64,000 nt of DNA from Alphaproteobacteria bacterium (GCA_965227515.1 CBDDFZ010000001.1:3936001-4000000); one strand, 5' to 3'. Shown: positions 1-64,000, numbered from the stretch's first letter. The notes: generated from the letters alone by a model not told the origin. A program made the numbers and translations.

Positions 1-1
1 G

Positions 2-469
2 CCGTTCGGCGACGCAATCACGGCCGAGGGCGTGACGCCGCTGTCGATCAATGACGGCTATACCGCGCGCTTCAACGACCTCGCGAACGTGGATGTCGCC
101 GAGAACGGCGGCCGGCCGCTGGTCTCCATCTTCCGCACCCAGCCGTTTGCAATGCCCTACCGCCTGACCATGATGGAACGCCATCCGCTGAGCAGCCAGG
201 GCTTTTATCCGGCGACCGACGGCAGGTTCATCGCGGTGGTGGCACCGCCCGGCACCGCACCGACGCCGGATGACTTGGTGGCGTTCTTGTGCGGACCCGG
301 CCAGGGGCTCAACCTGGCGCGTGGCGTGTGGCACCATCCGCTGATGCCGATCGATCGGCCGATGGACTTCGTCGTCGTCGATCGGGGCGCGCCGGACGGC
401 GAGGAAGATCCGAACTGCGACATCGTCGACATGACGCGCGCCAACATCTCGGTCGGCCCCGGCGCCTGA
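2..469 (+). CDS. allA: Ureidoglycolate lyase (5'-truncated by window edge)
   Basis: Frame is open from base 2 (PFGDAI...). Motifs MERHPLSSQGF, GLNLARGVWHHPL and DFVVVDR are typical of AllA. Confidence 0.85.
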   Translation, partial: PFGDAITAEGVTPLSINDGYTARFNDLANVDVAENGGRPLVSIFRTQPFAMPYRLTMMERHPLSSQGFYPATDGRFIAVVAPPGTAPTPDDLVAFLCGPGQGLNLARGVWHHPLMPIDRPMDFVVVDRGAPDGEEDPNCDIVDMTRANISVGPGA

Positions 470-584
470 CCGCCGGAGGTCGCGGCGGATGGAACTGTTG
501 GCATACGTCAACGTTCCTGGTCACGTGATGTCATCAAACTGTCATGCCCGCCACTCAGGATGAGGTGCGCAGGGTCGCTGGACC

Positions 585-1130
585 ATGGAAAACGAACTTA
601 TCAGCCTCACCACGCACTTTGGAATTCCGCCCCTGGAAGTGGCGGCGCGCCTGGCGCTGTCCATGGTCCTGGGCGGGCTGATCGGGATCGACCGCGAGAT
701 CCACAACAAGGCGGCGGGCCTGCGCACCCACATTCTGATCGCGCTGGCATCGGCGACCTTCACGGTGCTGACGTTCGAGTTGTTCACCGCGTTGCGTCAC
801 GAGGGCGACAATGCACAGTTGGATGCGTCACGCGTCATTCAGGCGGTCACGGCCGGTGTCGCATTCCTGGCCGCCGGCGCCATCATCCGGTCACGGCGTG
901 GCGTGCGCGGTCTCACCACCGGCGCCAGCATGTGGATGGCCGGCTCGGTTGGCGTCGGCTGCGGGTCCGGTCTCTACGTCGTGGCGCTCATCGGGACCGG
1001 GCTGGCCATGCTGGCGTTGACCATTCTGGGCTGGATCGAACACAGGCTGACCAGGCGCAGACGCCGAAACAACGACGACAACGACGACGGTGACGGGGAT
1101 GACTGGCACGGGCGCCCGCCGCGCGATTGA
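585..1130 (+). CDS. MgtC/SapB family membrane protein
   Basis: LGGLIGIDRE...KAAGLRTH...GVAFLAAG...GLTTGASMW MgtC motifs; short charged tail, no ACT domain. Confidence 0.9.
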   Translation: MENELISLTTHFGIPPLEVAARLALSMVLGGLIGIDREIHNKAAGLRTHILIALASATFTVLTFELFTALRHEGDNAQLDASRVIQAVTAGVAFLAAGAIIRSRRGVRGLTTGASMWMAGSVGVGCGSGLYVVALIGTGLAMLALTILGWIEHRLTRRRRRNNDDNDDGDGDDWHGRPPRD

Positions 1131-1220
1131 CTGCGACGGGGCTTGCGCGGGCAACGCCTAGCGGCCATGGTCGGCGCCCCGCCAACGCGGCAGCCATAAT
1201 GGCCATTTGCGGAGTCCCGA

Positions 1221-2462
1221 GTGCGCTACGACCTGAACCTGACCGAGGACCGGCCGACCTTCGTCACCCACCTGGAATGCGCCTACACTGGCGCCACCTA
1301 TCCTGCCGACACACCGCACAATCTGTCCGACGCCGGCAAGCCGCTGCTGGTCCGCTACGACCTGGACGGCGTACGCGGCGCGCTGAGCAAGGACACGCTC
1401 GCCGCGCGCCCCGCCGACCTTTGGCGCTACCGCGAGATGCTGCCGGTGCGCCGCACCGAGAACATCGTCTCGCTCGGCGAGGTGATGACCCCCATCGTGC
1501 CGCTGCGCGCCAGTGCGGACCGCCTCGGCGCCACCGACCTCATGGTCAAGGACGAGGGCCGGCTGCCGACCGGCTCGTTCAAGGCGCGCGGCCTGGTAAT
1601 GGCGGTCTCGATGGCGAAGGAACTGGGCCTGCACCATCTGGCGATGCCGACCAACGGCAACGCCGGTGCCGCGATGAGCGCCTATGCCAGCGCCGGCGGC
1701 ATGCGGACCACCGTGTTCTGTCCCGAGGACACGCCGGAAGTGAACGTCTCTGAGATCGACATCCAGGGCGGGCGGGTCTACCGCGTCAACGGACTGATTG
1801 ACGATTGCGGCAAGCTGGTCGGCGCCGGCAAGGCGGCCGCCGGCTGGTTCGACGTCTCGACCCTGAAGGAGCCCTATCGGATCGAGGGCAAGAAGACCAT
1901 GGGGCTGGAACTGGCCGAGCAGCTCGACTGGGAGCTGCCGGATGTCATCTTCTACCCCACCGGCGGCGGCACCGGCCTGATCGGCATGTGGAAGGCGTTC
2001 CAGGAACTGGAGGCCATCGGCTTCACCGGCGCCAAGAGGCCGCGCATGGTGGCGGTGCAGGCCGAGGGCTGCGCCCCGATGGTGCGCGCCTGGGAGGCCG
2101 GCGAGGAGCACGCGCCGCGGTGGGAGAATGCACACACCATCGCCGCCGGCATCCGGGTGCCGCAGGCGGTGGGCGACTTCTTGATCCTGCGCGCGGTGCG
2201 CGAGAGCGGCGGCTTCGCCATCGCGGTCTCCGACGACGCGATCTCGGCCGCCCGCGACCGAGTAGCGCGCGAGGACGGCTTCCTGATGTGCCCGGAGGGG
2301 GCTGCGACCTTCGCTGCCTTCGAGCAGGCGCTGGCCGACGGCCGGGTGGCGCCGGGCGACCGAGCGGTGCTGTTCAATTGCGCAACCGGGCTGAAATACC
2401 CGCTGCCCCATGTCGACCGCGCCCTGGACCGCCACGCCGACATCGATTTCGCGACGTTGTAG
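1221..2462 (+). CDS. Threonine synthase-like PLP enzyme (fold type II)
   Basis: LWRYREMLP, SLGE, PTGSFKARG (PLP lysine), PTNGNAG, EGKKTMGLE, PTGGGTG, CPEGAA, LFNCATGLK. Confidence 0.85.
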   Translation: MRYDLNLTEDRPTFVTHLECAYTGATYPADTPHNLSDAGKPLLVRYDLDGVRGALSKDTLAARPADLWRYREMLPVRRTENIVSLGEVMTPIVPLRASADRLGATDLMVKDEGRLPTGSFKARGLVMAVSMAKELGLHHLAMPTNGNAGAAMSAYASAGGMRTTVFCPEDTPEVNVSEIDIQGGRVYRVNGLIDDCGKLVGAGKAAAGWFDVSTLKEPYRIEGKKTMGLELAEQLDWELPDVIFYPTGGGTGLIGMWKAFQELEAIGFTGAKRPRMVAVQAEGCAPMVRAWEAGEEHAPRWENAHTIAAGIRVPQAVGDFLILRAVRESGGFAIAVSDDAISAARDRVAREDGFLMCPEGAATFAAFEQALADGRVAPGDRAVLFNCATGLKYPLPHVDRALDRHADIDFATL

Positions 2463-2470
2463 GGTCGGAA

Positions 2471-3409
2471 ATGGCCCGCATCGTCATTTCCGAGTTCATC
2501 GACGAGTCCGCGCTCGCCGTCCTACAAGCCGCCCACGACGTCGACTTCGCGCCGGACCTGGCGCGCGAACCCGAGGAACTGGCGCGGCGCGTGATCACCG
2601 CCGACGCCCTGATCGTGCGCAACGTCACCCAGGTGCGCGGCGACGTGCTGGCGGCGGCCACCAACTTGCGCGTGGTCGGCCGGCTGGGCGTCGGCCTCGA
2701 CAACATCGACCTGGAGGCGTGTGCGGCGCGCGGCATCGAGGTGATCCCGGCCACCGGCGCCAATGCCGCCTCGGTCGCAGAGTGGGTGCTGGCAAGCGCA
2801 ATGATCCTGCTGCGCGGCGGCGCCTATGCCGCCACCGCCTCGGTGCTCGCCGGCGAATGGCCGCGCGCGCGCCTGATCGGCCACGAGATCGCGGGACGCA
2901 CCATCGGGCTGGTCGGTTTCGGCTCCATCGCGCGGCAGACGGCGCGCCGCGCCCAGGGCCTCGAACTCAAGGTTATTGCCCATGACCCTGTGCTGCCGGG
3001 CGACGATCCGGTCTGGGCCGCCACGAACGTGCGCCCGGTCGGGTTTGAGGCCCTTCTGGCCGAAGCCGATATCGTCAGCCTGCATGCACCGCTGCTGGAG
3101 AGCACCCGCAATCTGATCGATGCCGCCGCCCTGGCGGCGATGAAACCGGACGCGATCCTGCTCAACTCCGCGCGCGGCGGACTGGTCGATGAGGTGGCAT
3201 TGGCCGCCGCGTTGCTCGATGGCGGGATCGCCGGCGCGGCGCTGGACGTCTATGCCGAGGAACCTTTTCCGGCCAGCTCGCATTTAGTTGACGTGCCCAA
3301 TCTGCTGCTGACGCCCCATATCGCCGGTGTGACAGTAGAGGCAAACGCGCGCGTCAGCATGATGATCGCGCGCGCGGTGGCCGACTTCCTGGGAGATGCA
3401 CCATCCTGA
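2471..3409 (+). CDS. D-2-hydroxyacid dehydrogenase, (S)-sulfolactate dehydrogenase SlcC-like
   Basis: ATG at 2471. GRLGVGLDNID, GLVGFGSIAR, NSARGGLVDE, LLTPHIAG. The N-terminus IVISEF.DE and ATGANAASVAE resemble SlcC as I recall it. Confidence 0.75.
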   Translation: MARIVISEFIDESALAVLQAAHDVDFAPDLAREPEELARRVITADALIVRNVTQVRGDVLAAATNLRVVGRLGVGLDNIDLEACAARGIEVIPATGANAASVAEWVLASAMILLRGGAYAATASVLAGEWPRARLIGHEIAGRTIGLVGFGSIARQTARRAQGLELKVIAHDPVLPGDDPVWAATNVRPVGFEALLAEADIVSLHAPLLESTRNLIDAAALAAMKPDAILLNSARGGLVDEVALAAALLDGGIAGAALDVYAEEPFPASSHLVDVPNLLLTPHIAGVTVEANARVSMMIARAVADFLGDAPS

Positions 3410-3894
3410 ACCTTAGACCGATTGCGTTCGCCATTCTGGCAGCCGCCAGCGTGGGCGGCTGCGGCGGCTTCAACAGCAGTGCCGCGGACGCCAGCAGTGT
3501 CGGTATCGGCACGGCAATCGGTCTGGCGACGGGCAATCCGTTCATCGGCGTGGCAGCCGGCATCGCCGCGAACGCCGGCCTGAACGCGGGCGTCGACTAT
3601 GTCGAGCGCGAGTATGCCGCCGCAACCCAGGAGGCGATCGCCGCCAAGGCCGGCACCGCGCCCATCGACGAGTGGGTCGGCTGGTCGACCGAGGCCGAGC
3701 TTGAGCTGGGCAAGGACTCCGGCCGGCTGCTGGTGGTGCGCGAGTTCGGCGGCGACCCACCCTGCCGCGAGATCATCTTCACCGAGAATGGCCAGCGCGG
3801 CCGCTACTACACCGCCACCGTCTGCCGGGGGCCGGACGCGTGGACATGGGCGGTGGCGGAACCGGCCACCCCGCGCTGGGGCGACTTGCAGTAG
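3406..3894 (+). CDS. Putative lipoprotein with glycine-zipper segment (surface-antigen-like)
   Basis: Extending the 3451 ORF upstream gives signal peptide LNLRPIAFAILAAAS-VGG|C, then a Gly-rich GIGTAIG segment and C-terminal PCREII...TATVCR. Start inferred as CTG overlapping the upstream TGA. Confidence 0.65.
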   Translation: MNLRPIAFAILAAASVGGCGGFNSSAADASSVGIGTAIGLATGNPFIGVAAGIAANAGLNAGVDYVEREYAAATQEAIAAKAGTAPIDEWVGWSTEAELELGKDSGRLLVVREFGGDPPCREIIFTENGQRGRYYTATVCRGPDAWTWAVAEPATPRWGDLQ

Positions 3895-3908
3895 CCAAAT
3901 AGGCGCTT

Positions 3909-4083
3909 GTCGTCCTCGCCCTTGTGGCGAGGACCCATTTGCGTCCAACAAATCAGCGGGCGCCACTCAATTCAGCGAACTTTGGGGCACGTCCGAACCG
4001 GCTGGCATGGCGCCTCCAGTTCTTGGCAACTCAGGAATGAGACCCGCATGACCATGGGCCCTCGCCACAAGGGCGAGGGCGAC
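3909..4083. repeat. Inverted REP doublet (family A)
   Basis: GTCGTCCTCGCCCTTGTGGCGAGGACCCAT (3909-3938) and inverted copy ATGGGCCCTCGCCACAAGGGCGAGGGCGAC (4054-4083). Confidence 0.9.
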
Positions 4084-4088
4084 GAAAA

Positions 4089-5255
4089 CTATTCTTGTTG
4101 GGTCCGATCCCTCTGAAACGCGGTCAGCACCACGCCGGCCAGGATCGCGCCGCAGCCCCAGGCAAGCCCGTCGGACAGCCCACCGGTCGCGTCGCTGATC
4201 GCGCCCGACATGATCGGCCCGATCGACTGGCCCAGGCCGAACGCGAAGGTGAACACCGCAATCGCGAACGGCCAGGCGCCGACACCGGCATTGCGGCGCG
4301 CGAACGCGGTGGTGGCGGTGACCACGGCGAAGAATGCCGAGCCGAACACCAGCGCGGACACCAGCGCCCAGGCATAGCCGTCGACCAGCAGCGGCAAAGC
4401 GGCGCCGACCAGCGTCAGCGCCATCGCCGCCATCGCCGCATATCCATGGTGCAGGGTCGCGATCACCCACCCCCACGCCCAGGGCGCGGCAATGGCCGCC
4501 AGCCCGATGCAGACCCAGAACGCCGACAGCTCGAACGCGGAGGTATCGAGGGCTGCCAGATAGGCGAACATGAAGGTCATGTAGCTGATCGACCCGATGC
4601 CGAAGAGCACGTAACCGACCAGCAGTGGCAGTGTTGCCGCCACGCTGAATGGCGCGCCCTCGCCCTTGCCCCGCCCCTGCGCCCGCGGCGTGTGGCGCAG
4701 CGCGACGGTCGACACCAGCCATAGCGCGGCCGCCAGCCCACCCAGCGCCAGCCAGGCCACATCCCAACCGCCGGGGCCGGTCGCCACCAGCAGGCCGGGC
4801 ACCAGCGCGCCGGAGAGCGTGATCCCGATACCGGGGCCGGTGTAGAACAGGCCAAGCACCACGCCGCCGCGTGCCGGAGAGCTTGCCACCAGCGCCGCCG
4901 TCAGCGCGCCGCCGGCCACGAAAATCAGCCCTGCGGTGATGCCGGCGGCCAGCCGCAGCACGCTCAGCAGCACGAAGTCGCGGGTCAGCCCGACCAGCAG
5001 CACCGCCACCACCGTCGTGCCCGCCGCGCCGACGAACATCAGGTGCAGCCCGGTCCGCTTGGCGATGGGGGCCGCCGTCAGTGCGCCGACAATATAGCCG
5101 ATGGCGTTGATGGTGTTCATCCACCCGGCATCGGCATAGGACCAGTCCAGGTCCTGGCGCATATCGGGCAGCACCAGCGAATAGGCGAAGCGCGCGATGC
5201 CGATGCCGATGGCCGGCCCGAACGCCAGCAGCACCGCGCGCAGTTCAGGCGTCAT
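4089..5255 (-). CDS. MFS transporter, YbfB/YjiJ-like
   Basis: About 12 hydrophobic helices; GIARFAYSLVLPDM...AGWMNTINAIGY N-terminal signature. Confidence 0.85.
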   Translation of the reverse strand: MTPELRAVLLAFGPAIGIGIARFAYSLVLPDMRQDLDWSYADAGWMNTINAIGYIVGALTAAPIAKRTGLHLMFVGAAGTTVVAVLLVGLTRDFVLLSVLRLAAGITAGLIFVAGGALTAALVASSPARGGVVLGLFYTGPGIGITLSGALVPGLLVATGPGGWDVAWLALGGLAAALWLVSTVALRHTPRAQGRGKGEGAPFSVAATLPLLVGYVLFGIGSISYMTFMFAYLAALDTSAFELSAFWVCIGLAAIAAPWAWGWVIATLHHGYAAMAAMALTLVGAALPLLVDGYAWALVSALVFGSAFFAVVTATTAFARRNAGVGAWPFAIAVFTFAFGLGQSIGPIMSGAISDATGGLSDGLAWGCGAILAGVVLTAFQRDRTQQE

Positions 5256-5305
5256 AACTGCCTTTCGATGTCATGACCGGCACTGTTTCAAAGCAAAGCA
5301 TTGTT

Positions 5306-5481
5306 GACGCCCTCGCCCTTGTGGCGAGGGCCCATTTATGGGCAATGCGCGGCCGGATTGGTTGGCCGCCGATCACACCGCAACGACAGTCTGGTTTGGA
5401 ACGCGGCGCGTCGATCTGCTCTTCGACACGGATGCCCAGGCCTGCCCACCCATGGGCCCTCGCCACAAGGGCGAGGGCGTC
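5306..5481. repeat. Inverted REP doublet (family A)
   Basis: GACGCCCTCGCCCTTGTGGCGAGGGCCCAT (5306-5335) and its exact reverse complement (5452-5481). Confidence 0.9.
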
Positions 5482-5512
5482 GAGTTTGAGGATGGGGCAT
5501 TGGCGGCTGTCC

Positions 5513-5989
5513 CTAATACGCGCTTGGATCGAACTTCTTCTCGTACAGCGTCCAGGCGGTCTTGGTGGCGATGCGGTCATAGACCCCGCGCGCCCGGTAG
5601 TTCAGGTCGTGGGTGATCCAGCGGATCACCGGCCAGCCGCGCCGCTGGCCGATCTCGTAGACCGCCTCCATCAGGCGGTCGGCGGCGCCGGACCCGCGCA
5701 CGTCGGGGCGCACGAACAGGTCGTCGATGAAGCCGGCCTCGGTGGCGCGCAGCGGGCTCGGCATCACCCGGAAATGGACCAGCCCGATCAGCCCGCCGTC
5801 CCGCGCCGCGACCAGCCCCTCGAACGGATAGGCCGGATCCATCAGCCAGCCCCACACCACCTCCTTGCCGGCGGCGTCGATCGGCGAGTGATAGAAGTCG
5901 GCATAGCCCTGGTAGAGGTCCATCCACGCGTCGTGATGGTCCGCGGTGACCGGGGTGATGGTGAGATCACCTGCCGCAGCAGTGTTCAT
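5513..5989 (-). CDS. GNAT family N-acetyltransferase
   Basis: DDLFVRPDVRGSGAA acetyl-CoA motif; WITHDLNYRARGVYD. Confidence 0.9.
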   Translation of the reverse strand: MNTAAAGDLTITPVTADHHDAWMDLYQGYADFYHSPIDAAGKEVVWGWLMDPAYPFEGLVAARDGGLIGLVHFRVMPSPLRATEAGFIDDLFVRPDVRGSGAADRLMEAVYEIGQRRGWPVIRWITHDLNYRARGVYDRIATKTAWTLYEKKFDPSAY

Positions 5990-6020
5990 AGTGTCCTCCG
6001 AAATCTCTCAACCCAAAATC

Positions 6021-6049
6021 GTCATGGTCGGGACAAGCCCGAGGATGAC
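6021..6049. repeat. Single/collapsed REP unit (family B)
   Basis: GTCATGGTCGGGACAAGCCCGAGGATGAC resembles the right arm of the elements at 12779 and 14041. Confidence 0.7.
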
Positions 6050-6075
6050 GCCTGAGAGTGGCATTGGGCCGGGCG

Positions 6076-7788
6076 CTAGGCGCCAGCCTGTTTCTTCTCG
6101 CCGACCGCGCGCATGCCGGCCAGGGTCTGAGCGGGGGTCAGCGCCTCGGGGTCGACGCGCAGCTCGATCAGGCTGGGCTTGCCGGACGCCAGCGCGGCAT
6201 CGAACGCCGGGCCGAACACGTCGGTGCGGGTGACCACATGGCTGTCCAGCCCGAAGGCGTCGGCGAGCGCGGCAAAGTCCGGGTTGTGCAGCCGGGTGCC
6301 GCTGATCCGCCCCGGATACTCGCGCTCCTGGTGCATCCGGATGGTTGCGAACATGCCGTTGTTGACGACGACGAACACCACCGGCGCATCGTGCTGCACC
6401 GCGGTGGCAATCTCCTGGCCATGCATCAGGAAGCAGCCGTCGCCGGCAAAGCAGACCACCGGGCGGTCGGGGTGGCGCAACTTGGCGGCCACCGCCGCCG
6501 GCACGCCGTAGCCCATGGTGCCGTTGGTCGAGCCGACCTGGGTCGGGAACGTGCGGTGGCGGAAGAAGCGGTGCACCCAGGCGTTGTAGTTGCCCGCACC
6601 ATTGGTGATGATCGCCTCGGGCGGCAGGTTCTCCGCCAGCCATGCGACCACCTGGGAGAACTGGACGTCGCCCGGCCCCGGCACCGGGGTCGACCAGGCC
6701 AGATAGGCTTCGTGCGCCGCCTCCGCCCGGCCTGCCCACGGCACCGGGCCGTCGGGTGCCGTGCCGGCGATGGCGGCGGCAAACGCATCCGGCCGGGCCG
6801 CGATGCCGAGTTCGGCGTGGTAGACGCGGCCGACCTCGTCTGCGTCCGGGAACACGTGAACCAGGGTCTGCGCCGGTTTCGGCGCGTCGAACAGCGCGTA
6901 GCCGCCGGTGGTCATCTCGCCAAGCCGTGGCCCGAGCGCGATCAGCAAATCGCTCTCGTCGATCAGCTTGCCGAGGGCCGGGTTGATGCCGATGCCGACA
7001 TCGCCGGCGAACAACGGGTGGGTGTTGTCGAACCGGTCCTGGCGGCGGAAGGCGGTGCCGACCGGCAGCGACCACGCCTCCGCGAACGCCTGGATGTCGG
7101 CAGAGGCCTGGGTACTCCATCCGCCGCCGCCGAGCAGCAGGAACGGCCGTTCGGCGCCCGCCAGCATGTCTTGGAAACGCGCCAGATCGTCGGTGCCCGG
7201 CGCGGCGAGCGCGGGGGCGGCCGGCGGCGCATCGGCGGTGTCGACCCGCTCGCGCAGCATGTCCTCCGGCAGCGCCAGCACCACCGGGCCGGGACGCCCG
7301 CTCATGGCGGTGTGCCAGGCGCGGCTGATGTACTCCGGGATGCGCGCGGTGCTCTCGATCCGCTCCACTTTCTTGGCGATGGGCGCGAAGAAGGCAGTGA
7401 AGTCGACCTCCTGGAACGCCTCACGGTCGCGCAGGTCGCGGCCGACGTCGCCGACCAGCAGGATCATCGGCGTGGAGTCCTGGAACGCGATGTGGACGCC
7501 GGTGCTGGCATTGCAGGCGCCAGGCCCACGGGTGACGATGGCGACACCGGGCCGCCCGGTCAGCTTGCCGTCGGCCTCGGCCATCATCGCCGCACCGCCC
7601 TCCTGCCGGCAGGTCACGACCTCGATCTCCGGGTGGTCGAACAGCCCGTCCAGCACCGCCAGGAAGCTTTCGCCCGGCACCTGGAACACACGGTCGCAGC
7701 CGTTCAGCGCCAGTTGGTCGACCAGGATGCGGCCGCCGTGGCGCAGATTGCTGCCCTGCCGGTTACCCATGTGCCGTTGTTCGTTCAT
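6076..7788 (-). CDS. Thiamine-diphosphate-dependent enzyme (acetolactate synthase large subunit-like)
   Basis: VPGESFL, CRQEGGAAMMA, TRGPGACN, GTMGYGVPAA, GDGCFLM...NN ThDP motif. ATG at 7788 overlaps the fpg stop (ATGA). Confidence 0.9.
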   Translation of the reverse strand: MNEQRHMGNRQGSNLRHGGRILVDQLALNGCDRVFQVPGESFLAVLDGLFDHPEIEVVTCRQEGGAAMMAEADGKLTGRPGVAIVTRGPGACNASTGVHIAFQDSTPMILLVGDVGRDLRDREAFQEVDFTAFFAPIAKKVERIESTARIPEYISRAWHTAMSGRPGPVVLALPEDMLRERVDTADAPPAAPALAAPGTDDLARFQDMLAGAERPFLLLGGGGWSTQASADIQAFAEAWSLPVGTAFRRQDRFDNTHPLFAGDVGIGINPALGKLIDESDLLIALGPRLGEMTTGGYALFDAPKPAQTLVHVFPDADEVGRVYHAELGIAARPDAFAAAIAGTAPDGPVPWAGRAEAAHEAYLAWSTPVPGPGDVQFSQVVAWLAENLPPEAIITNGAGNYNAWVHRFFRHRTFPTQVGSTNGTMGYGVPAAVAAKLRHPDRPVVCFAGDGCFLMHGQEIATAVQHDAPVVFVVVNNGMFATIRMHQEREYPGRISGTRLHNPDFAALADAFGLDSHVVTRTDVFGPAFDAALASGKPSLIELRVDPEALTPAQTLAGMRAVGEKKQAGA

Positions 7789-8714
7789 GTCGGAGACGTA
7801 TCCCTCAATGCTTCCAGTTCCTCGATGGTGCGCGGCCAGTCCTTCTTCAGAAGGCGCGACAGCGACCGGTCGGCCAGCACCTTGCCCCCGGTCTGGCAAC
7901 GCGGGCAATAGTTGGTTTCGTTGTCGGCGTAACGGATGCGCTGCACCTTGGTATCGCACACCGGGCACGGCTGGCCGTACTTGCCGTGAACGGCCATCTC
8001 CGGCCGGAACGCGGTGACCTTCTCGGGAAACTTGGTCCGCGCCTCGGCGCCCAGCCGGTCGCACCACAGCGCCAGCGTGTCCTGCACCGCCGTGTGCAGG
8101 CGGTCGATCTGGTCGCCGTCGAGCTTCTGGGTCATCGCCACCGGCGACAGGCCGGCGGCGTGCAGGATCTCGTCGGAATAGGCATTGCCGATGCCGCTGA
8201 ACAGCCGCGGGTCGGTCAGCGCCCGCTTCACCGTATGGTTGGCGGCGGTCAGCCGCTCGGTGAAGGCGTCGCGGGCGAGACCCAACGGCTCGATGCCGCC
8301 GGGGTCGAGGGCGGCCAGCCCCGCCTCCCCCGCCGCCAGATGCAGCGAGGCGCGGCGCTTGGTGCCGGCCTCGGTCAGCACCAGCGACCCAGAAGAAAAG
8401 TCGAACGCAGCCAGCCCCTGCTTGCCGCGTGGGATCGCCGCCCCTTTCGGCTTCCAGTGCAGACGGCCGGCAATCATCAGGTGCAGCACCAGCCAGATGT
8501 CATCGCCGTCTCCAGCCAGCCCGATGGCGATGCGCTTGCCGACCCGCCTGAGGCCCGACACCCGCCTGCCCTTCGCGTCCGAAACCGGCGGCTGGACCGA
8601 GCGCAGCAGGAACGGGTTGGCGATCCGCACATCGTCCAGGGTCGCGGCCGGGTCGCCAAGCAAGTGCGGCTCAAGTGCCGTGAGATAGGCCTGGATGTCG
8701 GGCAGTTCCGGCAA
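7785..8714 (-). CDS. Fpg/Nei family DNA glycosylase
   Basis: N-terminal PELP, RVGKR, H2TH motif [12 protein letters not shown]-terminal zinc finger CPVC...CPRCQ. Confidence 0.9.
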
Positions 8715-8730
8715 TGGGCGCCTCTTGGAA

Positions 8731-10155
8731 TTATTTCAGCGCGTATGGCACCGCGTCGCGCCGGGCCGGGTCAAGCAGGATCGCGCGGTCGATGGGCGGG
8801 AACGCGCGCTGCGGGCATTTCGGCCGCTCGCAGATGCGGCAATTCACGCCGATCTTGACGTAGGCGTTGTCGTCCTTGAGGTCGAGGCCGGAGGCATAGA
8901 CCAGGTCGCCGGCATGGGCGAGCTCGCAGCCGAGCCCGATGGCATAGCGCCGGTCCGGCTCCAGATAGCCGCGCCCGCGCTTTACCACCGAGCGCGAGAT
9001 GCACAGATAGCGCGCGCCATCCGGCATCTCGGCGAGTTGCACCAGGAAGCGGCCGGGCGTGACGAATGCCTGGTGCACGTTCCACAGCGGGCAGGTGCCG
9101 CCGAAGCGCGCGAACTGGAATGGCGTGGCGCTGTGCCGCTTGGTGATGTTGCCGGCCTGGTCGACCCGCACGAAAAAGAACGGCACGCCCCGGCTGCCCG
9201 GCCTCTGCAGGGTGCTCAGCCGGTGGGCGACCTGTTGCAGGCTGGTGCCGAAGGCGAGTTGCAGGCGCTCCAGATCGTGGCGGACCGCGCGCGCCGTCTC
9301 CAGGAACCGGCCATAGGGCATCAACAGCGCGCCGGCGAAATAGTTGGCCAGCGCCACCCGGCAGATCGCCTGGGCGTCGTGGCTGGTGAGCCCGGATGCG
9401 GCGACGATATCGTCGAGTTCGTCGGCCAGGCTCAACAGCCCGATGTGGTGGGCGAGCATGAAGGCGATGCTGGCCCGGTCCAGCGCCGGGTTGACCGCGA
9501 TCGCGCGCGCCTTGGCGTCGAAACGCCAGAACTGCTGGGCGGAAGGGTCGTCCAGCCCGGCGTCGACCCGCACGTCGAGCGCATCGCGCAGATGGTCGGC
9601 CAGCAGGCGGGTTGCGTCGTCGCCGCCAAGCCCGATGCGCCCCGACAAGGTCTCGGCCGCGCGGTCCAGCGTGTCGATGTAGTTGTTGTGGTAGTGGAAG
9701 TAGTCGCGCACCTCCTCGTAGGGCAGCATGGCGGCGTCATGCGCGCCCTCCGGCGACGTCAGACTCTCGTCCACCGCGCGCAGACGCTCGCGCAACCGGT
9801 GGGTCTCGCTGTGGAGCAACAAGAGGCTGCGCGCCACGTTCGGCGCCACCGAGACCGCCTGTTTCACCTCCTGCAAGCCCGGCGCCTGGCCGGCGAACAG
9901 CGGATCGGTCAGGGTCTCGCGCAGGTCGGCGACGATGCGCTCGTGATCGTCCTCGGCAAACTCGCCGACGTCGATGCCGAAGGCACGGCTCAGCGCCACC
10001 AGCACGGTCGCGGTCACCGGGCGCTGGTTGTTCTCGAGCTGGCTGACATAGCTGAGCGAAAGGCCCAGCCGCTCGGCGAGATCGGCCTGGGTCAGCGCGC
10101 TGTCCTGGCGCAGGCCGCGCAACTTGTGGCCGAGGAACAGTTTGGCGTCGTCCAA
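8731..10155 (-). CDS. prpR: XRE/ScfR (PrpR/RamB-type) short-chain acyl-CoA regulator
   Basis: [29 protein letters not shown]; [12 protein letters not shown]; HRLSTLQRP; GGTCPLW; C-terminal [15 protein letters not shown]. Divergent from prpD. Confidence 0.9.
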
Positions 10156-10175
10156 GGGCGCATCCTCGCGGCAAT

Positions 10176-10216
10176 CTTCGCAATTTCACAACTTCACGCT
10201 TGTGAATTGTGCGAAG
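10176..10216. promoter_or_regulatory. Candidate PrpR operator (imperfect inverted repeat)
   Basis: CTTCGCAATTTCACAA...TTGTGAATTGTGCGAAG in the AT-rich divergent prpR/prpD intergenic region. Confidence 0.5.
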
Positions 10217-10335
10217 TTTACAACATGGCCATTTCAACACAATCCCGAATTGCGCCGCGCCGCGATTTGGGGATTATGGCCGCCATCGGCCGGCTGGCCC
10301 GGCTGCGACGTCGTCACAGATCGGAACCGCGCGCC

Positions 10336-11853
10336 ATGAAGACATACAACGTCACCGTCCATCCCGAGGCCGAGCGGCTGCCCAAGGCCGACCAACTCGC
10401 CTACAAGATCGCCGAGGTCGCCGCCGACCCGGTGCCGCTGGACGACGACGTGGTCGACATGATCATCAACCGCATCATCGACAACGCCTCGGTGGCAATG
10501 GCGGCGATCAATCGCCGGCCGGTTGCCACTGCGCGGGCGCAGGCAGTGGCGCACCCACGGGCCAGCGGCGCCACGGTGTTCGGTGTGTCGAAGGACGCGC
10601 GGTTCAGCCCGGAGTGGGCGGCATGGGCGAACGGCACCGCGGTGCGCGAACTCGATTTCCACGACACCTTCCTGGCCGCCGACTATTCGCATCCCGGCGA
10701 CAACATCCCGCCGATCCAGGCGGTCGCCCAGACCATGGGGTCCGACGGCCAGGCGCTGCTGCGCGGCATCGCCACCGGCTACGAGATCCAGGTGAACCTT
10801 GTGCGGGCGATCTGCCTGCACAAGCACAAGATCGACCACGTCGCCCATCTGGGCCCGTCGGCGGCCGCCGGCATCGGCACGCTGCTCGGCCTGGACGTCG
10901 ACACCATCTACCAGGCGGTGCAGCAGGCGCTTCATGTCACCACCGCCACCCGCCAGTCGCGCAAGGGCGAGATTTCGAGCTGGAAGGCGTTCGCGCCCTC
11001 CCACGCCGGCAAGCTGGCGATCGAGGCGGTCGACCGGGCGATGCGCGGCGAAGGCGCCCCCTCCCCGATCTATGAGGGCGAGGACAGCGTAATCGCCTGG
11101 ATGCTGGACGGGCCGGACGCCGACTACCGGGTGCCGATGCCCGGCCCCGGCGAGGCCAAGCGCGCGATCCTGGACACCTACACCAAGGAACACTCGGCCG
11201 AATACCAGAGCCAGGCGCTGATCGACCTCGCCTTCGACATGGGCAAGAAGATCGAGGCGAAGACCGGCGGCGACTGGGACCAGGTGGAGAGCATAGTGCT
11301 CCACACCAGCCACCACACCCACTACGTCATCGGCACCGGCGCCAACGACCCGCAAAAGATGGACCCGACCGCCAGCCGCGAGACGCTGGACCATTCCATC
11401 ATGTACATCCTGGCCGTCGCCCTGCAGGATGGGCGCTGGCACCATGTCGACAGCTACGCGCCGGAGCGTGCGGCCCGCGCCGACACCGTGCGGCTGTGGC
11501 ACAAGATCAGCACGGTAGAGGACCCGAAGTGGTCGATCCGCTACCACGCCACCGACCCGGAGGATAAGGCGTTCGGCGGCAAGCTGGTGGTGACCCTGAA
11601 GGACGGCACCGTGCTGGAGGACGAGCTGGCGGTCGCCAATGCCCACTCGCTGGGCGCCCGCCCGTTCGCGCGGCCCGACTACATCAACAAGTTCAAGACG
11701 TTGTGCGCGGGCACCGTGCCCGCCGACGAGCAGGAGCGGTTCTTGGCCGCGGTGCAGCGCCTGCCCGACATGGGCCCGGCCGACCTGGGCGAGCTGACCG
11801 TACAGTTGGACGATGCCGCGCGCACCGACAACACGGCGAAGGGGATATTCTGA
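10336..11853 (+). CDS. prpD: 2-methylcitrate dehydratase (MmgE/PrpD)
   Basis: ATG at 10336. [52 protein letters not shown]. Confidence 0.93.
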
Positions 11854-12746
11854 TGCTGTTCAGCCAGAAACTCGCCGGCGACAAGCGCGCGGCCTTTCGC
11901 GCCGCACTCGCCTCCGGGCGGCTGCTGCAGTTCCCCGGCGCGTTCAACCCGCTGGCGGCGATGTCGATCCAGAACCACGGCTTCGACGGGGTCTACATCT
12001 CCGGCGCCGTGCTGTCCGCCGACCTCGGCCTGCCCGACATTGGACTCACCACGCTGACCGAAGTGTCGGGCCGGGCCGAGCAGATCGCCCGGGTCACCGA
12101 CCTGCCCTCCATCGTCGATTGCGATACCGGGTTCGGCGAGCCGATGTCGGTCGCCCGCTCGATCCGCACCATGGAGGAGCGCGGGCTGGCAGGCTGCCAC
12201 CTGGAGGACCAGGTGGCACCGAAGCGTTGCGGCCATCTCGACAACAAGTCCGTGGTCGGCATCCCGGAGATGGCGATGCGCCTGCGCGCCGCTGTCGACG
12301 CACGCCGCGACGCCAACTTCGTGATCATCGCGCGCACCGACAGCCGGGCGATGGAGGGGCTGGACAAGGCCATCGACCGGGCCAAGGCCTATGTCGATGC
12401 CGGCGCCGACATGATCTTTCCCGAAGCGATGGCCGACGAGAGCGAGTTCGAGGCGATGCGCAAGGCGGTCGATGTGCCGCTGCTCGCCAACATGACCGAG
12501 TTCGGCAAGTCCGAGCTGCTGACCAAAGACGCGCTGGAGGGCCTGGGCTACAACATCGTGATCTACCCGGTCACCCTGCTGCGGCTGGCGATGGGCGCCA
12601 CCGAGCGGGGGCTTGCCGAGATCAAGGCCCAGGGCACGCAGGCCGGCCTGCTGGACCAGATGCAGCACCGCCGCGACCTCTACGCGCTGCTGCGCTACGA
12701 GGACTACAACGCGTTCGATCAGTCGATCTACAACTTCAAGGTTTGA
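11853..12746 (+). CDS. prpB: 2-methylisocitrate lyase
   Basis: TGATG coupling to prpD. LGLPDIG, VDCDTGFG, EDQVAPKRCGH, LANMTEFGKS. Confidence 0.95.
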   Translation: MLFSQKLAGDKRAAFRAALASGRLLQFPGAFNPLAAMSIQNHGFDGVYISGAVLSADLGLPDIGLTTLTEVSGRAEQIARVTDLPSIVDCDTGFGEPMSVARSIRTMEERGLAGCHLEDQVAPKRCGHLDNKSVVGIPEMAMRLRAAVDARRDANFVIIARTDSRAMEGLDKAIDRAKAYVDAGADMIFPEAMADESEFEAMRKAVDVPLLANMTEFGKSELLTKDALEGLGYNIVIYPVTLLRLAMGATERGLAEIKAQGTQAGLLDQMQHRRDLYALLRYEDYNAFDQSIYNFKV

Positions 12747-12778
12747 GGCCGGCTGCAAACTCGGTTCTGAAAAAGACC

Positions 12779-12866
12779 GTCATGCCCGCACTTGTTGCGG
12801 GCATCCACGAGATGGCGGCAAAGCCGCCAACAAGACGTGGATGGTCGGGACAAGCCCGACCATGAC
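12779..12866. repeat. 88-bp REP doublet (family B, CGTC-type)
   Basis: GTCATGCCCGCACTTGTTGCGGGCATCCAC...GTGGATGGTCGGGACAAGCCCGACCATGAC; near-identical copy at 14041. Confidence 0.9.
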
Positions 12867-12891
12867 AGTGGTTGTGTGAGGGAGAGGAAAC

Positions 12892-14022
12892 ATGGCGAGC
12901 GACGGAGAAGACATCAAATACGGGCTGGCGGGCGTTCTGGCCGACGAGACCGCGGTCTCCAAGGTGATGCCGGAGACCAACTCGCTGACCTATCGCGGCT
13001 ATGCGGTGCAGGACCTGTGCGCCGCGCGCGACTTCATGGACGTCGCCTACCTGCTGCTGCACGACGACCTGCCCGATGCCGCCCAGCGCACAGCGTTCTG
13101 CGCCAAGGAGGCCGGCTACCGCGCGCTCAGCGACGACTGCCTGACGCTGATCGGCATGTTCAACACCGCCGCCCACCCGATGGACACCCTGCGCACCGCG
13201 GTCAGCCTGCTGGGCGTCGAGGACGACACCACCAACGACAATACTGTCGAGGCGGACCTGGAAAAGTCGATCAAGCTGTTGGCGCGCATCCCCACCATCG
13301 TCGCCGCCGACTTCCGCCACCGCCATGGCAAGGCGCCGATCGCGCCCGATCCGGCGCTCGGCTATTGCGAGAACTTCTTCAATATGTGCTTCGGCGAGGT
13401 ACCGCCGGCCGAGGTCATCCGCTGCTTCGACATCTCGCTGATCCTCTATGCCGAGCACAGTTTCAACGCTTCCACCTTCACCGCGCGCACCATCACGTCG
13501 TCGATCTCCGACCTCTATTCGGCGATCACCGGCGCCATCGGCTCGCTGAAGGGCCCGCTGCACGGCGGCGCCAACGAGGCGGTGATGCATGTGCTGCTGG
13601 AGATCGGCTCGCCCGACAACGCCGAGCCCTGGCTGCGCAAGGCGCTGGCCGAGAAGCGGCTGATCATGGGCTTCGGCCACCGGGTCTACCGCAGCGGCGA
13701 CAGCCGGGTGCCGACCATGACCGCCGCCTTCCACGACATGGCGAAGCTGCGCGACGGCGAGAAGTGGATCGAGATTTCCGACGTATTGTCGAAGATCATG
13801 ATCGGCGAGAAGGGCATCCACCCCAATCTCGATTTCCCCACCGGGCCGGCCTACTATCTGATGGGCTTCGACATTCCCATGTTCACGCCGATCTTCGTGA
13901 TGTCGCGGATCACCGGCTGGGCCGCCCACGTGCTGGAGCAGCGGGCCAACAACAAGCTGATCCGCCCGCTCAGCGCGTACAACGGCGTGCCGCAGCGCCC
14001 GGTGCCGCCGCGGGAGGGGTAG
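12892..14022 (+). CDS. prpC: 2-methylcitrate synthase
   Basis: YAEHSFNASTF, LKGPLHGGANE, IMGFGHRVY, PNLDF, SRITGWAAH; prp operon context. Confidence 0.93.
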   Translation: MASDGEDIKYGLAGVLADETAVSKVMPETNSLTYRGYAVQDLCAARDFMDVAYLLLHDDLPDAAQRTAFCAKEAGYRALSDDCLTLIGMFNTAAHPMDTLRTAVSLLGVEDDTTNDNTVEADLEKSIKLLARIPTIVAADFRHRHGKAPIAPDPALGYCENFFNMCFGEVPPAEVIRCFDISLILYAEHSFNASTFTARTITSSISDLYSAITGAIGSLKGPLHGGANEAVMHVLLEIGSPDNAEPWLRKALAEKRLIMGFGHRVYRSGDSRVPTMTAAFHDMAKLRDGEKWIEISDVLSKIMIGEKGIHPNLDFPTGPAYYLMGFDIPMFTPIFVMSRITGWAAHVLEQRANNKLIRPLSAYNGVPQRPVPPREG

Positions 14023-14040
14023 GCGACTATTAAGCTTCCC

Positions 14041-14128
14041 GTCATGCCCGCACTTGTTGCGGGCATCCACGAGATGGCGGCGAAGCCGACAAGAAGACGT
14101 GGATGCTCGGGTCAAGCCCGAGCATGAC
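14041..14128. repeat. 88-bp REP doublet (family B, CGTC-type)
   Basis: Direct copy of 12779-12866 with compensatory stem changes. Confidence 0.9.
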
Positions 14129-14185
14129 GAAAGGTGGTTTTGGCCAGTGCTGACGACAAATGCTCGGCCAGGGAGGGAAACGACC

Positions 14186-16081
14186 ATGAGCGAACGCTTC
14201 GATGCCGTGTATCGGCGCGCGCACGACGATCCTGAGGCGTTCTGGGCCGAGGCCGCCCAGGCGGTCGACTGGATCTCGCCCTGGGAGCGGGTGCTGGACG
14301 ACAGCGACGCGCCGTTCTACCGCTGGTTCACCGGCGCCACCCTGAACACCTGCTACAACTGCGTCGACCGCCATGTCGCGGCCGGGCGCGGCGACCAGGC
14401 GGCGATCATCCACGACAGCCCGATCACCGGCAGCCAGCGCACCCTCACCTACGCCGAGCTGCAGGACCAGGTCGCGCGTTGCGCCGGCGCGCTGAAGGAC
14501 ATCGGCGTCGCCTATGGCGACCGTGTGATCGTCTACATGCCGATGGTGCCGGAGGCCGCCATCGCCATGCTGGCCTGCGCGCGCATCGGCGCGATCCATT
14601 CGGTCGTGTTCGGCGGCTTCGCGGCCAAGGAGCTGGCCACCCGCATCGACGACGCCAAGCCGGTCGCCATCGTCTCCGCGAGCTGCGGCATCGAGCCGGG
14701 CCGGGTGGTCGAGTACAAGCCGCTGCTGGACGAGGCGATCGAACTGGCGACGCACAAGCCGACGAGCTGCCTGATCCTGGCCCGCCCCCAGGCCGCCGCC
14801 GCGCTGATCGACGGCCGCGACCACGACTGGAACGACGCGCTGGCCGCCGCGACGCCGGCCGACTGCGTGCCGGTGAAGGCGACCGACCCGCTCTACATCC
14901 TCTACACGTCGGGCACGACGGGGCAGCCCAAGGGCATCGTGCGCGACAATGGCGGCCATGCGGTGGCGCTGACGTGGTCGATGAAGAACATCTACGACGT
15001 CAATCCCGGCGACGTGTACTGGGCGGCGTCCGATGTCGGCTGGGTGGTCGGCCACTCCTACATCGTCTACGGCCCGCTGCTGCACGGCTGCACCACCATC
15101 GTCTATGAGGGCAAGCCGGTCGGCACGCCGGACGCCGGCGCGTTCTGGCGGGTGATCGCGGAGCACGGGGTCGCCGCCATGTTCACCGCCCCCACCGCGA
15201 TCCGCGCGATCAAGAAGGAAGACCCCTCCGGCGCGCGGCTGAAGGACTACGACCTCGGCAAAATGCGGACGCTGTTCCTGGCCGGCGAGCGCTGCGACCC
15301 TGACACGCTGAACTGGTGCGAGGAGATCCTGGGCCTGCCGGTGATCGACCACTGGTGGCAGACCGAGACCGGATGGGCCATCGCCGCCAACTGCGTCGGC
15401 ATCGAGCGCCTGCCGGTGAAGCCGGGTTCGCCGACCCGCGCCGTTCCGGGCTACGACGTGCAGATCCTCAACGAGGCCGGCGAGCAGGTCGGTGCCAACG
15501 AGATCGGCAACATCGTCGTCAAGCTGCCGCTGCCCCCCGGCACCCTGCCCACCCTGTGGGGCAACCGGGAGCGCATGCGGCAATCCTATCTGTCGCGCTA
15601 TCCCGGCTACTACCTGACCGGCGACGCCGGCATCGTGGACGACGACGGCTACATCCACATCATGAGCCGCATCGACGACGTCATCAATGTGGCCGGCCAC
15701 CGGCTGTCGACCGGCGCGATGGAAGAGGTGCTGTCCAGCCACCCCGCGATTGCCGAATGCGCGGTGTTCGGCGTCGACGACGCGCTGAAGGGCCAGGTGC
15801 CGGTCGGGCTGGTGGTCATCAAGGACGGGGTTGGCCAGGCGCCGGGCGACATCGTCAGCGAATTGCTGGCCAAGGTGCGCCACGACATCGGGCCGGTCGC
15901 GGCATTCAAGACCGCGGCCGTGGTGGCGCGCCTGCCCAAGACCCGGTCCGGCAAGATTCTGCGCGGCACCATGCAAAAGATCGCAAACGGCGCCGACTAC
16001 CAGGTCCCCGCCACCATCGACGACCCGGCGATCCTCAGCGAGATCGAGACAACGCTGTCAGGCATCGGCTACCCCAAGTAG
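14186..16081 (+). CDS. prpE: Propionyl-CoA synthetase
   Basis: ATG at 14186 after GGGAGGG. YILYTSGTTGQPKG, DHWWQTETG, NVAGHRLST, LPKTRSGKILR. Confidence 0.92.
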   Translation: MSERFDAVYRRAHDDPEAFWAEAAQAVDWISPWERVLDDSDAPFYRWFTGATLNTCYNCVDRHVAAGRGDQAAIIHDSPITGSQRTLTYAELQDQVARCAGALKDIGVAYGDRVIVYMPMVPEAAIAMLACARIGAIHSVVFGGFAAKELATRIDDAKPVAIVSASCGIEPGRVVEYKPLLDEAIELATHKPTSCLILARPQAAAALIDGRDHDWNDALAAATPADCVPVKATDPLYILYTSGTTGQPKGIVRDNGGHAVALTWSMKNIYDVNPGDVYWAASDVGWVVGHSYIVYGPLLHGCTTIVYEGKPVGTPDAGAFWRVIAEHGVAAMFTAPTAIRAIKKEDPSGARLKDYDLGKMRTLFLAGERCDPDTLNWCEEILGLPVIDHWWQTETGWAIAANCVGIERLPVKPGSPTRAVPGYDVQILNEAGEQVGANEIGNIVVKLPLPPGTLPTLWGNRERMRQSYLSRYPGYYLTGDAGIVDDDGYIHIMSRIDDVINVAGHRLSTGAMEEVLSSHPAIAECAVFGVDDALKGQVPVGLVVIKDGVGQAPGDIVSELLAKVRHDIGPVAAFKTAAVVARLPKTRSGKILRGTMQKIANGADYQVPATIDDPAILSEIETTLSGIGYPK

Positions 16082-16429
16082 CCCCCGACCGCAGCCAGCC
16101 TGCCCGACCCGCGGTCCGCCGCCCATTGTGCCGGCATCGGTAACGACCGGCCGACAACGACATCGCACGGTTGTGCGATTGTCCGGACAACGCCTTTTCC
16201 AACCTTACGTCTCGTTCAGGCAACGCATTACGCTTGCACGCGCCTCCACTATTGGTGTTACACAAAGCTGTGACACAAGAGTGTTACGAATCTGGGCAGG
16301 CGGGGGGAAGCTGGCATCGCAGGCGAATGATGCTAGGCGGGACATTAGTCGCGCATGAAACGGATACAATAGCGCGCGCTCGTTCTACTTCCTCGCGGCC
16401 ACCCATGTGCAATGGAAAGGCGGGGAAGT

Positions 16430-17416
16430 ATGACCTTTACAACACCATCTACTCCAATGTTGAGTGACGGCGCCGACGGTTCGGCCGCGCGCCATATCTC
16501 CGACCGCTACGATGCCCGTGTGGTCGACAATCTACGCAATGCGGCGGCCCAGGCGGCGCAGTTCGCGACACCCTTCGACGACTGGAAGGGCCTTACCGAG
16601 CTTGAGCTTGCCTACGATCGCACCTATGGCGCGTTGTGGCTGTATGCCTGCCCGTCGGGCCGGCCGAGCTCGACACCGCAACTGCTCCACGACATGGTCG
16701 CCGTCTTCGACCAGATCGAGGAAGCGCACACGTCTGGCGCAACCCGGGCCGCACCGCTGAAATGGCTGATCACCGCGTCGGGCGTGCCGGGCATCCTGCA
16801 CCTGGGCGGCGACCTGAAGCGGATCGTCGAAATCGTGCGCGATTGCGACCGTGACTCCCTGATGGACTATGCGCGGCTGTGCATCGACGTGGTGTACGCG
16901 CGTCTGGCCAAGCGCAACATGCCTTACATCAGCATCACCCTGGCACAGGGCGACACCTTGGGTGGCGGCTTCGAGGCCGTGCTGGCCGACGACGTCATCA
17001 TCGCCGAGAAGCAGGCGCGTTTCGGCATGCCCGAAGCCCTGTTCAATATGTTCCCGGGCATGGGTGCGCTCAGCTTCCTGACCCGCCGGGTCGGACAGCG
17101 GCTGGCCGAGGAGATCGTGTTCAGCGGCTCGATCTACAGCGCCGCGCAGATGCACGAGATGGGCGTGGTCGACATTCTGGTCGAGGACGGCACCGGCGAG
17201 GATGCGGTCGACGAGTTCATTCGCTCGATCGGGCGCAGCTACAACTCGCGGCGCAGCGTCTATGCCGCGCGCGGGCTGACCAACCCGGTCACCTACGAGG
17301 AACTGCTGGGCATCACCACCATGTGGGTGGACACGGCGATGGCGCTGGACGCCAAGGACCTTCGCCGGATGGAGCGTTTGGTGGCGGCGCAAGACAGGAG
17401 ATTGGCTCAGATGTAA
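16430..17416 (+). CDS. rpfF: DSF synthase RpfF (crotonase superfamily)
   Basis: RPSSTPQLL, HLGGDL, GDTLGGGFEA, FGMPEALFNMFPGMGA; both catalytic Glu present. Adjacent to rpfC. Alternative start at 16412. Confidence 0.88.
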   Translation: MTFTTPSTPMLSDGADGSAARHISDRYDARVVDNLRNAAAQAAQFATPFDDWKGLTELELAYDRTYGALWLYACPSGRPSSTPQLLHDMVAVFDQIEEAHTSGATRAAPLKWLITASGVPGILHLGGDLKRIVEIVRDCDRDSLMDYARLCIDVVYARLAKRNMPYISITLAQGDTLGGGFEAVLADDVIIAEKQARFGMPEALFNMFPGMGALSFLTRRVGQRLAEEIVFSGSIYSAAQMHEMGVVDILVEDGTGEDAVDEFIRSIGRSYNSRRSVYAARGLTNPVTYEELLGITTMWVDTAMALDAKDLRRMERLVAAQDRRLAQM

Positions 17417-17686
17417 GCCACTCATGACTTCGTAGCGCCGGGAACGCCGGCGAACGACCCGCGCCTTATGACGGCGCGTGGCATGGGGGCAAAAATGGGG
17501 GCATCTGCGCGCATTATGGGGGCATCTTGCGCGCTGCATCGCTGATTACGACGATCCGCAACTGACCGGCGTGCACACCCGGCTGTTGCCTTGGCGCACC
17601 CTGATTGCAGGCGAGCGCAACTGATCCTCGGCGGCACCGCCACGCGGAAACGAACGCGGCCTGAACGAGGCTGGCTATCTTGCTGG

Positions 17687-20293
17687 TTAGGTCTTGCTGT
17701 CCGAGCCGCCCTGGCGCGCCCATCGTTCGCGCAGGGTCTGGTCATACAGCGACAATTGCGTGCGCAGGCTGGGCAGCGCATCGGCCATGAACGCCACCAC
17801 CTGGGTGCGCCGCTGCTGCGACAGTTCCGAGCAGATCGCCTGGATGCGCGCGGCGCCGACATGGGCCGAACTGCTCTTCAGGGCGTGCGACGTGTCGCGA
17901 ACGCCGCCGATATCGCGCTCCGCGACCGCGCGCTCCAGGTCGTCAAGCAACTGCCCGGCATCCTCGACATACTCGGTCACCAGTTCGCGGACGAACGAAC
18001 CGCCATTGTCCAGCGCCGACAGGCTTTGCAGCGAATGCTCGTCGACCACCGGGCGCGCGGTCATGCGGAAACGCGGATGGGAGCTCAAGTCGGCGACCTG
18101 GGTGTCGTCCACCGCGCCGCTGGACAGCCTGTCTGCAAAAGTCTCGACCGGGTCCAGGCGTGGGCTCGATGCCGGTGCTGGCCGCGCCGGCGTGGCGGGC
18201 ACTGGCGTTGCGGCCAGTGCGCCGCCCGTGCCCAGTGCAGTCCCAGGTGCGGTTCCAGGCGCGGTGCCATTCGCGCAGTGATCGAGCACACGGATCAGGT
18301 GCTCCGCCTCCACCGGCTTGGTGACGAATGCATCCATGCCGGCCGCCTTGCAGGCCCGCTCGGTGACCGTGGTGGCGTCGGCGGTCAGGGCGATGATCGG
18401 CAGTCGCGGCTGCGGCCCCACCTCGCCCATGCGGACTTCCTTGGCCACATCGATGCCGGACGTGCCGGGCATGTTGACGTCGAGCACCAGGATTTCCGCG
18501 TCGAACTCCGCCAATGCGTCCAGCGCGGCCTCGCCGTTCTCAACCAACCGCACCTCGTGACCGGCCTGGCGCAGGATCATCGCCGTCACCCGGCGGTTCA
18601 CGGCATTGTCCTCGGCCACCAGAACACGCAGCGGTCGCTGCGCCTTGGTGTCGGCCGTGCGTTGATCGATATCGTCGGCAAGGGCGTCGCCGGGGGCACA
18701 GCGCGCACCGAGCCGCGCCGCGGCCTGGATCAGGTCGCCATCGACAGGCTCGGTCACCGCGCAGTAGACCCCGGTGCGCAGCGTGGGCAAGGCCGTGGCG
18801 GTCCACGTGGCCGGCACCACCAGGGCGCCGCGGAACGGTGTCTCGATGGAGTCGATGGCCGTCCCCTGACCTGCATCCTGGTCCCGAATGCTCAGCACCA
18901 CCTTGTCGGGGCTGCCGCCGCTTTCCGCCACCAATTCGAGCCCAAGGTCGCCGGCAAGGGCCGCCACCCGCCCCCGCAGCCGGTCGTCGGAGACCCGCAG
19001 GCGAAGGCCCTCCGGCCGGACCGGTGCCTCGGTGTGGGCCGACACGCTGGCCGGCCGGATCGGCAACTCCATCCAGAAGCGGCTGCCGGCACCGACTTCG
19101 CTGTCGACGCCGATACGTCCGCCCATCAGGTCGGTCAGTTGCCGGCAGATCGCAAGACCCAGGCCGGCGCCGCCATAGCGCCGGCTGGTCGCCTGATCCT
19201 CCTGCGTGAACGGCTCGAAGATATGGCGCTGGGCGTTGGCGTCGATGCCAATGCCGGTATCGATTACGTCGAAGGTCATGCGCGGCGGCGCGTTATCGCG
19301 GGTGACGAGCCTGCAGCAGACGCGCACATAACCCTTCTCGGTGAACTTGATGGCGTTGGCGACCAGATTGGTCAGGATCTGGCGGATGTAGTGCGGCGCG
19401 CCGCGCATCCACGGATCGATCCGCCCATCGATCACGAACTGCAGCCGCAGGCCACGCTCCGTGCACTGCGGCTCCAGCATGCGGTAGAGCTCGACCAACT
19501 CGCCGTTCAGGTCGAAATCGACCTCGTCCACCGGCATGCGCCCAGCCTCGATGCGGGAGAAATCGAGAATCTGGTCGATGTTCGCCAGCAAGGTGCGCGC
19601 CGACGTGCCAATGGTGCGCGTCATGTCGCGCTGCTCCGCGCTCAGGCTGGTCTTCTGCATCAGGCCGCCGATGCCGATGATCGCATTCAGCGGCGTGCGC
19701 AGCTCATGGCTCATGGTGGCCAGGAACTGGCCCTTGGCGTTGCTCGCCGCCTCGGCCTGCAGCTTGGCTTCGGTCAGCTTGCGGATCAGGGTGGAAACGT
19801 AGGCGGGCAGGACGACCAGGGCCGCCAGCAGACCCGCCGACGTGGTCATGTTGTCGTGCCAGTACGGCGACAGCCAGACGACGGCGCCGAAACCCAGCAG
19901 GCTCCCCATCGCGCTCAACGCCAGATACCGGTTGCCGTAGCGGAAGCCGTTACCGAAGGTGACCCACAGGTAGACCAGATAGATCATCGCCGTGGCCGAC
20001 CCCCACCAGTACATGGCGAACGACGTGATCGCGATGTCGGCCACCATGCCGAGCAGGCGGCGGGCTGGATTGGGGTCCGGGTCGGCAGCGATCCAGGCGA
20101 TGAAGCCCAGGGAGACGGTTACGTAGACGGCGATGGAGACAACGGTGACGACACGGTCGCCGGACGCGCCCGCGCCGGCAACCTCCAGAACGCCAAGATA
20201 GACGGCAACCAGACTGACGATGACCAGGCGCACGAACGCCTGCTCGTGCTCGCTATCTGCCCGTCCCCGGAAGCGATCCAAAATGTGTCGCAC
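17687..20293 (-). CDS. rpfC: RpfC-like hybrid sensor kinase (multi-TM, HisKA, HATPase, REC, HPt)
   Basis: RADSEHEQAFVRL and LWVTFGNGFRYG RpfC sensor motifs; MSHELRTPLN; REC AEDNAVN...LDVNMP...TKP; HPt HALKSSS. Confidence 0.88.
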   Translation of the reverse strand: MRHILDRFRGRADSEHEQAFVRLVIVSLVAVYLGVLEVAGAGASGDRVVTVVSIAVYVTVSLGFIAWIAADPDPNPARRLLGMVADIAITSFAMYWWGSATAMIYLVYLWVTFGNGFRYGNRYLALSAMGSLLGFGAVVWLSPYWHDNMTTSAGLLAALVVLPAYVSTLIRKLTEAKLQAEAASNAKGQFLATMSHELRTPLNAIIGIGGLMQKTSLSAEQRDMTRTIGTSARTLLANIDQILDFSRIEAGRMPVDEVDFDLNGELVELYRMLEPQCTERGLRLQFVIDGRIDPWMRGAPHYIRQILTNLVANAIKFTEKGYVRVCCRLVTRDNAPPRMTFDVIDTGIGIDANAQRHIFEPFTQEDQATSRRYGGAGLGLAICRQLTDLMGGRIGVDSEVGAGSRFWMELPIRPASVSAHTEAPVRPEGLRLRVSDDRLRGRVAALAGDLGLELVAESGGSPDKVVLSIRDQDAGQGTAIDSIETPFRGALVVPATWTATALPTLRTGVYCAVTEPVDGDLIQAAARLGARCAPGDALADDIDQRTADTKAQRPLRVLVAEDNAVNRRVTAMILRQAGHEVRLVENGEAALDALAEFDAEILVLDVNMPGTSGIDVAKEVRMGEVGPQPRLPIIALTADATTVTERACKAAGMDAFVTKPVEAEHLIRVLDHCANGTAPGTAPGTALGTGGALAATPVPATPARPAPASSPRLDPVETFADRLSSGAVDDTQVADLSSHPRFRMTARPVVDEHSLQSLSALDNGGSFVRELVTEYVEDAGQLLDDLERAVAERDIGGVRDTSHALKSSSAHVGAARIQAICSELSQQRRTQVVAFMADALPSLRTQLSLYDQTLRERWARQGGSDSKT

Positions 20294-20299
20294 GAATAG

Positions 20300-21958
20300 T
20301 CATTCTCCAGAACTCGGCGTCGACGCTTGATTGGCAGTCAAGACACGCGCCGCGGGAAAAGTTGCGACAACCGTTGTGCCTTCGCCGACTGAACTTTCGA
20401 TATTCAGCTTTCCACCATGCAATTCCGTTAATTCGAGGGCCAAAGAAAGCCCAAGGCCGGCCCCCGGCTTCGGAGTATTTCCGGGGCTGCGCAGCCGGCC
20501 AAACCTGGCCAAAGCGAGCTTGACGTCGTCTTCGGCGATCCCGATGCCCTCGTCGGCCACAGCCACCGTCAGATCGCCGCCTTCGGCCAACGCGGACGCG
20601 ACCTTAACATGGCCGCCCTGTGTTGAAAACTTCACGCCGTTCGATACCAGGTTCGACAAGACTTGCTTGAAACGCCGCTCGTCGGCCCAGAGTTCCAGCG
20701 ACGGGTCGACGTCGATCTCGATCGTCACTTCCAAGTCCTCGGCCTTGGCCTCGAAAAACCGCACGACGTTGCGCACCACGTCCCGCACCGAGAATCTCGA
20801 TTCGACCAGGCTAAGGCGCCCGCTCTCTATCTGCGAAATATCAAGTATATCTTCGATCAGCCCCAGCAGGTGCTCGGCACTGCCCAGAATGTCGCCCGCA
20901 TATTCCTTGTAGCGCATGGTCCCGACCGGCCCCAGAAGCTCGGTCGAAAGCACCTCGGCGAATCCGATGATCGCGTTCAGCGGCGTGCGCAGCTCGTGGC
21001 TGGTGTTGGCGAGAAATTCCGACTTGCTACGGTTCGCGAGCTCGGCCGCGAGCTTCGCATCCAGCAGCACGGTCTCGGCCCGTTTCTGCTCGCTGATGTC
21101 GACCGAAACCGTCAGCACCTCGTCGGAGGGGCCATCGCCCTGTAGCAGTGGCAGCTTGGTGGTCTTGAAGCTGACCACCCGGCCGTCGCTGTCCTCCAGC
21201 TCCTCCTCGAACATGCATATGGTCTCGCCGTCCAGTATACGACGGTCGAAGACACCATGGTCGCTACCGCCCCGCGGCAGGCCGATGCTGTCCCAATGCT
21301 GGCCGACGATGGGCGTGCCCAGCGCGAAGAACTCCTCGCACGCACGGTTTGCCATCGTGATGTACCCGGTGGCATCGCGCACGGTGATCAGCGCCGGCAG
21401 CCCATTGATGACCGCGTTCAGCCGGTCCTCCGACTGCCGCAACTCATCGGCGCGCAGCTTGTTGGTGACCTGAAGCCGCTCTTCCAGGCTGACGGCGCGA
21501 CGCCGGATGATCTCCTGCTGATGGCGCAAGGTCAGCAGATTGCTGATTCGCGCCCGGAACTCGCGGTGGTCCAGCGGACTGATCAGGAAGTCGGTGGCGC
21601 CTGCATCCAAGGCGCGGTACCGGAGCTCGCGCTCCTCGTAGACGGTGACCACGACCACCGGCACGTCGAAGCAGTTCGGCATCGCGCGCAATCGGCGAAT
21701 GAAATCGGCGCCGTCCATCGACGGCATCTTGAAATCGGTGATGACCAGATCCGGCGGATTGCGCGAAATCCACTCCAGCGCCGGGCTCGGGCTGTCGAAG
21801 GGCTGGACCTGGACACGCGCGCTCAGGCTAGAGGCAAGCTTGCCCAGGACCGCGCGGTTCGTCGCCCGGTCGTCGACGATGACGATCACCGGCAAGGTGG
21901 CCGTCCGGGTCTGAACCGGCAACCGCGTGACGAGTTGAGGACCTTGTGCCGGAGTCAT
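20300..21958 (-). CDS. REC-PAS-histidine kinase with RpfG-like receiver
   Basis: IVDDRATN...ITDFKMP...AGATDFLISP...RARISNLL receiver; PAS/PAC; TSHELRTPLN; NLVSNGVKFS; GAGLGL. Start uncertain (21958 or 21997). Confidence 0.85.
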   Translation of the reverse strand: MTPAQGPQLVTRLPVQTRTATLPVIVIVDDRATNRAVLGKLASSLSARVQVQPFDSPSPALEWISRNPPDLVITDFKMPSMDGADFIRRLRAMPNCFDVPVVVVTVYEERELRYRALDAGATDFLISPLDHREFRARISNLLTLRHQQEIIRRRAVSLEERLQVTNKLRADELRQSEDRLNAVINGLPALITVRDATGYITMANRACEEFFALGTPIVGQHWDSIGLPRGGSDHGVFDRRILDGETICMFEEELEDSDGRVVSFKTTKLPLLQGDGPSDEVLTVSVDISEQKRAETVLLDAKLAAELANRSKSEFLANTSHELRTPLNAIIGFAEVLSTELLGPVGTMRYKEYAGDILGSAEHLLGLIEDILDISQIESGRLSLVESRFSVRDVVRNVVRFFEAKAEDLEVTIEIDVDPSLELWADERRFKQVLSNLVSNGVKFSTQGGHVKVASALAEGGDLTVAVADEGIGIAEDDVKLALARFGRLRSPGNTPKPGAGLGLSLALELTELHGGKLNIESSVGEGTTVVATFPAARVLTANQASTPSSGE

Positions 21959-22401
21959 AAGCCGTCTAGCGCTAGGCGAAAGCGACACCCCACCCACAAT
22001 GCCCTGGCTAACTGAGCGTCCACCAAGGCTGCAACTCGCCGCTTCGCCTTCTCAAGATAGCAGTTCGCCACCCTCAATCAAACTATTCCGCCCAATCGGC
22101 AGCCCGCGATGGGCCAAAAACGCACCGGGTTCCGCCGTCGAAGCGCCTATCGGCGGGCAACGGGCATCCCCACGTATGCGGCTCGGCGGTCCGGATGTCG
22201 CGCCCGCCAGCGGAGTCGCAGCGCCGTGCCGACAGGCGCGCGACGTCCGGTGGGTGCCGACTTGACAGCCGTGGGCAATCGCCCGCAACATCCCGGTTGC
22301 AGAACACTCCGTTCGCGACAGCGTGCACGGCAACAGTCGGTACGTGGCCTGGTCCGCCGGGTCGGCAGCGCGGCGGTCTGATGGGGGAGCGCCGAGTAGC
22401 G

Positions 22402-22704
22402 ATGTCGCGATTTGCCATCGTCGTGGATTTCCGGATGAAGCCGGAAGACGTCGACACCTTCGTCACCGCCGTCACAGAGAATGCGGCCGCGTCAGCGGGC
22501 ACGGAGCCCGGATGCCGGCGCTTCGACGTGCTGACGTCGCGCGACGGCGAGCCCGTGGTCTGGCTCTATGAGATCTACGACGACCGGGACGCCTTCGAGG
22601 CGCATCTGCGCACGGAGCATTTCGCCAAGTTCAAGGCCGCGACCGACCCGATTGTGCAAGGCGTCACGGTACGCGAACTGACGGTGGACGAAAATGCCGG
22701 CTGA
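22402..22704 (+). CDS. ABM/putative quinol monooxygenase (LsrG-like)
   Basis: EPGCRRFDV...LYEIYDDRDAFEAHLRTEHF; ATG at 22402. Confidence 0.85.
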   Translation: MSRFAIVVDFRMKPEDVDTFVTAVTENAAASAGTEPGCRRFDVLTSRDGEPVVWLYEIYDDRDAFEAHLRTEHFAKFKAATDPIVQGVTVRELTVDENAG

Positions 22705-23497
22705 TCGGACCGCTGCCGACGGGGCTACGCTGCGCGCGATGGCGCGCACCAAGGACCTGAAGGTCGGCCACTTCATCGTCGAGTTCGCCACGCCGGGCAT
22801 CGGCCATATGCTGAAGAACGCCGGCTGCGATTTCGTGCTGTTCGACACCGAGCATTCAGGCTTCCACCACGAGACGATCAAGAGCGCCATACGATATTTC
22901 GAGGCGGCGCGCCTGCCCACCATCGTGCGCGTGCCGTCGAAGGCCTATCACCACATCGCGCGTGCCGCCGATATGGGCGCGGAAGGCATCATGCTGCCGA
23001 TGGTCGGCAGCGCCGAAGAGGCGCGCGCCATTCTGGACTGCATGAAGTATGTGCCGGTCGGCCAGCGTGGCGTGGCCCTGGGTGTTGCCCACGATGCCTA
23101 TCATGTCAGCGACGTGATGGGTTCGCTAGCGGCCGCCAATGATCGCACCGCCCTGTTCGCCCAGATCGAGACCAGGGAGGGGGTGGAGAACGCCGACGCG
23201 ATCGCCGCCGTCGACGGTGTCGACTGCCTGTGGGTCGGCCATTTCGACCTGTCATGCTCGCTGGGCGTGCCCGGGCAGTTCGACAGCAAGGTCTTCAGCG
23301 ACGCCATCGATGTCGTGGCCAAGGCGTGCGCCGCCCACGGCAAGGCGCTGGGCCGACTGGTGCCCGACGTCGCCACCGGCGTCGAATACAACAAGCTGGG
23401 CTTCGATTTCATCTGTTACTCGGGCGACGTGTGGGCCTATCAGGCCGCGGTCAAGCAGGGGGTTGACGGCATTCGCGAGGGCTGTGCCGCCAACTGA
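22694..23497 (+). CDS. HpcH/HpaI class II aldolase
   Basis: FDTEHS, VRVP, GQRG, QIET, VGHFDLS motifs. Confidence 0.88.
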   Translation: MPADRTAADGATLRAMARTKDLKVGHFIVEFATPGIGHMLKNAGCDFVLFDTEHSGFHHETIKSAIRYFEAARLPTIVRVPSKAYHHIARAADMGAEGIMLPMVGSAEEARAILDCMKYVPVGQRGVALGVAHDAYHVSDVMGSLAAANDRTALFAQIETREGVENADAIAAVDGVDCLWVGHFDLSCSLGVPGQFDSKVFSDAIDVVAKACAAHGKALGRLVPDVATGVEYNKLGFDFICYSGDVWAYQAAVKQGVDGIREGCAAN

Positions 23498-23576
23498 CGG
23501 TGGCAATAGCGTCGCGGCAACAACAAAGACATGGCGACGCGTTTCGACACCGGCGCCTGACCAACGAGGAAACGAC

Positions 23577-24626
23577 ATGGCCAAGTTCCGGGTTGCCCTT
23601 TCCAGCGACTTCCGCAGGCCCGACGGCTCACCCGCCTTCGTCGACTGGGATATGGCGCCGCTGGACGACAACCCGGATATCGAGGTCACCTACGTCGACG
23701 CCATCGACAACGTGATGCCGGCCGAGGGCCTGGCCGGTCACGACGCCCTGATCCTGTTGGCCAAGAAATTCACCGCCGCCAGCGTACCCGCCGACGGGCG
23801 GCTGGCGATGGTGGCCCGCTTCGGCGTCGGTTTCGACAATGTCGACATCCCGGCCTGCAACGCGAATGGCATCGCGGCGGTGATCACGCCCGACGGGGTG
23901 CGCCGGCCGGTCGCCGTCTCCATTCTCACCTTCATGCTGGCGTTGAGCCAGAAGATGCACATCAAGGAGCGGCTGACCCGCCAGGGGCCGGAGGGGTGGA
24001 AGCAGATCTCCTCCAACATGGGCGTCGGCCTGATGGGCCGCACCTTCGGCTCGCTCGGCATCGGCAATATCGGCGCCGAGGCCTACCGGCTGATCCAGCC
24101 GTTCGGCATGCGCCACATCGCGCACGACCCGTTTGCCGACCAGAAGGTGGCCGCCGACCTGAACATCGAGCTGGTCTCGATCGAGGACCTGTTCAAGCAG
24201 TCCGACTTCCTGTCGGTCAGTTGTCCGCTGAACGACCAGACGCGCGGCATCGTCAATGCCGAGAAACTGGCGATGATGAAGCCGACCGCCTACGTCATCA
24301 ACACCGCACGCGGGCCGATCATCGACGAGCCCGCACTGGTCGATGCGCTGAAATCGGGCACCATCGCGGGTGCCGGGCTGGATGTCTTCGAGCAGGAGCC
24401 CTGCCCCGCCGACGCACCGATCCTGCAGCTCGACAGTGTCATCGTGACGCCCCACTCGCTGTGCTGGACCGACCAGTGCTTCGCCGGCATCGGCGCGTCG
24501 GACGTGAAATCGGTGCTGGCGATGATGCGCGGGGAGATCCCCGGCGGCATCGTGAACAAGGACATAACAAGCAATTCCGCGTGGCTGGAGAAGCTCGCGG
24601 GATACAAGGCCGCGTTCGGGTCCTGA
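23577..24626 (+). CDS. D-2-hydroxyacid dehydrogenase
   Basis: ARFGVGFDNVD, GSLGIGNIG, NTARGPIIDE, GLDVFEQEP, VTPH; ATG at 23577 after GAGGA. Confidence 0.88.
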   Translation: MAKFRVALSSDFRRPDGSPAFVDWDMAPLDDNPDIEVTYVDAIDNVMPAEGLAGHDALILLAKKFTAASVPADGRLAMVARFGVGFDNVDIPACNANGIAAVITPDGVRRPVAVSILTFMLALSQKMHIKERLTRQGPEGWKQISSNMGVGLMGRTFGSLGIGNIGAEAYRLIQPFGMRHIAHDPFADQKVAADLNIELVSIEDLFKQSDFLSVSCPLNDQTRGIVNAEKLAMMKPTAYVINTARGPIIDEPALVDALKSGTIAGAGLDVFEQEPCPADAPILQLDSVIVTPHSLCWTDQCFAGIGASDVKSVLAMMRGEIPGGIVNKDITSNSAWLEKLAGYKAAFGS

Positions 24627-24693
24627 CCCGGTACTGGCCTTGTCGATAACGTCGCGGCACAACGATCGCGGCGGCAAACGGAGGGAAGCAACG

Positions 24694-26136
24694 ATGGCAA
24701 GAGGACCGACATTCGGGTTGCCCATCGTGGCTGCAGCGGCTGCGTTGGCCGCCTTTTCCGCACCGGCATGGTCGCAGTCCGCGGCCGAACGGGCGGTGGA
24801 GGCGGCGAAGCAGTATGCCGGCACCACGATCACGGTAACCTGGGAAGCCGGCCTGCAAGCCCACGACCCGTTGAATTTCTCGGGTCCGATGTGGGAGGAG
24901 CTGACCGGCATCAAGGTCGAGGTGATCGAGATACCGATCAACGAGCTGTTCACCAAGACGCTGGCCGAACACCGGGCCGGCACCGGTGCATACGACCTGT
25001 TGAACGTCATCCCTGCGTGGATGCCCGATCTGGTCAACGCCGGCGCGCTGGAACCGCTCGACGGTTATGTCGACGAATACGGCTACCGCGACGAACTGGA
25101 CGACATCGCCCCCGTCTATCGGGACAACCAGATGTCGTACAACGGCGAGATCTACGGCTTCCCCGACGACGGCGACGTGCTGCTGCTCTACTACCGCACG
25201 GACCTGTTCAGCGACCCGGACCATCAGGCCGCGTTCGAGGAAGCCTATGGCTATCCGCTGGCGCCGCCGGCCGATTGGGACCAGTTCTACGACATCTCCA
25301 AGTACTTCACCGATGCGATGGCACCGGACCTCTATGGCTCGGCCCTGATCTTGTCTCCGGGCCTGGTCCACTTCCTGTTCGAAGAGCGCTTCCGGGTCGC
25401 CGGCGGCCGTTTCTTCGACGAGGAGACGATGGAGGCCACCATCAATTCCGACATCGGCGTCGCGGTGCTGGAGGACATGGTCCGCCAACTCGACAACATG
25501 CCGCCGGGTGCTGCGAGCTGGGGCCCGATCGAGGTGCTGAACGCGTGGCTGGCCGGTGAGCTTGCCATGCAGATCTGGTGGCCGCCGCCCGGGCGCTGGT
25601 CGGCAGGCTATGGCACCGAGATCGAGGCACTGTCATGGCTGCCGGAATCGACCGTCGCGGGCAAGGTGGGTTACGCACCGACGCCGGGCGGCCATCCGCA
25701 GCTTGCCGCGGGCTTCCTGCTTTCCGTCTCGTCCAACAGCGAGAACAAGGAAGCGGCCTATCTGTTCGCCCAGTGGATGAACAGCAAGGAAATCAGCCTG
25801 CAGCGGGTGCAGTTGCCCTACGCCCTGCGCGATCCGTTCCGCACCTCTCACTTCGAGAGCGAGGAATATCGCAGCCTCTGGGGCGAGGCCGGCAACTACC
25901 TCGACACGCTGACCGCAAACGCCAACACCGGCATGCTGGATCTTTCGATCATCGACACCTTCTCGTACGAGGAGTCGCTGACCCGGGCGATCACGGAAGT
26001 GCTGGCTGGCGGCGATGCGCGCGATGCGTTGGATGCCGCGGCCGAGGAATGGGACGAGATCACCGACGACATCGGGGTCGACGACCAGCGCGAGGCCTAC
26101 ATCGAATGGGCGTCCAAGCCGAGCGCGTATCCTTGA
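24694..26136 (+). CDS. Carbohydrate ABC transporter substrate-binding protein
   Basis: Signal peptide; WEELTGIKVEV, YGFPDDGDVLLLYYRTDL; upstream of two permeases. Confidence 0.88.
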   Translation: MARGPTFGLPIVAAAAALAAFSAPAWSQSAAERAVEAAKQYAGTTITVTWEAGLQAHDPLNFSGPMWEELTGIKVEVIEIPINELFTKTLAEHRAGTGAYDLLNVIPAWMPDLVNAGALEPLDGYVDEYGYRDELDDIAPVYRDNQMSYNGEIYGFPDDGDVLLLYYRTDLFSDPDHQAAFEEAYGYPLAPPADWDQFYDISKYFTDAMAPDLYGSALILSPGLVHFLFEERFRVAGGRFFDEETMEATINSDIGVAVLEDMVRQLDNMPPGAASWGPIEVLNAWLAGELAMQIWWPPPGRWSAGYGTEIEALSWLPESTVAGKVGYAPTPGGHPQLAAGFLLSVSSNSENKEAAYLFAQWMNSKEISLQRVQLPYALRDPFRTSHFESEEYRSLWGEAGNYLDTLTANANTGMLDLSIIDTFSYEESLTRAITEVLAGGDARDALDAAAEEWDEITDDIGVDDQREAYIEWASKPSAYP

Positions 26137-26236
26137 CCTGAGTAACCTGGCCTGAGCGATTGGGCCTGAACGGACGGGACCGTATGGCACGTTGCCATGC
26201 GGTCCCCACCGCCGGATCGAGCTAGACGACTGAACC

Positions 26237-27175
26237 ATGGCGTTGGCGGAAGCATCCCGCGGAGGCGGGTCTGAGCGACGGACCCCGTCCAGTCGCCTGA
26301 GCCTGTTCGCAGACCGCCACTTCAGATGGCTGATCATCTGGCCGTCGATCCTGATCATCCTGCTGATCGGCCTGTTCCCGATCATCTACTCCCTGGTTGT
26401 CAGCTTCATGCGCTTCACCCGGCGCGGCGAGGACACCTCGTGGCAGGGGTTCGACAACTACGGGCGCCTGCTCGGCGACGACCGGTTCTGGGAATCGCTG
26501 CTGCACACCGGCATCTTCACCGCGGTCGCACTGCCGCTGGAGCTGCTGCTGGGTTTGGCGCTGGCCCGCCTGTTCCTGGAAAAGATGCCGGGCCGCCAGG
26601 CGCTGATTTCCATCCTGATCCTGCCGACCGCCATCGCGCCCTTCGTCGCCGGCGCCATGTGGCGGCTGATGTGGGACAACATCTTCGGCCCGATCAACCA
26701 GATCCTGTCGTGGTTCTACGGCGAGTCCGTCGACATCCTGTGGCTCGTCAACGACAACCCCTTCATCGTCTATTCGGCGATCCTGGTCTGCGAAATCTGG
26801 CAGTGGACGCCGTTCATGTTCCTGGTGCTGCTGGCGGCCATGTCGAACGTCGACAAGTCGCAGCTGGAGGCGGCCGAGCTTGACGGCGCGTCGGCGCTGA
26901 AGGTGTTCCGCCGCATCATCCTGCCCGCGATCAAGCCGGTGATCATCGTGGCGCTGACCATCCGCGGCCTGGAACTGGTGCGCCTGTTCGACATCGTCTG
27001 GGCGCTGACCCACGGCGGGCCGGGCAACATGACCGAGACGCTGAGCGTCTACGCCTACGTCAAGGGCTTCGAGCGTTTCGACACATCCGTCACCGCCGCG
27101 ATGACGTTCCTGGTCATCATTGCGCTGTCGCTGCTGGTGATGATGCTGCTGAAACGCGTGGCGATTGCGCGATGA
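26237..27175 (+). CDS. Carbohydrate ABC transporter permease
   Basis: WQWTPF, EAAELDGA (EAA loop), LTHGGPG. Confidence 0.92.
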   Translation: MALAEASRGGGSERRTPSSRLSLFADRHFRWLIIWPSILIILLIGLFPIIYSLVVSFMRFTRRGEDTSWQGFDNYGRLLGDDRFWESLLHTGIFTAVALPLELLLGLALARLFLEKMPGRQALISILILPTAIAPFVAGAMWRLMWDNIFGPINQILSWFYGESVDILWLVNDNPFIVYSAILVCEIWQWTPFMFLVLLAAMSNVDKSQLEAAELDGASALKVFRRIILPAIKPVIIVALTIRGLELVRLFDIVWALTHGGPGNMTETLSVYAYVKGFERFDTSVTAAMTFLVIIALSLLVMMLLKRVAIAR

Positions 27176-28023
27176 GACGCGGCAGCCGCAAGCCCTGGTA
27201 CCAGCGCCGCGACGGGCGGCTGACCGCGATGCGCCTGGTCGGCGCCATCGTTATCGCGATCGTCTTCCTGTTCCCGATCTACTGGCTGTTCATCATGGCG
27301 TTCAAGACGCCGGAGGAGGTGTTCTCCAGCACGCCGGTCTGGCTTCCGGAAACGCCGAATTTCGACACGTTCCTGGCGCTGTGGGGCGATGGCGATTTCG
27401 TGTCGGTGTGGAACAGCTTCGTCATCGCCGGCATCAGCACGGTGGTGGCGATGTTCCTGGGCACCATCGCCGCCTACAGCATCGCGCGCTACAACACCGG
27501 CGGCGACAATCTGGCAATCTGGATCATCTCCCAGCGCATGATCCCGCCGATCGCGGTCGCGTTCCCGATCTTCCTGCTCTATGCCATCGTCGACCTGAAC
27601 GACACCTATTTCGGCCTGATCGCGCTCTACACCGCCTTCAACATCCCCTACGTCATCTGGATGATGCGCGGCTACATCGAGGATGTGCCGCTTGAACTGG
27701 AGGAAAGCGCCCTCGTCGACGGGCTGAGCCACTGGCAGACGCTGCTTCGGGTCACCTTCCCGATGGTCCGGACCGGCCTGTTCGCGACCGCCGTGTTCAC
27801 ATTCATCTTTGCCTGGAACGAGTTCCTGTTCGCGCTGATCCTGACCAAGACCGACGTCATCACGTTCCCGGTCCAGATCACGCACTATTTCGGCCAGCAG
27901 CAGACGTTCTGGGCGAAGATCGGCGCGATGTCGCTGGTCGGCGCGCTGCCGGTGTTCTTCACTGTCGCCATGGCCCAGAAATTCCTGGTCCGCGGCATCT
28001 CCATGGGCGCCGTGAAGGGGTGA
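27172..28023 (+). CDS. Carbohydrate ABC transporter permease
   Basis: LEESALVDG EAA loop, AWNEFLFA, GAVKG terminus; ATGA-coupled. Confidence 0.92.
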   Translation: MRRGSRKPWYQRRDGRLTAMRLVGAIVIAIVFLFPIYWLFIMAFKTPEEVFSSTPVWLPETPNFDTFLALWGDGDFVSVWNSFVIAGISTVVAMFLGTIAAYSIARYNTGGDNLAIWIISQRMIPPIAVAFPIFLLYAIVDLNDTYFGLIALYTAFNIPYVIWMMRGYIEDVPLELEESALVDGLSHWQTLLRVTFPMVRTGLFATAVFTFIFAWNEFLFALILTKTDVITFPVQITHYFGQQQTFWAKIGAMSLVGALPVFFTVAMAQKFLVRGISMGAVKG

Positions 28024-28030
28024 GCCGCCA

Positions 28031-29137
<1,107 letters not shown>

Positions 29138-29146
29138 GCCAACTCT

Positions 29147-29483
29147 ATTGTCGTCTTCAGGCTTGTGCCGGTGGCACTCACGCATCTCGCGGGAGAACGG
29201 CTCGATCCCCAGAAATAACTATCATTGTCGTCCTCGCCCTTGTGGCGAGGCACTCACTTCCCCTCTCCCAGCGGTACGCGCGGGAGAGCGGCTTGATCCT
29301 CAGAAAATACTTTCATTGTCGTCCTCGCCCTTGTGGCGAGGACCCATCCCTGTCCAGAAACTCAATAAGTTGAGGTACACCGGTCACTGAAATGGCGGGC
29401 GCGACGGACCACGCTGCCAGCCTCCTACAGAACTGATCCAGACTGCCCCACAAATGGGCCCTCGCCACAAGGGCGAGGGCGAC
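29147..29483. repeat. Cluster of family A REP units (three direct, one inverted)
   Basis: Units at about 29150 (degenerate), 29227 and 29318, plus inverted 29454-29483; the linkers are also duplicated. Confidence 0.85.
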
Positions 29484-29528
29484 GGATAGTTGTTGGTGGA
29501 GGGGCTGACTTGGCTCAGCCGCCCTCCC

Positions 29529-30113
29529 CTAGCCGATCGTACCCGCCCAAGGGCCGCCGAAGGGAATGCCGCACACACCAAGCGCGCCGTCGAACACCAG
29601 CCCGTCCTCGGTTTCGGTGACCGCCACATCGAACGTGCCCCAGGTGTCCAGCGCGGCGTCGAAGGTGAAGCCGGCGTCCAGCAGCGCGGCCGGGGCAGCC
29701 AGCGTGTCGGGGCAATCCACGTCGCCCGTTTCGATCCAATAGCCGGAGAAGCGCCCGGTCTCGCGGTCATAGGTGCCCCAGCTCAAGCCAAGGCCATCCT
29801 CGCGGACCGCGATCAGCATGGTCTCGCCCACCAGGTAGCCGGCAAAGCTGCCGGTGTTGGTGTCGACTTGCACCTCGGGCAGGCCCAGCCCCGCCGGCAG
29901 CGCCCATTCGTCGACCATGGGTGCACGGCGGGCATCGGTCTGCAATACGCCGCCGTCCGGATCGCCGTTCTGGAAGTAAGAGGCGGTCATGCCGCCGTCT
30001 TGCATCCGGTCCGCGTCGGCGGCGAAGGCGCCGGTGCCGCCCGCGATACCGATCGTCAGTGCGGCGGCGGCGATTTTAGCGATGGTGCTGGTCAGTCCGT
30101 TGTTGCGTCGCAT
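29529..30113 (-). CDS. Secreted protein of unknown function (paralog 1)
   Basis: ATG at 30113 after GGAGGG; signal peptide ...GAFA; C-terminal domain aligns with 30335-30925. Confidence 0.8.
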   Translation of the reverse strand: MRRNNGLTSTIAKIAAAALTIGIAGGTGAFAADADRMQDGGMTASYFQNGDPDGGVLQTDARRAPMVDEWALPAGLGLPEVQVDTNTGSFAGYLVGETMLIAVREDGLGLSWGTYDRETGRFSGYWIETGDVDCPDTLAAPAALLDAGFTFDAALDTWGTFDVAVTETEDGLVFDGALGVCGIPFGGPWAGTIG

Positions 30114-30172
30114 GGGTGGTCCCTCCGATCCGGTCCCGGCGTTGCCGGGGTGTCTGTGTGTCCCTGGCAACC

Positions 30173-30218
30173 AATATCGGGGGTAACCGCCGGTCGCGGT
30201 ATGGGGTCGATTCCCCAT
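30173..30218 (-). promoter_or_regulatory. Conserved promoter module (palindrome + putative -10)
   Basis: ATGGGGTCGATTCCCCAT at 30201-30218 and AATATCGGGG at 30173; same module and spacing at 31010-31055. Confidence 0.65.
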
Positions 30219-30334
30219 TCGCGTGTCGGCCAGGCCGGACAAGAAGGCGCGGACGATGGGAGGGACAGCCCATCGCCCGCACGCCGACGCCACACCGATG
30301 GAGGGAGCTGCGGCATCGGCAATCCACTCAGGCG

Positions 30335-30925
30335 CTACGGCACCATCGTACCGTTCCAGGCGCCGCCGATGGGGGCACCGCACGCCCCCCAGGCGCCGTT
30401 GAACTGCACCGCCATGCCGTTCGCGGTGTAGCTGACGTCGAAAGTGCCCCAGGTGTAGAGCGGTGCCTGAAACTGGAAGCCCAGGCCGGTCAGCTCACTC
30501 GGCGCGGGCAGCGGCAGCGGGCACGCAATGCCCTGGGGTACGATCCAGTAGCCGGTCCAGCGGCCGGTAGCGTCGTTGAAGGTGCCCCAAGTGATGCCCT
30601 GGCCGTCGTTGCGGATGGCGACCATCATGTTGCCGACCACGTAGCTGGTGAAATCGCCGGTGGTCGAACTCAGCCGCAGCCGCGGGTAGCTGAGATTGCC
30701 GGGCCACATCCACGTGCCGTTGCCCTGCATGTAGCCGGGATTGGGCTGCCCGTAGCCGGGGCCGCCGACCACCGGCATGGGCTGCGCGCCGTAGCCTGGT
30801 GCTGGCTGTCCGTAGCCCGGAGCCCCATTCGGCGCCGCAGAGGCGTTGCCGCCGGCCAAGGTGCCGATCGCAAGCACCGCGGCGGCAATATGTGTCAGTG
30901 CCCGGCGGGCAGAGAAGCGTCGCAT
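30335..30925 (-). CDS. Secreted protein of unknown function (paralog 2)
   Basis: ATG at 30925 after GGAGGA; signal peptide ...NASA; PGYG repeats; shared C-terminal domain. Confidence 0.8.
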   Translation of the reverse strand: MRRFSARRALTHIAAAVLAIGTLAGGNASAAPNGAPGYGQPAPGYGAQPMPVVGGPGYGQPNPGYMQGNGTWMWPGNLSYPRLRLSSTTGDFTSYVVGNMMVAIRNDGQGITWGTFNDATGRWTGYWIVPQGIACPLPLPAPSELTGLGFQFQAPLYTWGTFDVSYTANGMAVQFNGAWGACGAPIGGAWNGTMVP

Positions 30926-31009
30926 GATGTGTTCCTCCGTTGCCCGCGCCATGCGGGCGGTGATGGGGTGCGCATCCGGGCCGATTGCCCGCAGCGCGTC
31001 GTTGGGGTG

Positions 31010-31055
31010 AATATCGGGGCAGCAGCGCCGCGGCTGTATGGGGTCGATGCCCCAA
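31010..31055 (-). promoter_or_regulatory. Conserved promoter module (second copy)
   Basis: AATATCGGGG at 31010 and ATGGGGTCGATGCCCCAA at 31038-31055. Confidence 0.65.
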
Positions 31056-31146
31056 TCTTTGCGGCTGCCAATTCCGCAATCCGCCCGGATGCTCTAAAAG
31101 CAATGCGCAAGGCGCCGACAAAGGCGGCGGAGGGAGGACTACCGGA

Positions 31147-33153
31147 ATGTCGAACACACCAAGCGATGCCGTGGCCCTGTTCGGGACCGAGGAGCCGGTG
31201 CCCGATTGCCCGCAGCTCAGGGCCGGCGCGCTGACCGCCAGCCTGGATGCCGGCAATCTGCGCCACATCAAGCTCAATGGCGTGGAGGCGATCCGCGCCA
31301 TCCAGTACCTGTCGCGCAACAAGAACTGGGGCACCTACAGCCCCGACATCGCCAACCTGAAGATCGACCAGGGCGACGACTCCTTCGTCGTCACCTACGA
31401 CGCCGTCTGTCGCGACGCCGAGCAGGAACTCGCCTACAGCGCGCGCATCGAGGGGCGGGCCGACGGCTCGCTGGCGTTCGACGTGACCGCAACCCCGAAA
31501 GGCGAATACCTGACCGCGCGCACCGGCTTCGTGGTGCTGCACCCGTCCGACGTCAGCGGGCAGCCGGTCAAGGTCGGCCAGGTCGACGGGACCAGCACGG
31601 TGGCGACCTTCCCGGTCGAGATCGACCCGGCGCAGCCGTTCAAGAACATGCGCGCGCTGACCCACGAGGTGACGCCGGGCGTCAACGTCACCTGCACCAT
31701 GCTGGGCGACACCTTCGAGATGGAGGACCAGCGCAACTGGATGGATGCGTCGTACAAGACGTATGTCCGCCCGCTGGCCCTGCCCTGGCCCTACACCCTG
31801 CCCGGCGGCGAGGCGTTCGAGCAGTCGGTGACGCTGGCGGTGACCGGCCCCGTCAGTAGCCAAGCTGCCGGGGATGCGGAAGGTGCCGTGACGGTCACGG
31901 TCGGTGGCGAGACGGAAAGCACCGTGCCCAGCCTCGGCCTCTACATCCCGCCCGAGCTGTCGCGCGATGCGCGCGGCCTGTCAGACGCCTTGGGCGCCCT
32001 GAAGCCGAACTACCTGGTCGGGCGGTTCGATGCCCGCGAGGGCCACAACTCCGTCACCCTGCGCAACTACGAGGCTGTGAAGCGCGCCATCGGCAAGCCG
32101 TTCACGCTGGAGGCGATCCTGCCGTGCCTGGACGGCAACGGCCAGCCGAGTGACGAAGTCGCGATCATGAAGGACGACATGGCATTCCTGGTCGGCTGCT
32201 GCGAGGAGGCCGACCTGGAGCCGGACGCGGTGGTGGTGACGCCGTCGACCGATACCAAGTGCACGCTGCCCGACGACGTGTTCCCGCCCTCACCCCCGCT
32301 GGCGGAGATCTACGATGCCGCGCGCGCGGCGTTTCCCAATGCGCAGATCGGCGGCGGCATGGTGAGCTACTTCACCGAGCTGAACCGCAAGCGCCCGCCC
32401 ACCGACAAGCTCGACTTCATCACCCACACGCTGTGCCCCATCATTCATGCCTGCGACGACATCTCGGTAATGGAGAACCTGGAGGCGCTGCCGCACATCG
32501 CGACCTCGGTCCGCGCCCTCGGCGGCGGCCTGCCCTATCGCATCGGCCCGACCGCCATCGGCATGCGCGACAACCCCTATGGCGCGGCGGCCGCCGACAA
32601 TCCCGACAACATCCGCATCGCCATGGCGATCAACGACCCGCGCCAGCGCAGCCTGCTGGGTGCGTCCTGGTATGCCGGGCTGTTCGCGCGGATGACAGCG
32701 GGCGGGGCCGAGGCCATCTGCCTGGCCACCCTGTCCGGGCCGAACGGCCTGGTGCACACCGACCAGGACTGGCCGACACCGTGGTTCGGCGACCAGCCAG
32801 CGGACACCCTGCTCTATCCGGCCTTCCATGTGATCGCCGAGATCAACCGCGTGGCCGGCCGCGCGGTCTACGAAACGGCGTCATCCGTTCCCGGTGCGGT
32901 GCAGGCCTTCGCCTACACCTCGTCCACCGGCCCGCGCATCTGGCTCGCCAACCTGACCGGCACCGCGCAGTCCGTGCAGGTCGAGGGCGTCGACCGTTCG
33001 GCGCGCGCCCACATCCACATGATCGACGCCAGTACGTTCACCGACGTCTGCACCGACCTTGGCGGCTTCGACTACGCGACGCGACCGGTCGAAGACGGCC
33101 GGGTCGAACTGGCGCCCTATGCCTGCGGCCGCCTGGACGTGCTGTCGGGGTGA
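31147..33153 (+). CDS. apnL: D-apionate lactonase-like protein
   Basis: ATG at 31147 after GGAGG. LRAGALTASLDAGNLR, WGTY, GFVVLHP, FEMEDQRNWMDASYKTYVRPLALPWPY, FTELNR recalled as the ApnL family. Confidence 0.75.
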   Translation: MSNTPSDAVALFGTEEPVPDCPQLRAGALTASLDAGNLRHIKLNGVEAIRAIQYLSRNKNWGTYSPDIANLKIDQGDDSFVVTYDAVCRDAEQELAYSARIEGRADGSLAFDVTATPKGEYLTARTGFVVLHPSDVSGQPVKVGQVDGTSTVATFPVEIDPAQPFKNMRALTHEVTPGVNVTCTMLGDTFEMEDQRNWMDASYKTYVRPLALPWPYTLPGGEAFEQSVTLAVTGPVSSQAAGDAEGAVTVTVGGETESTVPSLGLYIPPELSRDARGLSDALGALKPNYLVGRFDAREGHNSVTLRNYEAVKRAIGKPFTLEAILPCLDGNGQPSDEVAIMKDDMAFLVGCCEEADLEPDAVVVTPSTDTKCTLPDDVFPPSPPLAEIYDAARAAFPNAQIGGGMVSYFTELNRKRPPTDKLDFITHTLCPIIHACDDISVMENLEALPHIATSVRALGGGLPYRIGPTAIGMRDNPYGAAAADNPDNIRIAMAINDPRQRSLLGASWYAGLFARMTAGGAEAICLATLSGPNGLVHTDQDWPTPWFGDQPADTLLYPAFHVIAEINRVAGRAVYETASSVPGAVQAFAYTSSTGPRIWLANLTGTAQSVQVEGVDRSARAHIHMIDASTFTDVCTDLGGFDYATRPVEDGRVELAPYACGRLDVLSG

Positions 33154-33175
33154 TGCCCCGGGGGTTAGACGCGTA

Positions 33176-33400
33176 TCACGACCAGGTAAAGTCGTCGAAA
33201 AAGTCCCAGAACCTATGTCTGCGAACGCGTAGCCGCCCGTCCTTGTAGACCAAGGCAACATTGGATCGGCGGCAGTGCTGGCAGTGCGTGTAGTTCTTCT
33301 TGGCGCCCAAGAATGCAACCAACGGCAGTTTGACGATTGCCTGAGTTTTTTGGCCGCAGTGCAGGCAGTCGAATTCGCGCCCTATCTGCTGGTGGATCAT
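33176..33400 (-). CDS. Small putative zinc-ribbon protein (74 aa)
   Basis: Two CxxC motifs (CLHC, CQHC); G-rich upstream stretch; fills an otherwise empty gap. Confidence 0.5.
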   Translation of the reverse strand: MIHQQIGREFDCLHCGQKTQAIVKLPLVAFLGAKKNYTHCQHCRRSNVALVYKDGRLRVRRHRFWDFFDDFTWS

Positions 33401-33566
33401 CCCGCCCCCCGAGTCTTCTTGTGCCAGCGCATTCGAACTCATTTGCGCAGGGTGCGACGACCATACACATAAATGCAACTTGGCGAAGCGTCAGGGGGCG
33501 GCATCCACGCCCCGTCTTCGCGGTGCGTGGTACCTGAAATCGGAACCGAGATGTCGCCTGGCTGCC

Positions 33567-34184
33567 TTACTCCGGCGCGGTCTGGCGGATCGCCTCGAAC
33601 TCCAGGATAACCTCGACCTCGTCCTCGACCATGGGCAGGAAATAGGTGATGCCGAAGTCGGAGCGATTGAAGGCGGCACGCGCCGAGATGCCCATGGAAT
33701 ATTGCGGCGGGCCGAACGGATAGTCGGCGCTCTTGTTCCATGTCACGTCGACCGATACCGGGGCTGTGACACCGGCAACTGTCAGGTCGCCGTGGACGAC
33801 GCCGGTGCGCTCGCCGGTCTGTTCCACCTCGCGGCCGACGAAGGTGATCTCCGGGTGTTCGGCCGCGTTCAGGAAGTCGTCGCTGCGCAGGTGGTTGTCG
33901 CGCGCGTCGTGGTTGGTGAACACACTGCCGGCCTGGATCGTGAAGCTGATGTCGCCGACCTCCAGCGCCTCCTCGTCGAACTCGAACGAGCCGCCCGCCT
34001 CCAGGAACATGCCGACGACCTCCGCGTAGTCGAGGTGGCCGACCATGAACACGACCGAAAGGTGGGTCTGGTCCATCTCATAGGTCGCCATCTCCGCCGC
34101 GGCCGGCGTGGCCATCAGGCCGAAGGCAGCCGCCAGACCGGTCAGTGCGGGCGCGCGGCGGCGCAGGTATTCGGGCTTGCTCAT
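33567..34184 (-). CDS. YceI family periplasmic protein
   Basis: Signal peptide; YEMDQTH, RDNHLRSDDFL, GDLTVAGVT, RSDFGI. Confidence 0.9.
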   Translation of the reverse strand: MSKPEYLRRRAPALTGLAAAFGLMATPAAAEMATYEMDQTHLSVVFMVGHLDYAEVVGMFLEAGGSFEFDEEALEVGDISFTIQAGSVFTNHDARDNHLRSDDFLNAAEHPEITFVGREVEQTGERTGVVHGDLTVAGVTAPVSVDVTWNKSADYPFGPPQYSMGISARAAFNRSDFGITYFLPMVEDEVEVILEFEAIRQTAPE

Positions 34185-34319
34185 GTCGTCAGGGCTCCCT
34201 CGATCGCGTATGTGTAGCTGGTTGCGACGATTGATATGGCAGCCTGCAACAGTTGGGCCAGAGGTCTGGCGCCGGTGCGGCATCACGACCCTGTCAGGAC
34301 CGCTGTAACGGGAGACGAG

Positions 34320-35321
34320 ATGACCGGCGAGCACGAGGCGAGTGCATTCTGGCTGGAGCGCCCGGGGCACGGCACGCTGCGCCGCCAGCCGGTGCCGCTG
34401 TGCCAGCCGGGCGCGGTGACGGTGGCGACCCGGTGGACCGGTATCAGTGCGGGCACCGAGCGCACCGTGTTCGCCGGCCGGGTGCCGGAAAGCCAGCACC
34501 AGGCGATGCGCGCGCCATTACAGGAAGGCGACTTCCCGGCGCCGGTGAAATACGGCTACAGCGCGGTCGGCGTGGTCGAGGACGGTCCCGCCGCGTTGGC
34601 TGGCCAATCGGTGTTCGCGCTCCACCCGCACCAGTCCCGGTTCACGGTGCCGACCGACGCGGTGGTGCCGATCCCCGACAACGTGCCGCCAAGCCGCGCC
34701 GTGCTGGCCGCCAACATGGAAACCGCGCTCAACGCGGTGTGGGATGCCGAGGTCGGTGCCAGCGGTACAGGGGGCGACACGGTGACGGTGATCGGCGCCG
34801 GCGTCGTCGGCTGCCTGGTCGCCTATCTCGCCCGGCACCATTGCGGCGCCGACGTGGAGCTGGTCGACATCCTGCCGCAGCGGGCCGATATCGCGGCAGC
34901 GCTCGACATACCGTTCCGGCTCTCCGCCGAGGCCACGTCGGAGCGCCCCCTGATCTTCCACACCAGCGGCCATCCCGGCGGCCTGGTCCACGCGCTTTCC
35001 CTCGCCGCGTTCGAGGGCCGCATTTTCGAACTGAGCTGGTATGGCGACCGCAGCGTGCCGTTGCCGCTGGGCGAAGCGTTCCACAGCCGCCGGCTGAGCC
35101 TTGTTTCCAGCCAGGTCGGCCACGTCGCCACCCCGCGCCGCGCCACCACCAGCTATCGCGACCGGCTGAGCCAGGCAATCGCCCTGTTGGCCGACGACAG
35201 GCTTGACGCCCTGATCGAACGCGATATTGCTTTTGCCGACCTGCCGGCGACCATGGCGGCGCTGGTCGACGATGCCACGCCCGTGCTGTGCGTGCGGGTG
35301 TGCTACCCAGCCAACGAGTGA
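34320..35321 (+). CDS. MDR-superfamily dehydrogenase (catalytic Zn ligands absent)
   Basis: [27 protein letters not shown], Rossmann GAGVVG, LSWYG. Confidence 0.85.
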
Positions 35322-35338
35322 CGAACCAGCGAGGCCGC

Positions 35339-35746
35339 ATGTATTCCCTGACCGTCCGCGACCACTTCATGATTGCCCACAGCTTCAAGGGCGAGATCTT
35401 TGGCCCAGCGCAGAAGATGCACGGCGCCACCTATGTGGTGGACATGGAGGTCAGACGCCCGGAGCTGGACGCCGACGGGCTGGTGGTCGACATCGGCCTC
35501 GCCTCGCAGGTGCTGCACGACGTGCTGTCAGCGTTGAACTACCGCAATCTGGACGAGGAGCCGGACTTCGCCGGCCAGAACACCACCACGGAGTTCCTGG
35601 CCAAGGCGATCTTCGACCGCATGGCCGCCCGCATCGCCGCCGGCGACCTGGGCGCCAACGCACGCGGACTGACGGTGCTGAAGGTGACGCTGGGCGAATC
35701 CCACATCGCGTGGGCGGCCTATGAGGGCGCGCTGCCCGGCGCCTGA
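35339..35746 (+). CDS. QueD/6-pyruvoyl-tetrahydropterin synthase-like protein (COG0720, FGPAQ subtype)
   Basis: MIAHSF...[12 protein letters not shown]...LVVDIG...NTTTEFLA...LGES. Confidence 0.88.
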
Positions 35747-35785
35747 TACCGCGCCCGCGGCCGCCCGAACAGCGCGACGCGCCCG

Positions 35786-36826
35786 ATGCCGGGCTTCGTC
35801 CTTGTCTACCCCGGCGATCTCGCGACGCCGACCGGCGGCTACCGCTACGACCGCCGGATCGTGGAGGACTGTCTCGCGGTCGGTTGGACAGTGGATGAAG
35901 TAAGCCTCTCCGCCGCGTTCCCCGCGCCAGCCGGTGCCGACCTGGACCATGCCGATCAGGCGCTGAGCCAATGCCCCGATGGCACGCTGGTGGTGTGCGA
36001 CGGCCTCGCCTTTGGCGCCATGCCCGATGTGGCGGCCAGCCACGCCTTGCGCCTGCGCCTGGTGGCGCTGGTCCACCACCCGCTGTGCGACGAGACCGGG
36101 ATCGGCGCGGACGACCGCGAACGTCTGTTCGAATCCGAGCGGCAGGCGCTGTCGCACGCCAGGCACGTCATCGTCACCAGCCCGGCGACGGCACGGCGGC
36201 TGGCGGACTTCGACGTCCCGCCTGAGCGCATCTCGGTGGTGGTGCCCGGCGTCGACATCGGCCCGGCGGCAACGCCGCATGCCTATGGCCCCTGCCGCCT
36301 GATCTGCGTGGCCAGCCTGACCCCGCGCAAGGGGCATGACGCTTTGCTGACCGCACTGGCGCGCTGCGACGACCTGGACTGGCAACTCACGCTCGTCGGC
36401 CCGACCGACCTGGACCCGGCGCACGCCGACAGGGTGGCCGAGCAGGCCGAGGTTTTCGGCGACCGGGTCACCATCACCGGCCCACTCCCGCAACAGGACG
36501 TCGCCGCCGCTTTGGCCGCGTCGGACGCCTTCGTGCTGGCATCCCACTACGAGGGCTATGGCATGGCGTTCGTCGAGGCGATTGCCGCTGGCCTGCCCAT
36601 CGTTGCCACGGCAGGCGGCGCCACGGCGGACACAATTCCAGCCGGCACCGGCCTGTTGAGCCCCCCCGGCGACGTCGAAGCACTGGCAGCCAATCTGCGC
36701 TGCATCATCGGCGACTGGGACCGGCGCGAGGAGATGCGCCGGGCGGCCGTCGCCGCGCGCGAGCATTTGCAAAGCTGGCGCGACGCCGGCGCGGCGTTCC
36801 GCGCCGCCCTGGAGCAGGTCGCGTGA
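35786..36826 (+). CDS. Glycosyltransferase family 4 (GT-B)
   Basis: TGGYRYD, PRKGH, SHYEGYGMAFVEA. Confidence 0.9.
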   Translation: MPGFVLVYPGDLATPTGGYRYDRRIVEDCLAVGWTVDEVSLSAAFPAPAGADLDHADQALSQCPDGTLVVCDGLAFGAMPDVAASHALRLRLVALVHHPLCDETGIGADDRERLFESERQALSHARHVIVTSPATARRLADFDVPPERISVVVPGVDIGPAATPHAYGPCRLICVASLTPRKGHDALLTALARCDDLDWQLTLVGPTDLDPAHADRVAEQAEVFGDRVTITGPLPQQDVAAALAASDAFVLASHYEGYGMAFVEAIAAGLPIVATAGGATADTIPAGTGLLSPPGDVEALAANLRCIIGDWDRREEMRRAAVAAREHLQSWRDAGAAFRAALEQVA

Positions 36827-37635
36827 CCGACGGCAGTTTCGATGCCGGCTGGCTGGCGCTCAGGCGGCCCTACGATCATGCCGCCCGGGACAATGCCGCC
36901 TGGCAGGCCTGCCGCGACTGGGCGGCAACCCGCGACCGCCTGCGCATCGTCGACCTCGGCGCCGGCAGCGGCTCGAACCTCGCCTTCATGGCCGAACGGC
37001 TTGAGGTGGCGCAAGACTGGGTGCTGGTCGACAGCGATCCGGCATTGCTGGAAGCGGCGGCACGTCAGGCACACCCGCAAGCGACTGTTTCGACGCGCGA
37101 AGCGGACCTCGCCAAGGCGGATCTTGGCGAGCTGATCTCAGGCGCCGACCTGGTGACGGCGGCGGCGCTGCTCGACCTGGTCAGTGCGGACTGGGTGGCG
37201 CGCCTGGTCGGGGCATGCCGCGATCAGGCGGTGGCGCTGCTGGCGACGCTGACCGTCGACCGCCGGCTGGACTGGCAACCGGCGCTGGCCAACGACACGG
37301 ACATCGCGGCGGCCTTCCACCGCGACCTGCAACGCGACAAGGGCTTCGGTCCAGGCCTCGGCCCCGATGCCGCCGCACTGCTGGTCGAGTTGTTGGGAGA
37401 GGCCGGCCTTGCCGTGACCCGAGCCACGAGCGACTGGGCCCTCGGCCCCGGCGACGAAGCGATGGCCGAGGCGTTGATCGGCTTCTATGCGGATGCCGCC
37501 GATCGCGCGCCCTCACTTTCGCCAACGAAATTGTCAACGTGGCGGACGGCCCGCCAGCAAAGCCTGAAGACCAACGCCTGGTCGCACCTTGTCGGCCATG
37601 TGGATGTGTTTGCAAGGCCCGCCGAGATCACCTAG
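36823..37635 (+). CDS. Class I SAM-dependent methyltransferase
   Basis: WLALRRPYD, VDLGAGSGSN SAM motif, AALLDL; GTGA-coupled to the glycosyltransferase. Confidence 0.85.
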   Translation: MTDGSFDAGWLALRRPYDHAARDNAAWQACRDWAATRDRLRIVDLGAGSGSNLAFMAERLEVAQDWVLVDSDPALLEAAARQAHPQATVSTREADLAKADLGELISGADLVTAAALLDLVSADWVARLVGACRDQAVALLATLTVDRRLDWQPALANDTDIAAAFHRDLQRDKGFGPGLGPDAAALLVELLGEAGLAVTRATSDWALGPGDEAMAEALIGFYADAADRAPSLSPTKLSTWRTARQQSLKTNAWSHLVGHVDVFARPAEIT

Positions 37636-38467
37636 CCAGCGCCCCGTCGGCGGCGGCCGACAGGTCGAAATCGAACAGCACGTCGTCGCCCAAACGATAG
37701 GCCTGGCACGGCGGGCGCAGTGCGTCGTCGAGGCGCTCAACGACCGGCAGGCTGAGCGACGGACGTCCCGATCCGATCAGCAGCGGCGCAACGCAGAGTT
37801 GAAGACGGGTCAGGCATCCCGCATGCAGGAAACGCGAAACCGTGGTCCCGCCGCCTTCGATCAGCAGGCGGGTCAGCCCCCGTTCCGCCAACGCGGCGAC
37901 GACGGCGCGGCAGTCGAGACCGCCGTCGGCCGCGGAGGCCAACGCCAGCCGCGCGACGCCGTTCACGCCTTCCGACGTGCCGGAATCGCCGATGGAAACG
38001 ACCACCGTCGGCGCCGCACCATCGCGCAGCAAGCCGCTGTCAGCCGGCAGCCGGCCGCGCGGATCGATCACCACGCGGGTCGGGTTGGGGCCTGCGACCC
38101 GCCTGGTGGTCAGCCGCGGCGCGTCCGCAATCGCGGTGCCGACGCCGATGACCACGGCATCGCACAGCGCGCGCAGGCGGTGCAGATGGACCAGGCTCTC
38201 CGGCCCATTGACGTAATGCGAGTGGCCACTTTCAGTTGCAATACGCCCATCGACGCTTTGGCCGAGATGGGCCACCACCCAACCCGGCTGGCGGGATGCA
38301 TCGGCCAGCGGCCCGAATAGTGCATTCAGTTGAGCGACGGCCGCATCGCCATCGGGTAACGCCGCCAGGGCATCCGGACGCGCGCCGCGATCGACCATGG
38401 CACGTCGATCGAGCAGCACGGACCAGGCGGCCTCCGTCTCGGCGCTACCGGAATCGGCGGGAACCAT
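37628..38467 (-). CDS. RibD C-terminal (pyrimidine reductase) domain protein
   Basis: GQSVDGRIA, HRLRALCDAVVIGVGT, DAPRLT, LLIEGGG; no deaminase HAE/PCxxC motif. Start uncertain. Confidence 0.85.
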   Translation of the reverse strand: MVPADSGSAETEAAWSVLLDRRAMVDRGARPDALAALPDGDAAVAQLNALFGPLADASRQPGWVVAHLGQSVDGRIATESGHSHYVNGPESLVHLHRLRALCDAVVIGVGTAIADAPRLTTRRVAGPNPTRVVIDPRGRLPADSGLLRDGAAPTVVVSIGDSGTSEGVNGVARLALASAADGGLDCRAVVAALAERGLTRLLIEGGGTTVSRFLHAGCLTRLQLCVAPLLIGSGRPSLSLPVVERLDDALRPPCQAYRLGDDVLFDFDLSAAADGALAR

Positions 38468-38627
38468 CGCTGTCCTTTCGACGTTGTGATGCTGCGTCAG
38501 GCAATCGTGTGCGCGCTGCCTTCCGGTGGCCAACTAAGGCAATTTTATGGCTGAAAATCATGGCCTTACCGCATAGCAACATAAAGCAAAGGTTACTTGC
38601 AACCGCTGCTGGCTTCACTCATAGAAG

Positions 38628-39746
38628 ATGGCCATGGGGGAACTGACCCAACACTGCCGGACCGCCGTCGCCGTCGAGCGCGCGGTCTTCGAATGTCGCG
38701 CCGGCCGCGCCGTCGAGGTGTTCGACGCGCACTCCCGGCTGCTGGCGGCACCACTGCAGCACGATCCGGAGCAGCAACTGGCGGCCTGGCGGCCACTGGT
38801 GAACGGGCACGTGTCGCTGCTGCTGAGCGGCCATCGGATGGCGCAGCTTGGCGGATCGCGGTCCGCAACGATGATCGAGCTGCCGTCGAGCTGTTCCGCC
38901 GACGACCTGGCGGACCTGGCCGTTGGCCATCCGCACCGGTCCGCGCCCCGCGCCCGCATGGCCGGCGGCATCGATGTCGGTGACTGCTCGCTGGCCCGCG
39001 CGGCGATCCGGCTGGCCTGCCTGGCCGAGACCATCCCCGCGCTGCTGGTGGTGCGCGCCAGCAATGACGGCACGCCGTTCAAGGCGCCGCCGGACTGTCT
39101 TTCGGTCAACGCCGCGGCGGTCGAGGCCCACGCCTTCGACCTCGCCACCAGGGTGAGCCGGGTCAGCCAGGCGCCGGTGCCGATCCCCGACAATGTCGAC
39201 TGCCGCTTCGTGGCCTATCGCACGCGGCTGTCGAGCACCGAGCACATCGCCGTCGTGCAGGGGACAAGCGCGCCCGGCGATGCGCCGCTGGTGCGCCTGC
39301 ATTCTGCCTGCCTGACCGGCGATGTCTTTCATTCCATGCGCTGCGACTGCGGCGAGCAGTTGTCGTCCACCATCTCGCGCATGGCCCAGGCCGGCGGCGG
39401 CATCGTCTGCTATCTGGCGCAAGAGGGCCGGGGCATCGGGCTCAGCAACAAGCTGAAGGCCTACACCTTGCAGGATGACGGTCTCGACACGCTGGATGCC
39501 AACGAGGCCCTGGGCTTCGCCCGCGACGAGCGGCTGTTCAACATCGCCGCTGGCATGCTGAGCGACCTGGGCGTTGCGCGGGTGCGGCTGATGACCAATA
39601 ATCCGGACAAGATCGCCGGCCTGAAGAGCTGTGGCATAGAGGTGGTGGAACGCGTGGGCCTGCCCTCGACCGTCAATCGTCATAACGAGCGGTACATGAC
39701 CGCCCGGGCCGAGCGCTCGGGGTATCTCTTCGCGCCCAGCCGCTGA
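38628..39746 (+). CDS. ribA: GTP cyclohydrolase II with degenerate N-terminal extension
   Basis: VRLHSACLTGDVFHSMRCDCGEQL, QEGRGIGL, LMTNNPDK. Confidence 0.9.
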   Translation: MAMGELTQHCRTAVAVERAVFECRAGRAVEVFDAHSRLLAAPLQHDPEQQLAAWRPLVNGHVSLLLSGHRMAQLGGSRSATMIELPSSCSADDLADLAVGHPHRSAPRARMAGGIDVGDCSLARAAIRLACLAETIPALLVVRASNDGTPFKAPPDCLSVNAAAVEAHAFDLATRVSRVSQAPVPIPDNVDCRFVAYRTRLSSTEHIAVVQGTSAPGDAPLVRLHSACLTGDVFHSMRCDCGEQLSSTISRMAQAGGGIVCYLAQEGRGIGLSNKLKAYTLQDDGLDTLDANEALGFARDERLFNIAAGMLSDLGVARVRLMTNNPDKIAGLKSCGIEVVERVGLPSTVNRHNERYMTARAERSGYLFAPSR

Positions 39747-39766
39747 GTTCATGAACTGCTGAGACA

Positions 39767-41002
39767 ATGAGCCAGGCGCCGTCCGCGACCAGCGGGCTTT
39801 CCGGCAGCACCCGCGACGTACGCGTCGACTTCTTCCGCGGCATCGCCATGCTGATCATCTACATGGCGCATATGCCCGGCAACCGCTGGGGCGAGTTCAT
39901 CCCTGCCCGCTTCGGCCCCAGCGACGCCACCGAATGGTTCGTGTTCTGCGCCGGGTTCGCCTCGGCCATCGCGTTCGGCGGCGTGTTCGTGCGCCGCGGC
40001 ATGGCGATGGGCACCGCGCGCATCCTGCATCGCTGCTGGCAGATCTATTGGGCGCACATCGGGCTGTTCTTCGCCGTCGCCGCGCTGTGCGTGGCCGGCA
40101 ATTTCTATCTCGGCACCGAGAAGGACTACGTCGGCAACCTCAACCTCTATCCGTTCGTCAACGACGACACCATGCGCGGCATCTTTCACCTGATGACGCT
40201 GACGTACGTGCCGAACTATTTCGACATCCTGCCGATGTACATGGTGATCCTGTTGATGGTGCCGATCGTGATGGCGCTGGCGAGGATTCACGCGGCGTTC
40301 GCCGGTGCGTTCTGCGTGGCGGTGTACGTGGCGACCTGGGTGTGGGGCCTGAACTTCCCGGCCGAGTGGTGGACCGAACGGCAGTGGTTCTTCAACCCGC
40401 TGGGCTGGCAGGTGGTGTTCTTCCTGGGCTTCGCCACCTCGGCCGGGTGGATACGACCGCCTCGTCCAAACTGGTGGCTGACTGGTGCTGCGATCCTGTT
40501 CGTCCTGGCCATCCTGCCGTTCAAGTACGCGCCGATCTGGGAGAACGTCGGCTGGATCAACGCGTTCAGCTACGAGTTGCTGCCGGGCTTCGAGAAGACC
40601 GACTTCGGTCTGCTGCGCCTGCTCCACTTCATGTGCCTGGCCTATCTGGCCTACGCCGCCTTCCTGGGCCGCGAGCACTGGCTGGCGATGGACTGGGCGA
40701 AGCCGATCGTGAAGGTCGGACAGAATTCGCTGCCGGTGTTCCTGTCCAGCATGTGGCTGTCGTGGGCAGGCGGGATGGTGCTGGACCTGATCGGCCGCGA
40801 CGACCTGACGTGGGCGCTGGTCAACCTGGGCGGCATCGCCATCCTGATCGGCGTGGCCTACGGCGCCGCATGGTTCCGCGCCCAACCGTGGCGCAAGAAG
40901 CGCGATCACGCAGCGGCCAGCGCTGCCGATAGCCAAGCCGAGCCGCGCTACGTCAGCAGCCGACCCACGTTCGGCGACCGAAGGCTGGCGCCCGGCGAGT
41001 AG
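39767..41002 (+). CDS. opgC: OpgC-family acyl(succinyl)transferase
   Basis: RDVRVDFFRG, SDATEWFVF, FDILPMY, FNPLGWQ, VGQNSLPVF. Confidence 0.85.
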   Translation: MSQAPSATSGLSGSTRDVRVDFFRGIAMLIIYMAHMPGNRWGEFIPARFGPSDATEWFVFCAGFASAIAFGGVFVRRGMAMGTARILHRCWQIYWAHIGLFFAVAALCVAGNFYLGTEKDYVGNLNLYPFVNDDTMRGIFHLMTLTYVPNYFDILPMYMVILLMVPIVMALARIHAAFAGAFCVAVYVATWVWGLNFPAEWWTERQWFFNPLGWQVVFFLGFATSAGWIRPPRPNWWLTGAAILFVLAILPFKYAPIWENVGWINAFSYELLPGFEKTDFGLLRLLHFMCLAYLAYAAFLGREHWLAMDWAKPIVKVGQNSLPVFLSSMWLSWAGGMVLDLIGRDDLTWALVNLGGIAILIGVAYGAAWFRAQPWRKKRDHAAASAADSQAEPRYVSSRPTFGDRRLAPGE

Positions 41003-41012
41003 CCGGTCCCGT

Positions 41013-41414
41013 CTATTCCGCTTCGGCGGTCCGCTGGTTGCGAATGTTGCGCTCCGCCATGGCGGTCAAGGTTTCGCGCATGCGGTTCTTGAAGCCCTGA
41101 AGGTGCGTCATCGACACGACGCACAGGATCGTCAGGGGGATCAGCAACATCACCCTCACCGGCATCGGCAAATTGATCGCGAACATGGCCAGCAGCAGCA
41201 CGATCGCAATCGGTAGCGCGATCCAGTTGATCGTGTCGTACTTGCGCTTGAAGTCCGGATACGCGGCGCTGAATGCGCGTGTGGCCTCAGGACCGGAGAG
41301 ATGGCTCCTGCAATCGGATGGGACACCCGCCAGCACGCGGTTGAACAGCCTGCGCTCATAGCCTCTGAGCTCGACGGCCAGGGTTTCGTTTTCTCGCATA
41401 TCGAGCGCTTGCAT
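41013..41414 (-). CDS. Hypothetical membrane protein (two TM helices)
   Basis: ATG at 41414 after a strong GAGGAGG; hydrophobic hairpin. Confidence 0.6.
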   Translation of the reverse strand: MQALDMRENETLAVELRGYERRLFNRVLAGVPSDCRSHLSGPEATRAFSAAYPDFKRKYDTINWIALPIAIVLLLAMFAINLPMPVRVMLLIPLTILCVVSMTHLQGFKNRMRETLTAMAERNIRNQRTAEAE

Positions 41415-41551
41415 ACCCACCTCCTCAGTCAATCCGGCTGAAGGTAGGACGCTTCTGGCTCGATGGAGGTTCATCTCATCGCCTAGTTGCGTATGACGCC
41501 GCGATTGCTCAGTCTCCCATGGACGAGCGGTAAAGTTAGGGAGGAGGACCC

Positions 41552-41770
41552 ATGCTGCAAACGGTCGTTGCCGTGATTCTTCTGTGTTTTGGCGAACAGT
41601 GTGAGCTGTTGAAAGGCTACCCGCTGTCGTTCGGCAGCCTGGAGGATTGCAAGGGGCACATTGCGGAGATGACCGCGTCGGCCATCCCGGCCGTCGATGC
41701 CAAAGGGACAATCATGACCTTCTGCACGGAGCATTTCGAGATCGTCGAAGGGACCATCATGGCCCTGTAG
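41552..41770 (+). CDS. Small 4-Cys hypothetical protein
   Basis: Strong RBS GGAGGAGG; hydrophobic N-terminus; C-x4-C...C...C pattern. Confidence 0.6.
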   Translation: MLQTVVAVILLCFGEQCELLKGYPLSFGSLEDCKGHIAEMTASAIPAVDAKGTIMTFCTEHFEIVEGTIMAL

Positions 41771-41800
41771 GCGTCCCCTAGCGGAGACGGATCGCCGGCT

Positions 41801-43750
41801 TCAGGCGGCTTCCACCGAAGGCGCGTCAGAGTGCACCACGTCTGATGCGGGAATGCCGGTGACCCTCAGGTCGCCGGCGCCCTCGTCCAGCAACGCGACG
41901 TCGGACGCGGCGCGCGACGTGCGGTCGCCGATGTCGAGCAGGCGGCCGTCGGCATGGAACAGGGTCGGCTCGATACCGGGAGAGATCTCCTCCGGTGTGG
42001 CGCAGAGGCCAATGGCCGTCATCGCGCGCCCGAAAATCCGGGACGACGTGAACGCGGTGAAGGGTGCGGCCAGCAACAGGCCGACCAGGATGGGTGCGGC
42101 CCACGGCAGCAGCGCCGGCACCGACACCGCCAGCACCGCCGTCAGCACGACGCCGGCCAGCATCTGCGGCCACAGCGCCTTCGATGCCGCGCCCAGGGGC
42201 ACCGACCACGCGCCGCGGGTCTGCGCATCCCAACTGATGGTGCGGCCGAACAACATGCCGACAATGAAGATCGTGTGCGCCAAAGCCATCACCGGCGACA
42301 TCAGGAACGAGAAGAGCAGTTCCAACAGGGCGCCTGCCACGACCCGGAACCCGCCGCCGTAGCGCCGGCGCCGCCGCGCCGACGACAGCACGTCGAACAC
42401 ACCGGCCAGCTTGGGCGCGAAGGTCATGGTCAGGATCGCGATCATGAAGACGATGGCCGAACCGCCGATCTCGATCGCCCATGGGTTGTTCCCCGCCACG
42501 TCGCCGCCGCTGGACAGACCGGCATAGACCGCGCCACCGAATGCGAACATCAGGAACGCCATCCAGCATGGCGACGAGACGTACATCAGGATCGCCAGCA
42601 GCAACTGGACACGGCCCATCGGCCGGAAGCCGGGGCGCCGCAGCAGGCCGACGTACTGCATGTTGCCCTGGCACCACCGCAGGTCGCGCTTGGCATAGTC
42701 GATCAACGACGGCGGATTGTGCTCGTAGCTGCCGTACTCGTCGGCCAGCACCCGGACCTCATAACCGGCCGCCCGCAGGCGCGCCGCCTCAACCTGGTCG
42801 TGGCTGAGGATCTGGCCGCCGAAGGGCTTGCGCCCCGGCAGCTCAGGCAGCTTGCAGTGGGCGCGAAACGCATCCACCCGGACGATGGCGTTGTGGCCCC
42901 AGTACGGGCCGGCGTCGCCCTGCCACCAAGCGCTGCCCAGCGTGTAGGTGCGCATGCCGTGGCGCATGCCGAACTGGAACGTGCGCGCGAAGGCGCTCTC
43001 CGCCGGCAGCCCGACCACCAGCGTCTGCAACAGCCCGACCTTCGGATTGGCGTCCATCAACCGCGCCAGGCGGGTGATCGCGGCGCCGGACATCAGGCTG
43101 TCGGCATCCAGCACCAGCATGTAGTCGTAGTCGTCGCCGTGGTAGTCCAGGAAATCCCACAGATTGCCGGTCTTCTGGCCCGCATTGTCCTGCCGGCGGC
43201 GATAGTGGATGCGGAACGGCCGTGTCGCATCGCGCCTCAGCGCCGCGAACATCTCCGCCTCAGCCGCCACGATCTGCGCGTCGGTCGTGTCGCTGAGGAT
43301 GAAAAGGTCGAAGTGCTCCGCGTCGCCAGTCGCCTCCAGGCTCGCCAGCATGGCGCGCAACTGGCGTGCGATCAGCGCCGTATCCTCGTTATGGATCGGC
43401 AGCACGATGGCGGTGTGACCCGCGATGGGGGCGGCTGTGTCGAGCGTGTCGAGGCACGGCGTCACCACCGCGGCCGCGCGGTCGCCATGGCGCAGGATCA
43501 GCGCCAGCCCGATCAACGCGTTCCAGAAGCCGATGACGGTCCAGGGCAGCGTGCAGCCGAACAAGACGATCATCGCAATATCGACGAACGAGGTGCCGTC
43601 CGAGGTCAGGATCAGCGTCATCGCCGCCAGCGCCGCCAGCATGGTCACGCCAACGAGCGTGGCAAAGATCGCGCGCCGCAATGGCAATGGTGAGCGTTCG
43701 ACCGTCCCAGTGCCGGCGGCCATGGACTGCATTTCTGTGTGTAGTGTCAA
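41801..43750 (-). CDS. opgH: Osmoregulated periplasmic glucan glucosyltransferase H
   Basis: PIHNED, QKTGN, LDADSLMSG, YWGHNAI, LSHDQVEA, RDLRWCQGNMQ. Start uncertain (43750/43732/43723). Confidence 0.92.
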   Translation of the reverse strand: MTLHTEMQSMAAGTGTVERSPLPLRRAIFATLVGVTMLAALAAMTLILTSDGTSFVDIAMIVLFGCTLPWTVIGFWNALIGLALILRHGDRAAAVVTPCLDTLDTAAPIAGHTAIVLPIHNEDTALIARQLRAMLASLEATGDAEHFDLFILSDTTDAQIVAAEAEMFAALRRDATRPFRIHYRRRQDNAGQKTGNLWDFLDYHGDDYDYMLVLDADSLMSGAAITRLARLMDANPKVGLLQTLVVGLPAESAFARTFQFGMRHGMRTYTLGSAWWQGDAGPYWGHNAIVRVDAFRAHCKLPELPGRKPFGGQILSHDQVEAARLRAAGYEVRVLADEYGSYEHNPPSLIDYAKRDLRWCQGNMQYVGLLRRPGFRPMGRVQLLLAILMYVSSPCWMAFLMFAFGGAVYAGLSSGGDVAGNNPWAIEIGGSAIVFMIAILTMTFAPKLAGVFDVLSSARRRRRYGGGFRVVAGALLELLFSFLMSPVMALAHTIFIVGMLFGRTISWDAQTRGAWSVPLGAASKALWPQMLAGVVLTAVLAVSVPALLPWAAPILVGLLLAAPFTAFTSSRIFGRAMTAIGLCATPEEISPGIEPTLFHADGRLLDIGDRTSRAASDVALLDEGAGDLRVTGIPASDVVHSDAPSVEAA

Positions 43751-44000
43751 ACCGCTTGAACCCTATCTGGACACATGTGCGGATCCCCCTGCCGTCGACG
43801 CCCGTCGCAAATTCAAACTACTTGACTTATTCGCGCGCCAACTTCGTAGTCACGGATATTAGCATCGTTGGTGCAGTGCACAAGAGCGCATGACCAAGAC
43901 TTCAGATATATCGCGCACTTGTGAGGCAATGTCAGGGCGCGCACCGCCTTCGGCTACGCCCAGGTCCTCGCAGGTTTCGTGCCAATCGCGGGACGCAACG

Positions 44001-44027
44001 AAAAGCCCCCGCTACTAGGGCGGGGGC
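44001..44027 (-). terminator. Intrinsic terminator of the T6SS operon
   Basis: Stem GCCCCCGC/GCGGGGGC followed by TTTT on the minus strand, about 25 nt after the clpV stop. Confidence 0.7.
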
Positions 44028-44052
44028 GCTTCGGCTGGTGGGGACGCTGCGG

Positions 44053-46764
44053 TCAGGTGATCTGGAAGCCGATGCCGCCGTTCTCGTCGGCGGTCAGCGC
44101 GATGGTGCTGATCGGCTCGTTATCCGCCATGCGGCCCAGCACCTGGGCGGAGATTTCCGGCAGGATGGTGCCGGTCAGGATATTATCGATGTTACGCGCG
44201 CCGGCATCGCTGTCGGTGCAGCGCTCGGCCAGCGCCTTCACCACCTCGTCGGAATAGGTGAAGTCGGCGCCATGGTTGGCCTTGATGCGCTTGACGATCT
44301 TGTTGAGCTTCAGGCGCGTGATCATGTCGAGCATGCTCTCGTCCATCGGGTAGAACGGCACCAGCACCATGCGGCCCAGCAGCGCCGGCTTGAACTTCTT
44401 GTTCAGGTCCGGGCGAATCGCCTCGATGATGTCGTCCGGCTCCGGTCGCTCGGCGCCGCGACCGCACATCGACATGATGGTGTCGGTGCCGACATTCGAC
44501 GTCAGGATGATCACGCAGTTCTTGAAGTCGATCTCGCGGCCCTCGCCGTCCTCCAGATTGCCCTTGTCGAACACCTGGAAGAACAGCTCCATCACGTCCG
44601 GGTGGGCCTTCTCCACCTCGTCCAGCAGCACCACCGAATAGGGCCGGCGGCGCACCGCCTCGGTCAGCACGCCGCCCTCGCCATAGCCGACATAGCCGCG
44701 CGGCGAGCCCTTGAGGTTGGAGACGGTGTGCGCCTCCTGGTACTCGGACATGTTGATGGTGATGATGTTGCGCTCGCCGCCATAGAGCAGATCGGCCAGC
44801 GCCAGCGCCGTCTCGGTCTTGCCGACGCCGGACGTGCCGACCAGCATGAACACGCCGATCGGCTTGCCGGGATCGTCCAGATTGGCGCGTGCGGTGCGAA
44901 TGCGGCGCGAGATGATGTCCAGCGCGTGGTTCTGGCCGATCACCCGCTTGCCCAGCGTCTCGTGCAGCGTGAGGACCGACGTGATCTCGTCCTTCACCAT
45001 GCTGCCGAGCGGAATGCCGGTCCAGGCCGACAACACCTCGGCGATGGTCGCACCGGTGACGGTGGTGTAGACCAGCGGCGTCTCGCCCTGCAGCGCCTCC
45101 AGCTGCGCCGTGAGCTCGGCCATCCGTTCGGCCGACGCGGGCTCGGCGTCGCTGTCCTCGCCCGCCGCCTCGCCCCCTTCGGCGGCCTCCGCCGGCGCGC
45201 CGGTGTCGGCGCTGCCAGCCTCGACCTCGGCCGCGGTCACCGGCGTCTGGCCCGGCACGCCTTCCAGCTCGCTGCGCATGCGGTCCAGCTTCTCGACCAG
45301 CGCCTTCTCGCGGGTGAACTTGTCCTGGAAGTTGGCCAGCTCGCTGGTCAGGTTGGCGGTCTCTTCCTCCAGCGCGGCGATGGTGTCGGCGTGGTCGACG
45401 CCGATCTTCTGCTCGCGGCGGAGCACGTTGAGCTCCACGTCCAGCGCCTCAAGCCGGCGGGTGATGTCCTCGATCGCAGCCGGCGTGGAGTTCTGCGAGA
45501 TCTTCACCCGCGCGCATGCGGTGTCGAGCAGGCTGACCGCCTTGTCCGGCAACTGGCGCCCGGCCAGATAGCGGTTGGACAGCCGGACCGCGGCGTCGAT
45601 GGCCTCGTCCAGCACCCGCACCTTGTGGTGCTTCTCCATGGTGTCGGCGACGCCGCGCAGCATGATGATGGCGCGCTCTTCGTCCGGCTCCTCCACCTTC
45701 ACCACCTGGAAACGGCGGGTCAGTGCCGGGTCCTTCTCGAAGTACTTCTTGTATTCCGACCATGTGGTGGCCGCGATGGTGCGCAGTTCGCCACGGGCCA
45801 GCGCCGGCTTCAACAGGTTGGCGGCATCGCCCTGCCCTGCCTGGCCGCCGGCACCGATAAGGGTATGCGCCTCGTCGATGAACATGATGATCGGGTCGGG
45901 GCTCTTCTTCACCTCGTCGATCACCGCGCGCAGCCGGCGCTCGAACTCGCCCTTCACGCTGGCGCCGGCCTGCAGCAGGCCCAGGTCCAGGCTCAGCAGG
46001 GTCACCCCGTGCAGGATTGGCGGCACGTCGTCGTTGGCGATGCGCTGGGCCAGCCCCTCGACCACCGCCGTCTTGCCGACGCCGGCCTCGCCGGTCAGGA
46101 TCGGGTTGTTCTGGCGGCGGCGCGACAGGATGTCGACCATCTGGCGGATCTCGGCATCTCGGCCCAGCACCGGGTCGATCTCGCCGGCCTTTGCCCGCTC
46201 GGTCATGTTGATGGTGTACTTGCCAAGCTCGCCCTTGCCGATGGTCGACGGGCCCTTGCCCTGCGCCGCCTCGGCCGCCGCGCGATCGGATTCGACCGAG
46301 CCGTCGGTGATGTTCTCGAAGTCGGTCTTCAGCTTGTCGGTGTCGATGGCCCCGAAGATCGGCGAGATCGTCTCCAGGATGATGCCCAACTCCGTGCTCT
46401 GCAGGCCTGCGAGCAGCAGGTGGCCGGAGCGCATCGCAGGCGCCTCCAGCTCGACCGACGCCAGCTTCCACGCGCCCTCCAGCATCTGTTCAATGCGGCC
46501 GGAGAATGAGGGGATGCCTGTGTTGCCGGCCTTGTGGTTCCCCAGCGCCTTGTCGATATCGGCGCGCAGCCGGTCCTCCGACTGGTCGAACGCGCGCAGA
46601 ATGCGGTGGATGTCGGTATCGTCGCGCTCCAGCAGGGCGGCGAAGATGTGGGTGATGTCGGCTTCGTAGTGGGTGCGCGCCTTGCAGATCGAGGCAGCCT
46701 CGCCGAAGGACTGCATGCAAACCGGGTTCAGTCGCTTGATCAGCGATTGCAGGGACGAAGCCAT
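44053..46764 (-). CDS. tssH: T6SS AAA+ ATPase ClpV
   Basis: LQSLIKRLN, RRRQNNPILTGEAGVGKT, LLQAGASVKGEFE, second Walker A GTSGVGKT, NMSEYQEAH. Confidence 0.96.
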   Translation of the reverse strand: MASSLQSLIKRLNPVCMQSFGEAASICKARTHYEADITHIFAALLERDDTDIHRILRAFDQSEDRLRADIDKALGNHKAGNTGIPSFSGRIEQMLEGAWKLASVELEAPAMRSGHLLLAGLQSTELGIILETISPIFGAIDTDKLKTDFENITDGSVESDRAAAEAAQGKGPSTIGKGELGKYTINMTERAKAGEIDPVLGRDAEIRQMVDILSRRRQNNPILTGEAGVGKTAVVEGLAQRIANDDVPPILHGVTLLSLDLGLLQAGASVKGEFERRLRAVIDEVKKSPDPIIMFIDEAHTLIGAGGQAGQGDAANLLKPALARGELRTIAATTWSEYKKYFEKDPALTRRFQVVKVEEPDEERAIIMLRGVADTMEKHHKVRVLDEAIDAAVRLSNRYLAGRQLPDKAVSLLDTACARVKISQNSTPAAIEDITRRLEALDVELNVLRREQKIGVDHADTIAALEEETANLTSELANFQDKFTREKALVEKLDRMRSELEGVPGQTPVTAAEVEAGSADTGAPAEAAEGGEAAGEDSDAEPASAERMAELTAQLEALQGETPLVYTTVTGATIAEVLSAWTGIPLGSMVKDEITSVLTLHETLGKRVIGQNHALDIISRRIRTARANLDDPGKPIGVFMLVGTSGVGKTETALALADLLYGGERNIITINMSEYQEAHTVSNLKGSPRGYVGYGEGGVLTEAVRRRPYSVVLLDEVEKAHPDVMELFFQVFDKGNLEDGEGREIDFKNCVIILTSNVGTDTIMSMCGRGAERPEPDDIIEAIRPDLNKKFKPALLGRMVLVPFYPMDESMLDMITRLKLNKIVKRIKANHGADFTYSDEVVKALAERCTDSDAGARNIDNILTGTILPEISAQVLGRMADNEPISTIALTADENGGIGFQIT

Positions 46765-46965
46765 GACGTTTCCTCAGGTTTTCAGGTGTGGCGCTGGGGA
46801 TGCGGAGCGACCGCATGGTACGGCAGCCAAGGTGTCAAAAGCAATTGAAGTCAACCGCATAGGGGTGCGCAAAAGAGGGAGGCGATACCTCGAATTGGGG
46901 AGACTGACGCAAGAACTCGCCACTGCGCGCTGCCGCATTCGGGCGTTCGAAACAGCGACGGATTG

Positions 46966-47358
46966 CTAGGGGACCGTGGTCTGGACTTGGCCGGGATTGA
47001 GGATGGAGATCACCCCGCCGTAGGAGCACATGCACTGGCAGGTGTTGTCGAGCGCAGGCATGTTGCCGACCATGGTCGTCGCCTCGCCGGGCACCCAGGG
47101 GCTCGCGGTCGCCGGCACACAGGGCATCGGTGTCAGCACGCCCAGTGCCGCCGACGTCGCCGAGGCCACCGTCGGATTGCTGACCGTCGTGCACATGCCG
47201 AACGTGGGGATGTTGGTGATCGGCGCGAAGTCCATGATGTTGGCCGACAGCATGTTGCCGCATATCGGCCGCGTGGGGTCGGTCACGATCAACGTGGCGG
47301 GTGCGACGCCGAAGGAGCATTGCATCGTCGCCCCCATCACCACTTGCAATGCCGCCAT
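46966..47358 (-). CDS. DUF4280 PAAR-like spike-tip protein
   Basis: GATMQCSFG, NIPTFGMC, NPTVASAT, PCVP, W.PG, CMCSYGGVISI. Confidence 0.85.
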   Translation of the reverse strand: MAALQVVMGATMQCSFGVAPATLIVTDPTRPICGNMLSANIMDFAPITNIPTFGMCTTVSNPTVASATSAALGVLTPMPCVPATASPWVPGEATTMVGNMPALDNTCQCMCSYGGVISILNPGQVQTTVP

Positions 47359-47408
47359 AACCCCTCCGAAGTTCGATCACAGGCGCCAGCGGTGGCCGGC
47401 TCAGCCGC

Positions 47409-48800
47409 CTACTGCACTTGCGCCAGGAATGCCGCGCGTTCCTTGTCATTGGGAATGTGCTCGGCCAGCTTCTCGCATAGCTCCTTGAAGCTGCCGGCGG
47501 TCGGCACCGCGCGCTTGACCATGACCTTGGCGATCGGGCCCAGGTGCACGGCCAGCGCGCGCTGCGCGCGCACGATCTCGTCCGGCGATATGCTGACCGC
47601 AGCCGGTGCGGCCGCCGGGGCGGCAGCGGCCTGGGCCTTGGCCGCCGCACCATTGCCGCGCGACAGGAAGGACTCGCGGTCGTCCGCGTTCTGGATCGAC
47701 GTCGCCACCGTGCGATAGAGCGTGCCCAGGTCCTCGGTCTGCTTGGCCGCCTGCTCCACCACCACCTTGGCCACCGGCCCGATGTGGTAGGACAGCGCCT
47801 CGGCCACCTGGCGCAGCGTCTCCTCGTTGCGGATGCCGGTTTCCTCGGTCGGGCTGGCCATGAATGGGCTGCTGTCGTCGGCCTGCCCGCTCGGCGCAGA
47901 CGGCGCGGTCGGGCGCGGCGGCGCCTGCATCAGCACGGTCGCGTCGTCCATCGCTGGCGCGGTCGCCTCGGCCTGCAGCAGCATCTGCTTGAACTCGGCC
48001 GCGGTCGCGAACCGGTCGTCCGGGTTGCGCGACAGCGCCTTCAGCACCACCGCGTTCATAGCGATCGGCAGCGACGGGTTCAGTTCCGTCACCGGGCGCG
48101 GCGCGTGGTTCAGCAGCTTGTACATCACCTCGGTGGCGCGCTTGCCGGGGAACGGCTTGTGGCCGGTCAGCAGCTCGAACAGCACCACGCCGGCGGAGAA
48201 AATGTCGGTCCGCTTGTCGATGTCCTGGCCGGTGAACTGCTCCGGCGACATATAGCTGGGGGTGCCGACCACCGAGCCGTGCGCGGTCATGCTGGTGGAA
48301 TCGATGCGCGCGATGCCGAAGTCGGCCACCTTCACCCGGTCGCCCGGCAGCAGGATGATGTTCGCCGGCTTGATGTCGCGGTGCACGATGTTGTGGGCGT
48401 GGGCATAGTCCAGCGCGTCCAGCACCTGGCCGACGATGGCGACGGCCTTGTCGCGCTCCAGCACCTTCTGGCGCTTCAGCACGTCGGCCAGTTCCTCGCC
48501 CTCGATGAACTCCATGGCAATGTACGGCGCGTCGTCCTGCTCGCCGTATTCGAACACGGTCACGATGTTCTGGTGCAGGCAGCGGCCGGCGGCCCGCGCC
48601 TCGCGCCGGAAGCGCTGCAGCCACTCCTCGGCCTCGTCGCCGGACAGCAGGTTCCGGTGCACCATCTTGATGGCGACGTGCCGGTCGATGCCAGGGTCGT
48701 AGCCTTTGTAGACCATGCCCATGGCGCCGCGCCCAAGCAGCTTCTCCACCTGGTAGCGCCCGATCGTCTCGATCGTCATGTTTTCCTGATCCGCAGCCAT
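47409..48800 (-). CDS. Soluble Hanks-type Ser/Thr kinase (PpkA position)
   Basis: LGRGAMG, VAIK, HRDIKPAN, DFG, GTPSYMSPE; no TM segment; duplicated C-terminal helical domain. Confidence 0.92.
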   Translation of the reverse strand: MAADQENMTIETIGRYQVEKLLGRGAMGMVYKGYDPGIDRHVAIKMVHRNLLSGDEAEEWLQRFRREARAAGRCLHQNIVTVFEYGEQDDAPYIAMEFIEGEELADVLKRQKVLERDKAVAIVGQVLDALDYAHAHNIVHRDIKPANIILLPGDRVKVADFGIARIDSTSMTAHGSVVGTPSYMSPEQFTGQDIDKRTDIFSAGVVLFELLTGHKPFPGKRATEVMYKLLNHAPRPVTELNPSLPIAMNAVVLKALSRNPDDRFATAAEFKQMLLQAEATAPAMDDATVLMQAPPRPTAPSAPSGQADDSSPFMASPTEETGIRNEETLRQVAEALSYHIGPVAKVVVEQAAKQTEDLGTLYRTVATSIQNADDRESFLSRGNGAAAKAQAAAAPAAAPAAVSISPDEIVRAQRALAVHLGPIAKVMVKRAVPTAGSFKELCEKLAEHIPNDKERAAFLAQVQ

Positions 48801-48890
48801 ACTGCTATCCGGCTCCCATACATGCATTCGTTGCGCCGGGCCGCCCACCGGGCCATGTCGGCACGGCCCCGGGCGGAAGGCGCAGTATTC

Positions 48891-49769
48891 CTAGTCGTCC
48901 AGCATCTTCATGGCGTTCTCAAGGCTACGCCGCATGCGGTTGAACGACGTCGACAACGACGCGATTTCGTCCTTGCCGGTACGCGTGTATTCCTCGACCT
49001 CGCCGTCGCCCAGGCTCACCCGTTCGGCGATGTTCGCAATCTTCAACACAGGCTTTATGACGACGAACTGCAAGATCAAGTTAATCAAGATCAAGACGAG
49101 GATGAAAACGCTCGCCAGCGCCACCATGATCACCAGGAACACCGTGCGCGCGCGCTCCAGCGGCACCGACATCGGCACCGTCACCATCTGGGCCGCGATC
49201 ACCTCGCCAACCTCCCAGCCGAACCCGTTCTGGTCGCCATAGAGGTCCAGCATCGCCGGCGGCGCAACGTCCGGCGTCGAGTGGCACGAGGAACACTCCG
49301 CCGACATCCGAATCGGCCGCGCCAGCACAAGGCTGGGGCCGTTCTCCGTATCGCGCTGGGCGATAATCTCGCTCAGGTTATCGTCGTCGATGAACTGGTT
49401 GATGATGGCTGCCTCGTAGTCGTCGGCCAAGTCGTCGACCACATTGGTCGGGTTGAGCGACGCCTCGCGATAGCTGAAGGCGGGGAAACTCTCCTGCACG
49501 TCGCGGAAGATCTGGCGGGCCGGCACGGTGGGCACCGACAGCGGCAGGAAGTTGCCGGTCTGCTCCATCATCACCCGCAACAAGGGGCTGACGTCGTCGC
49601 GGATGTGCGCCCGCACGGCGGTTGCCTGCTCCATCATGATCTGGGCGTTGAGGATGACCTCCTCGCGGGCGTTGTCCTCGGCGATGCGATAGGACAGGAA
49701 CCCGGCCAGGGCCAAGCCGATCACGAATGCCAGTATCAGCACCATATTGAACTTGGTGCGCAGCCCCAT
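48891..49769 (-). CDS. DUF3365/Tll0287-like haem-c sensor with HAMP, no output domain
   Basis: TM1; periplasmic YREASLNPTN, LARPIRM, CSSCH, YGDQNGFGW; TM2; HAMP IKPV...DEIASLSTSFNRM; then stop. Confidence 0.85.
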   Translation of the reverse strand: MGLRTKFNMVLILAFVIGLALAGFLSYRIAEDNAREEVILNAQIMMEQATAVRAHIRDDVSPLLRVMMEQTGNFLPLSVPTVPARQIFRDVQESFPAFSYREASLNPTNVVDDLADDYEAAIINQFIDDDNLSEIIAQRDTENGPSLVLARPIRMSAECSSCHSTPDVAPPAMLDLYGDQNGFGWEVGEVIAAQMVTVPMSVPLERARTVFLVIMVALASVFILVLILINLILQFVVIKPVLKIANIAERVSLGDGEVEEYTRTGKDEIASLSTSFNRMRRSLENAMKMLDD

Positions 49770-49937
49770 CGCGTCAGTCTCCTTGCGGTATGCCTAGTCG
49801 AACGGCCACGTCGCGGCCGCGCATCAACTCGCGGTAACCATACCGCACAACACCTGCCGAATTCTTTCCTGGCACGAATTTTTGTCCGGGCCTACGTGCC
49901 CGAGACCTCGGGAACGGGCGCGCCAATCAGGCGCCCG

Positions 49938-49979
49938 AACTCCCTATGGAGAGCTCCCTAGGGGCAACTCCCTATGGAC
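49938..49979. repeat. Three 14-bp tandem repeats
   Basis: AACTCCCTATGGAG / AGCTCCCTAGGGGC / AACTCCCTATGGAC, overlapping the phosphatase stop codon. Confidence 0.7.
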
Positions 49980-50727
49980 CGCCCCCAGGCAGCGCGTCCA
50001 CCACCACGGCGGTCACGTTGTCCCTTGCGCCCCCGTCCAGGGCCGCGTCGATCAATGCATCGGCCGCCGCCTCCGGAGGCTTTGCGGCCAGGATGGCGGC
50101 AATCTGCTCGTCGCTGGCCAGTCTGGTCAGCCCGTCGCTACATAGCACAAATCGATCGTTGGGACCCAACTCTCCGGTCGCCACGTCCAGGTCCAACGCA
50201 TGCTCGGTGCCCACCGCCCGGGTCACCACGTTGGCGTAGGGGTGGCTGTTAGCCCGCTCCGGCGCCAGCATGCCGCCGTCGATCAGCTCCTGCACGTAGC
50301 TGTGGTCGTGGGTGAGCTGCGATATGCCGCCGTCGCGCGCCAGATAGATGCGGCTGTCGCCCGCCCAAAGGCACGCATAGTGGCGCTGAAATGCCATCAG
50401 CACGACCACGGTGCTGGCAATCACGGTGCCGGGCCCGCGCTCCACCGCCGCCTGCTGCAGCGTGGTATGGGCCGCCTGCAGCCGCGCCTTGATGTCCTGC
50501 ATCAGGTCGCGGGCCGATGTCGGCGGCGCCGTCGCGGTCAGGTTCTCGACGATCAGGTTGCTGGCATAGTCGCCGGAGGTATGCCCGCCCATGCCGTCGG
50601 CCACCGCCCACACGCCGATGTCGTCGCGGGCCATGAAGGCGTCCTCGTTGTAGGGCCGCACCTTGCCGCAGTGCGTGCGCCCGCACGAGGTGAACACGAA
50701 AGCGCCGGGCTGCATGGTCGTGTCCAC
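49972..50727 (-). CDS. pppA: PP2C Ser/Thr phosphatase (PppA)
   Basis: RPYNED, VADGMGGH, WAGDSRIY, LCSDGL, GARDNVT. Confidence 0.92.
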   Translation of the reverse strand: MDTTMQPGAFVFTSCGRTHCGKVRPYNEDAFMARDDIGVWAVADGMGGHTSGDYASNLIVENLTATAPPTSARDLMQDIKARLQAAHTTLQQAAVERGPGTVIASTVVVLMAFQRHYACLWAGDSRIYLARDGGISQLTHDHSYVQELIDGGMLAPERANSHPYANVVTRAVGTEHALDLDVATGELGPNDRFVLCSDGLTRLASDEQIAAILAAKPPEAAADALIDAALDGGARDNVTAVVVDALPGGGP

Positions 50728-50740
50728 GTACCGTCCGCCC

Positions 50741-51499
50741 TTATCGCACGCTCAGCCGGATCGCTTCGGCGCGATCGGGTTTGTTGTCCCAGCCCCACTT
50801 CGACCAGTTGCCGTCCAGGAAGGCGGCAAAGCGGTCGGCGGTGGGCAGGCCGCGGCAGGCCAGGAACACCGGGTCCACCTCCTCCGACCCCATGGTCCAC
50901 CACAGGCTGTAGGGGTTCAGGGTCCAGGCCAGCGTGCGGTCCAGCATGTCGGGATAGGCGAGTTGCAGGTCGTCGCCCCCGCCCAGGTCGATGCGCAGGC
51001 TGTCCGGGCCATAGCGCGCGCCGTTGTCGGCCTGGCCCACGCCGACGCCGGGCGTCAGGCACCCGTCGGGCAGCCCGATGTCGCGCACCGCCGCGTCGAG
51101 CACCGAGATCTCGAACGCCTCCTCCAGCGAGGCCAGGATGGCGCATTCCGCCTTCCAGTACCAATCGCCCTCGGTGGCGGCGACGATGGCCGGGCGGACG
51201 TGCGCCGGCACCACGGCGGCCAGCGACAGCGGGAAATAGCGCCCGACCTTGTCGACGCTCGGCATCATCACGCCGACCGCCGGGTGCGGCCCGCAGATGT
51301 CGCCGGAAATGGCGAACCGCCACACCGGGCTGGTCAGATAATACTTCAGCCAGTCCTGCCCCAGGTCGGTGCGGCTGCGGTCGATGGCGGTCTGCAGCCA
51401 CGCATCCCATGGCCGCAGGAACGTCTCCGCCAGTCCGTTGCGAATGAAGTCGCCCGTCAGCGGCACTTTGCCGAAATATCCGCAGCCTATGCGATCCAT
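50741..51499 (-). CDS. tagF: T6SS post-translational repressor TagF
   Basis: GYFGKVPLTGDF, WDAWL, SPVWRF, PSVDKVGRYFPL, SLWWT. Confidence 0.92.
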   Translation of the reverse strand: MDRIGCGYFGKVPLTGDFIRNGLAETFLRPWDAWLQTAIDRSRTDLGQDWLKYYLTSPVWRFAISGDICGPHPAVGVMMPSVDKVGRYFPLSLAAVVPAHVRPAIVAATEGDWYWKAECAILASLEEAFEISVLDAAVRDIGLPDGCLTPGVGVGQADNGARYGPDSLRIDLGGGDDLQLAYPDMLDRTLAWTLNPYSLWWTMGSEEVDPVFLACRGLPTADRFAAFLDGNWSKWGWDNKPDRAEAIRLSVR

Positions 51500-51504
51500 C
51501 GATT

Positions 51505-54500
51505 TCACAGCGTGGTTGGACACCTGAAATCCTTCAGTTCCGGCAGCAGGAACGGGTTGCGCACCGTTGCCGCAGTCACTTCGAATGTCACCGACCGTTC
51601 GCCCACCGTCAATGTCGCGTTGACCTTTTCCGGCTGGGCGGTCGCCGTGGTGGTGCCTTCCAGCACATGGAACCACGCCCACGGGCCCTCCACCGTCGTG
51701 CCGTTGGGCTGACCTTCCAGCGAAGGCGTGAACGACAGGTTGACGCCGGCCGGCCCGTCCGGTCCGGGCCACTGGTAATCGGCCGGAATCTGCGGCCCGT
51801 GGCTGTAGCTGAACTGCGGCTGGCCATCGATGGTCAGCAACACGCGGTTGGCGGTCTGCGACAGTTCCACCGGCAGCAGGGTGAATTTGACCAGGGGGGT
51901 CGCACTGCTGCCGAAGAAGACATCGCGGATGGTCGCCGCACGCTCGAATTGCGCCAGGGCCGCCGACGACAGCCCCAGGCTGACGGTGCCTTCCTTCCAT
52001 TTCCAGGGCGACACCGAGATGTCGGCGTGCGGCGCCAGCGATTCGGTGAAGAACTTGTCCAGCAACTGGCCGGGGCCGAAGATGCGCGCGAAATCGTCCA
52101 GGGTGACATCGGCCGGCGCCGTCGCCTCGAACGGGTAGCGCCCGCCGATCGCCGCATCGCATTCCGGCTTGATGGTGGTGAGGTAGCTGTCGCGCAGGTC
52201 GCTGCGCGCGCCGCCGGCACTGGCGCTCTCGGAGCCGGCGATGACCTCGGCAACCAGGCCCGCCACCGGCTCCGGCAACGCCGCACTGCTGCTGTCGAGC
52301 TGCTGTAGCGCCTGGGTCAACTCGGCCGGAATCGTCGACCCGCCGGCACGGGCCGCCGCATTCAGCCCCTGATAGACCGCGCGCATGTCGGACAACACGT
52401 CGTCGATTCCCGGCGGCTGGCCATCGGCGCCGAACACCATGTCGTGCAGGTCCTCGAACTGGTCGTTGACGAACTGGCCCGGCTGCGGCGCGGCATTGGC
52501 GGCCGGCTGGCTGACGCCCGGAATGCCGTCCCCGCCACCGGCATCGCCGCTGCCATCGCCGCTGCCGTCGGCGGCTCCGTTGCCTGCCGCCGCGCCATCG
52601 CCGCTGGCGCCGTCCGCCGGGGCCGGCGCCGGGCGCACCAGCATGGTCTGGTTGGCCACCGAGGTCAGGAACTCCTTCAACGGCGAGCCCGCGCCCGACA
52701 ACACGTTCAGCACGTCACGCGCATCGTCCAGGTTGGTGATCGGGCGCACCGCCACGTCGTTCAGCAACTGGTCCCACTTGAACACGTAGTCGTCGACGTA
52801 GAGGCCGATCACGTCGTCCTTGAAGCCGTCGAGCAGGGCCTGGGTGGTGGCGTCCGGCGCGTCGTCGATGAAGACGAAGCTCTCCGCGGCGATCTCCTGG
52901 GCAATGCGGTCGAGCGCCGGCAGCAGAACGTTGTGAAAGCCCTCGTAGGTGTAGAAGCCCTCGATGCCGGACCGCAGCGTCGCGCCCGAACGGCGCACCA
53001 GCACCCGTTCCGGCGACGCCCCGGCGTTGTCCGAAATCCGCCACTCGCGAATGTTGCGGGCGGCCGCACTGCCGCGGATCGAGTCATAGGTGGCGCCGGC
53101 CAGCCCGGTCAGGTCCAGGTTCGGCCGTGCCGCCTGCACCAGCCCCTCGTCCAGGGTGAAGTTGAAGCTGAGGCCCAGCGGGTCGTTCAGCAGCGCGTCC
53201 AGATGGGTCTGCAGATGGCTGCGCAGGGTGGCGTTGTCGTCGCCGGGATAGAGGTCCGCCCAGTCCGATTGCATCAGCCGCTCGATCTGATCCGGGACGA
53301 GCGTGCCGCGCCCGCCCAACATCAGGTAGGCGCGCATGTAGCGGTAAAGGTTCTCTTCGTTGTCCAGATTGTCGCGGATCTTGTCTTCCAGGTGCAGGAA
53401 CAGGCGCGGCGCCAGCAGGTTGTTGAGCGCTCGGCGATACGACGCATTGGCCGCCGTGCCGAGCTTCTCGCCCTGGTAGAGGCCGAAGGTGTATTCCAGC
53501 GGCGGGTCGTCCAGCGGATCGCCGACGGCACCGGGCAGGCCGCGCACGATGTCCAGCAGCGGCGAGACCTTGGCGAAGTCGGTGTCGCTGACAGCTTCGG
53601 TCTCCACGTCGGCCAAGCCGGCGTTGTAGCGCTCGACCCCTTCCTCGGCCTCCTCCACCAGCTCCATGTTGTTGAAGTAGCTCCACGTCCAGCCGCCCAG
53701 CACCGCCAGCGTTAACAGCGCCAGCGTGGCGTAACCGGTGCGGCGCACCCAGACCCGCCGCTTCTCGCGCGCCGGTTCCACGCTGGCCAGCTCGGCCTCC
53801 GGGAACGCCACATTGCGCAACAGCCGGGTGACGAAGTAGCTGCGGCCGCCGCCGCTGAACGCCGGCAGCGCGCTACGGCTGACCCCGAACCGGGTGGCGA
53901 GCGCGCCCATCATGCGGTCGATGGGGGTGCCTTCCTGGGTGCCGCTGGTGAAGTAGACACCGCGCAGCAGCGGCTTCTCCTCAAACTGGCTGGGGCGGAA
54001 CACCGCGTCCAGGAAGTCCTGCAGCAGGTCGCGCAGGGAGGCCATCTGGCTGGGGAAGCCATAGATCAGCGCCCGGCGCTGAACGTCGATCTGACGATGG
54101 ACCTTGTCGAGCAGCCGGTCGTTCAACCGCTCCATCAACAGGTCGTACTCGCGGTTGAAGGTGGCCGCCGTGCCCTCCGCCGCGCGGTCGTTGTTGCCCA
54201 GCGGGAAGGTCATGCCCCAGACCTGCTGGCGCTCCTCGCGCCCCAACTCGTCGAAGAACTCGATGAAGCCGGCGATCAGGTCGCACTTGGTGAACAGCAC
54301 ATAGATCGGGAAGCGCAGCTTGAAGCGGGCGTGCAGCTCATTGATGCGGGCACGGATAATACCGGCGTGCTCGGCCCGCTCCTCCTCCGACATCGCCATC
54401 ACCTCGTTGATGGCGAAGACGATGAAGACGCCGTTGATCGGCCGGCGCGGCCGGTTGCGGCGCAACAGGTCGAGGAACCCGCCCCATGCCGCCTGGTCGA

Positions 54501-55110
54501 CCCCGGCGCGCGCATCCTGGGTGGTGTAGCGCCCGGCGGTGTCGATCAGCACCGCCTCGTCGGTGAACCACCAGTCGCAGTTGCGGGTGCCGCCGACGCC
54601 GCGCACCGCCTCGTTGCCGAGCTGGTCCTGCAGCACGAACCGCAGGCCGGACTTGACCAGGGCCGTCGTCTTGCCGGAACCCGGCGGGCCGATCAGCATG
54701 TACCACGGCAACTGGTAGAGGTAGCGCCGGCCGAAGCCGCGGCCGAACTTGGCCTTCTTCAGCAGCACCATCGCCTGGCGCATGCGGTCGCGCAGGGTCA
54801 GCACCTCCTGCGCCGAAAGCTCGGCCTCCTCCGCCGACGCCTGGGCATCGGCGGCGGTGTCCAGTTCCTCCACGATCATCGAGTTGCGCCGCTGCGCCCG
54901 GACCAGCGAGACGAACACCACGATGATGAAGATGACGAGGATGACCAGAACCGCGATCAGGCGGTTGGTCAGGTCCTCCAGCGGATAGGAGTCGCCGATC
55001 GGCACGTAGCGCAGCACGTACCAGACAAGCAGGCACGCCAGGATCACGCCGATGACCGACCAGAACCACGGCCACTTGATCAGCCGCACCAGTGCCGACA
55101 GCACCTTCAT
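51505..55110 (-). CDS. tssM: T6SS membrane complex TssM/IcmF
   Basis: LYQLPWYMLIGPPGSGKTT, GTRNCDWWF, DTAGRY, LRGVYFTSGTQEG, GRYPF. Confidence 0.96.
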   Translation of the reverse strand: MKVLSALVRLIKWPWFWSVIGVILACLLVWYVLRYVPIGDSYPLEDLTNRLIAVLVILVIFIIVVFVSLVRAQRRNSMIVEELDTAADAQASAEEAELSAQEVLTLRDRMRQAMVLLKKAKFGRGFGRRYLYQLPWYMLIGPPGSGKTTALVKSGLRFVLQDQLGNEAVRGVGGTRNCDWWFTDEAVLIDTAGRYTTQDARAGVDQAAWGGFLDLLRRNRPRRPINGVFIVFAINEVMAMSEEERAEHAGIIRARINELHARFKLRFPIYVLFTKCDLIAGFIEFFDELGREERQQVWGMTFPLGNNDRAAEGTAATFNREYDLLMERLNDRLLDKVHRQIDVQRRALIYGFPSQMASLRDLLQDFLDAVFRPSQFEEKPLLRGVYFTSGTQEGTPIDRMMGALATRFGVSRSALPAFSGGGRSYFVTRLLRNVAFPEAELASVEPAREKRRVWVRRTGYATLALLTLAVLGGWTWSYFNNMELVEEAEEGVERYNAGLADVETEAVSDTDFAKVSPLLDIVRGLPGAVGDPLDDPPLEYTFGLYQGEKLGTAANASYRRALNNLLAPRLFLHLEDKIRDNLDNEENLYRYMRAYLMLGGRGTLVPDQIERLMQSDWADLYPGDDNATLRSHLQTHLDALLNDPLGLSFNFTLDEGLVQAARPNLDLTGLAGATYDSIRGSAAARNIREWRISDNAGASPERVLVRRSGATLRSGIEGFYTYEGFHNVLLPALDRIAQEIAAESFVFIDDAPDATTQALLDGFKDDVIGLYVDDYVFKWDQLLNDVAVRPITNLDDARDVLNVLSGAGSPLKEFLTSVANQTMLVRPAPAPADGASGDGAAAGNGAADGSGDGSGDAGGGDGIPGVSQPAANAAPQPGQFVNDQFEDLHDMVFGADGQPPGIDDVLSDMRAVYQGLNAAARAGGSTIPAELTQALQQLDSSSAALPEPVAGLVAEVIAGSESASAGGARSDLRDSYLTTIKPECDAAIGGRYPFEATAPADVTLDDFARIFGPGQLLDKFFTESLAPHADISVSPWKWKEGTVSLGLSSAALAQFERAATIRDVFFGSSATPLVKFTLLPVELSQTANRVLLTIDGQPQFSYSHGPQIPADYQWPGPDGPAGVNLSFTPSLEGQPNGTTVEGPWAWFHVLEGTTTATAQPEKVNATLTVGERSVTFEVTAATVRNPFLLPELKDFRCPTTL

Positions 55111-56438
55111 CGCGGCGCCACCACTTCAATGTCGACACGGCGGTTCTTGGCCAGATCGGCGGGGGTGGTCGCGTTCTCGACCACCGGGTCGGCGTCGGCC
55201 CGGCCCTCGGCACTCAGCCGGGTCGGGTCCATGTACTCGGCCAGGATGTCGACGACCGAGGTCGCGCGGGCCTGGGACAGCTCGAAGTTGGACGGGAACT
55301 GGATGGTGCGGATCGGCACGCTGTCGGTGTGGCCAACCACCAGGATGTTGCCCTGCACCGTGCCCAGCGCGTCGGCAATGCGCTTCCAGATCGGGTCATC
55401 GTCGTTCGCGACCCGGGCCGACCCGGTGCCGAACATGCCGTCGGTGCCGATGCGGATGGTGACCTTGCGGTCGTCGCCGAACACCTCCACCTGATTGGCC
55501 GCAATCTCCGGCGCCAGGAACTGCTGCAAGGTTTGCAGCGTGGTCGGCGGCGGCGGGGTGTCGGGCACCGCCGGCGTCGGCGACACGGGCGCAGCCGGCG
55601 GCTCCGGCCGGACCAGGGTCACGTCGTCGCGCGGCTCAAGCTGCACGATGCTGCGGAAGGTCGGGTCGGACTCCTCGCCCAGGATCAGGCTGAAGATCCA
55701 GAAGCCGGCGACCAACAGGGCAATCGAGATCAGGATCGCCACCCACAGCGGCACCGGCGCACGTGAGCCGCTGCGCGACGCGGTCACGCCCTCCCAATGC
55801 GGCGACAGCTCGCTCTCGTACTCGCCACGGCGGCGGCGGATCAGCCGGTGCAGCGCGTCGCGGATGCGGGTCAGTTCCGCCGCCCCGTTGGGCAGCACCC
55901 GCAAGCGCCCCTCGAAGCCCAGCGCCAGGCACAGGTACATCAGCTCCAGCGCCGCGAAGTTGCGCTTGGTGTCGCGCTGCATGTGGTCGAGCAGGGTATA
56001 GAACCGGTCGCCGCCCCACGCCTCGCGGTGGAAGGTGGTGACCATGCCCCGCTTCGACCAGTTGCTGGCCCCGCCCCACGGCGTGTTCAGCACCACGTCA
56101 TCGACGGTCGCGCACAGCGCATATTGTCCGGCACCGACCACGCGCGGCTCGATGCCAGCGGCAATCGCGCGCCGGGTGAACTGCTTGATCTCGTCGATCA
56201 GCTGGCGGCGCAGTTCCTCGACATTGGCATGCCGCGCGGTGTTGCGGATGCGGTTGATCAGCGCCAGCAGCGGCGACGCCTCGGTCACCAGGGGGTTGAT
56301 GCCCGGATGGCGCGGCAGCGGTGGGGTCGCCGGCTGGGCCGCGCGCATGCGTTCGGCCGCGCGCCGGCCGCCGGGACTTGGCCGGACGATGGTCGATTCT
56401 GTATCGCCGTAATCGGCGAAGGGGTCGGCCCCGCTCAT
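55107..56438 (-). CDS. tssL: T6SS TssL/DotU with C-terminal OmpA peptidoglycan-binding domain
   Basis: YALCATVDD, TPWG, LCLALGFEGR; TM; VGHTDS, NFELSQARA, NRRVDI. Confidence 0.95.
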   Translation of the reverse strand: MSGADPFADYGDTESTIVRPSPGGRRAAERMRAAQPATPPLPRHPGINPLVTEASPLLALINRIRNTARHANVEELRRQLIDEIKQFTRRAIAAGIEPRVVGAGQYALCATVDDVVLNTPWGGASNWSKRGMVTTFHREAWGGDRFYTLLDHMQRDTKRNFAALELMYLCLALGFEGRLRVLPNGAAELTRIRDALHRLIRRRRGEYESELSPHWEGVTASRSGSRAPVPLWVAILISIALLVAGFWIFSLILGEESDPTFRSIVQLEPRDDVTLVRPEPPAAPVSPTPAVPDTPPPPTTLQTLQQFLAPEIAANQVEVFGDDRKVTIRIGTDGMFGTGSARVANDDDPIWKRIADALGTVQGNILVVGHTDSVPIRTIQFPSNFELSQARATSVVDILAEYMDPTRLSAEGRADADPVVENATTPADLAKNRRVDIEVVAPR

Positions 56439-56451
56439 CTAACGGTTCCCG

Positions 56452-57786
56452 TCAGCTCCTGATCGCCCAAAGCTCCATCACCACTTTGGGGAAGTCGCCC
56501 GCCAGGTGGATGGCGATCCCGCCCGATTGCGTCAGTTGCTTCCAATAGGTGCCGGTGCGGTCCAGCTCGAAGTAGCTCGCGCCCGCATTGAAGGGGATTT
56601 GACGCGGCGCCACCGGCAACGGGCTGACCGTGATGCCGGGCAGTGCCGCGTTCACCAGATTGCGGATCTGCTCCACCGGGCCGATCTTCACCTGGGTCGG
56701 GAAGTGGCGGCGGATGCTCTCCGAGGCCGCCTGCGCGCGCACCGACAGCACGAAGCTGGCGCTGGTCAGCAGGCTGCGGTCGGCGATCTGGCCGACGCGG
56801 ATGCCGTACTTGCGCTCCTGCAGAGGGATCTGGATCGCGGAGGTCTCGAACACCGCGCTCAGCGAGCGGCGCAGCGCCGTCATCACCGGGTGGAACGTCG
56901 CCTGCAAGTCCTCGTGATTGTACGCGGGGAAATCCGCCGGGCGCTTGCGTGCCTCGGTGAAGGTGGCGAACTCGCCGGCCATGCTCAGCATGGTGCGATA
57001 GAGCATCTCCGGGTGGACGGTGTCGCTGGCGACCAGATGGCCCAGCAGCGGCTCCTGCCGGTTGACCGACATCAGCAACAGGAAGTCGGCGATCTCCGCC
57101 ACGCCCTTGGTCTCGCCCTCGGCCGCGCGCGCCGCCAATGCCTCGCCGCGCTGGTGCAACAGGCCCTGCAGCTCGGTCAGATAGCCGGCCAGTACCGTGG
57201 ACGCCGATATGTCCATCGACGGCGGCACGTAGGCAGTGTCCAGCTTGATCTTGCGGTCAGCGCCCACTTCCACGATGCGCGCCAGGCCGATGCGCATGTA
57301 CCCGGCGGTCTCCGCGCCCTGTGTGCGGTAGCTGAGGTCGAGCTTGCCAACCTCCAGTTCCGCGACCGCCTCCGACCCCACGACCGCATCCGTCGCCTCG
57401 AACCGGGCGGTGCGGTAGCGGGTGATGGCGTCGTCGTTGTCGGGTGCCGCGTAGTCGTAGCTGCCGGGCTGGCGGGTCGGCAGGCAGAGGTAGACGATCT
57501 GGTCGCGGGTGTTCTCGCTCGGCTCCAGCGGCGTCGGGTGATCGCAGTCCTCGGGAATCGCGAACGGCGTGCCGTCCGGCAGCACGCCGCGGCAGCTGTT
57601 GACGGCGAAGCTGCCCGCCTCCAGCAGTTCGCGGTTGATGCTCAGCTCGCTGACACCCCAGCGATAGGGCGCCATGGCCTGGGTGCGGGCGCGCACCAGG
57701 CGCTCGACATAGCGGTCGAACTGCTGGAAATGCTGCGGGCGGAGGAACATGCCCTCCGACCAGACGACCTTGTTGTCCCAGGACAT
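56452..57786 (-). CDS. tssK: T6SS baseplate TssK
   Basis: VVWSEGMFLRPQHFQQ, LPVAPRQIP, ELWAIR. Confidence 0.96.
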   Translation of the reverse strand: MSWDNKVVWSEGMFLRPQHFQQFDRYVERLVRARTQAMAPYRWGVSELSINRELLEAGSFAVNSCRGVLPDGTPFAIPEDCDHPTPLEPSENTRDQIVYLCLPTRQPGSYDYAAPDNDDAITRYRTARFEATDAVVGSEAVAELEVGKLDLSYRTQGAETAGYMRIGLARIVEVGADRKIKLDTAYVPPSMDISASTVLAGYLTELQGLLHQRGEALAARAAEGETKGVAEIADFLLLMSVNRQEPLLGHLVASDTVHPEMLYRTMLSMAGEFATFTEARKRPADFPAYNHEDLQATFHPVMTALRRSLSAVFETSAIQIPLQERKYGIRVGQIADRSLLTSASFVLSVRAQAASESIRRHFPTQVKIGPVEQIRNLVNAALPGITVSPLPVAPRQIPFNAGASYFELDRTGTYWKQLTQSGGIAIHLAGDFPKVVMELWAIRS

Positions 57787-57830
57787 CGCGGCGCTATCCG
57801 GCCCTGCCGGCACGTGCGGCCGACGGCAGC

Positions 57831-58541
57831 TCAGCTATTGGAGTCATCGCTTTGGGGCTCCGTCAGTTCGCGGACCGGAATGTCCTGTTCGTCGATCGGA
57901 ATGTCCAGATCCTCCAGTTCCTCCAGGCTGTCGACGACGATCGGCGCCTCCGGGGCCTCGATCTTGATGGAGTTCGACTGCAGCTTGATGGTGACGTCAA
58001 CCGGCTCGCCCGGCACGTGGATCGGTGTGGTGGCCCGGAACTGGGCGTCGTTGATGTTGCGGAACGCGGCCAATACCGCCAGCACGGCCGCATCGTTCGG
58101 CAGCGCGACATTGAGCTCGGTGACATCGCCGGGCGCGATGATGAATTCCTCGCTCGACTTGATGGCGTCGCCCAGCACGTCCTGGTCCTTCTCATAGAGA
58201 TCGAAGAACCCGGCGTCGTTGAAGGCGGTGTCCTCGGTCAACCCGTAGATGCGCACCACCACCGGGGACGGGCGGTTGTTGCGATCCGGGTTCAGGAACG
58301 GCGATGCCGCCACCGCGATGCCGACGGCCGTGGGCGGCGGGTCGGTCGATTCGTCGCCGCCGCACGCGGTGACCGCGACACCGGTTCCGGCGATCAGCAA
58401 TGCGGCGCAACTGCGCGCGATGGCGCGCCGCACGCAGCCAGTCCGGCGACGGGAACCGGCGCGGCCTCGGTCACGCGGGGGGCGCGCCCGAAACCCGTGT
58501 CCGGCTCGGGCAGTTTGGGGCCGGTTGGCAAGGCCGGTCAT
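57831..58541 (-). CDS. tssJ: T6SS lipoprotein TssJ
   Basis: Lipobox VTA|C, LNPDRNNRPSPVVVRIYGL, AAFRNI. True start may be the GTG at 58433. Confidence 0.88.
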   Translation of the reverse strand: MTGLANRPQTARAGHGFRARPPRDRGRAGSRRRTGCVRRAIARSCAALLIAGTGVAVTACGGDESTDPPPTAVGIAVAASPFLNPDRNNRPSPVVVRIYGLTEDTAFNDAGFFDLYEKDQDVLGDAIKSSEEFIIAPGDVTELNVALPNDAAVLAVLAAFRNINDAQFRATTPIHVPGEPVDVTIKLQSNSIKIEAPEAPIVVDSLEELEDLDIPIDEQDIPVRELTEPQSDDSNS

Positions 58542-58553
58542 TGTGCGTCGTGT

Positions 58554-60164
58554 TCACCGAAGTTTCTTTGACTGCTCTTCATACGCTTCTGAGAACTGTT
58601 TCGTAAAGAACTCATGAAACTCGGATTCTGCGTCTCCGGCGATGGACGCATAAAAGTCGCAGAACAATTCCCAGTACTTCGATTTTCGTGCCGCCGGCAA
58701 AAGATTGCCCAGCATCGAGCGTTCTTCCAGCCGCTGCTCCAGGGCCTTGGGGTCGAATTTCTCCAACAGCCGGCGCAGCGCCAAGTGCATGGCGGCCATC
58801 GTCGCCATCTGGTGGGCCTGAATGTCTTGGAATCCCTGGTCCACCGCCTCGGTCGGGCTCAGGAAACCGCCGCCCGGCTGGCGCAGCATGGCGACAACCG
58901 CCTCGTCCTCCGACAGGCCCAGTTTCAGGGGGTTGTTGCTGGTGCGCCCGATCATGGTGCGCGAGACGTCCAGCTCGTCCTTGATCTCGGCGCGGGTCGC
59001 CAGCGCCTCCTGCAGGCCGGCCACCAGCCTGCGAAACACGTGGCCGGCATCCCGCATCAGCTGGATGGCCTGGTCCTCGGACAGCTTCATCCGGCCGAGA
59101 CCCGCACCCTCCAGGAACACACGCAATGCCGCCGCATCGGCAACGCCCCCGCCACCGGCAGACGCCGGCTGCGGCTGCGGTGCCGCCGGGCGCGGCTGAG
59201 CTGGCGGCGCAGGCTGCGCGGGCGGCGGGTCCGACGGTGCCAGGAACGGCGACGCGGTCTCGTCCGGCGGTGCGTCCAGGTCCCCGCCCAAATCCGCGCC
59301 CATGTCCGCGCCCAGATCGTCCAGGTCCCAGTCGTCCGGAATCGCGCCTGCATCCGGCTTCTGCTCAGCCGTGACCTTGGGCGGCGTGAACTGCTGGTTC
59401 TGCGACGGCACGTCGTCGGGCATCGGCGGCTGGTCCCACGCCTCGCCAATCTCGTCGTCGCCGTCGTCGAACGGGTTCAGCCCGCTATCCTGGCCCAGGC
59501 TGCCGGCCTTGGCGTAGAGCGTCCCTTCCGGCCCATGCGGCAGCAACGATTCGCCGCTTTCACGGTCGCCCGCATCGTCGAAGTCGTCCAGCGGCAGCGG
59601 CGGGCCGGATGCGCGATGCTGCGGCGGCGACCCGCCGGAACGCCGCGGCGGGTCGTCGAAGGGATTGACGTCGACCCCCAGGTCCGCGCCGACGTCTTCG
59701 AAATCGTCGTCGTCGCCGATGCCGAACGGATCGTCAGCGGCGGCAGCAGGCTTCGGCGCGCCGCCACCGAAAGGAGACGGCGCCACCATGGTGCTGTCGG
59801 AGTCCGCCGCCCCGGCCGGGACGCCCGCGCCAGCCCCGCTGCCCTCGGCAATCTCAGCCACCAGCTCGTACTCGCCGATGCGCAGGCTGTCGCCCGGGTT
59901 CAGCGCCACCGTCTGGTCGCGGCCCACCCGCTCGGCCGCGCCGTTCATGAACACCCCGTTGGCGCTGGTATCGGTCAGCGTATAGGCACCGCCGCCGCCC
60001 TCGATCCGACAATGCCATTTCGACAATTGGCGCGCGCTGTCGGCCAGCACCAGGTCGTTGTCCGGCGCACGCCCGATGGTGATGCTGCCTTCGTCCAACT
60101 CGACGCTGCTCTCGAACCCGGGCGGGACCGCACCAGGATCGACGATGGATATCCGTAAGGTCAT
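58554..60164 (-). CDS. tagH: T6SS FHA protein TagH/Fha
   Basis: FHA IGR...SKWHC...DTSANG; acidic/Pro linker; NNPLK, DIQAHQMA, FSEAYEEQ. Confidence 0.93.
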   Translation of the reverse strand: MTLRISIVDPGAVPPGFESSVELDEGSITIGRAPDNDLVLADSARQLSKWHCRIEGGGGAYTLTDTSANGVFMNGAAERVGRDQTVALNPGDSLRIGEYELVAEIAEGSGAGAGVPAGAADSDSTMVAPSPFGGGAPKPAAAADDPFGIGDDDDFEDVGADLGVDVNPFDDPPRRSGGSPPQHRASGPPLPLDDFDDAGDRESGESLLPHGPEGTLYAKAGSLGQDSGLNPFDDGDDEIGEAWDQPPMPDDVPSQNQQFTPPKVTAEQKPDAGAIPDDWDLDDLGADMGADLGGDLDAPPDETASPFLAPSDPPPAQPAPPAQPRPAAPQPQPASAGGGGVADAAALRVFLEGAGLGRMKLSEDQAIQLMRDAGHVFRRLVAGLQEALATRAEIKDELDVSRTMIGRTSNNPLKLGLSEDEAVVAMLRQPGGGFLSPTEAVDQGFQDIQAHQMATMAAMHLALRRLLEKFDPKALEQRLEERSMLGNLLPAARKSKYWELFCDFYASIAGDAESEFHEFFTKQFSEAYEEQSKKLR

Positions 60165-60382
60165 GGGCGTGTCTGTCCGCTCAATCTAGTGGCCCAGGCG
60201 CCAAAGCGCCCCGCCACGCGCGCGTGCCTGGCTAGGGCGCTCGCCCACCATTGCCGGTCCGGTTTTTCCGGCCAAGGCTGTTCGCAATGTTTCGCACGCA
60301 CTGCGTTCGCGCTGCCAAAATGGGCGCGGTCAGCCATCGGCGTCAACCCTCGCCTCGCGCATGCAAGACATGCCGCGGCGGA

Positions 60383-60964
60383 TCACCCCGATCGCCCGTC
60401 GCCGCCATCCGCGATGTTGGCCGCCTGGGCGAGGAATCGCTTGAATTTCGCCTCCGCCTCCTCGGCCTCGGGCTGAACCGCGGCCAGCATGACCGAACCG
60501 AACACGGCGGTCGCGGTCATGGTCTCGGCGGGCTCCACCGCTGGCAGGTCAGGCTGTGAGATGCTGCCGCCGCTCCAGAACGCGCCGGCCGCGGTCCAAT
60601 GCGCGGCACGATTGAACTCGGTCGCCTCGGCCAGCTCCATTGCCGCACGCCGGTTCTTGTCGGTCGGGCGATAGACCCAGGCTTCGCTCGCCTTGATGAT
60701 CTCGGCGTCGGCGGGGTCCGGCGGCTTCGTCAGCGACTGGCGCGCGCAGGTGCACGCCCACCACACCGCTTCTCGCTTCGGCAGCGCGTAGGCAAACACC
60801 TTCAGCGCGTCCGGCCACATCTCCTCTTCCACCAGCTTGGCGATCAGCGACTTGATCGGCGCCCGTTCGACGATCAGCGGCTTCGCCTCGTCGGAAAAAT
60901 CCGCGACCGCCGCAACGTCGCCGGCGGTATGCATGGTGAACTTCTTCAGGCTGCCGAGCTGCAT
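60383..60964 (-). CDS. VgrG-associated conserved protein (DUF6931-like)
   Basis: AYALPKREAVWWAC, AWVYRP, AAGAFWSGGS; directly downstream of vgrG. Confidence 0.7.
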   Translation of the reverse strand: MQLGSLKKFTMHTAGDVAAVADFSDEAKPLIVERAPIKSLIAKLVEEEMWPDALKVFAYALPKREAVWWACTCARQSLTKPPDPADAEIIKASEAWVYRPTDKNRRAAMELAEATEFNRAAHWTAAGAFWSGGSISQPDLPAVEPAETMTATAVFGSVMLAAVQPEAEEAEAKFKRFLAQAANIADGGDGRSG

Positions 60965-60978
60965 GGCGGCTAGTCGTC

Positions 60979-63051
60979 CTAGTTGATCTTGATGATGCCG
61001 CCCTTCAGCGCCAGCACCCCGCTGCCCTGCACGGTCGCCATGGCGCCCTCCAGGGTAGCGGCCCCGGTGGCCGAGGCCTTGACCAGCGTGCCGTTGATGG
61101 TGACGCCGGACATGTCGATCTTCACGCTGTTGGAGCCGACCTTGAGCTCGATGCCCTGCATCGCCTCCATGGTGATCTTACCCGCCGACGCCTTGATGGT
61201 GATGTTACCGGTGTTGGCCGTCAGCGTGTCGTCGCCTGACGATACCGTGACCTTGCGGTCGCCGGAACTGACCGTCAGCGCGTGGTCGCCGGTGACGTCA
61301 TAGGTCGCATCGCCCTGTATCGTCTCGGAGGAGTCGCCCTGCACGGTGTCGCTGCGGTCGCCCTCGATGGTGACCGTCTCGTCGGCTTTCACCGTCTCGG
61401 TGCGGTTGTTCTCGATCGTGATGGTCTCGTCGTTCTTGACGGTCTCGGTGCGGTCATTCTCGATCGTGATGGTCTGATCGTTGCCGACATCCAGGGTGTC
61501 GTCGTTCTCGACCTCGCGCTTGAAGTCCTTCTCGGCGTGGAAGAAGATTTCCTCCGAGCCCTTCTTGTCCTCGAACCTGAGCTCGTTCGCCGTGTCGGTC
61601 GAGCCTCCGGTCGAACTGCGGGTCAGGATGCCGGACTGGGTCTTGTTGCTGTCCAGCGTGTAGGGCGTGCCGTTGTCGCCATTGTAGACGGTGCCGACCA
61701 CCAGCGGCCGGTCGGGGTCGCCGTCCAGGAACTCGACCACCACTTCCATGCCGACCCGCGGCGTGAAGATGGTGCCCCAGTTCTTGCCCGACCACATCTG
61801 CGCCACCCTGACCCAGCACGACGAGTTTTCGTCGGACTTGCCGTAACGGTCCCAGTGGAACTGCACTTTGACGCGGCCGTACTTGTCGCAGTAGATCTCC
61901 TGGCCCGACTGGCCGACGACAATGGCGGTCTGCGGCCCATGCACCATAGGCTTCGGCGTTTCGCGCGCCGGCCGGAACACCGTGTCGGCGGGCACGCAGC
62001 TGAACGAGTTGGAGTAGCTCTCGCCCCCCGCCATGCCGCTGACCAGGGTGCCGCCGCTCGCGCTGTGGCTGACCGAGGTCAGCACGAACTGGTTGTTCGA
62101 GGCCCCGGTCACCGGCTCGTTCTTCAGGGTAAACTTGCCGCCCGGATAGAACGAGGCCAGGTCGCCGTCGCCGTCGATGATCTCGTAGCGGCCCTCCAGC
62201 TCGGTCATCCTGACCTTCGTCAGCATGGTGCCGTTCGATTTCTGCACGTATCCGCCGGGATAGTGGAAGCGCTCGTAGCTGCTGAACGCACTGACGTCGA
62301 CGGAGGTGTCGGACTCCGCTTCCAGGCTCTTCACATTGCCGGGATTCTCGAAATCGAAGTCCCGCTGCACCCACTTGCCGGACTGGAACTCATAGCGCGG
62401 CCGCCAGTTGTTGACCGCACGGGAAAGCATCGTGTCGGTATTGTAGGTGACCTCTTCCTCGTCGACGTCGCCATAGCCGGACACGTGGTCCGACAGCACC
62501 ATGGTGTGCTCGCCGTCCTTGTGCTCGAAGTAGTAGTAGATGCCCTCTTCCTGCATCAGGCGCTGGGTGAAATCCAGGCAGGACTCACCGTACTGAACGC
62601 AGTACTCACGCTCGGCGTGGGTCTCGTTCATGGCGCCCTTGCGGTAGGCCGTGAAGCTGCAGGCCTTGAACACATCCTCGATGATGGCGACCGCAGTCTT
62701 GCTTTGAAAAATCTTGAAGTCGACGGTCTGCGACAACAGCCAGAATTCCGGCACGATCTCGGCCGAGTAGCTGCGCAGGTCGCGGGTCGCCATTGGGCCG
62801 ACCGAAAACCGCCGCACGATGCCGTTGATATACCGAGGATCGCTGGACGGCCGCTTGATTGTGACGGTGACCGACTTGCCCAGGATATCGCTGGGCTTGA
62901 GGCTGCCGTCCTGCGACAGAAGGTCGAGCCGGAATTCGAACGGGCGCGACATGCGCTCGACGCCGTTCAGGCCGGAGATCAGCAGTACATCCTGGCCAAG
63001 CGGAGTGTCTACCGACAGCCAGCGATCGCCCTGCTCGATGGTTTCACTCAA
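60979..63051 (-). CDS. vgrG: T6SS spike VgrG
   Basis: REYCVQYGES, EEGIYYYF, GPQTAIVVG, GRVKVQFHWD, PRVGMEV, NELRFEDKKG; gp5 repeats; no toxin extension. Confidence 0.96.
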   Translation of the reverse strand: MSETIEQGDRWLSVDTPLGQDVLLISGLNGVERMSRPFEFRLDLLSQDGSLKPSDILGKSVTVTIKRPSSDPRYINGIVRRFSVGPMATRDLRSYSAEIVPEFWLLSQTVDFKIFQSKTAVAIIEDVFKACSFTAYRKGAMNETHAEREYCVQYGESCLDFTQRLMQEEGIYYYFEHKDGEHTMVLSDHVSGYGDVDEEEVTYNTDTMLSRAVNNWRPRYEFQSGKWVQRDFDFENPGNVKSLEAESDTSVDVSAFSSYERFHYPGGYVQKSNGTMLTKVRMTELEGRYEIIDGDGDLASFYPGGKFTLKNEPVTGASNNQFVLTSVSHSASGGTLVSGMAGGESYSNSFSCVPADTVFRPARETPKPMVHGPQTAIVVGQSGQEIYCDKYGRVKVQFHWDRYGKSDENSSCWVRVAQMWSGKNWGTIFTPRVGMEVVVEFLDGDPDRPLVVGTVYNGDNGTPYTLDSNKTQSGILTRSSTGGSTDTANELRFEDKKGSEEIFFHAEKDFKREVENDDTLDVGNDQTITIENDRTETVKNDETITIENNRTETVKADETVTIEGDRSDTVQGDSSETIQGDATYDVTGDHALTVSSGDRKVTVSSGDDTLTANTGNITIKASAGKITMEAMQGIELKVGSNSVKIDMSGVTINGTLVKASATGAATLEGAMATVQGSGVLALKGGIIKIN

Positions 63052-63134
63052 TCAGCCGACTCCCGATCAGGGATATGTCCATTTGCGTCGTGCCGTGCGC
63101 ACAGCGGCGCCACACGACGATCGGCACAAAAACA

Positions 63135-63166
63135 TTGGGCCTGCGAGGATTCCTGCGCAGGCCCAA
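63135..63166 (-). terminator. Hairpin/intrinsic terminator between hcp and vgrG
   Basis: 11-bp stem TTGGGCCTGCG/CGCAGGCCCAA followed by TGTTTTT on the minus strand. Confidence 0.7.
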
Positions 63167-63203
63167 CGGTTTTCGGGTCGGGCAGCGCCCGCAACGGTAT
63201 GCG

Positions 63204-63683
63204 TTAGACCGACTTGCCAGTCGAAATGTCAAAGCCCTTGGTCTTCGGATCGCCCAGCGTACCGTCCACCTTGCGCTCGGTATTGGTAATGCTGATCTTG
63301 GTGAAGTTCAGGCTGATCGACTCAGAGGGCTGGTCGCCGCCCGAGGACGCTGAATAGCCGCTGATCAGCACGTTCTCCAGCGTAATCACCAGGTACTTCT
63401 CGCCCGGGTCGCCGGTCTGGATGAACGTGAATTCCGCCTTCATGCCGGCTTCCTTGCCGACGCAGGCCGACGCGAACAGCTCGGTCGAGCAGTTGTCCAG
63501 CGACTTGGTGAAGGTCACTTCACTGACGCTGGCATTGGATGACTCACGGCTCAGGGCGGAACCGGTCGGCGTCATGATCGATCGGCCGACGCCGAACTGA
63601 ATGCTGTTGCACTCAATTTGCTTCTCATAACCCGACGTGGTGACGTTTCCCTCGTACTTGCCCAGCTTCAAATAGATTGGCAT
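63204..63683 (-). CDS. hcp: T6SS tube protein Hcp
   Basis: IYLK, SEVTFTK, YLVITLENVLISGYS, PSESISLNFTKI. Confidence 0.95.
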   Translation of the reverse strand: MPIYLKLGKYEGNVTTSGYEKQIECNSIQFGVGRSIMTPTGSALSRESSNASVSEVTFTKSLDNCSTELFASACVGKEAGMKAEFTFIQTGDPGEKYLVITLENVLISGYSASSGGDQPSESISLNFTKISITNTERKVDGTLGDPKTKGFDISTGKSV

Positions 63684-64000
63684 CGTTCCGACTCCCGGTT
63701 CCGTTGGCTATAGGCGGGGGACCAGCGCAACAGCTCCCCAGATGCGAGGCGACTGTAGCATTGGCATTTGGATTTCCTCAAGGCGATTTGCCCTGCGAGC
63801 ACCTTAGACTGTGATAACTTAATACAGGGTTGGCGACACGACAGTGACGCCTGTCACGGCGTGAATACAACATTGTCTGCATCGGCGCACTGGAGCATCG
63901 GGATAGCTTGCTTACCCCCGTTCGGGGTAGTGGCCCGCCGGCTGCGGGCCGCGAGAAGATTCATACCACGGTGAACTGGGCGTCCGAGGCGTCGTGTGCC

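Follow-up and report, generated by a model that had tools for sequence, protein, structure and literature searches.

Within a 64,000-nt stretch of DNA from an Alphaproteobacteria bacterium (GCA_965227515.1, CBDDFZ010000001.1:3936001-4000000; hereafter the window), a type VI secretion system (T6SS) locus encodes a receptor of the Cache_heme-HAMP (CHH) type together with the soluble Ser/Thr kinase that belongs to it, and we consider it probable (roughly 0.68) that the threonine-phosphorylation pathway of this T6SS takes its sensor and kinase from this pair, in place of the membrane-bound PpkA that acts elsewhere with TagQRST or RtkS. This role is proposed because of synteny, the single kinase in the genome, and the genome-level co-occurrence with TagH. 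Most likely, the pair feeds a haem-ligand signal, probably NO, into the phosphorylation switch; the ligand, the target, and the effect on firing are what we infer. If this is true, a pair occupying the usual slot of PpkA probably sets when the T6SS weapon fires. The idea of a receptor split into a CHH protein and a soluble kinase is already in print as a preprint and is not new; what is new here is the T6SS link of the pair, drawn from genome content, the ppkA slot, T6SS-linked loci, and TagH co-occurrence.

The receptor gene (48891..49769, minus strand) encodes a 292-aa protein with a first transmembrane segment (TM1), a periplasmic Cache_heme/Tll0287-like domain (DUF3365, PF11845; E = 7e-34, residues 32-199), TM2, and a cytoplasmic HAMP domain (PF00672; E = 2.6e-07, residues 237-284; 48918..49061, minus strand) whose connector starts V251-S252-L253-G254. 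Hydropathy places the two TM segments at residues 3-30 and 204-247, and the protein ends 8 residues past the HAMP match with no output domain. A CSSCH haem-c attachment motif (C159, C162, H163; 49281..49295, minus strand) contains the only two Cys of the protein, leaving no third, distal Cys, and the Cys, Cys, and His of CxxCH are invariant in 163/163 aligned CHH-like sequences. The genome encodes the haem-c maturation factor CcmE, and haem-c maturation is thus possible. Membership in the Tll0287/stand-alone Cache_heme group (cluster 1) was considered and rejected, since the protein has TM helices and a HAMP domain and no third Cys; its match to 5b82 reached only E = 0.008. Tll0287 itself is soluble, consists of a single domain, and has its haem ligated by Cys and His, unlike the HAMP-type protein of signalling cluster 2, which has His/OH- ligation and no distal Cys (Deshpande et al. 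2026). By analogy, this ligation fits the proposal of the first-pass annotation that the distal haem site is either open or Met/His-ligated.

The next gene (47409..48848, minus strand), a 479-aa ORF, encodes a soluble PknB-like Ser/Thr kinase (Pkinase, E = 5.8e-55), for which the collection's own gene call (P0302) starts at Met24 (nt 48779) and yields 456 aa. Its nearest solved structure is PknB (E = 2.8e-55), the catalytic motifs are intact (VAIK58, HRD156, DFG176), and no TM segment was found, the maximum 19-residue Kyte-Doolittle mean being 0.99. The C-terminus holds two repeats, one at residues ~340-400 (47649..47831, minus strand; helix HIGPVAKVVVEQ at residue 356) and one at residues ~420-479 (47412..47591, minus strand; helix HLGPIAKVMVKR at residue 436), which align over 47 residues at 36% identity (E = 1e-09), and the IGPxA[RK] helix occurs twice. 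In the accessible text on the homologous complex, the HAMP-contact helix IGPLARFLVRKSLN matches the first of these helices and IGPIARIVVSRALR the second. Profile matches, hydropathy, and Cys content thus bear out the earlier description of an output-less TM/CSSCH/TM/HAMP protein followed by a Hanks kinase without TM. PpkA combines an N-terminal kinase domain, a TM segment, and a periplasmic domain; assignment of the window kinase to the PpkA (TagE) family was rejected, as it has no TM segment and its C-terminus is a HAMP-docking repeat pair. A 2023 review describes PpkA as a membrane-associated kinase, and by analogy the window kinase may work like PpkA though it is not a member of that family.

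Profile searches of the window ORFs gave the minus-strand order tssM-tagF-pppA-[sensor]-[kinase]-DUF4280-clpV and placed tagH upstream of it, in agreement with the tagF-pppA-kinase module and tagH noted in the first pass. These genes, all on the minus strand, comprise tssM (51505..55110; TIGR03348, 1176 bits), tagF (50741..51499; TagF_N, E = 4.7e-43; TIGR03373, E = 2.1e-43), the PP2C Ser/Thr phosphatase gene pppA (49972..50727; PP2C_2, E = 5.1e-16; Stp1_PP2C_phos, E = 1.2e-59, with 201.7 bits below the curated cut-off of 230 bits), a DUF4280 gene between kinase and clpV (46966..47358; PF14107, E = 1.1e-32) whose product we take to be PAAR-like, and clpV (44053..46764; AAA_2, AAA_lid_9, ClpB_D2-small). 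On the same strand lie tssL with an OmpA-like domain (55107..56438; DotU, E = 8.8e-68; OmpA, E = 3.6e-10) and tagH/fha, encoding 536 aa (58554..60164; FHA, E = 5.2e-14; T6SS_FHA_C, E = 3.5e-57), and the same search placed tssJ, tssK, tssL, vgrG, and hcp in the locus. Two adjacent tssC genes are also present, as is presumably the case in Agrobacterium. As the first-pass annotation had stated for the window, no TagQ/R/S/T-like gene was found among the ORFs scanned with Pfam. The pppA and sensor genes are separated by a 202-nt spacer (49770..49971) that carries an 18-nt insertion in a related strain, and no sigma-70-like promoter was found within 46700-51600.

The window order tagH-tssJ-tssK-tssL-tssM-tagF-pppA-[CHH-STK] parallels the fha..tssL..tagF-pppA-ppkA order of the Agrobacterium tumefaciens imp operon, in which ppkA is the last gene, PpkA phosphorylates TssL Thr14, Fha binds p-TssL, TagF-PppA is also part of the system, and the activating signal is unknown (PMC3953482). 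The slot of the single ppkA gene is taken in the window by the CHH and soluble-kinase genes, and tagF and pppA are separate genes, unlike in Agrobacterium. Like the window locus, the P. aeruginosa H1-T6SS (TagQRST-PpkA-Fha1-PppA, TagF) combines its core genes with those for TagF, a Hanks kinase, an FHA protein, and a PP2C phosphatase, and its logic of post-translational on/off control would, by gene content, be common to the window. However, activation of the membrane kinase PpkA runs through TagQRST in P. aeruginosa, whereas the window kinase has no TM and the membrane and periplasmic part is a separate haem-c/HAMP protein.

The closest published system is the CHH receptor of Pseudomonas azotoformans with its operon Ser/Thr kinase, described by Deshpande et al. 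(Crane/Zhulin) in two 2026 preprints (bioRxiv 10.64898/2026.02.01.703092 and 10.64898/2026.05.25.727664), where the receptor binds NO. In the accessible text of the second (10.64898/2026.05.25.727664), the two C-terminal helical modules of the kinase bind the HAMP domain with nanomolar affinity, the complex is resolved by cryo-EM at 3.47 A, and a HAMP threonine, Thr256, is phosphorylated more strongly when NO is present. The first-pass annotation had proposed that the haem-c/HAMP protein is a receptor half controlling the soluble kinase in trans. These authors report just such control for the homologous pair, and the window pair, which has its defining features, may behave likewise. Both receptors consist of a TM, a haem-c Cache domain with CxxCH, a TM, and a terminal HAMP, with no distal Cys; both adjacent PknB-like kinases lack TM and PASTA and end in two repeats with IGPxA[RK]xxV; and both clusters include a PP2C gene, which lies upstream (pppA) in the window and downstream in P. 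azotoformans. The window pair is alphaproteobacterial, whereas the accessible text names gamma- and betaproteobacteria, and it is embedded in a T6SS core locus that includes tagF, tagH, and clpV, whereas secretion, T6SS, TagF, FHA, and PpkA have 0 mentions in the main texts of both preprints. The Thr reported as phosphorylated in P. azotoformans may be missing from the window protein, which has Ser252-Leu253 at the start of the HAMP connector. Among the relatives, 160/163 carry Ser or Thr in column 252 and 46/163 carry Thr in column 253. By analogy with Thr256, S252 is a candidate phospho-acceptor; if Thr256 instead maps to column 253, which is Leu here, the window receptor could not be phosphorylated at that position.

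Next, we considered the genome and its relatives. The genome (99.67% complete) has exactly one Tll0287-like and one Pkinase match, both in the main T6SS locus; full-length TssC matches are confined to this locus, with a third, partial match elsewhere, and the FHA proteins are TagH and one other. Three same-family genomes sampled likewise have one kinase each, adjoining the CHH gene and ~9 kb from tagH. Among the best 80 of 566 related loci by similarity to the window protein, pairing of CHH with a kinase, a co-occurrence that the first-pass annotation had proposed to check, is near-universal: the kinase domain immediately follows the CHH gene in the same orientation in 70/80, and is adjacent on either side in 73/80. 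T6SS core genes lie ≤10 kb from the CHH gene in 7 of these 80, in at least 3 different arrangements. A TagH C-domain was detected in 37 of the 80 genomes (a raw count that includes kin) and in 16/16 for the loci ranked closest to the window protein, and the 43/80 with no TagH match include many incomplete MAGs. In a sample of 401 genomes of the same class, TagH was found in 7/10 CHH-positive vs 12/391 CHH-negative genomes (raw counts, kin included). Together with synteny and the single kinase, this co-occurrence supports, at the level of genome content, the T6SS connection first proposed for the pair. In the CHH tree, the window protein falls in a 99%-supported 31-row clade with 8 T6SS-linked members, 17 with TagH elsewhere, and 6 with none. 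Among the 12 TagH-positive, CHH-negative genomes of the 401-genome sample, 7 encode another kinase 1-30 kb from tagH (five ORFs of 655-778 aa, two of 367 and 473 aa). Some CHH-positive genomes (G350, G149, G012) also have a second, longer kinase near tagH, so that the T6SS kinase may be a different protein from the CHH kinase in some organisms. The search for fused versions suggested in the first pass returned one protein (P0235; Cache_heme-TM-linker-Pkinase), from a single 1992-nt contig.

Alternatively, the CHH-kinase-PP2C set could be an autonomous signalling cassette (e.g., for biofilm or nitrosative stress) that landed in a T6SS locus and leaves firing independent, a reading that we consider unlikely. 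Its context is indeed mobile: 73 of the 80 best loci (of 566) have no T6SS genes ≤10 kb from CHH and varied neighbours which, with the 43/80 genomes that gave no TagH match, indicates that T6SS is one output and not the family's general output, and the preprints, in their accessible text, call the downstream output unknown and suggest biofilm, quorum sensing, or metabolism. However, the presence of TagH, PppA, and TagF in the window implies that there is a phosphorylation switch, and the genome's only Hanks kinase is that of the pair, as is also the case in the three same-family genomes. TagH is moreover strongly enriched in CHH-positive genomes, and the pair is flanked by pppA on one side and DUF4280/clpV on the other, all in one orientation, while prediction gave no strong terminator.

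It is similarly improbable, in our view, that the pair feeds the T6SS while its haem reports redox or O2, or while the receptor mainly serves as a membrane anchor replacing the TM of PpkA without ligand gating. The haem-c Cache or PAS-like proteins GSU0582 and GSU0935 are thought to be redox sensors, and kinase docking on the CHH receptor is independent of ligand and ATP, according to the accessible text, while the homologue autoxidises quickly (Deshpande et al. 2026). Yet in the same accessible text, the homologue makes no stable complex with O2 and its phosphorylation responds much less to oxidation or reduction alone than to NO, and the strict conservation of CxxCH and the periplasmic domain across the 163 sequences points to a sensor in use. 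The reading of the sensor gene as a truncated histidine kinase, or of the split as a sequencing or assembly artefact, is effectively refuted. Some proteins join a close relative of the sensor domain to a HisKA/HATPase, GGDEF, or SpoIIE output, and JGI labels some 290-aa homologues 'protein-histidine pros-kinase', but among 120 listed of the 4975 homologues with E ≤ 0.001, lengths are mostly ~290 aa and nearly all 286-304 aa, 13 aligned homologues end at the same place as the window protein, and the gene that follows encodes a kinase in full. The sequencing error that the first-pass annotation had named as a risk finds no support either: a ~98% identical related-strain contig from a second run (X2), covering 47877-50800 with 51 substitutions, keeps both frames, and its single indel is the 18 nt in the pppA-sensor spacer.

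Under the preferred reading of the CHH-kinase pair as T6SS input, family membership suggests that the Ccm system would attach haem c, on the periplasmic side, to C159/C162 and that H163 would be its proximal ligand. The receptor would form a dimer, and the two C-terminal repeats of one kinase would clamp the HAMP bundle, holding the kinase at the membrane; such clamping has been shown for the P. azotoformans homologue, and the conserved repeat motif suggests it in the window. A diatomic ligand, most likely NO by analogy with one homologue in vitro, would bind the open distal haem site, and the signal would cross the membrane to change HAMP conformation and kinase output. This signalling step is seen in vitro for the homologue and would be shared by the window pair; the preprint authors, in the accessible text, allow for another haem ligand besides NO. 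The genome has no NirS/NirK match, and any NO cue would thus probably come from neighbours or the host. The kinase would then phosphorylate a T6SS component read by the TagH FHA domain, as the known pathway and gene content suggest, with TssL T13/S15/T16, TagH T125, and the HAMP connector as candidates. The TssL residues, within ..DTESTIVRPSPGG.. of an N-terminal extension that recurs in a related locus (L001), are candidate targets by analogy with Agrobacterium TssL Thr14, and T125 is a candidate site in the TagH linker motif S124-T125-M-V-A-P-S-P. The FHA domain of TagH, read from the sequence, has G31-R32 and S48-x-x-H51, and its phosphothreonine-binding residues are present (R32/S48 here vs R30/S46 in Agrobacterium). 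Phosphorylation would promote T6SS assembly and firing, PppA would reverse it, and TagF would restrain it. Like the haem NO sensors H-NOX/NosP with their partner kinases, the system has a stand-alone haem sensor that would control a separately encoded signalling enzyme, and NO off-rates are slow in the CHH homologue (Deshpande et al. 2026). H-NOX/NosP, however, are cytoplasmic haem-b proteins whose partners are histidine kinases or cyclic-di-GMP enzymes; the haem of the window sensor is predicted to be of type c, periplasmic, and transmembrane-coupled, with a Hanks kinase as partner.

By every sequence criterion tested, the phospho-acceptor excepted, the sensor and kinase of the window belong to the family of CHH (Cache_heme-HAMP) receptors and their partner kinases. 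The 292-aa sensor (48891-49769, minus strand) matches the Tll0287-like/DUF3365 family at residues 32-199 (Pfam, E 7e-34) and HAMP at residues 237-284 (Pfam), with the stop codon 8 residues beyond; its hydrophobic segments lie at residues 3-30 and 204-247, and its only two Cys both lie in C159-S-S-C162-H163. The adjacent kinase (47409-48848, minus strand) is PknB-like (Pkinase, E 5.8e-55; PknB structures, E 2.8e-55), has the VAIK, HRD, and DFG motifs, and contains no transmembrane (TM) segment. Its C-terminus, on which the precomputed label PF26309.1 sits, includes the helices HIGPVAKVVVEQ at residue 356 and HLGPIAKVMVKR at residue 436, and the two repeats bearing them are 36% identical over 47 residues (E 1e-09). 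The first-pass annotation had described both proteins correctly in every particular, as judged from Pfam, hydropathy, Cys count, and motifs.

In 2026, the Crane and Zhulin laboratories characterized a homologous pair in two preprints. In the main text of one (10.64898/2026.02.01.703092), DUF3365 is renamed "sCache_heme", and a P. azotoformans protein is described with a TM-Cache_heme-TM-HAMP arrangement, no output domain, no distal Cys, a haem c with His/OH- ligation, and slow NO release as in H-NOX and NosP; its architecture is exactly that of the window sensor. The main text of the other (10.64898/2026.05.25.727664) gives the name "CHH receptor" and reports that a TM-less PknB-like kinase almost always adjoins the CHH gene, often with a PP2C gene as well, that the kinase binds the receptor with nanomolar affinity via two C-terminal helical bundles, that helices IGPLARFLVRKSLN and IGPIARIVVSRALR contact the HAMP domain in a 3.47 A cryo-EM map, and that the kinase phosphorylates HAMP Thr256, which NO enhances; the downstream consequences of the pair are unknown according to its authors. 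In the window sensor, the HAMP connector begins V-S252-L253-G; column 252 is Ser or Thr in 160/163 relatives, and column 253 is Thr in 46/163. P0201, a protein with Ser255-Thr256, was dropped as a stand-in for the P. azotoformans receptor, its source being a member of the Methylacidiphilales. A complex prediction for the sensor HAMP region (residues 205-292, two copies) with the kinase C-terminus (residues 335-479) scored 0.30 against a mark of 0.32 and counts neither way.

The earlier proposal of a split receptor, in which an output-less haem-c/HAMP sensor works with a soluble kinase, is supported, but its central concept is already public in these preprints and is not new. [quoted passage not shown] HAMP and heme are likewise absent from two T6SS reviews, PMC10482370 (2023, on regulation) and PMC13584744 (August 2026, on accessory factors), as are Cache, nitric, and DUF3365 from the latter. 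Full-text searches found nothing relevant tying DUF3365 or HAMP/Thr kinase/NO/heme to type VI secretion, and a literature search for "Cache_heme" returned the two 2026 preprints only.

A sequencing error that fuses or truncates the genes, named at the outset as something that would refute the proposal, is contradicted by a contig from a second run, ~98% identical, which spans 47877-50800 with substitutions and a single indel, an 18-nt insertion in the pppA-sensor spacer. Sensor homologues numbered 4975 at E <= 0.001 in a sequence search; among the best 120 of these, nearly all are 286-304 aa long, and the aligned ones end at the same C-terminus. The search for a fused version recovered one single-chain sensor-kinase, seen only once: P0235 (588 aa, on one 1992-nt contig) consists of a TM segment, Cache_heme (CSYCH), a second TM segment, a Pro/Ala-rich linker, and a Ser/Thr kinase domain, and is devoid of HAMP.

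The T6SS genes of interest all lie on the minus strand of the window: hcp (63204-63683), vgrG (60979-63051), a DUF6931 gene between vgrG and tagH (60383-60964), tagH/fha (58554-60164), tssJ and tssK between tagH and tssL, tssL with an OmpA-like domain (55107-56438), tssM (51505-55110), tagF (50741-51499), and pppA (49972-50727). The sensor and kinase genes come next, with a DUF4280 gene (46966-47358), which we take to be PAAR-like, directly after the kinase, and then clpV (44053-46764). Past the window's end, the locus runs on through tssG, tssF, tssE, two tssC genes, tssB, and tssA, after which comes a divergent gene for an 802-aa caspase-like, peptidoglycan-binding protein. The two tssC paralogues are adjacent and full-length (L089, the continuation of the locus: 3368-4792 and 4948-6441, both minus strand), and a third VipB-like match, which is partial, is found away from the locus (G000:C1:312653-313162); the Agrobacterium T6SS presumably also has two tssC genes. 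DUF6931 travels with vgrG and tagH in four related loci (L009, L014, L034, and L057). Within 46700-51600, a sigma-70 promoter scan returned 0 sites, and terminator-like sites occurred no more often than in shuffled sequence. Two other ORFs in the window are without a Pfam match, one of 722 aa with coding-like GC3 (30985-33153, plus strand) and one of 232 aa (41013-41711, minus strand).

The case for linking this module to the T6SS begins with the organism's own genome (5.52 Mb, 2 contigs, 99.67% complete), where the one Tll0287-like match and the one Pkinase match are the sensor and kinase genes of the window. The genome also encodes TagH, PppA, and TagF, a set that would be meaningless without a kinase. 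The sensor-kinase pair fills the slot after tagF-pppA, which in the Agrobacterium imp operon holds ppkA (PMC3953482). All same-family genomes in the class sample (3/3) carry CHH at a distance of ~9 kb from tagH and have one kinase only, which lies beside CHH. CcmE, for haem-c maturation, is encoded in the window's genome as well. We therefore propose, with a probability of about 0.68, that the T6SS phosphorylation switch is an output of the CHH-kinase module here, and that the haem-c/HAMP receptor replaces the membrane part of PpkA.

From 566 confirmed relatives, the 80 best by similarity to the window were taken as related loci. In these, a kinase domain lies directly downstream of CHH in 70 and is adjacent in 73, and T6SS core genes (queries including TssA-G) occur <=10 kb from CHH in 7/80, or in 5/33 loci having full flanks on both sides. 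L001 shows a window-like T6SS arrangement; in L002 and L053, tssC-C-B-A is divergent from a caspase/peptidoglycan-binding-CHH-kinase block; L009, L014, and L034 share the order CHH-kinase-vgrG-DUF6931-tagH; and L057 is a further T6SS-linked locus. The TagH C-domain was found in 37 of the 80 genomes with these loci, including 16/16 of those ranked most similar (L001-L016). Among 401 sampled genomes of the window's class, TagH occurs in 19 genomes, CHH in 10, and both in 7, and TagH is present in 12/391 CHH-negative genomes; the 3 genomes with CHH and no TagH match are fragmented MAGs, 79%, 87%, and 93% complete. These counts, like those for the 80 loci, are raw, with related genomes included and kinship ignored. 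Another kinase lies 1-30 kb from tagH in 7 of the 12 TagH-positive, CHH-negative genomes, five being ORFs of 655-778 aa, the size expected of PpkA, and two being of 367 and 473 aa. Some genomes (G350, G149, and G012) have a CHH kinase plus a longer kinase near tagH.

A quick maximum-likelihood tree (IQ-TREE) of 81 CHH proteins placed the window within a 31-row clade with 99% support, in which 8 rows are T6SS-linked, 17 have TagH elsewhere in the genome, and 6 are without it; of the other 50 rows, most of them Betaproteobacteria, 13 have TagH. Since the majority of loci in the wider family lack a T6SS link, and 43 of the 80 CHH genomes are without a TagH match, the T6SS would be an output in the window's clade and not of the whole CHH family. 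Some MAG labels are at odds with proteobacterial-type CHH-kinase loci (L005 Anaerolineae, L020 Mycobacteriaceae, L039 Streptomyces, L055 Enterobacteriaceae), and L005 and the alphaproteobacterial L004 have identical CHH proteins; these labels are likely binning or label errors.

As for mechanism, family membership suggests that the sensor would carry an attached haem and be dimeric, and the conserved repeat motif that the kinase would dock on HAMP, as shown for the homologue. The ligand may be NO, which acts in vitro on one homologue whose authors, in the main text, allow another haem ligand (10.64898/2026.05.25.727664). A profile search of the window's genome gave no match to NirS (Cytochrom_D1), and the NirK model gave hits well under the cut-off, as multicopper oxidase-like proteins would be expected to do. 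The organism thus probably makes no NO by denitrification, so that any NO cue would come from outside. In TagH, the residues by which the FHA domain binds phosphothreonine, R32 and S48, are retained. The N-terminal extension of TssL has T13/S15/T16 within ..STIVRPSPGG.., kept in L001, and the TagH linker around T125 reads ..STMVAPSPFGG..; common to the two (TssL residues 13-22, TagH 124-131) is the motif [ST]-T-[IM]-V-x-P-S-P followed by a Gly-rich stretch. A relaxed pattern has only 6 occurrences in all six frames of the window, for which reason we treat the shared motif as a lead rather than a finding. By analogy with Agrobacterium TssL, which is phosphorylated at Thr14 (PMC3953482), TssL T13/S15/T16 and TagH T125 are candidate kinase or FHA sites.

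A fuller reading is speculative, and we regard it as less likely than not. The CHH receptor would be an unrecognised T6SS accessory component, with periplasmic NO or another haem ligand from neighbours or a host gating firing; the phospho-receptor or the T-[IM]-V-x-P-S-P sites of TssL and TagH would dock the TagH FHA domain, the apparatus assembling at the activated receptor; and, more broadly, the kinase repeat would be a portable HAMP-docking adaptor, present on cyclase and TIR proteins too, through which HAMP receptors with no output of their own could recruit interchangeable effectors in trans.

Known signals for the T6SS phosphorylation switch are few, comprising TagQRST (membrane damage), RtkS, and, in Agrobacterium, an "unknown protein" (PMC10482370). 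For the trigger of this switch and the output of CHH-kinase pairs alike, the locus and its relatives propose one answer, a gas sensor with periplasmic haem c that drives assembly of the T6SS. Should this hold, contact-dependent antagonism would be cued by NO from denitrifiers, algae, or hosts. The read-outs are simple (Hcp secretion, TagH/TssL phosphorylation, and response to NO donors), and cultured relatives exist, including Virgifigura deserti (L002, T6SS-linked) and Zoogloea ramigera (L029).

Proteins other than kinases also carry the HAMP-docking repeat (PF26309.1). They are a cyclase-like protein whose gene immediately follows a CHH gene (L048:10881-11987, plus strand), the Guanylate_cyc protein P0330, the TIR protein P0335, and P0314, a 580-aa protein with the repeat and no other domain. 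This suggests that the repeat is a portable adaptor by which output-less HAMP receptors recruit differing effectors. In P0316, a relative with 69% identity over the matched part, a partial kinase and one repeat are fused to DUF4280; either a genuine fusion or two genes merged in gene calling could explain this.

The 802-aa protein divergent from tssA (L089:8730-11138, plus strand) combines Peptidase_C14 (caspase-like), Big_9, PG_binding_1, and MORN domains. Matches to it by tblastn adjoin CHH in 12/80 loci (L002, L010, L020, L021, L024, L032, L033, L053, L056, L057, L062, and L078), whether or not T6SS genes are near, and in L021 a shorter, 361-aa homologue was confirmed to have caspase and peptidoglycan-binding domains. 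The caspase-like, peptidoglycan-binding protein may be a periplasmic partner of the CHH module.
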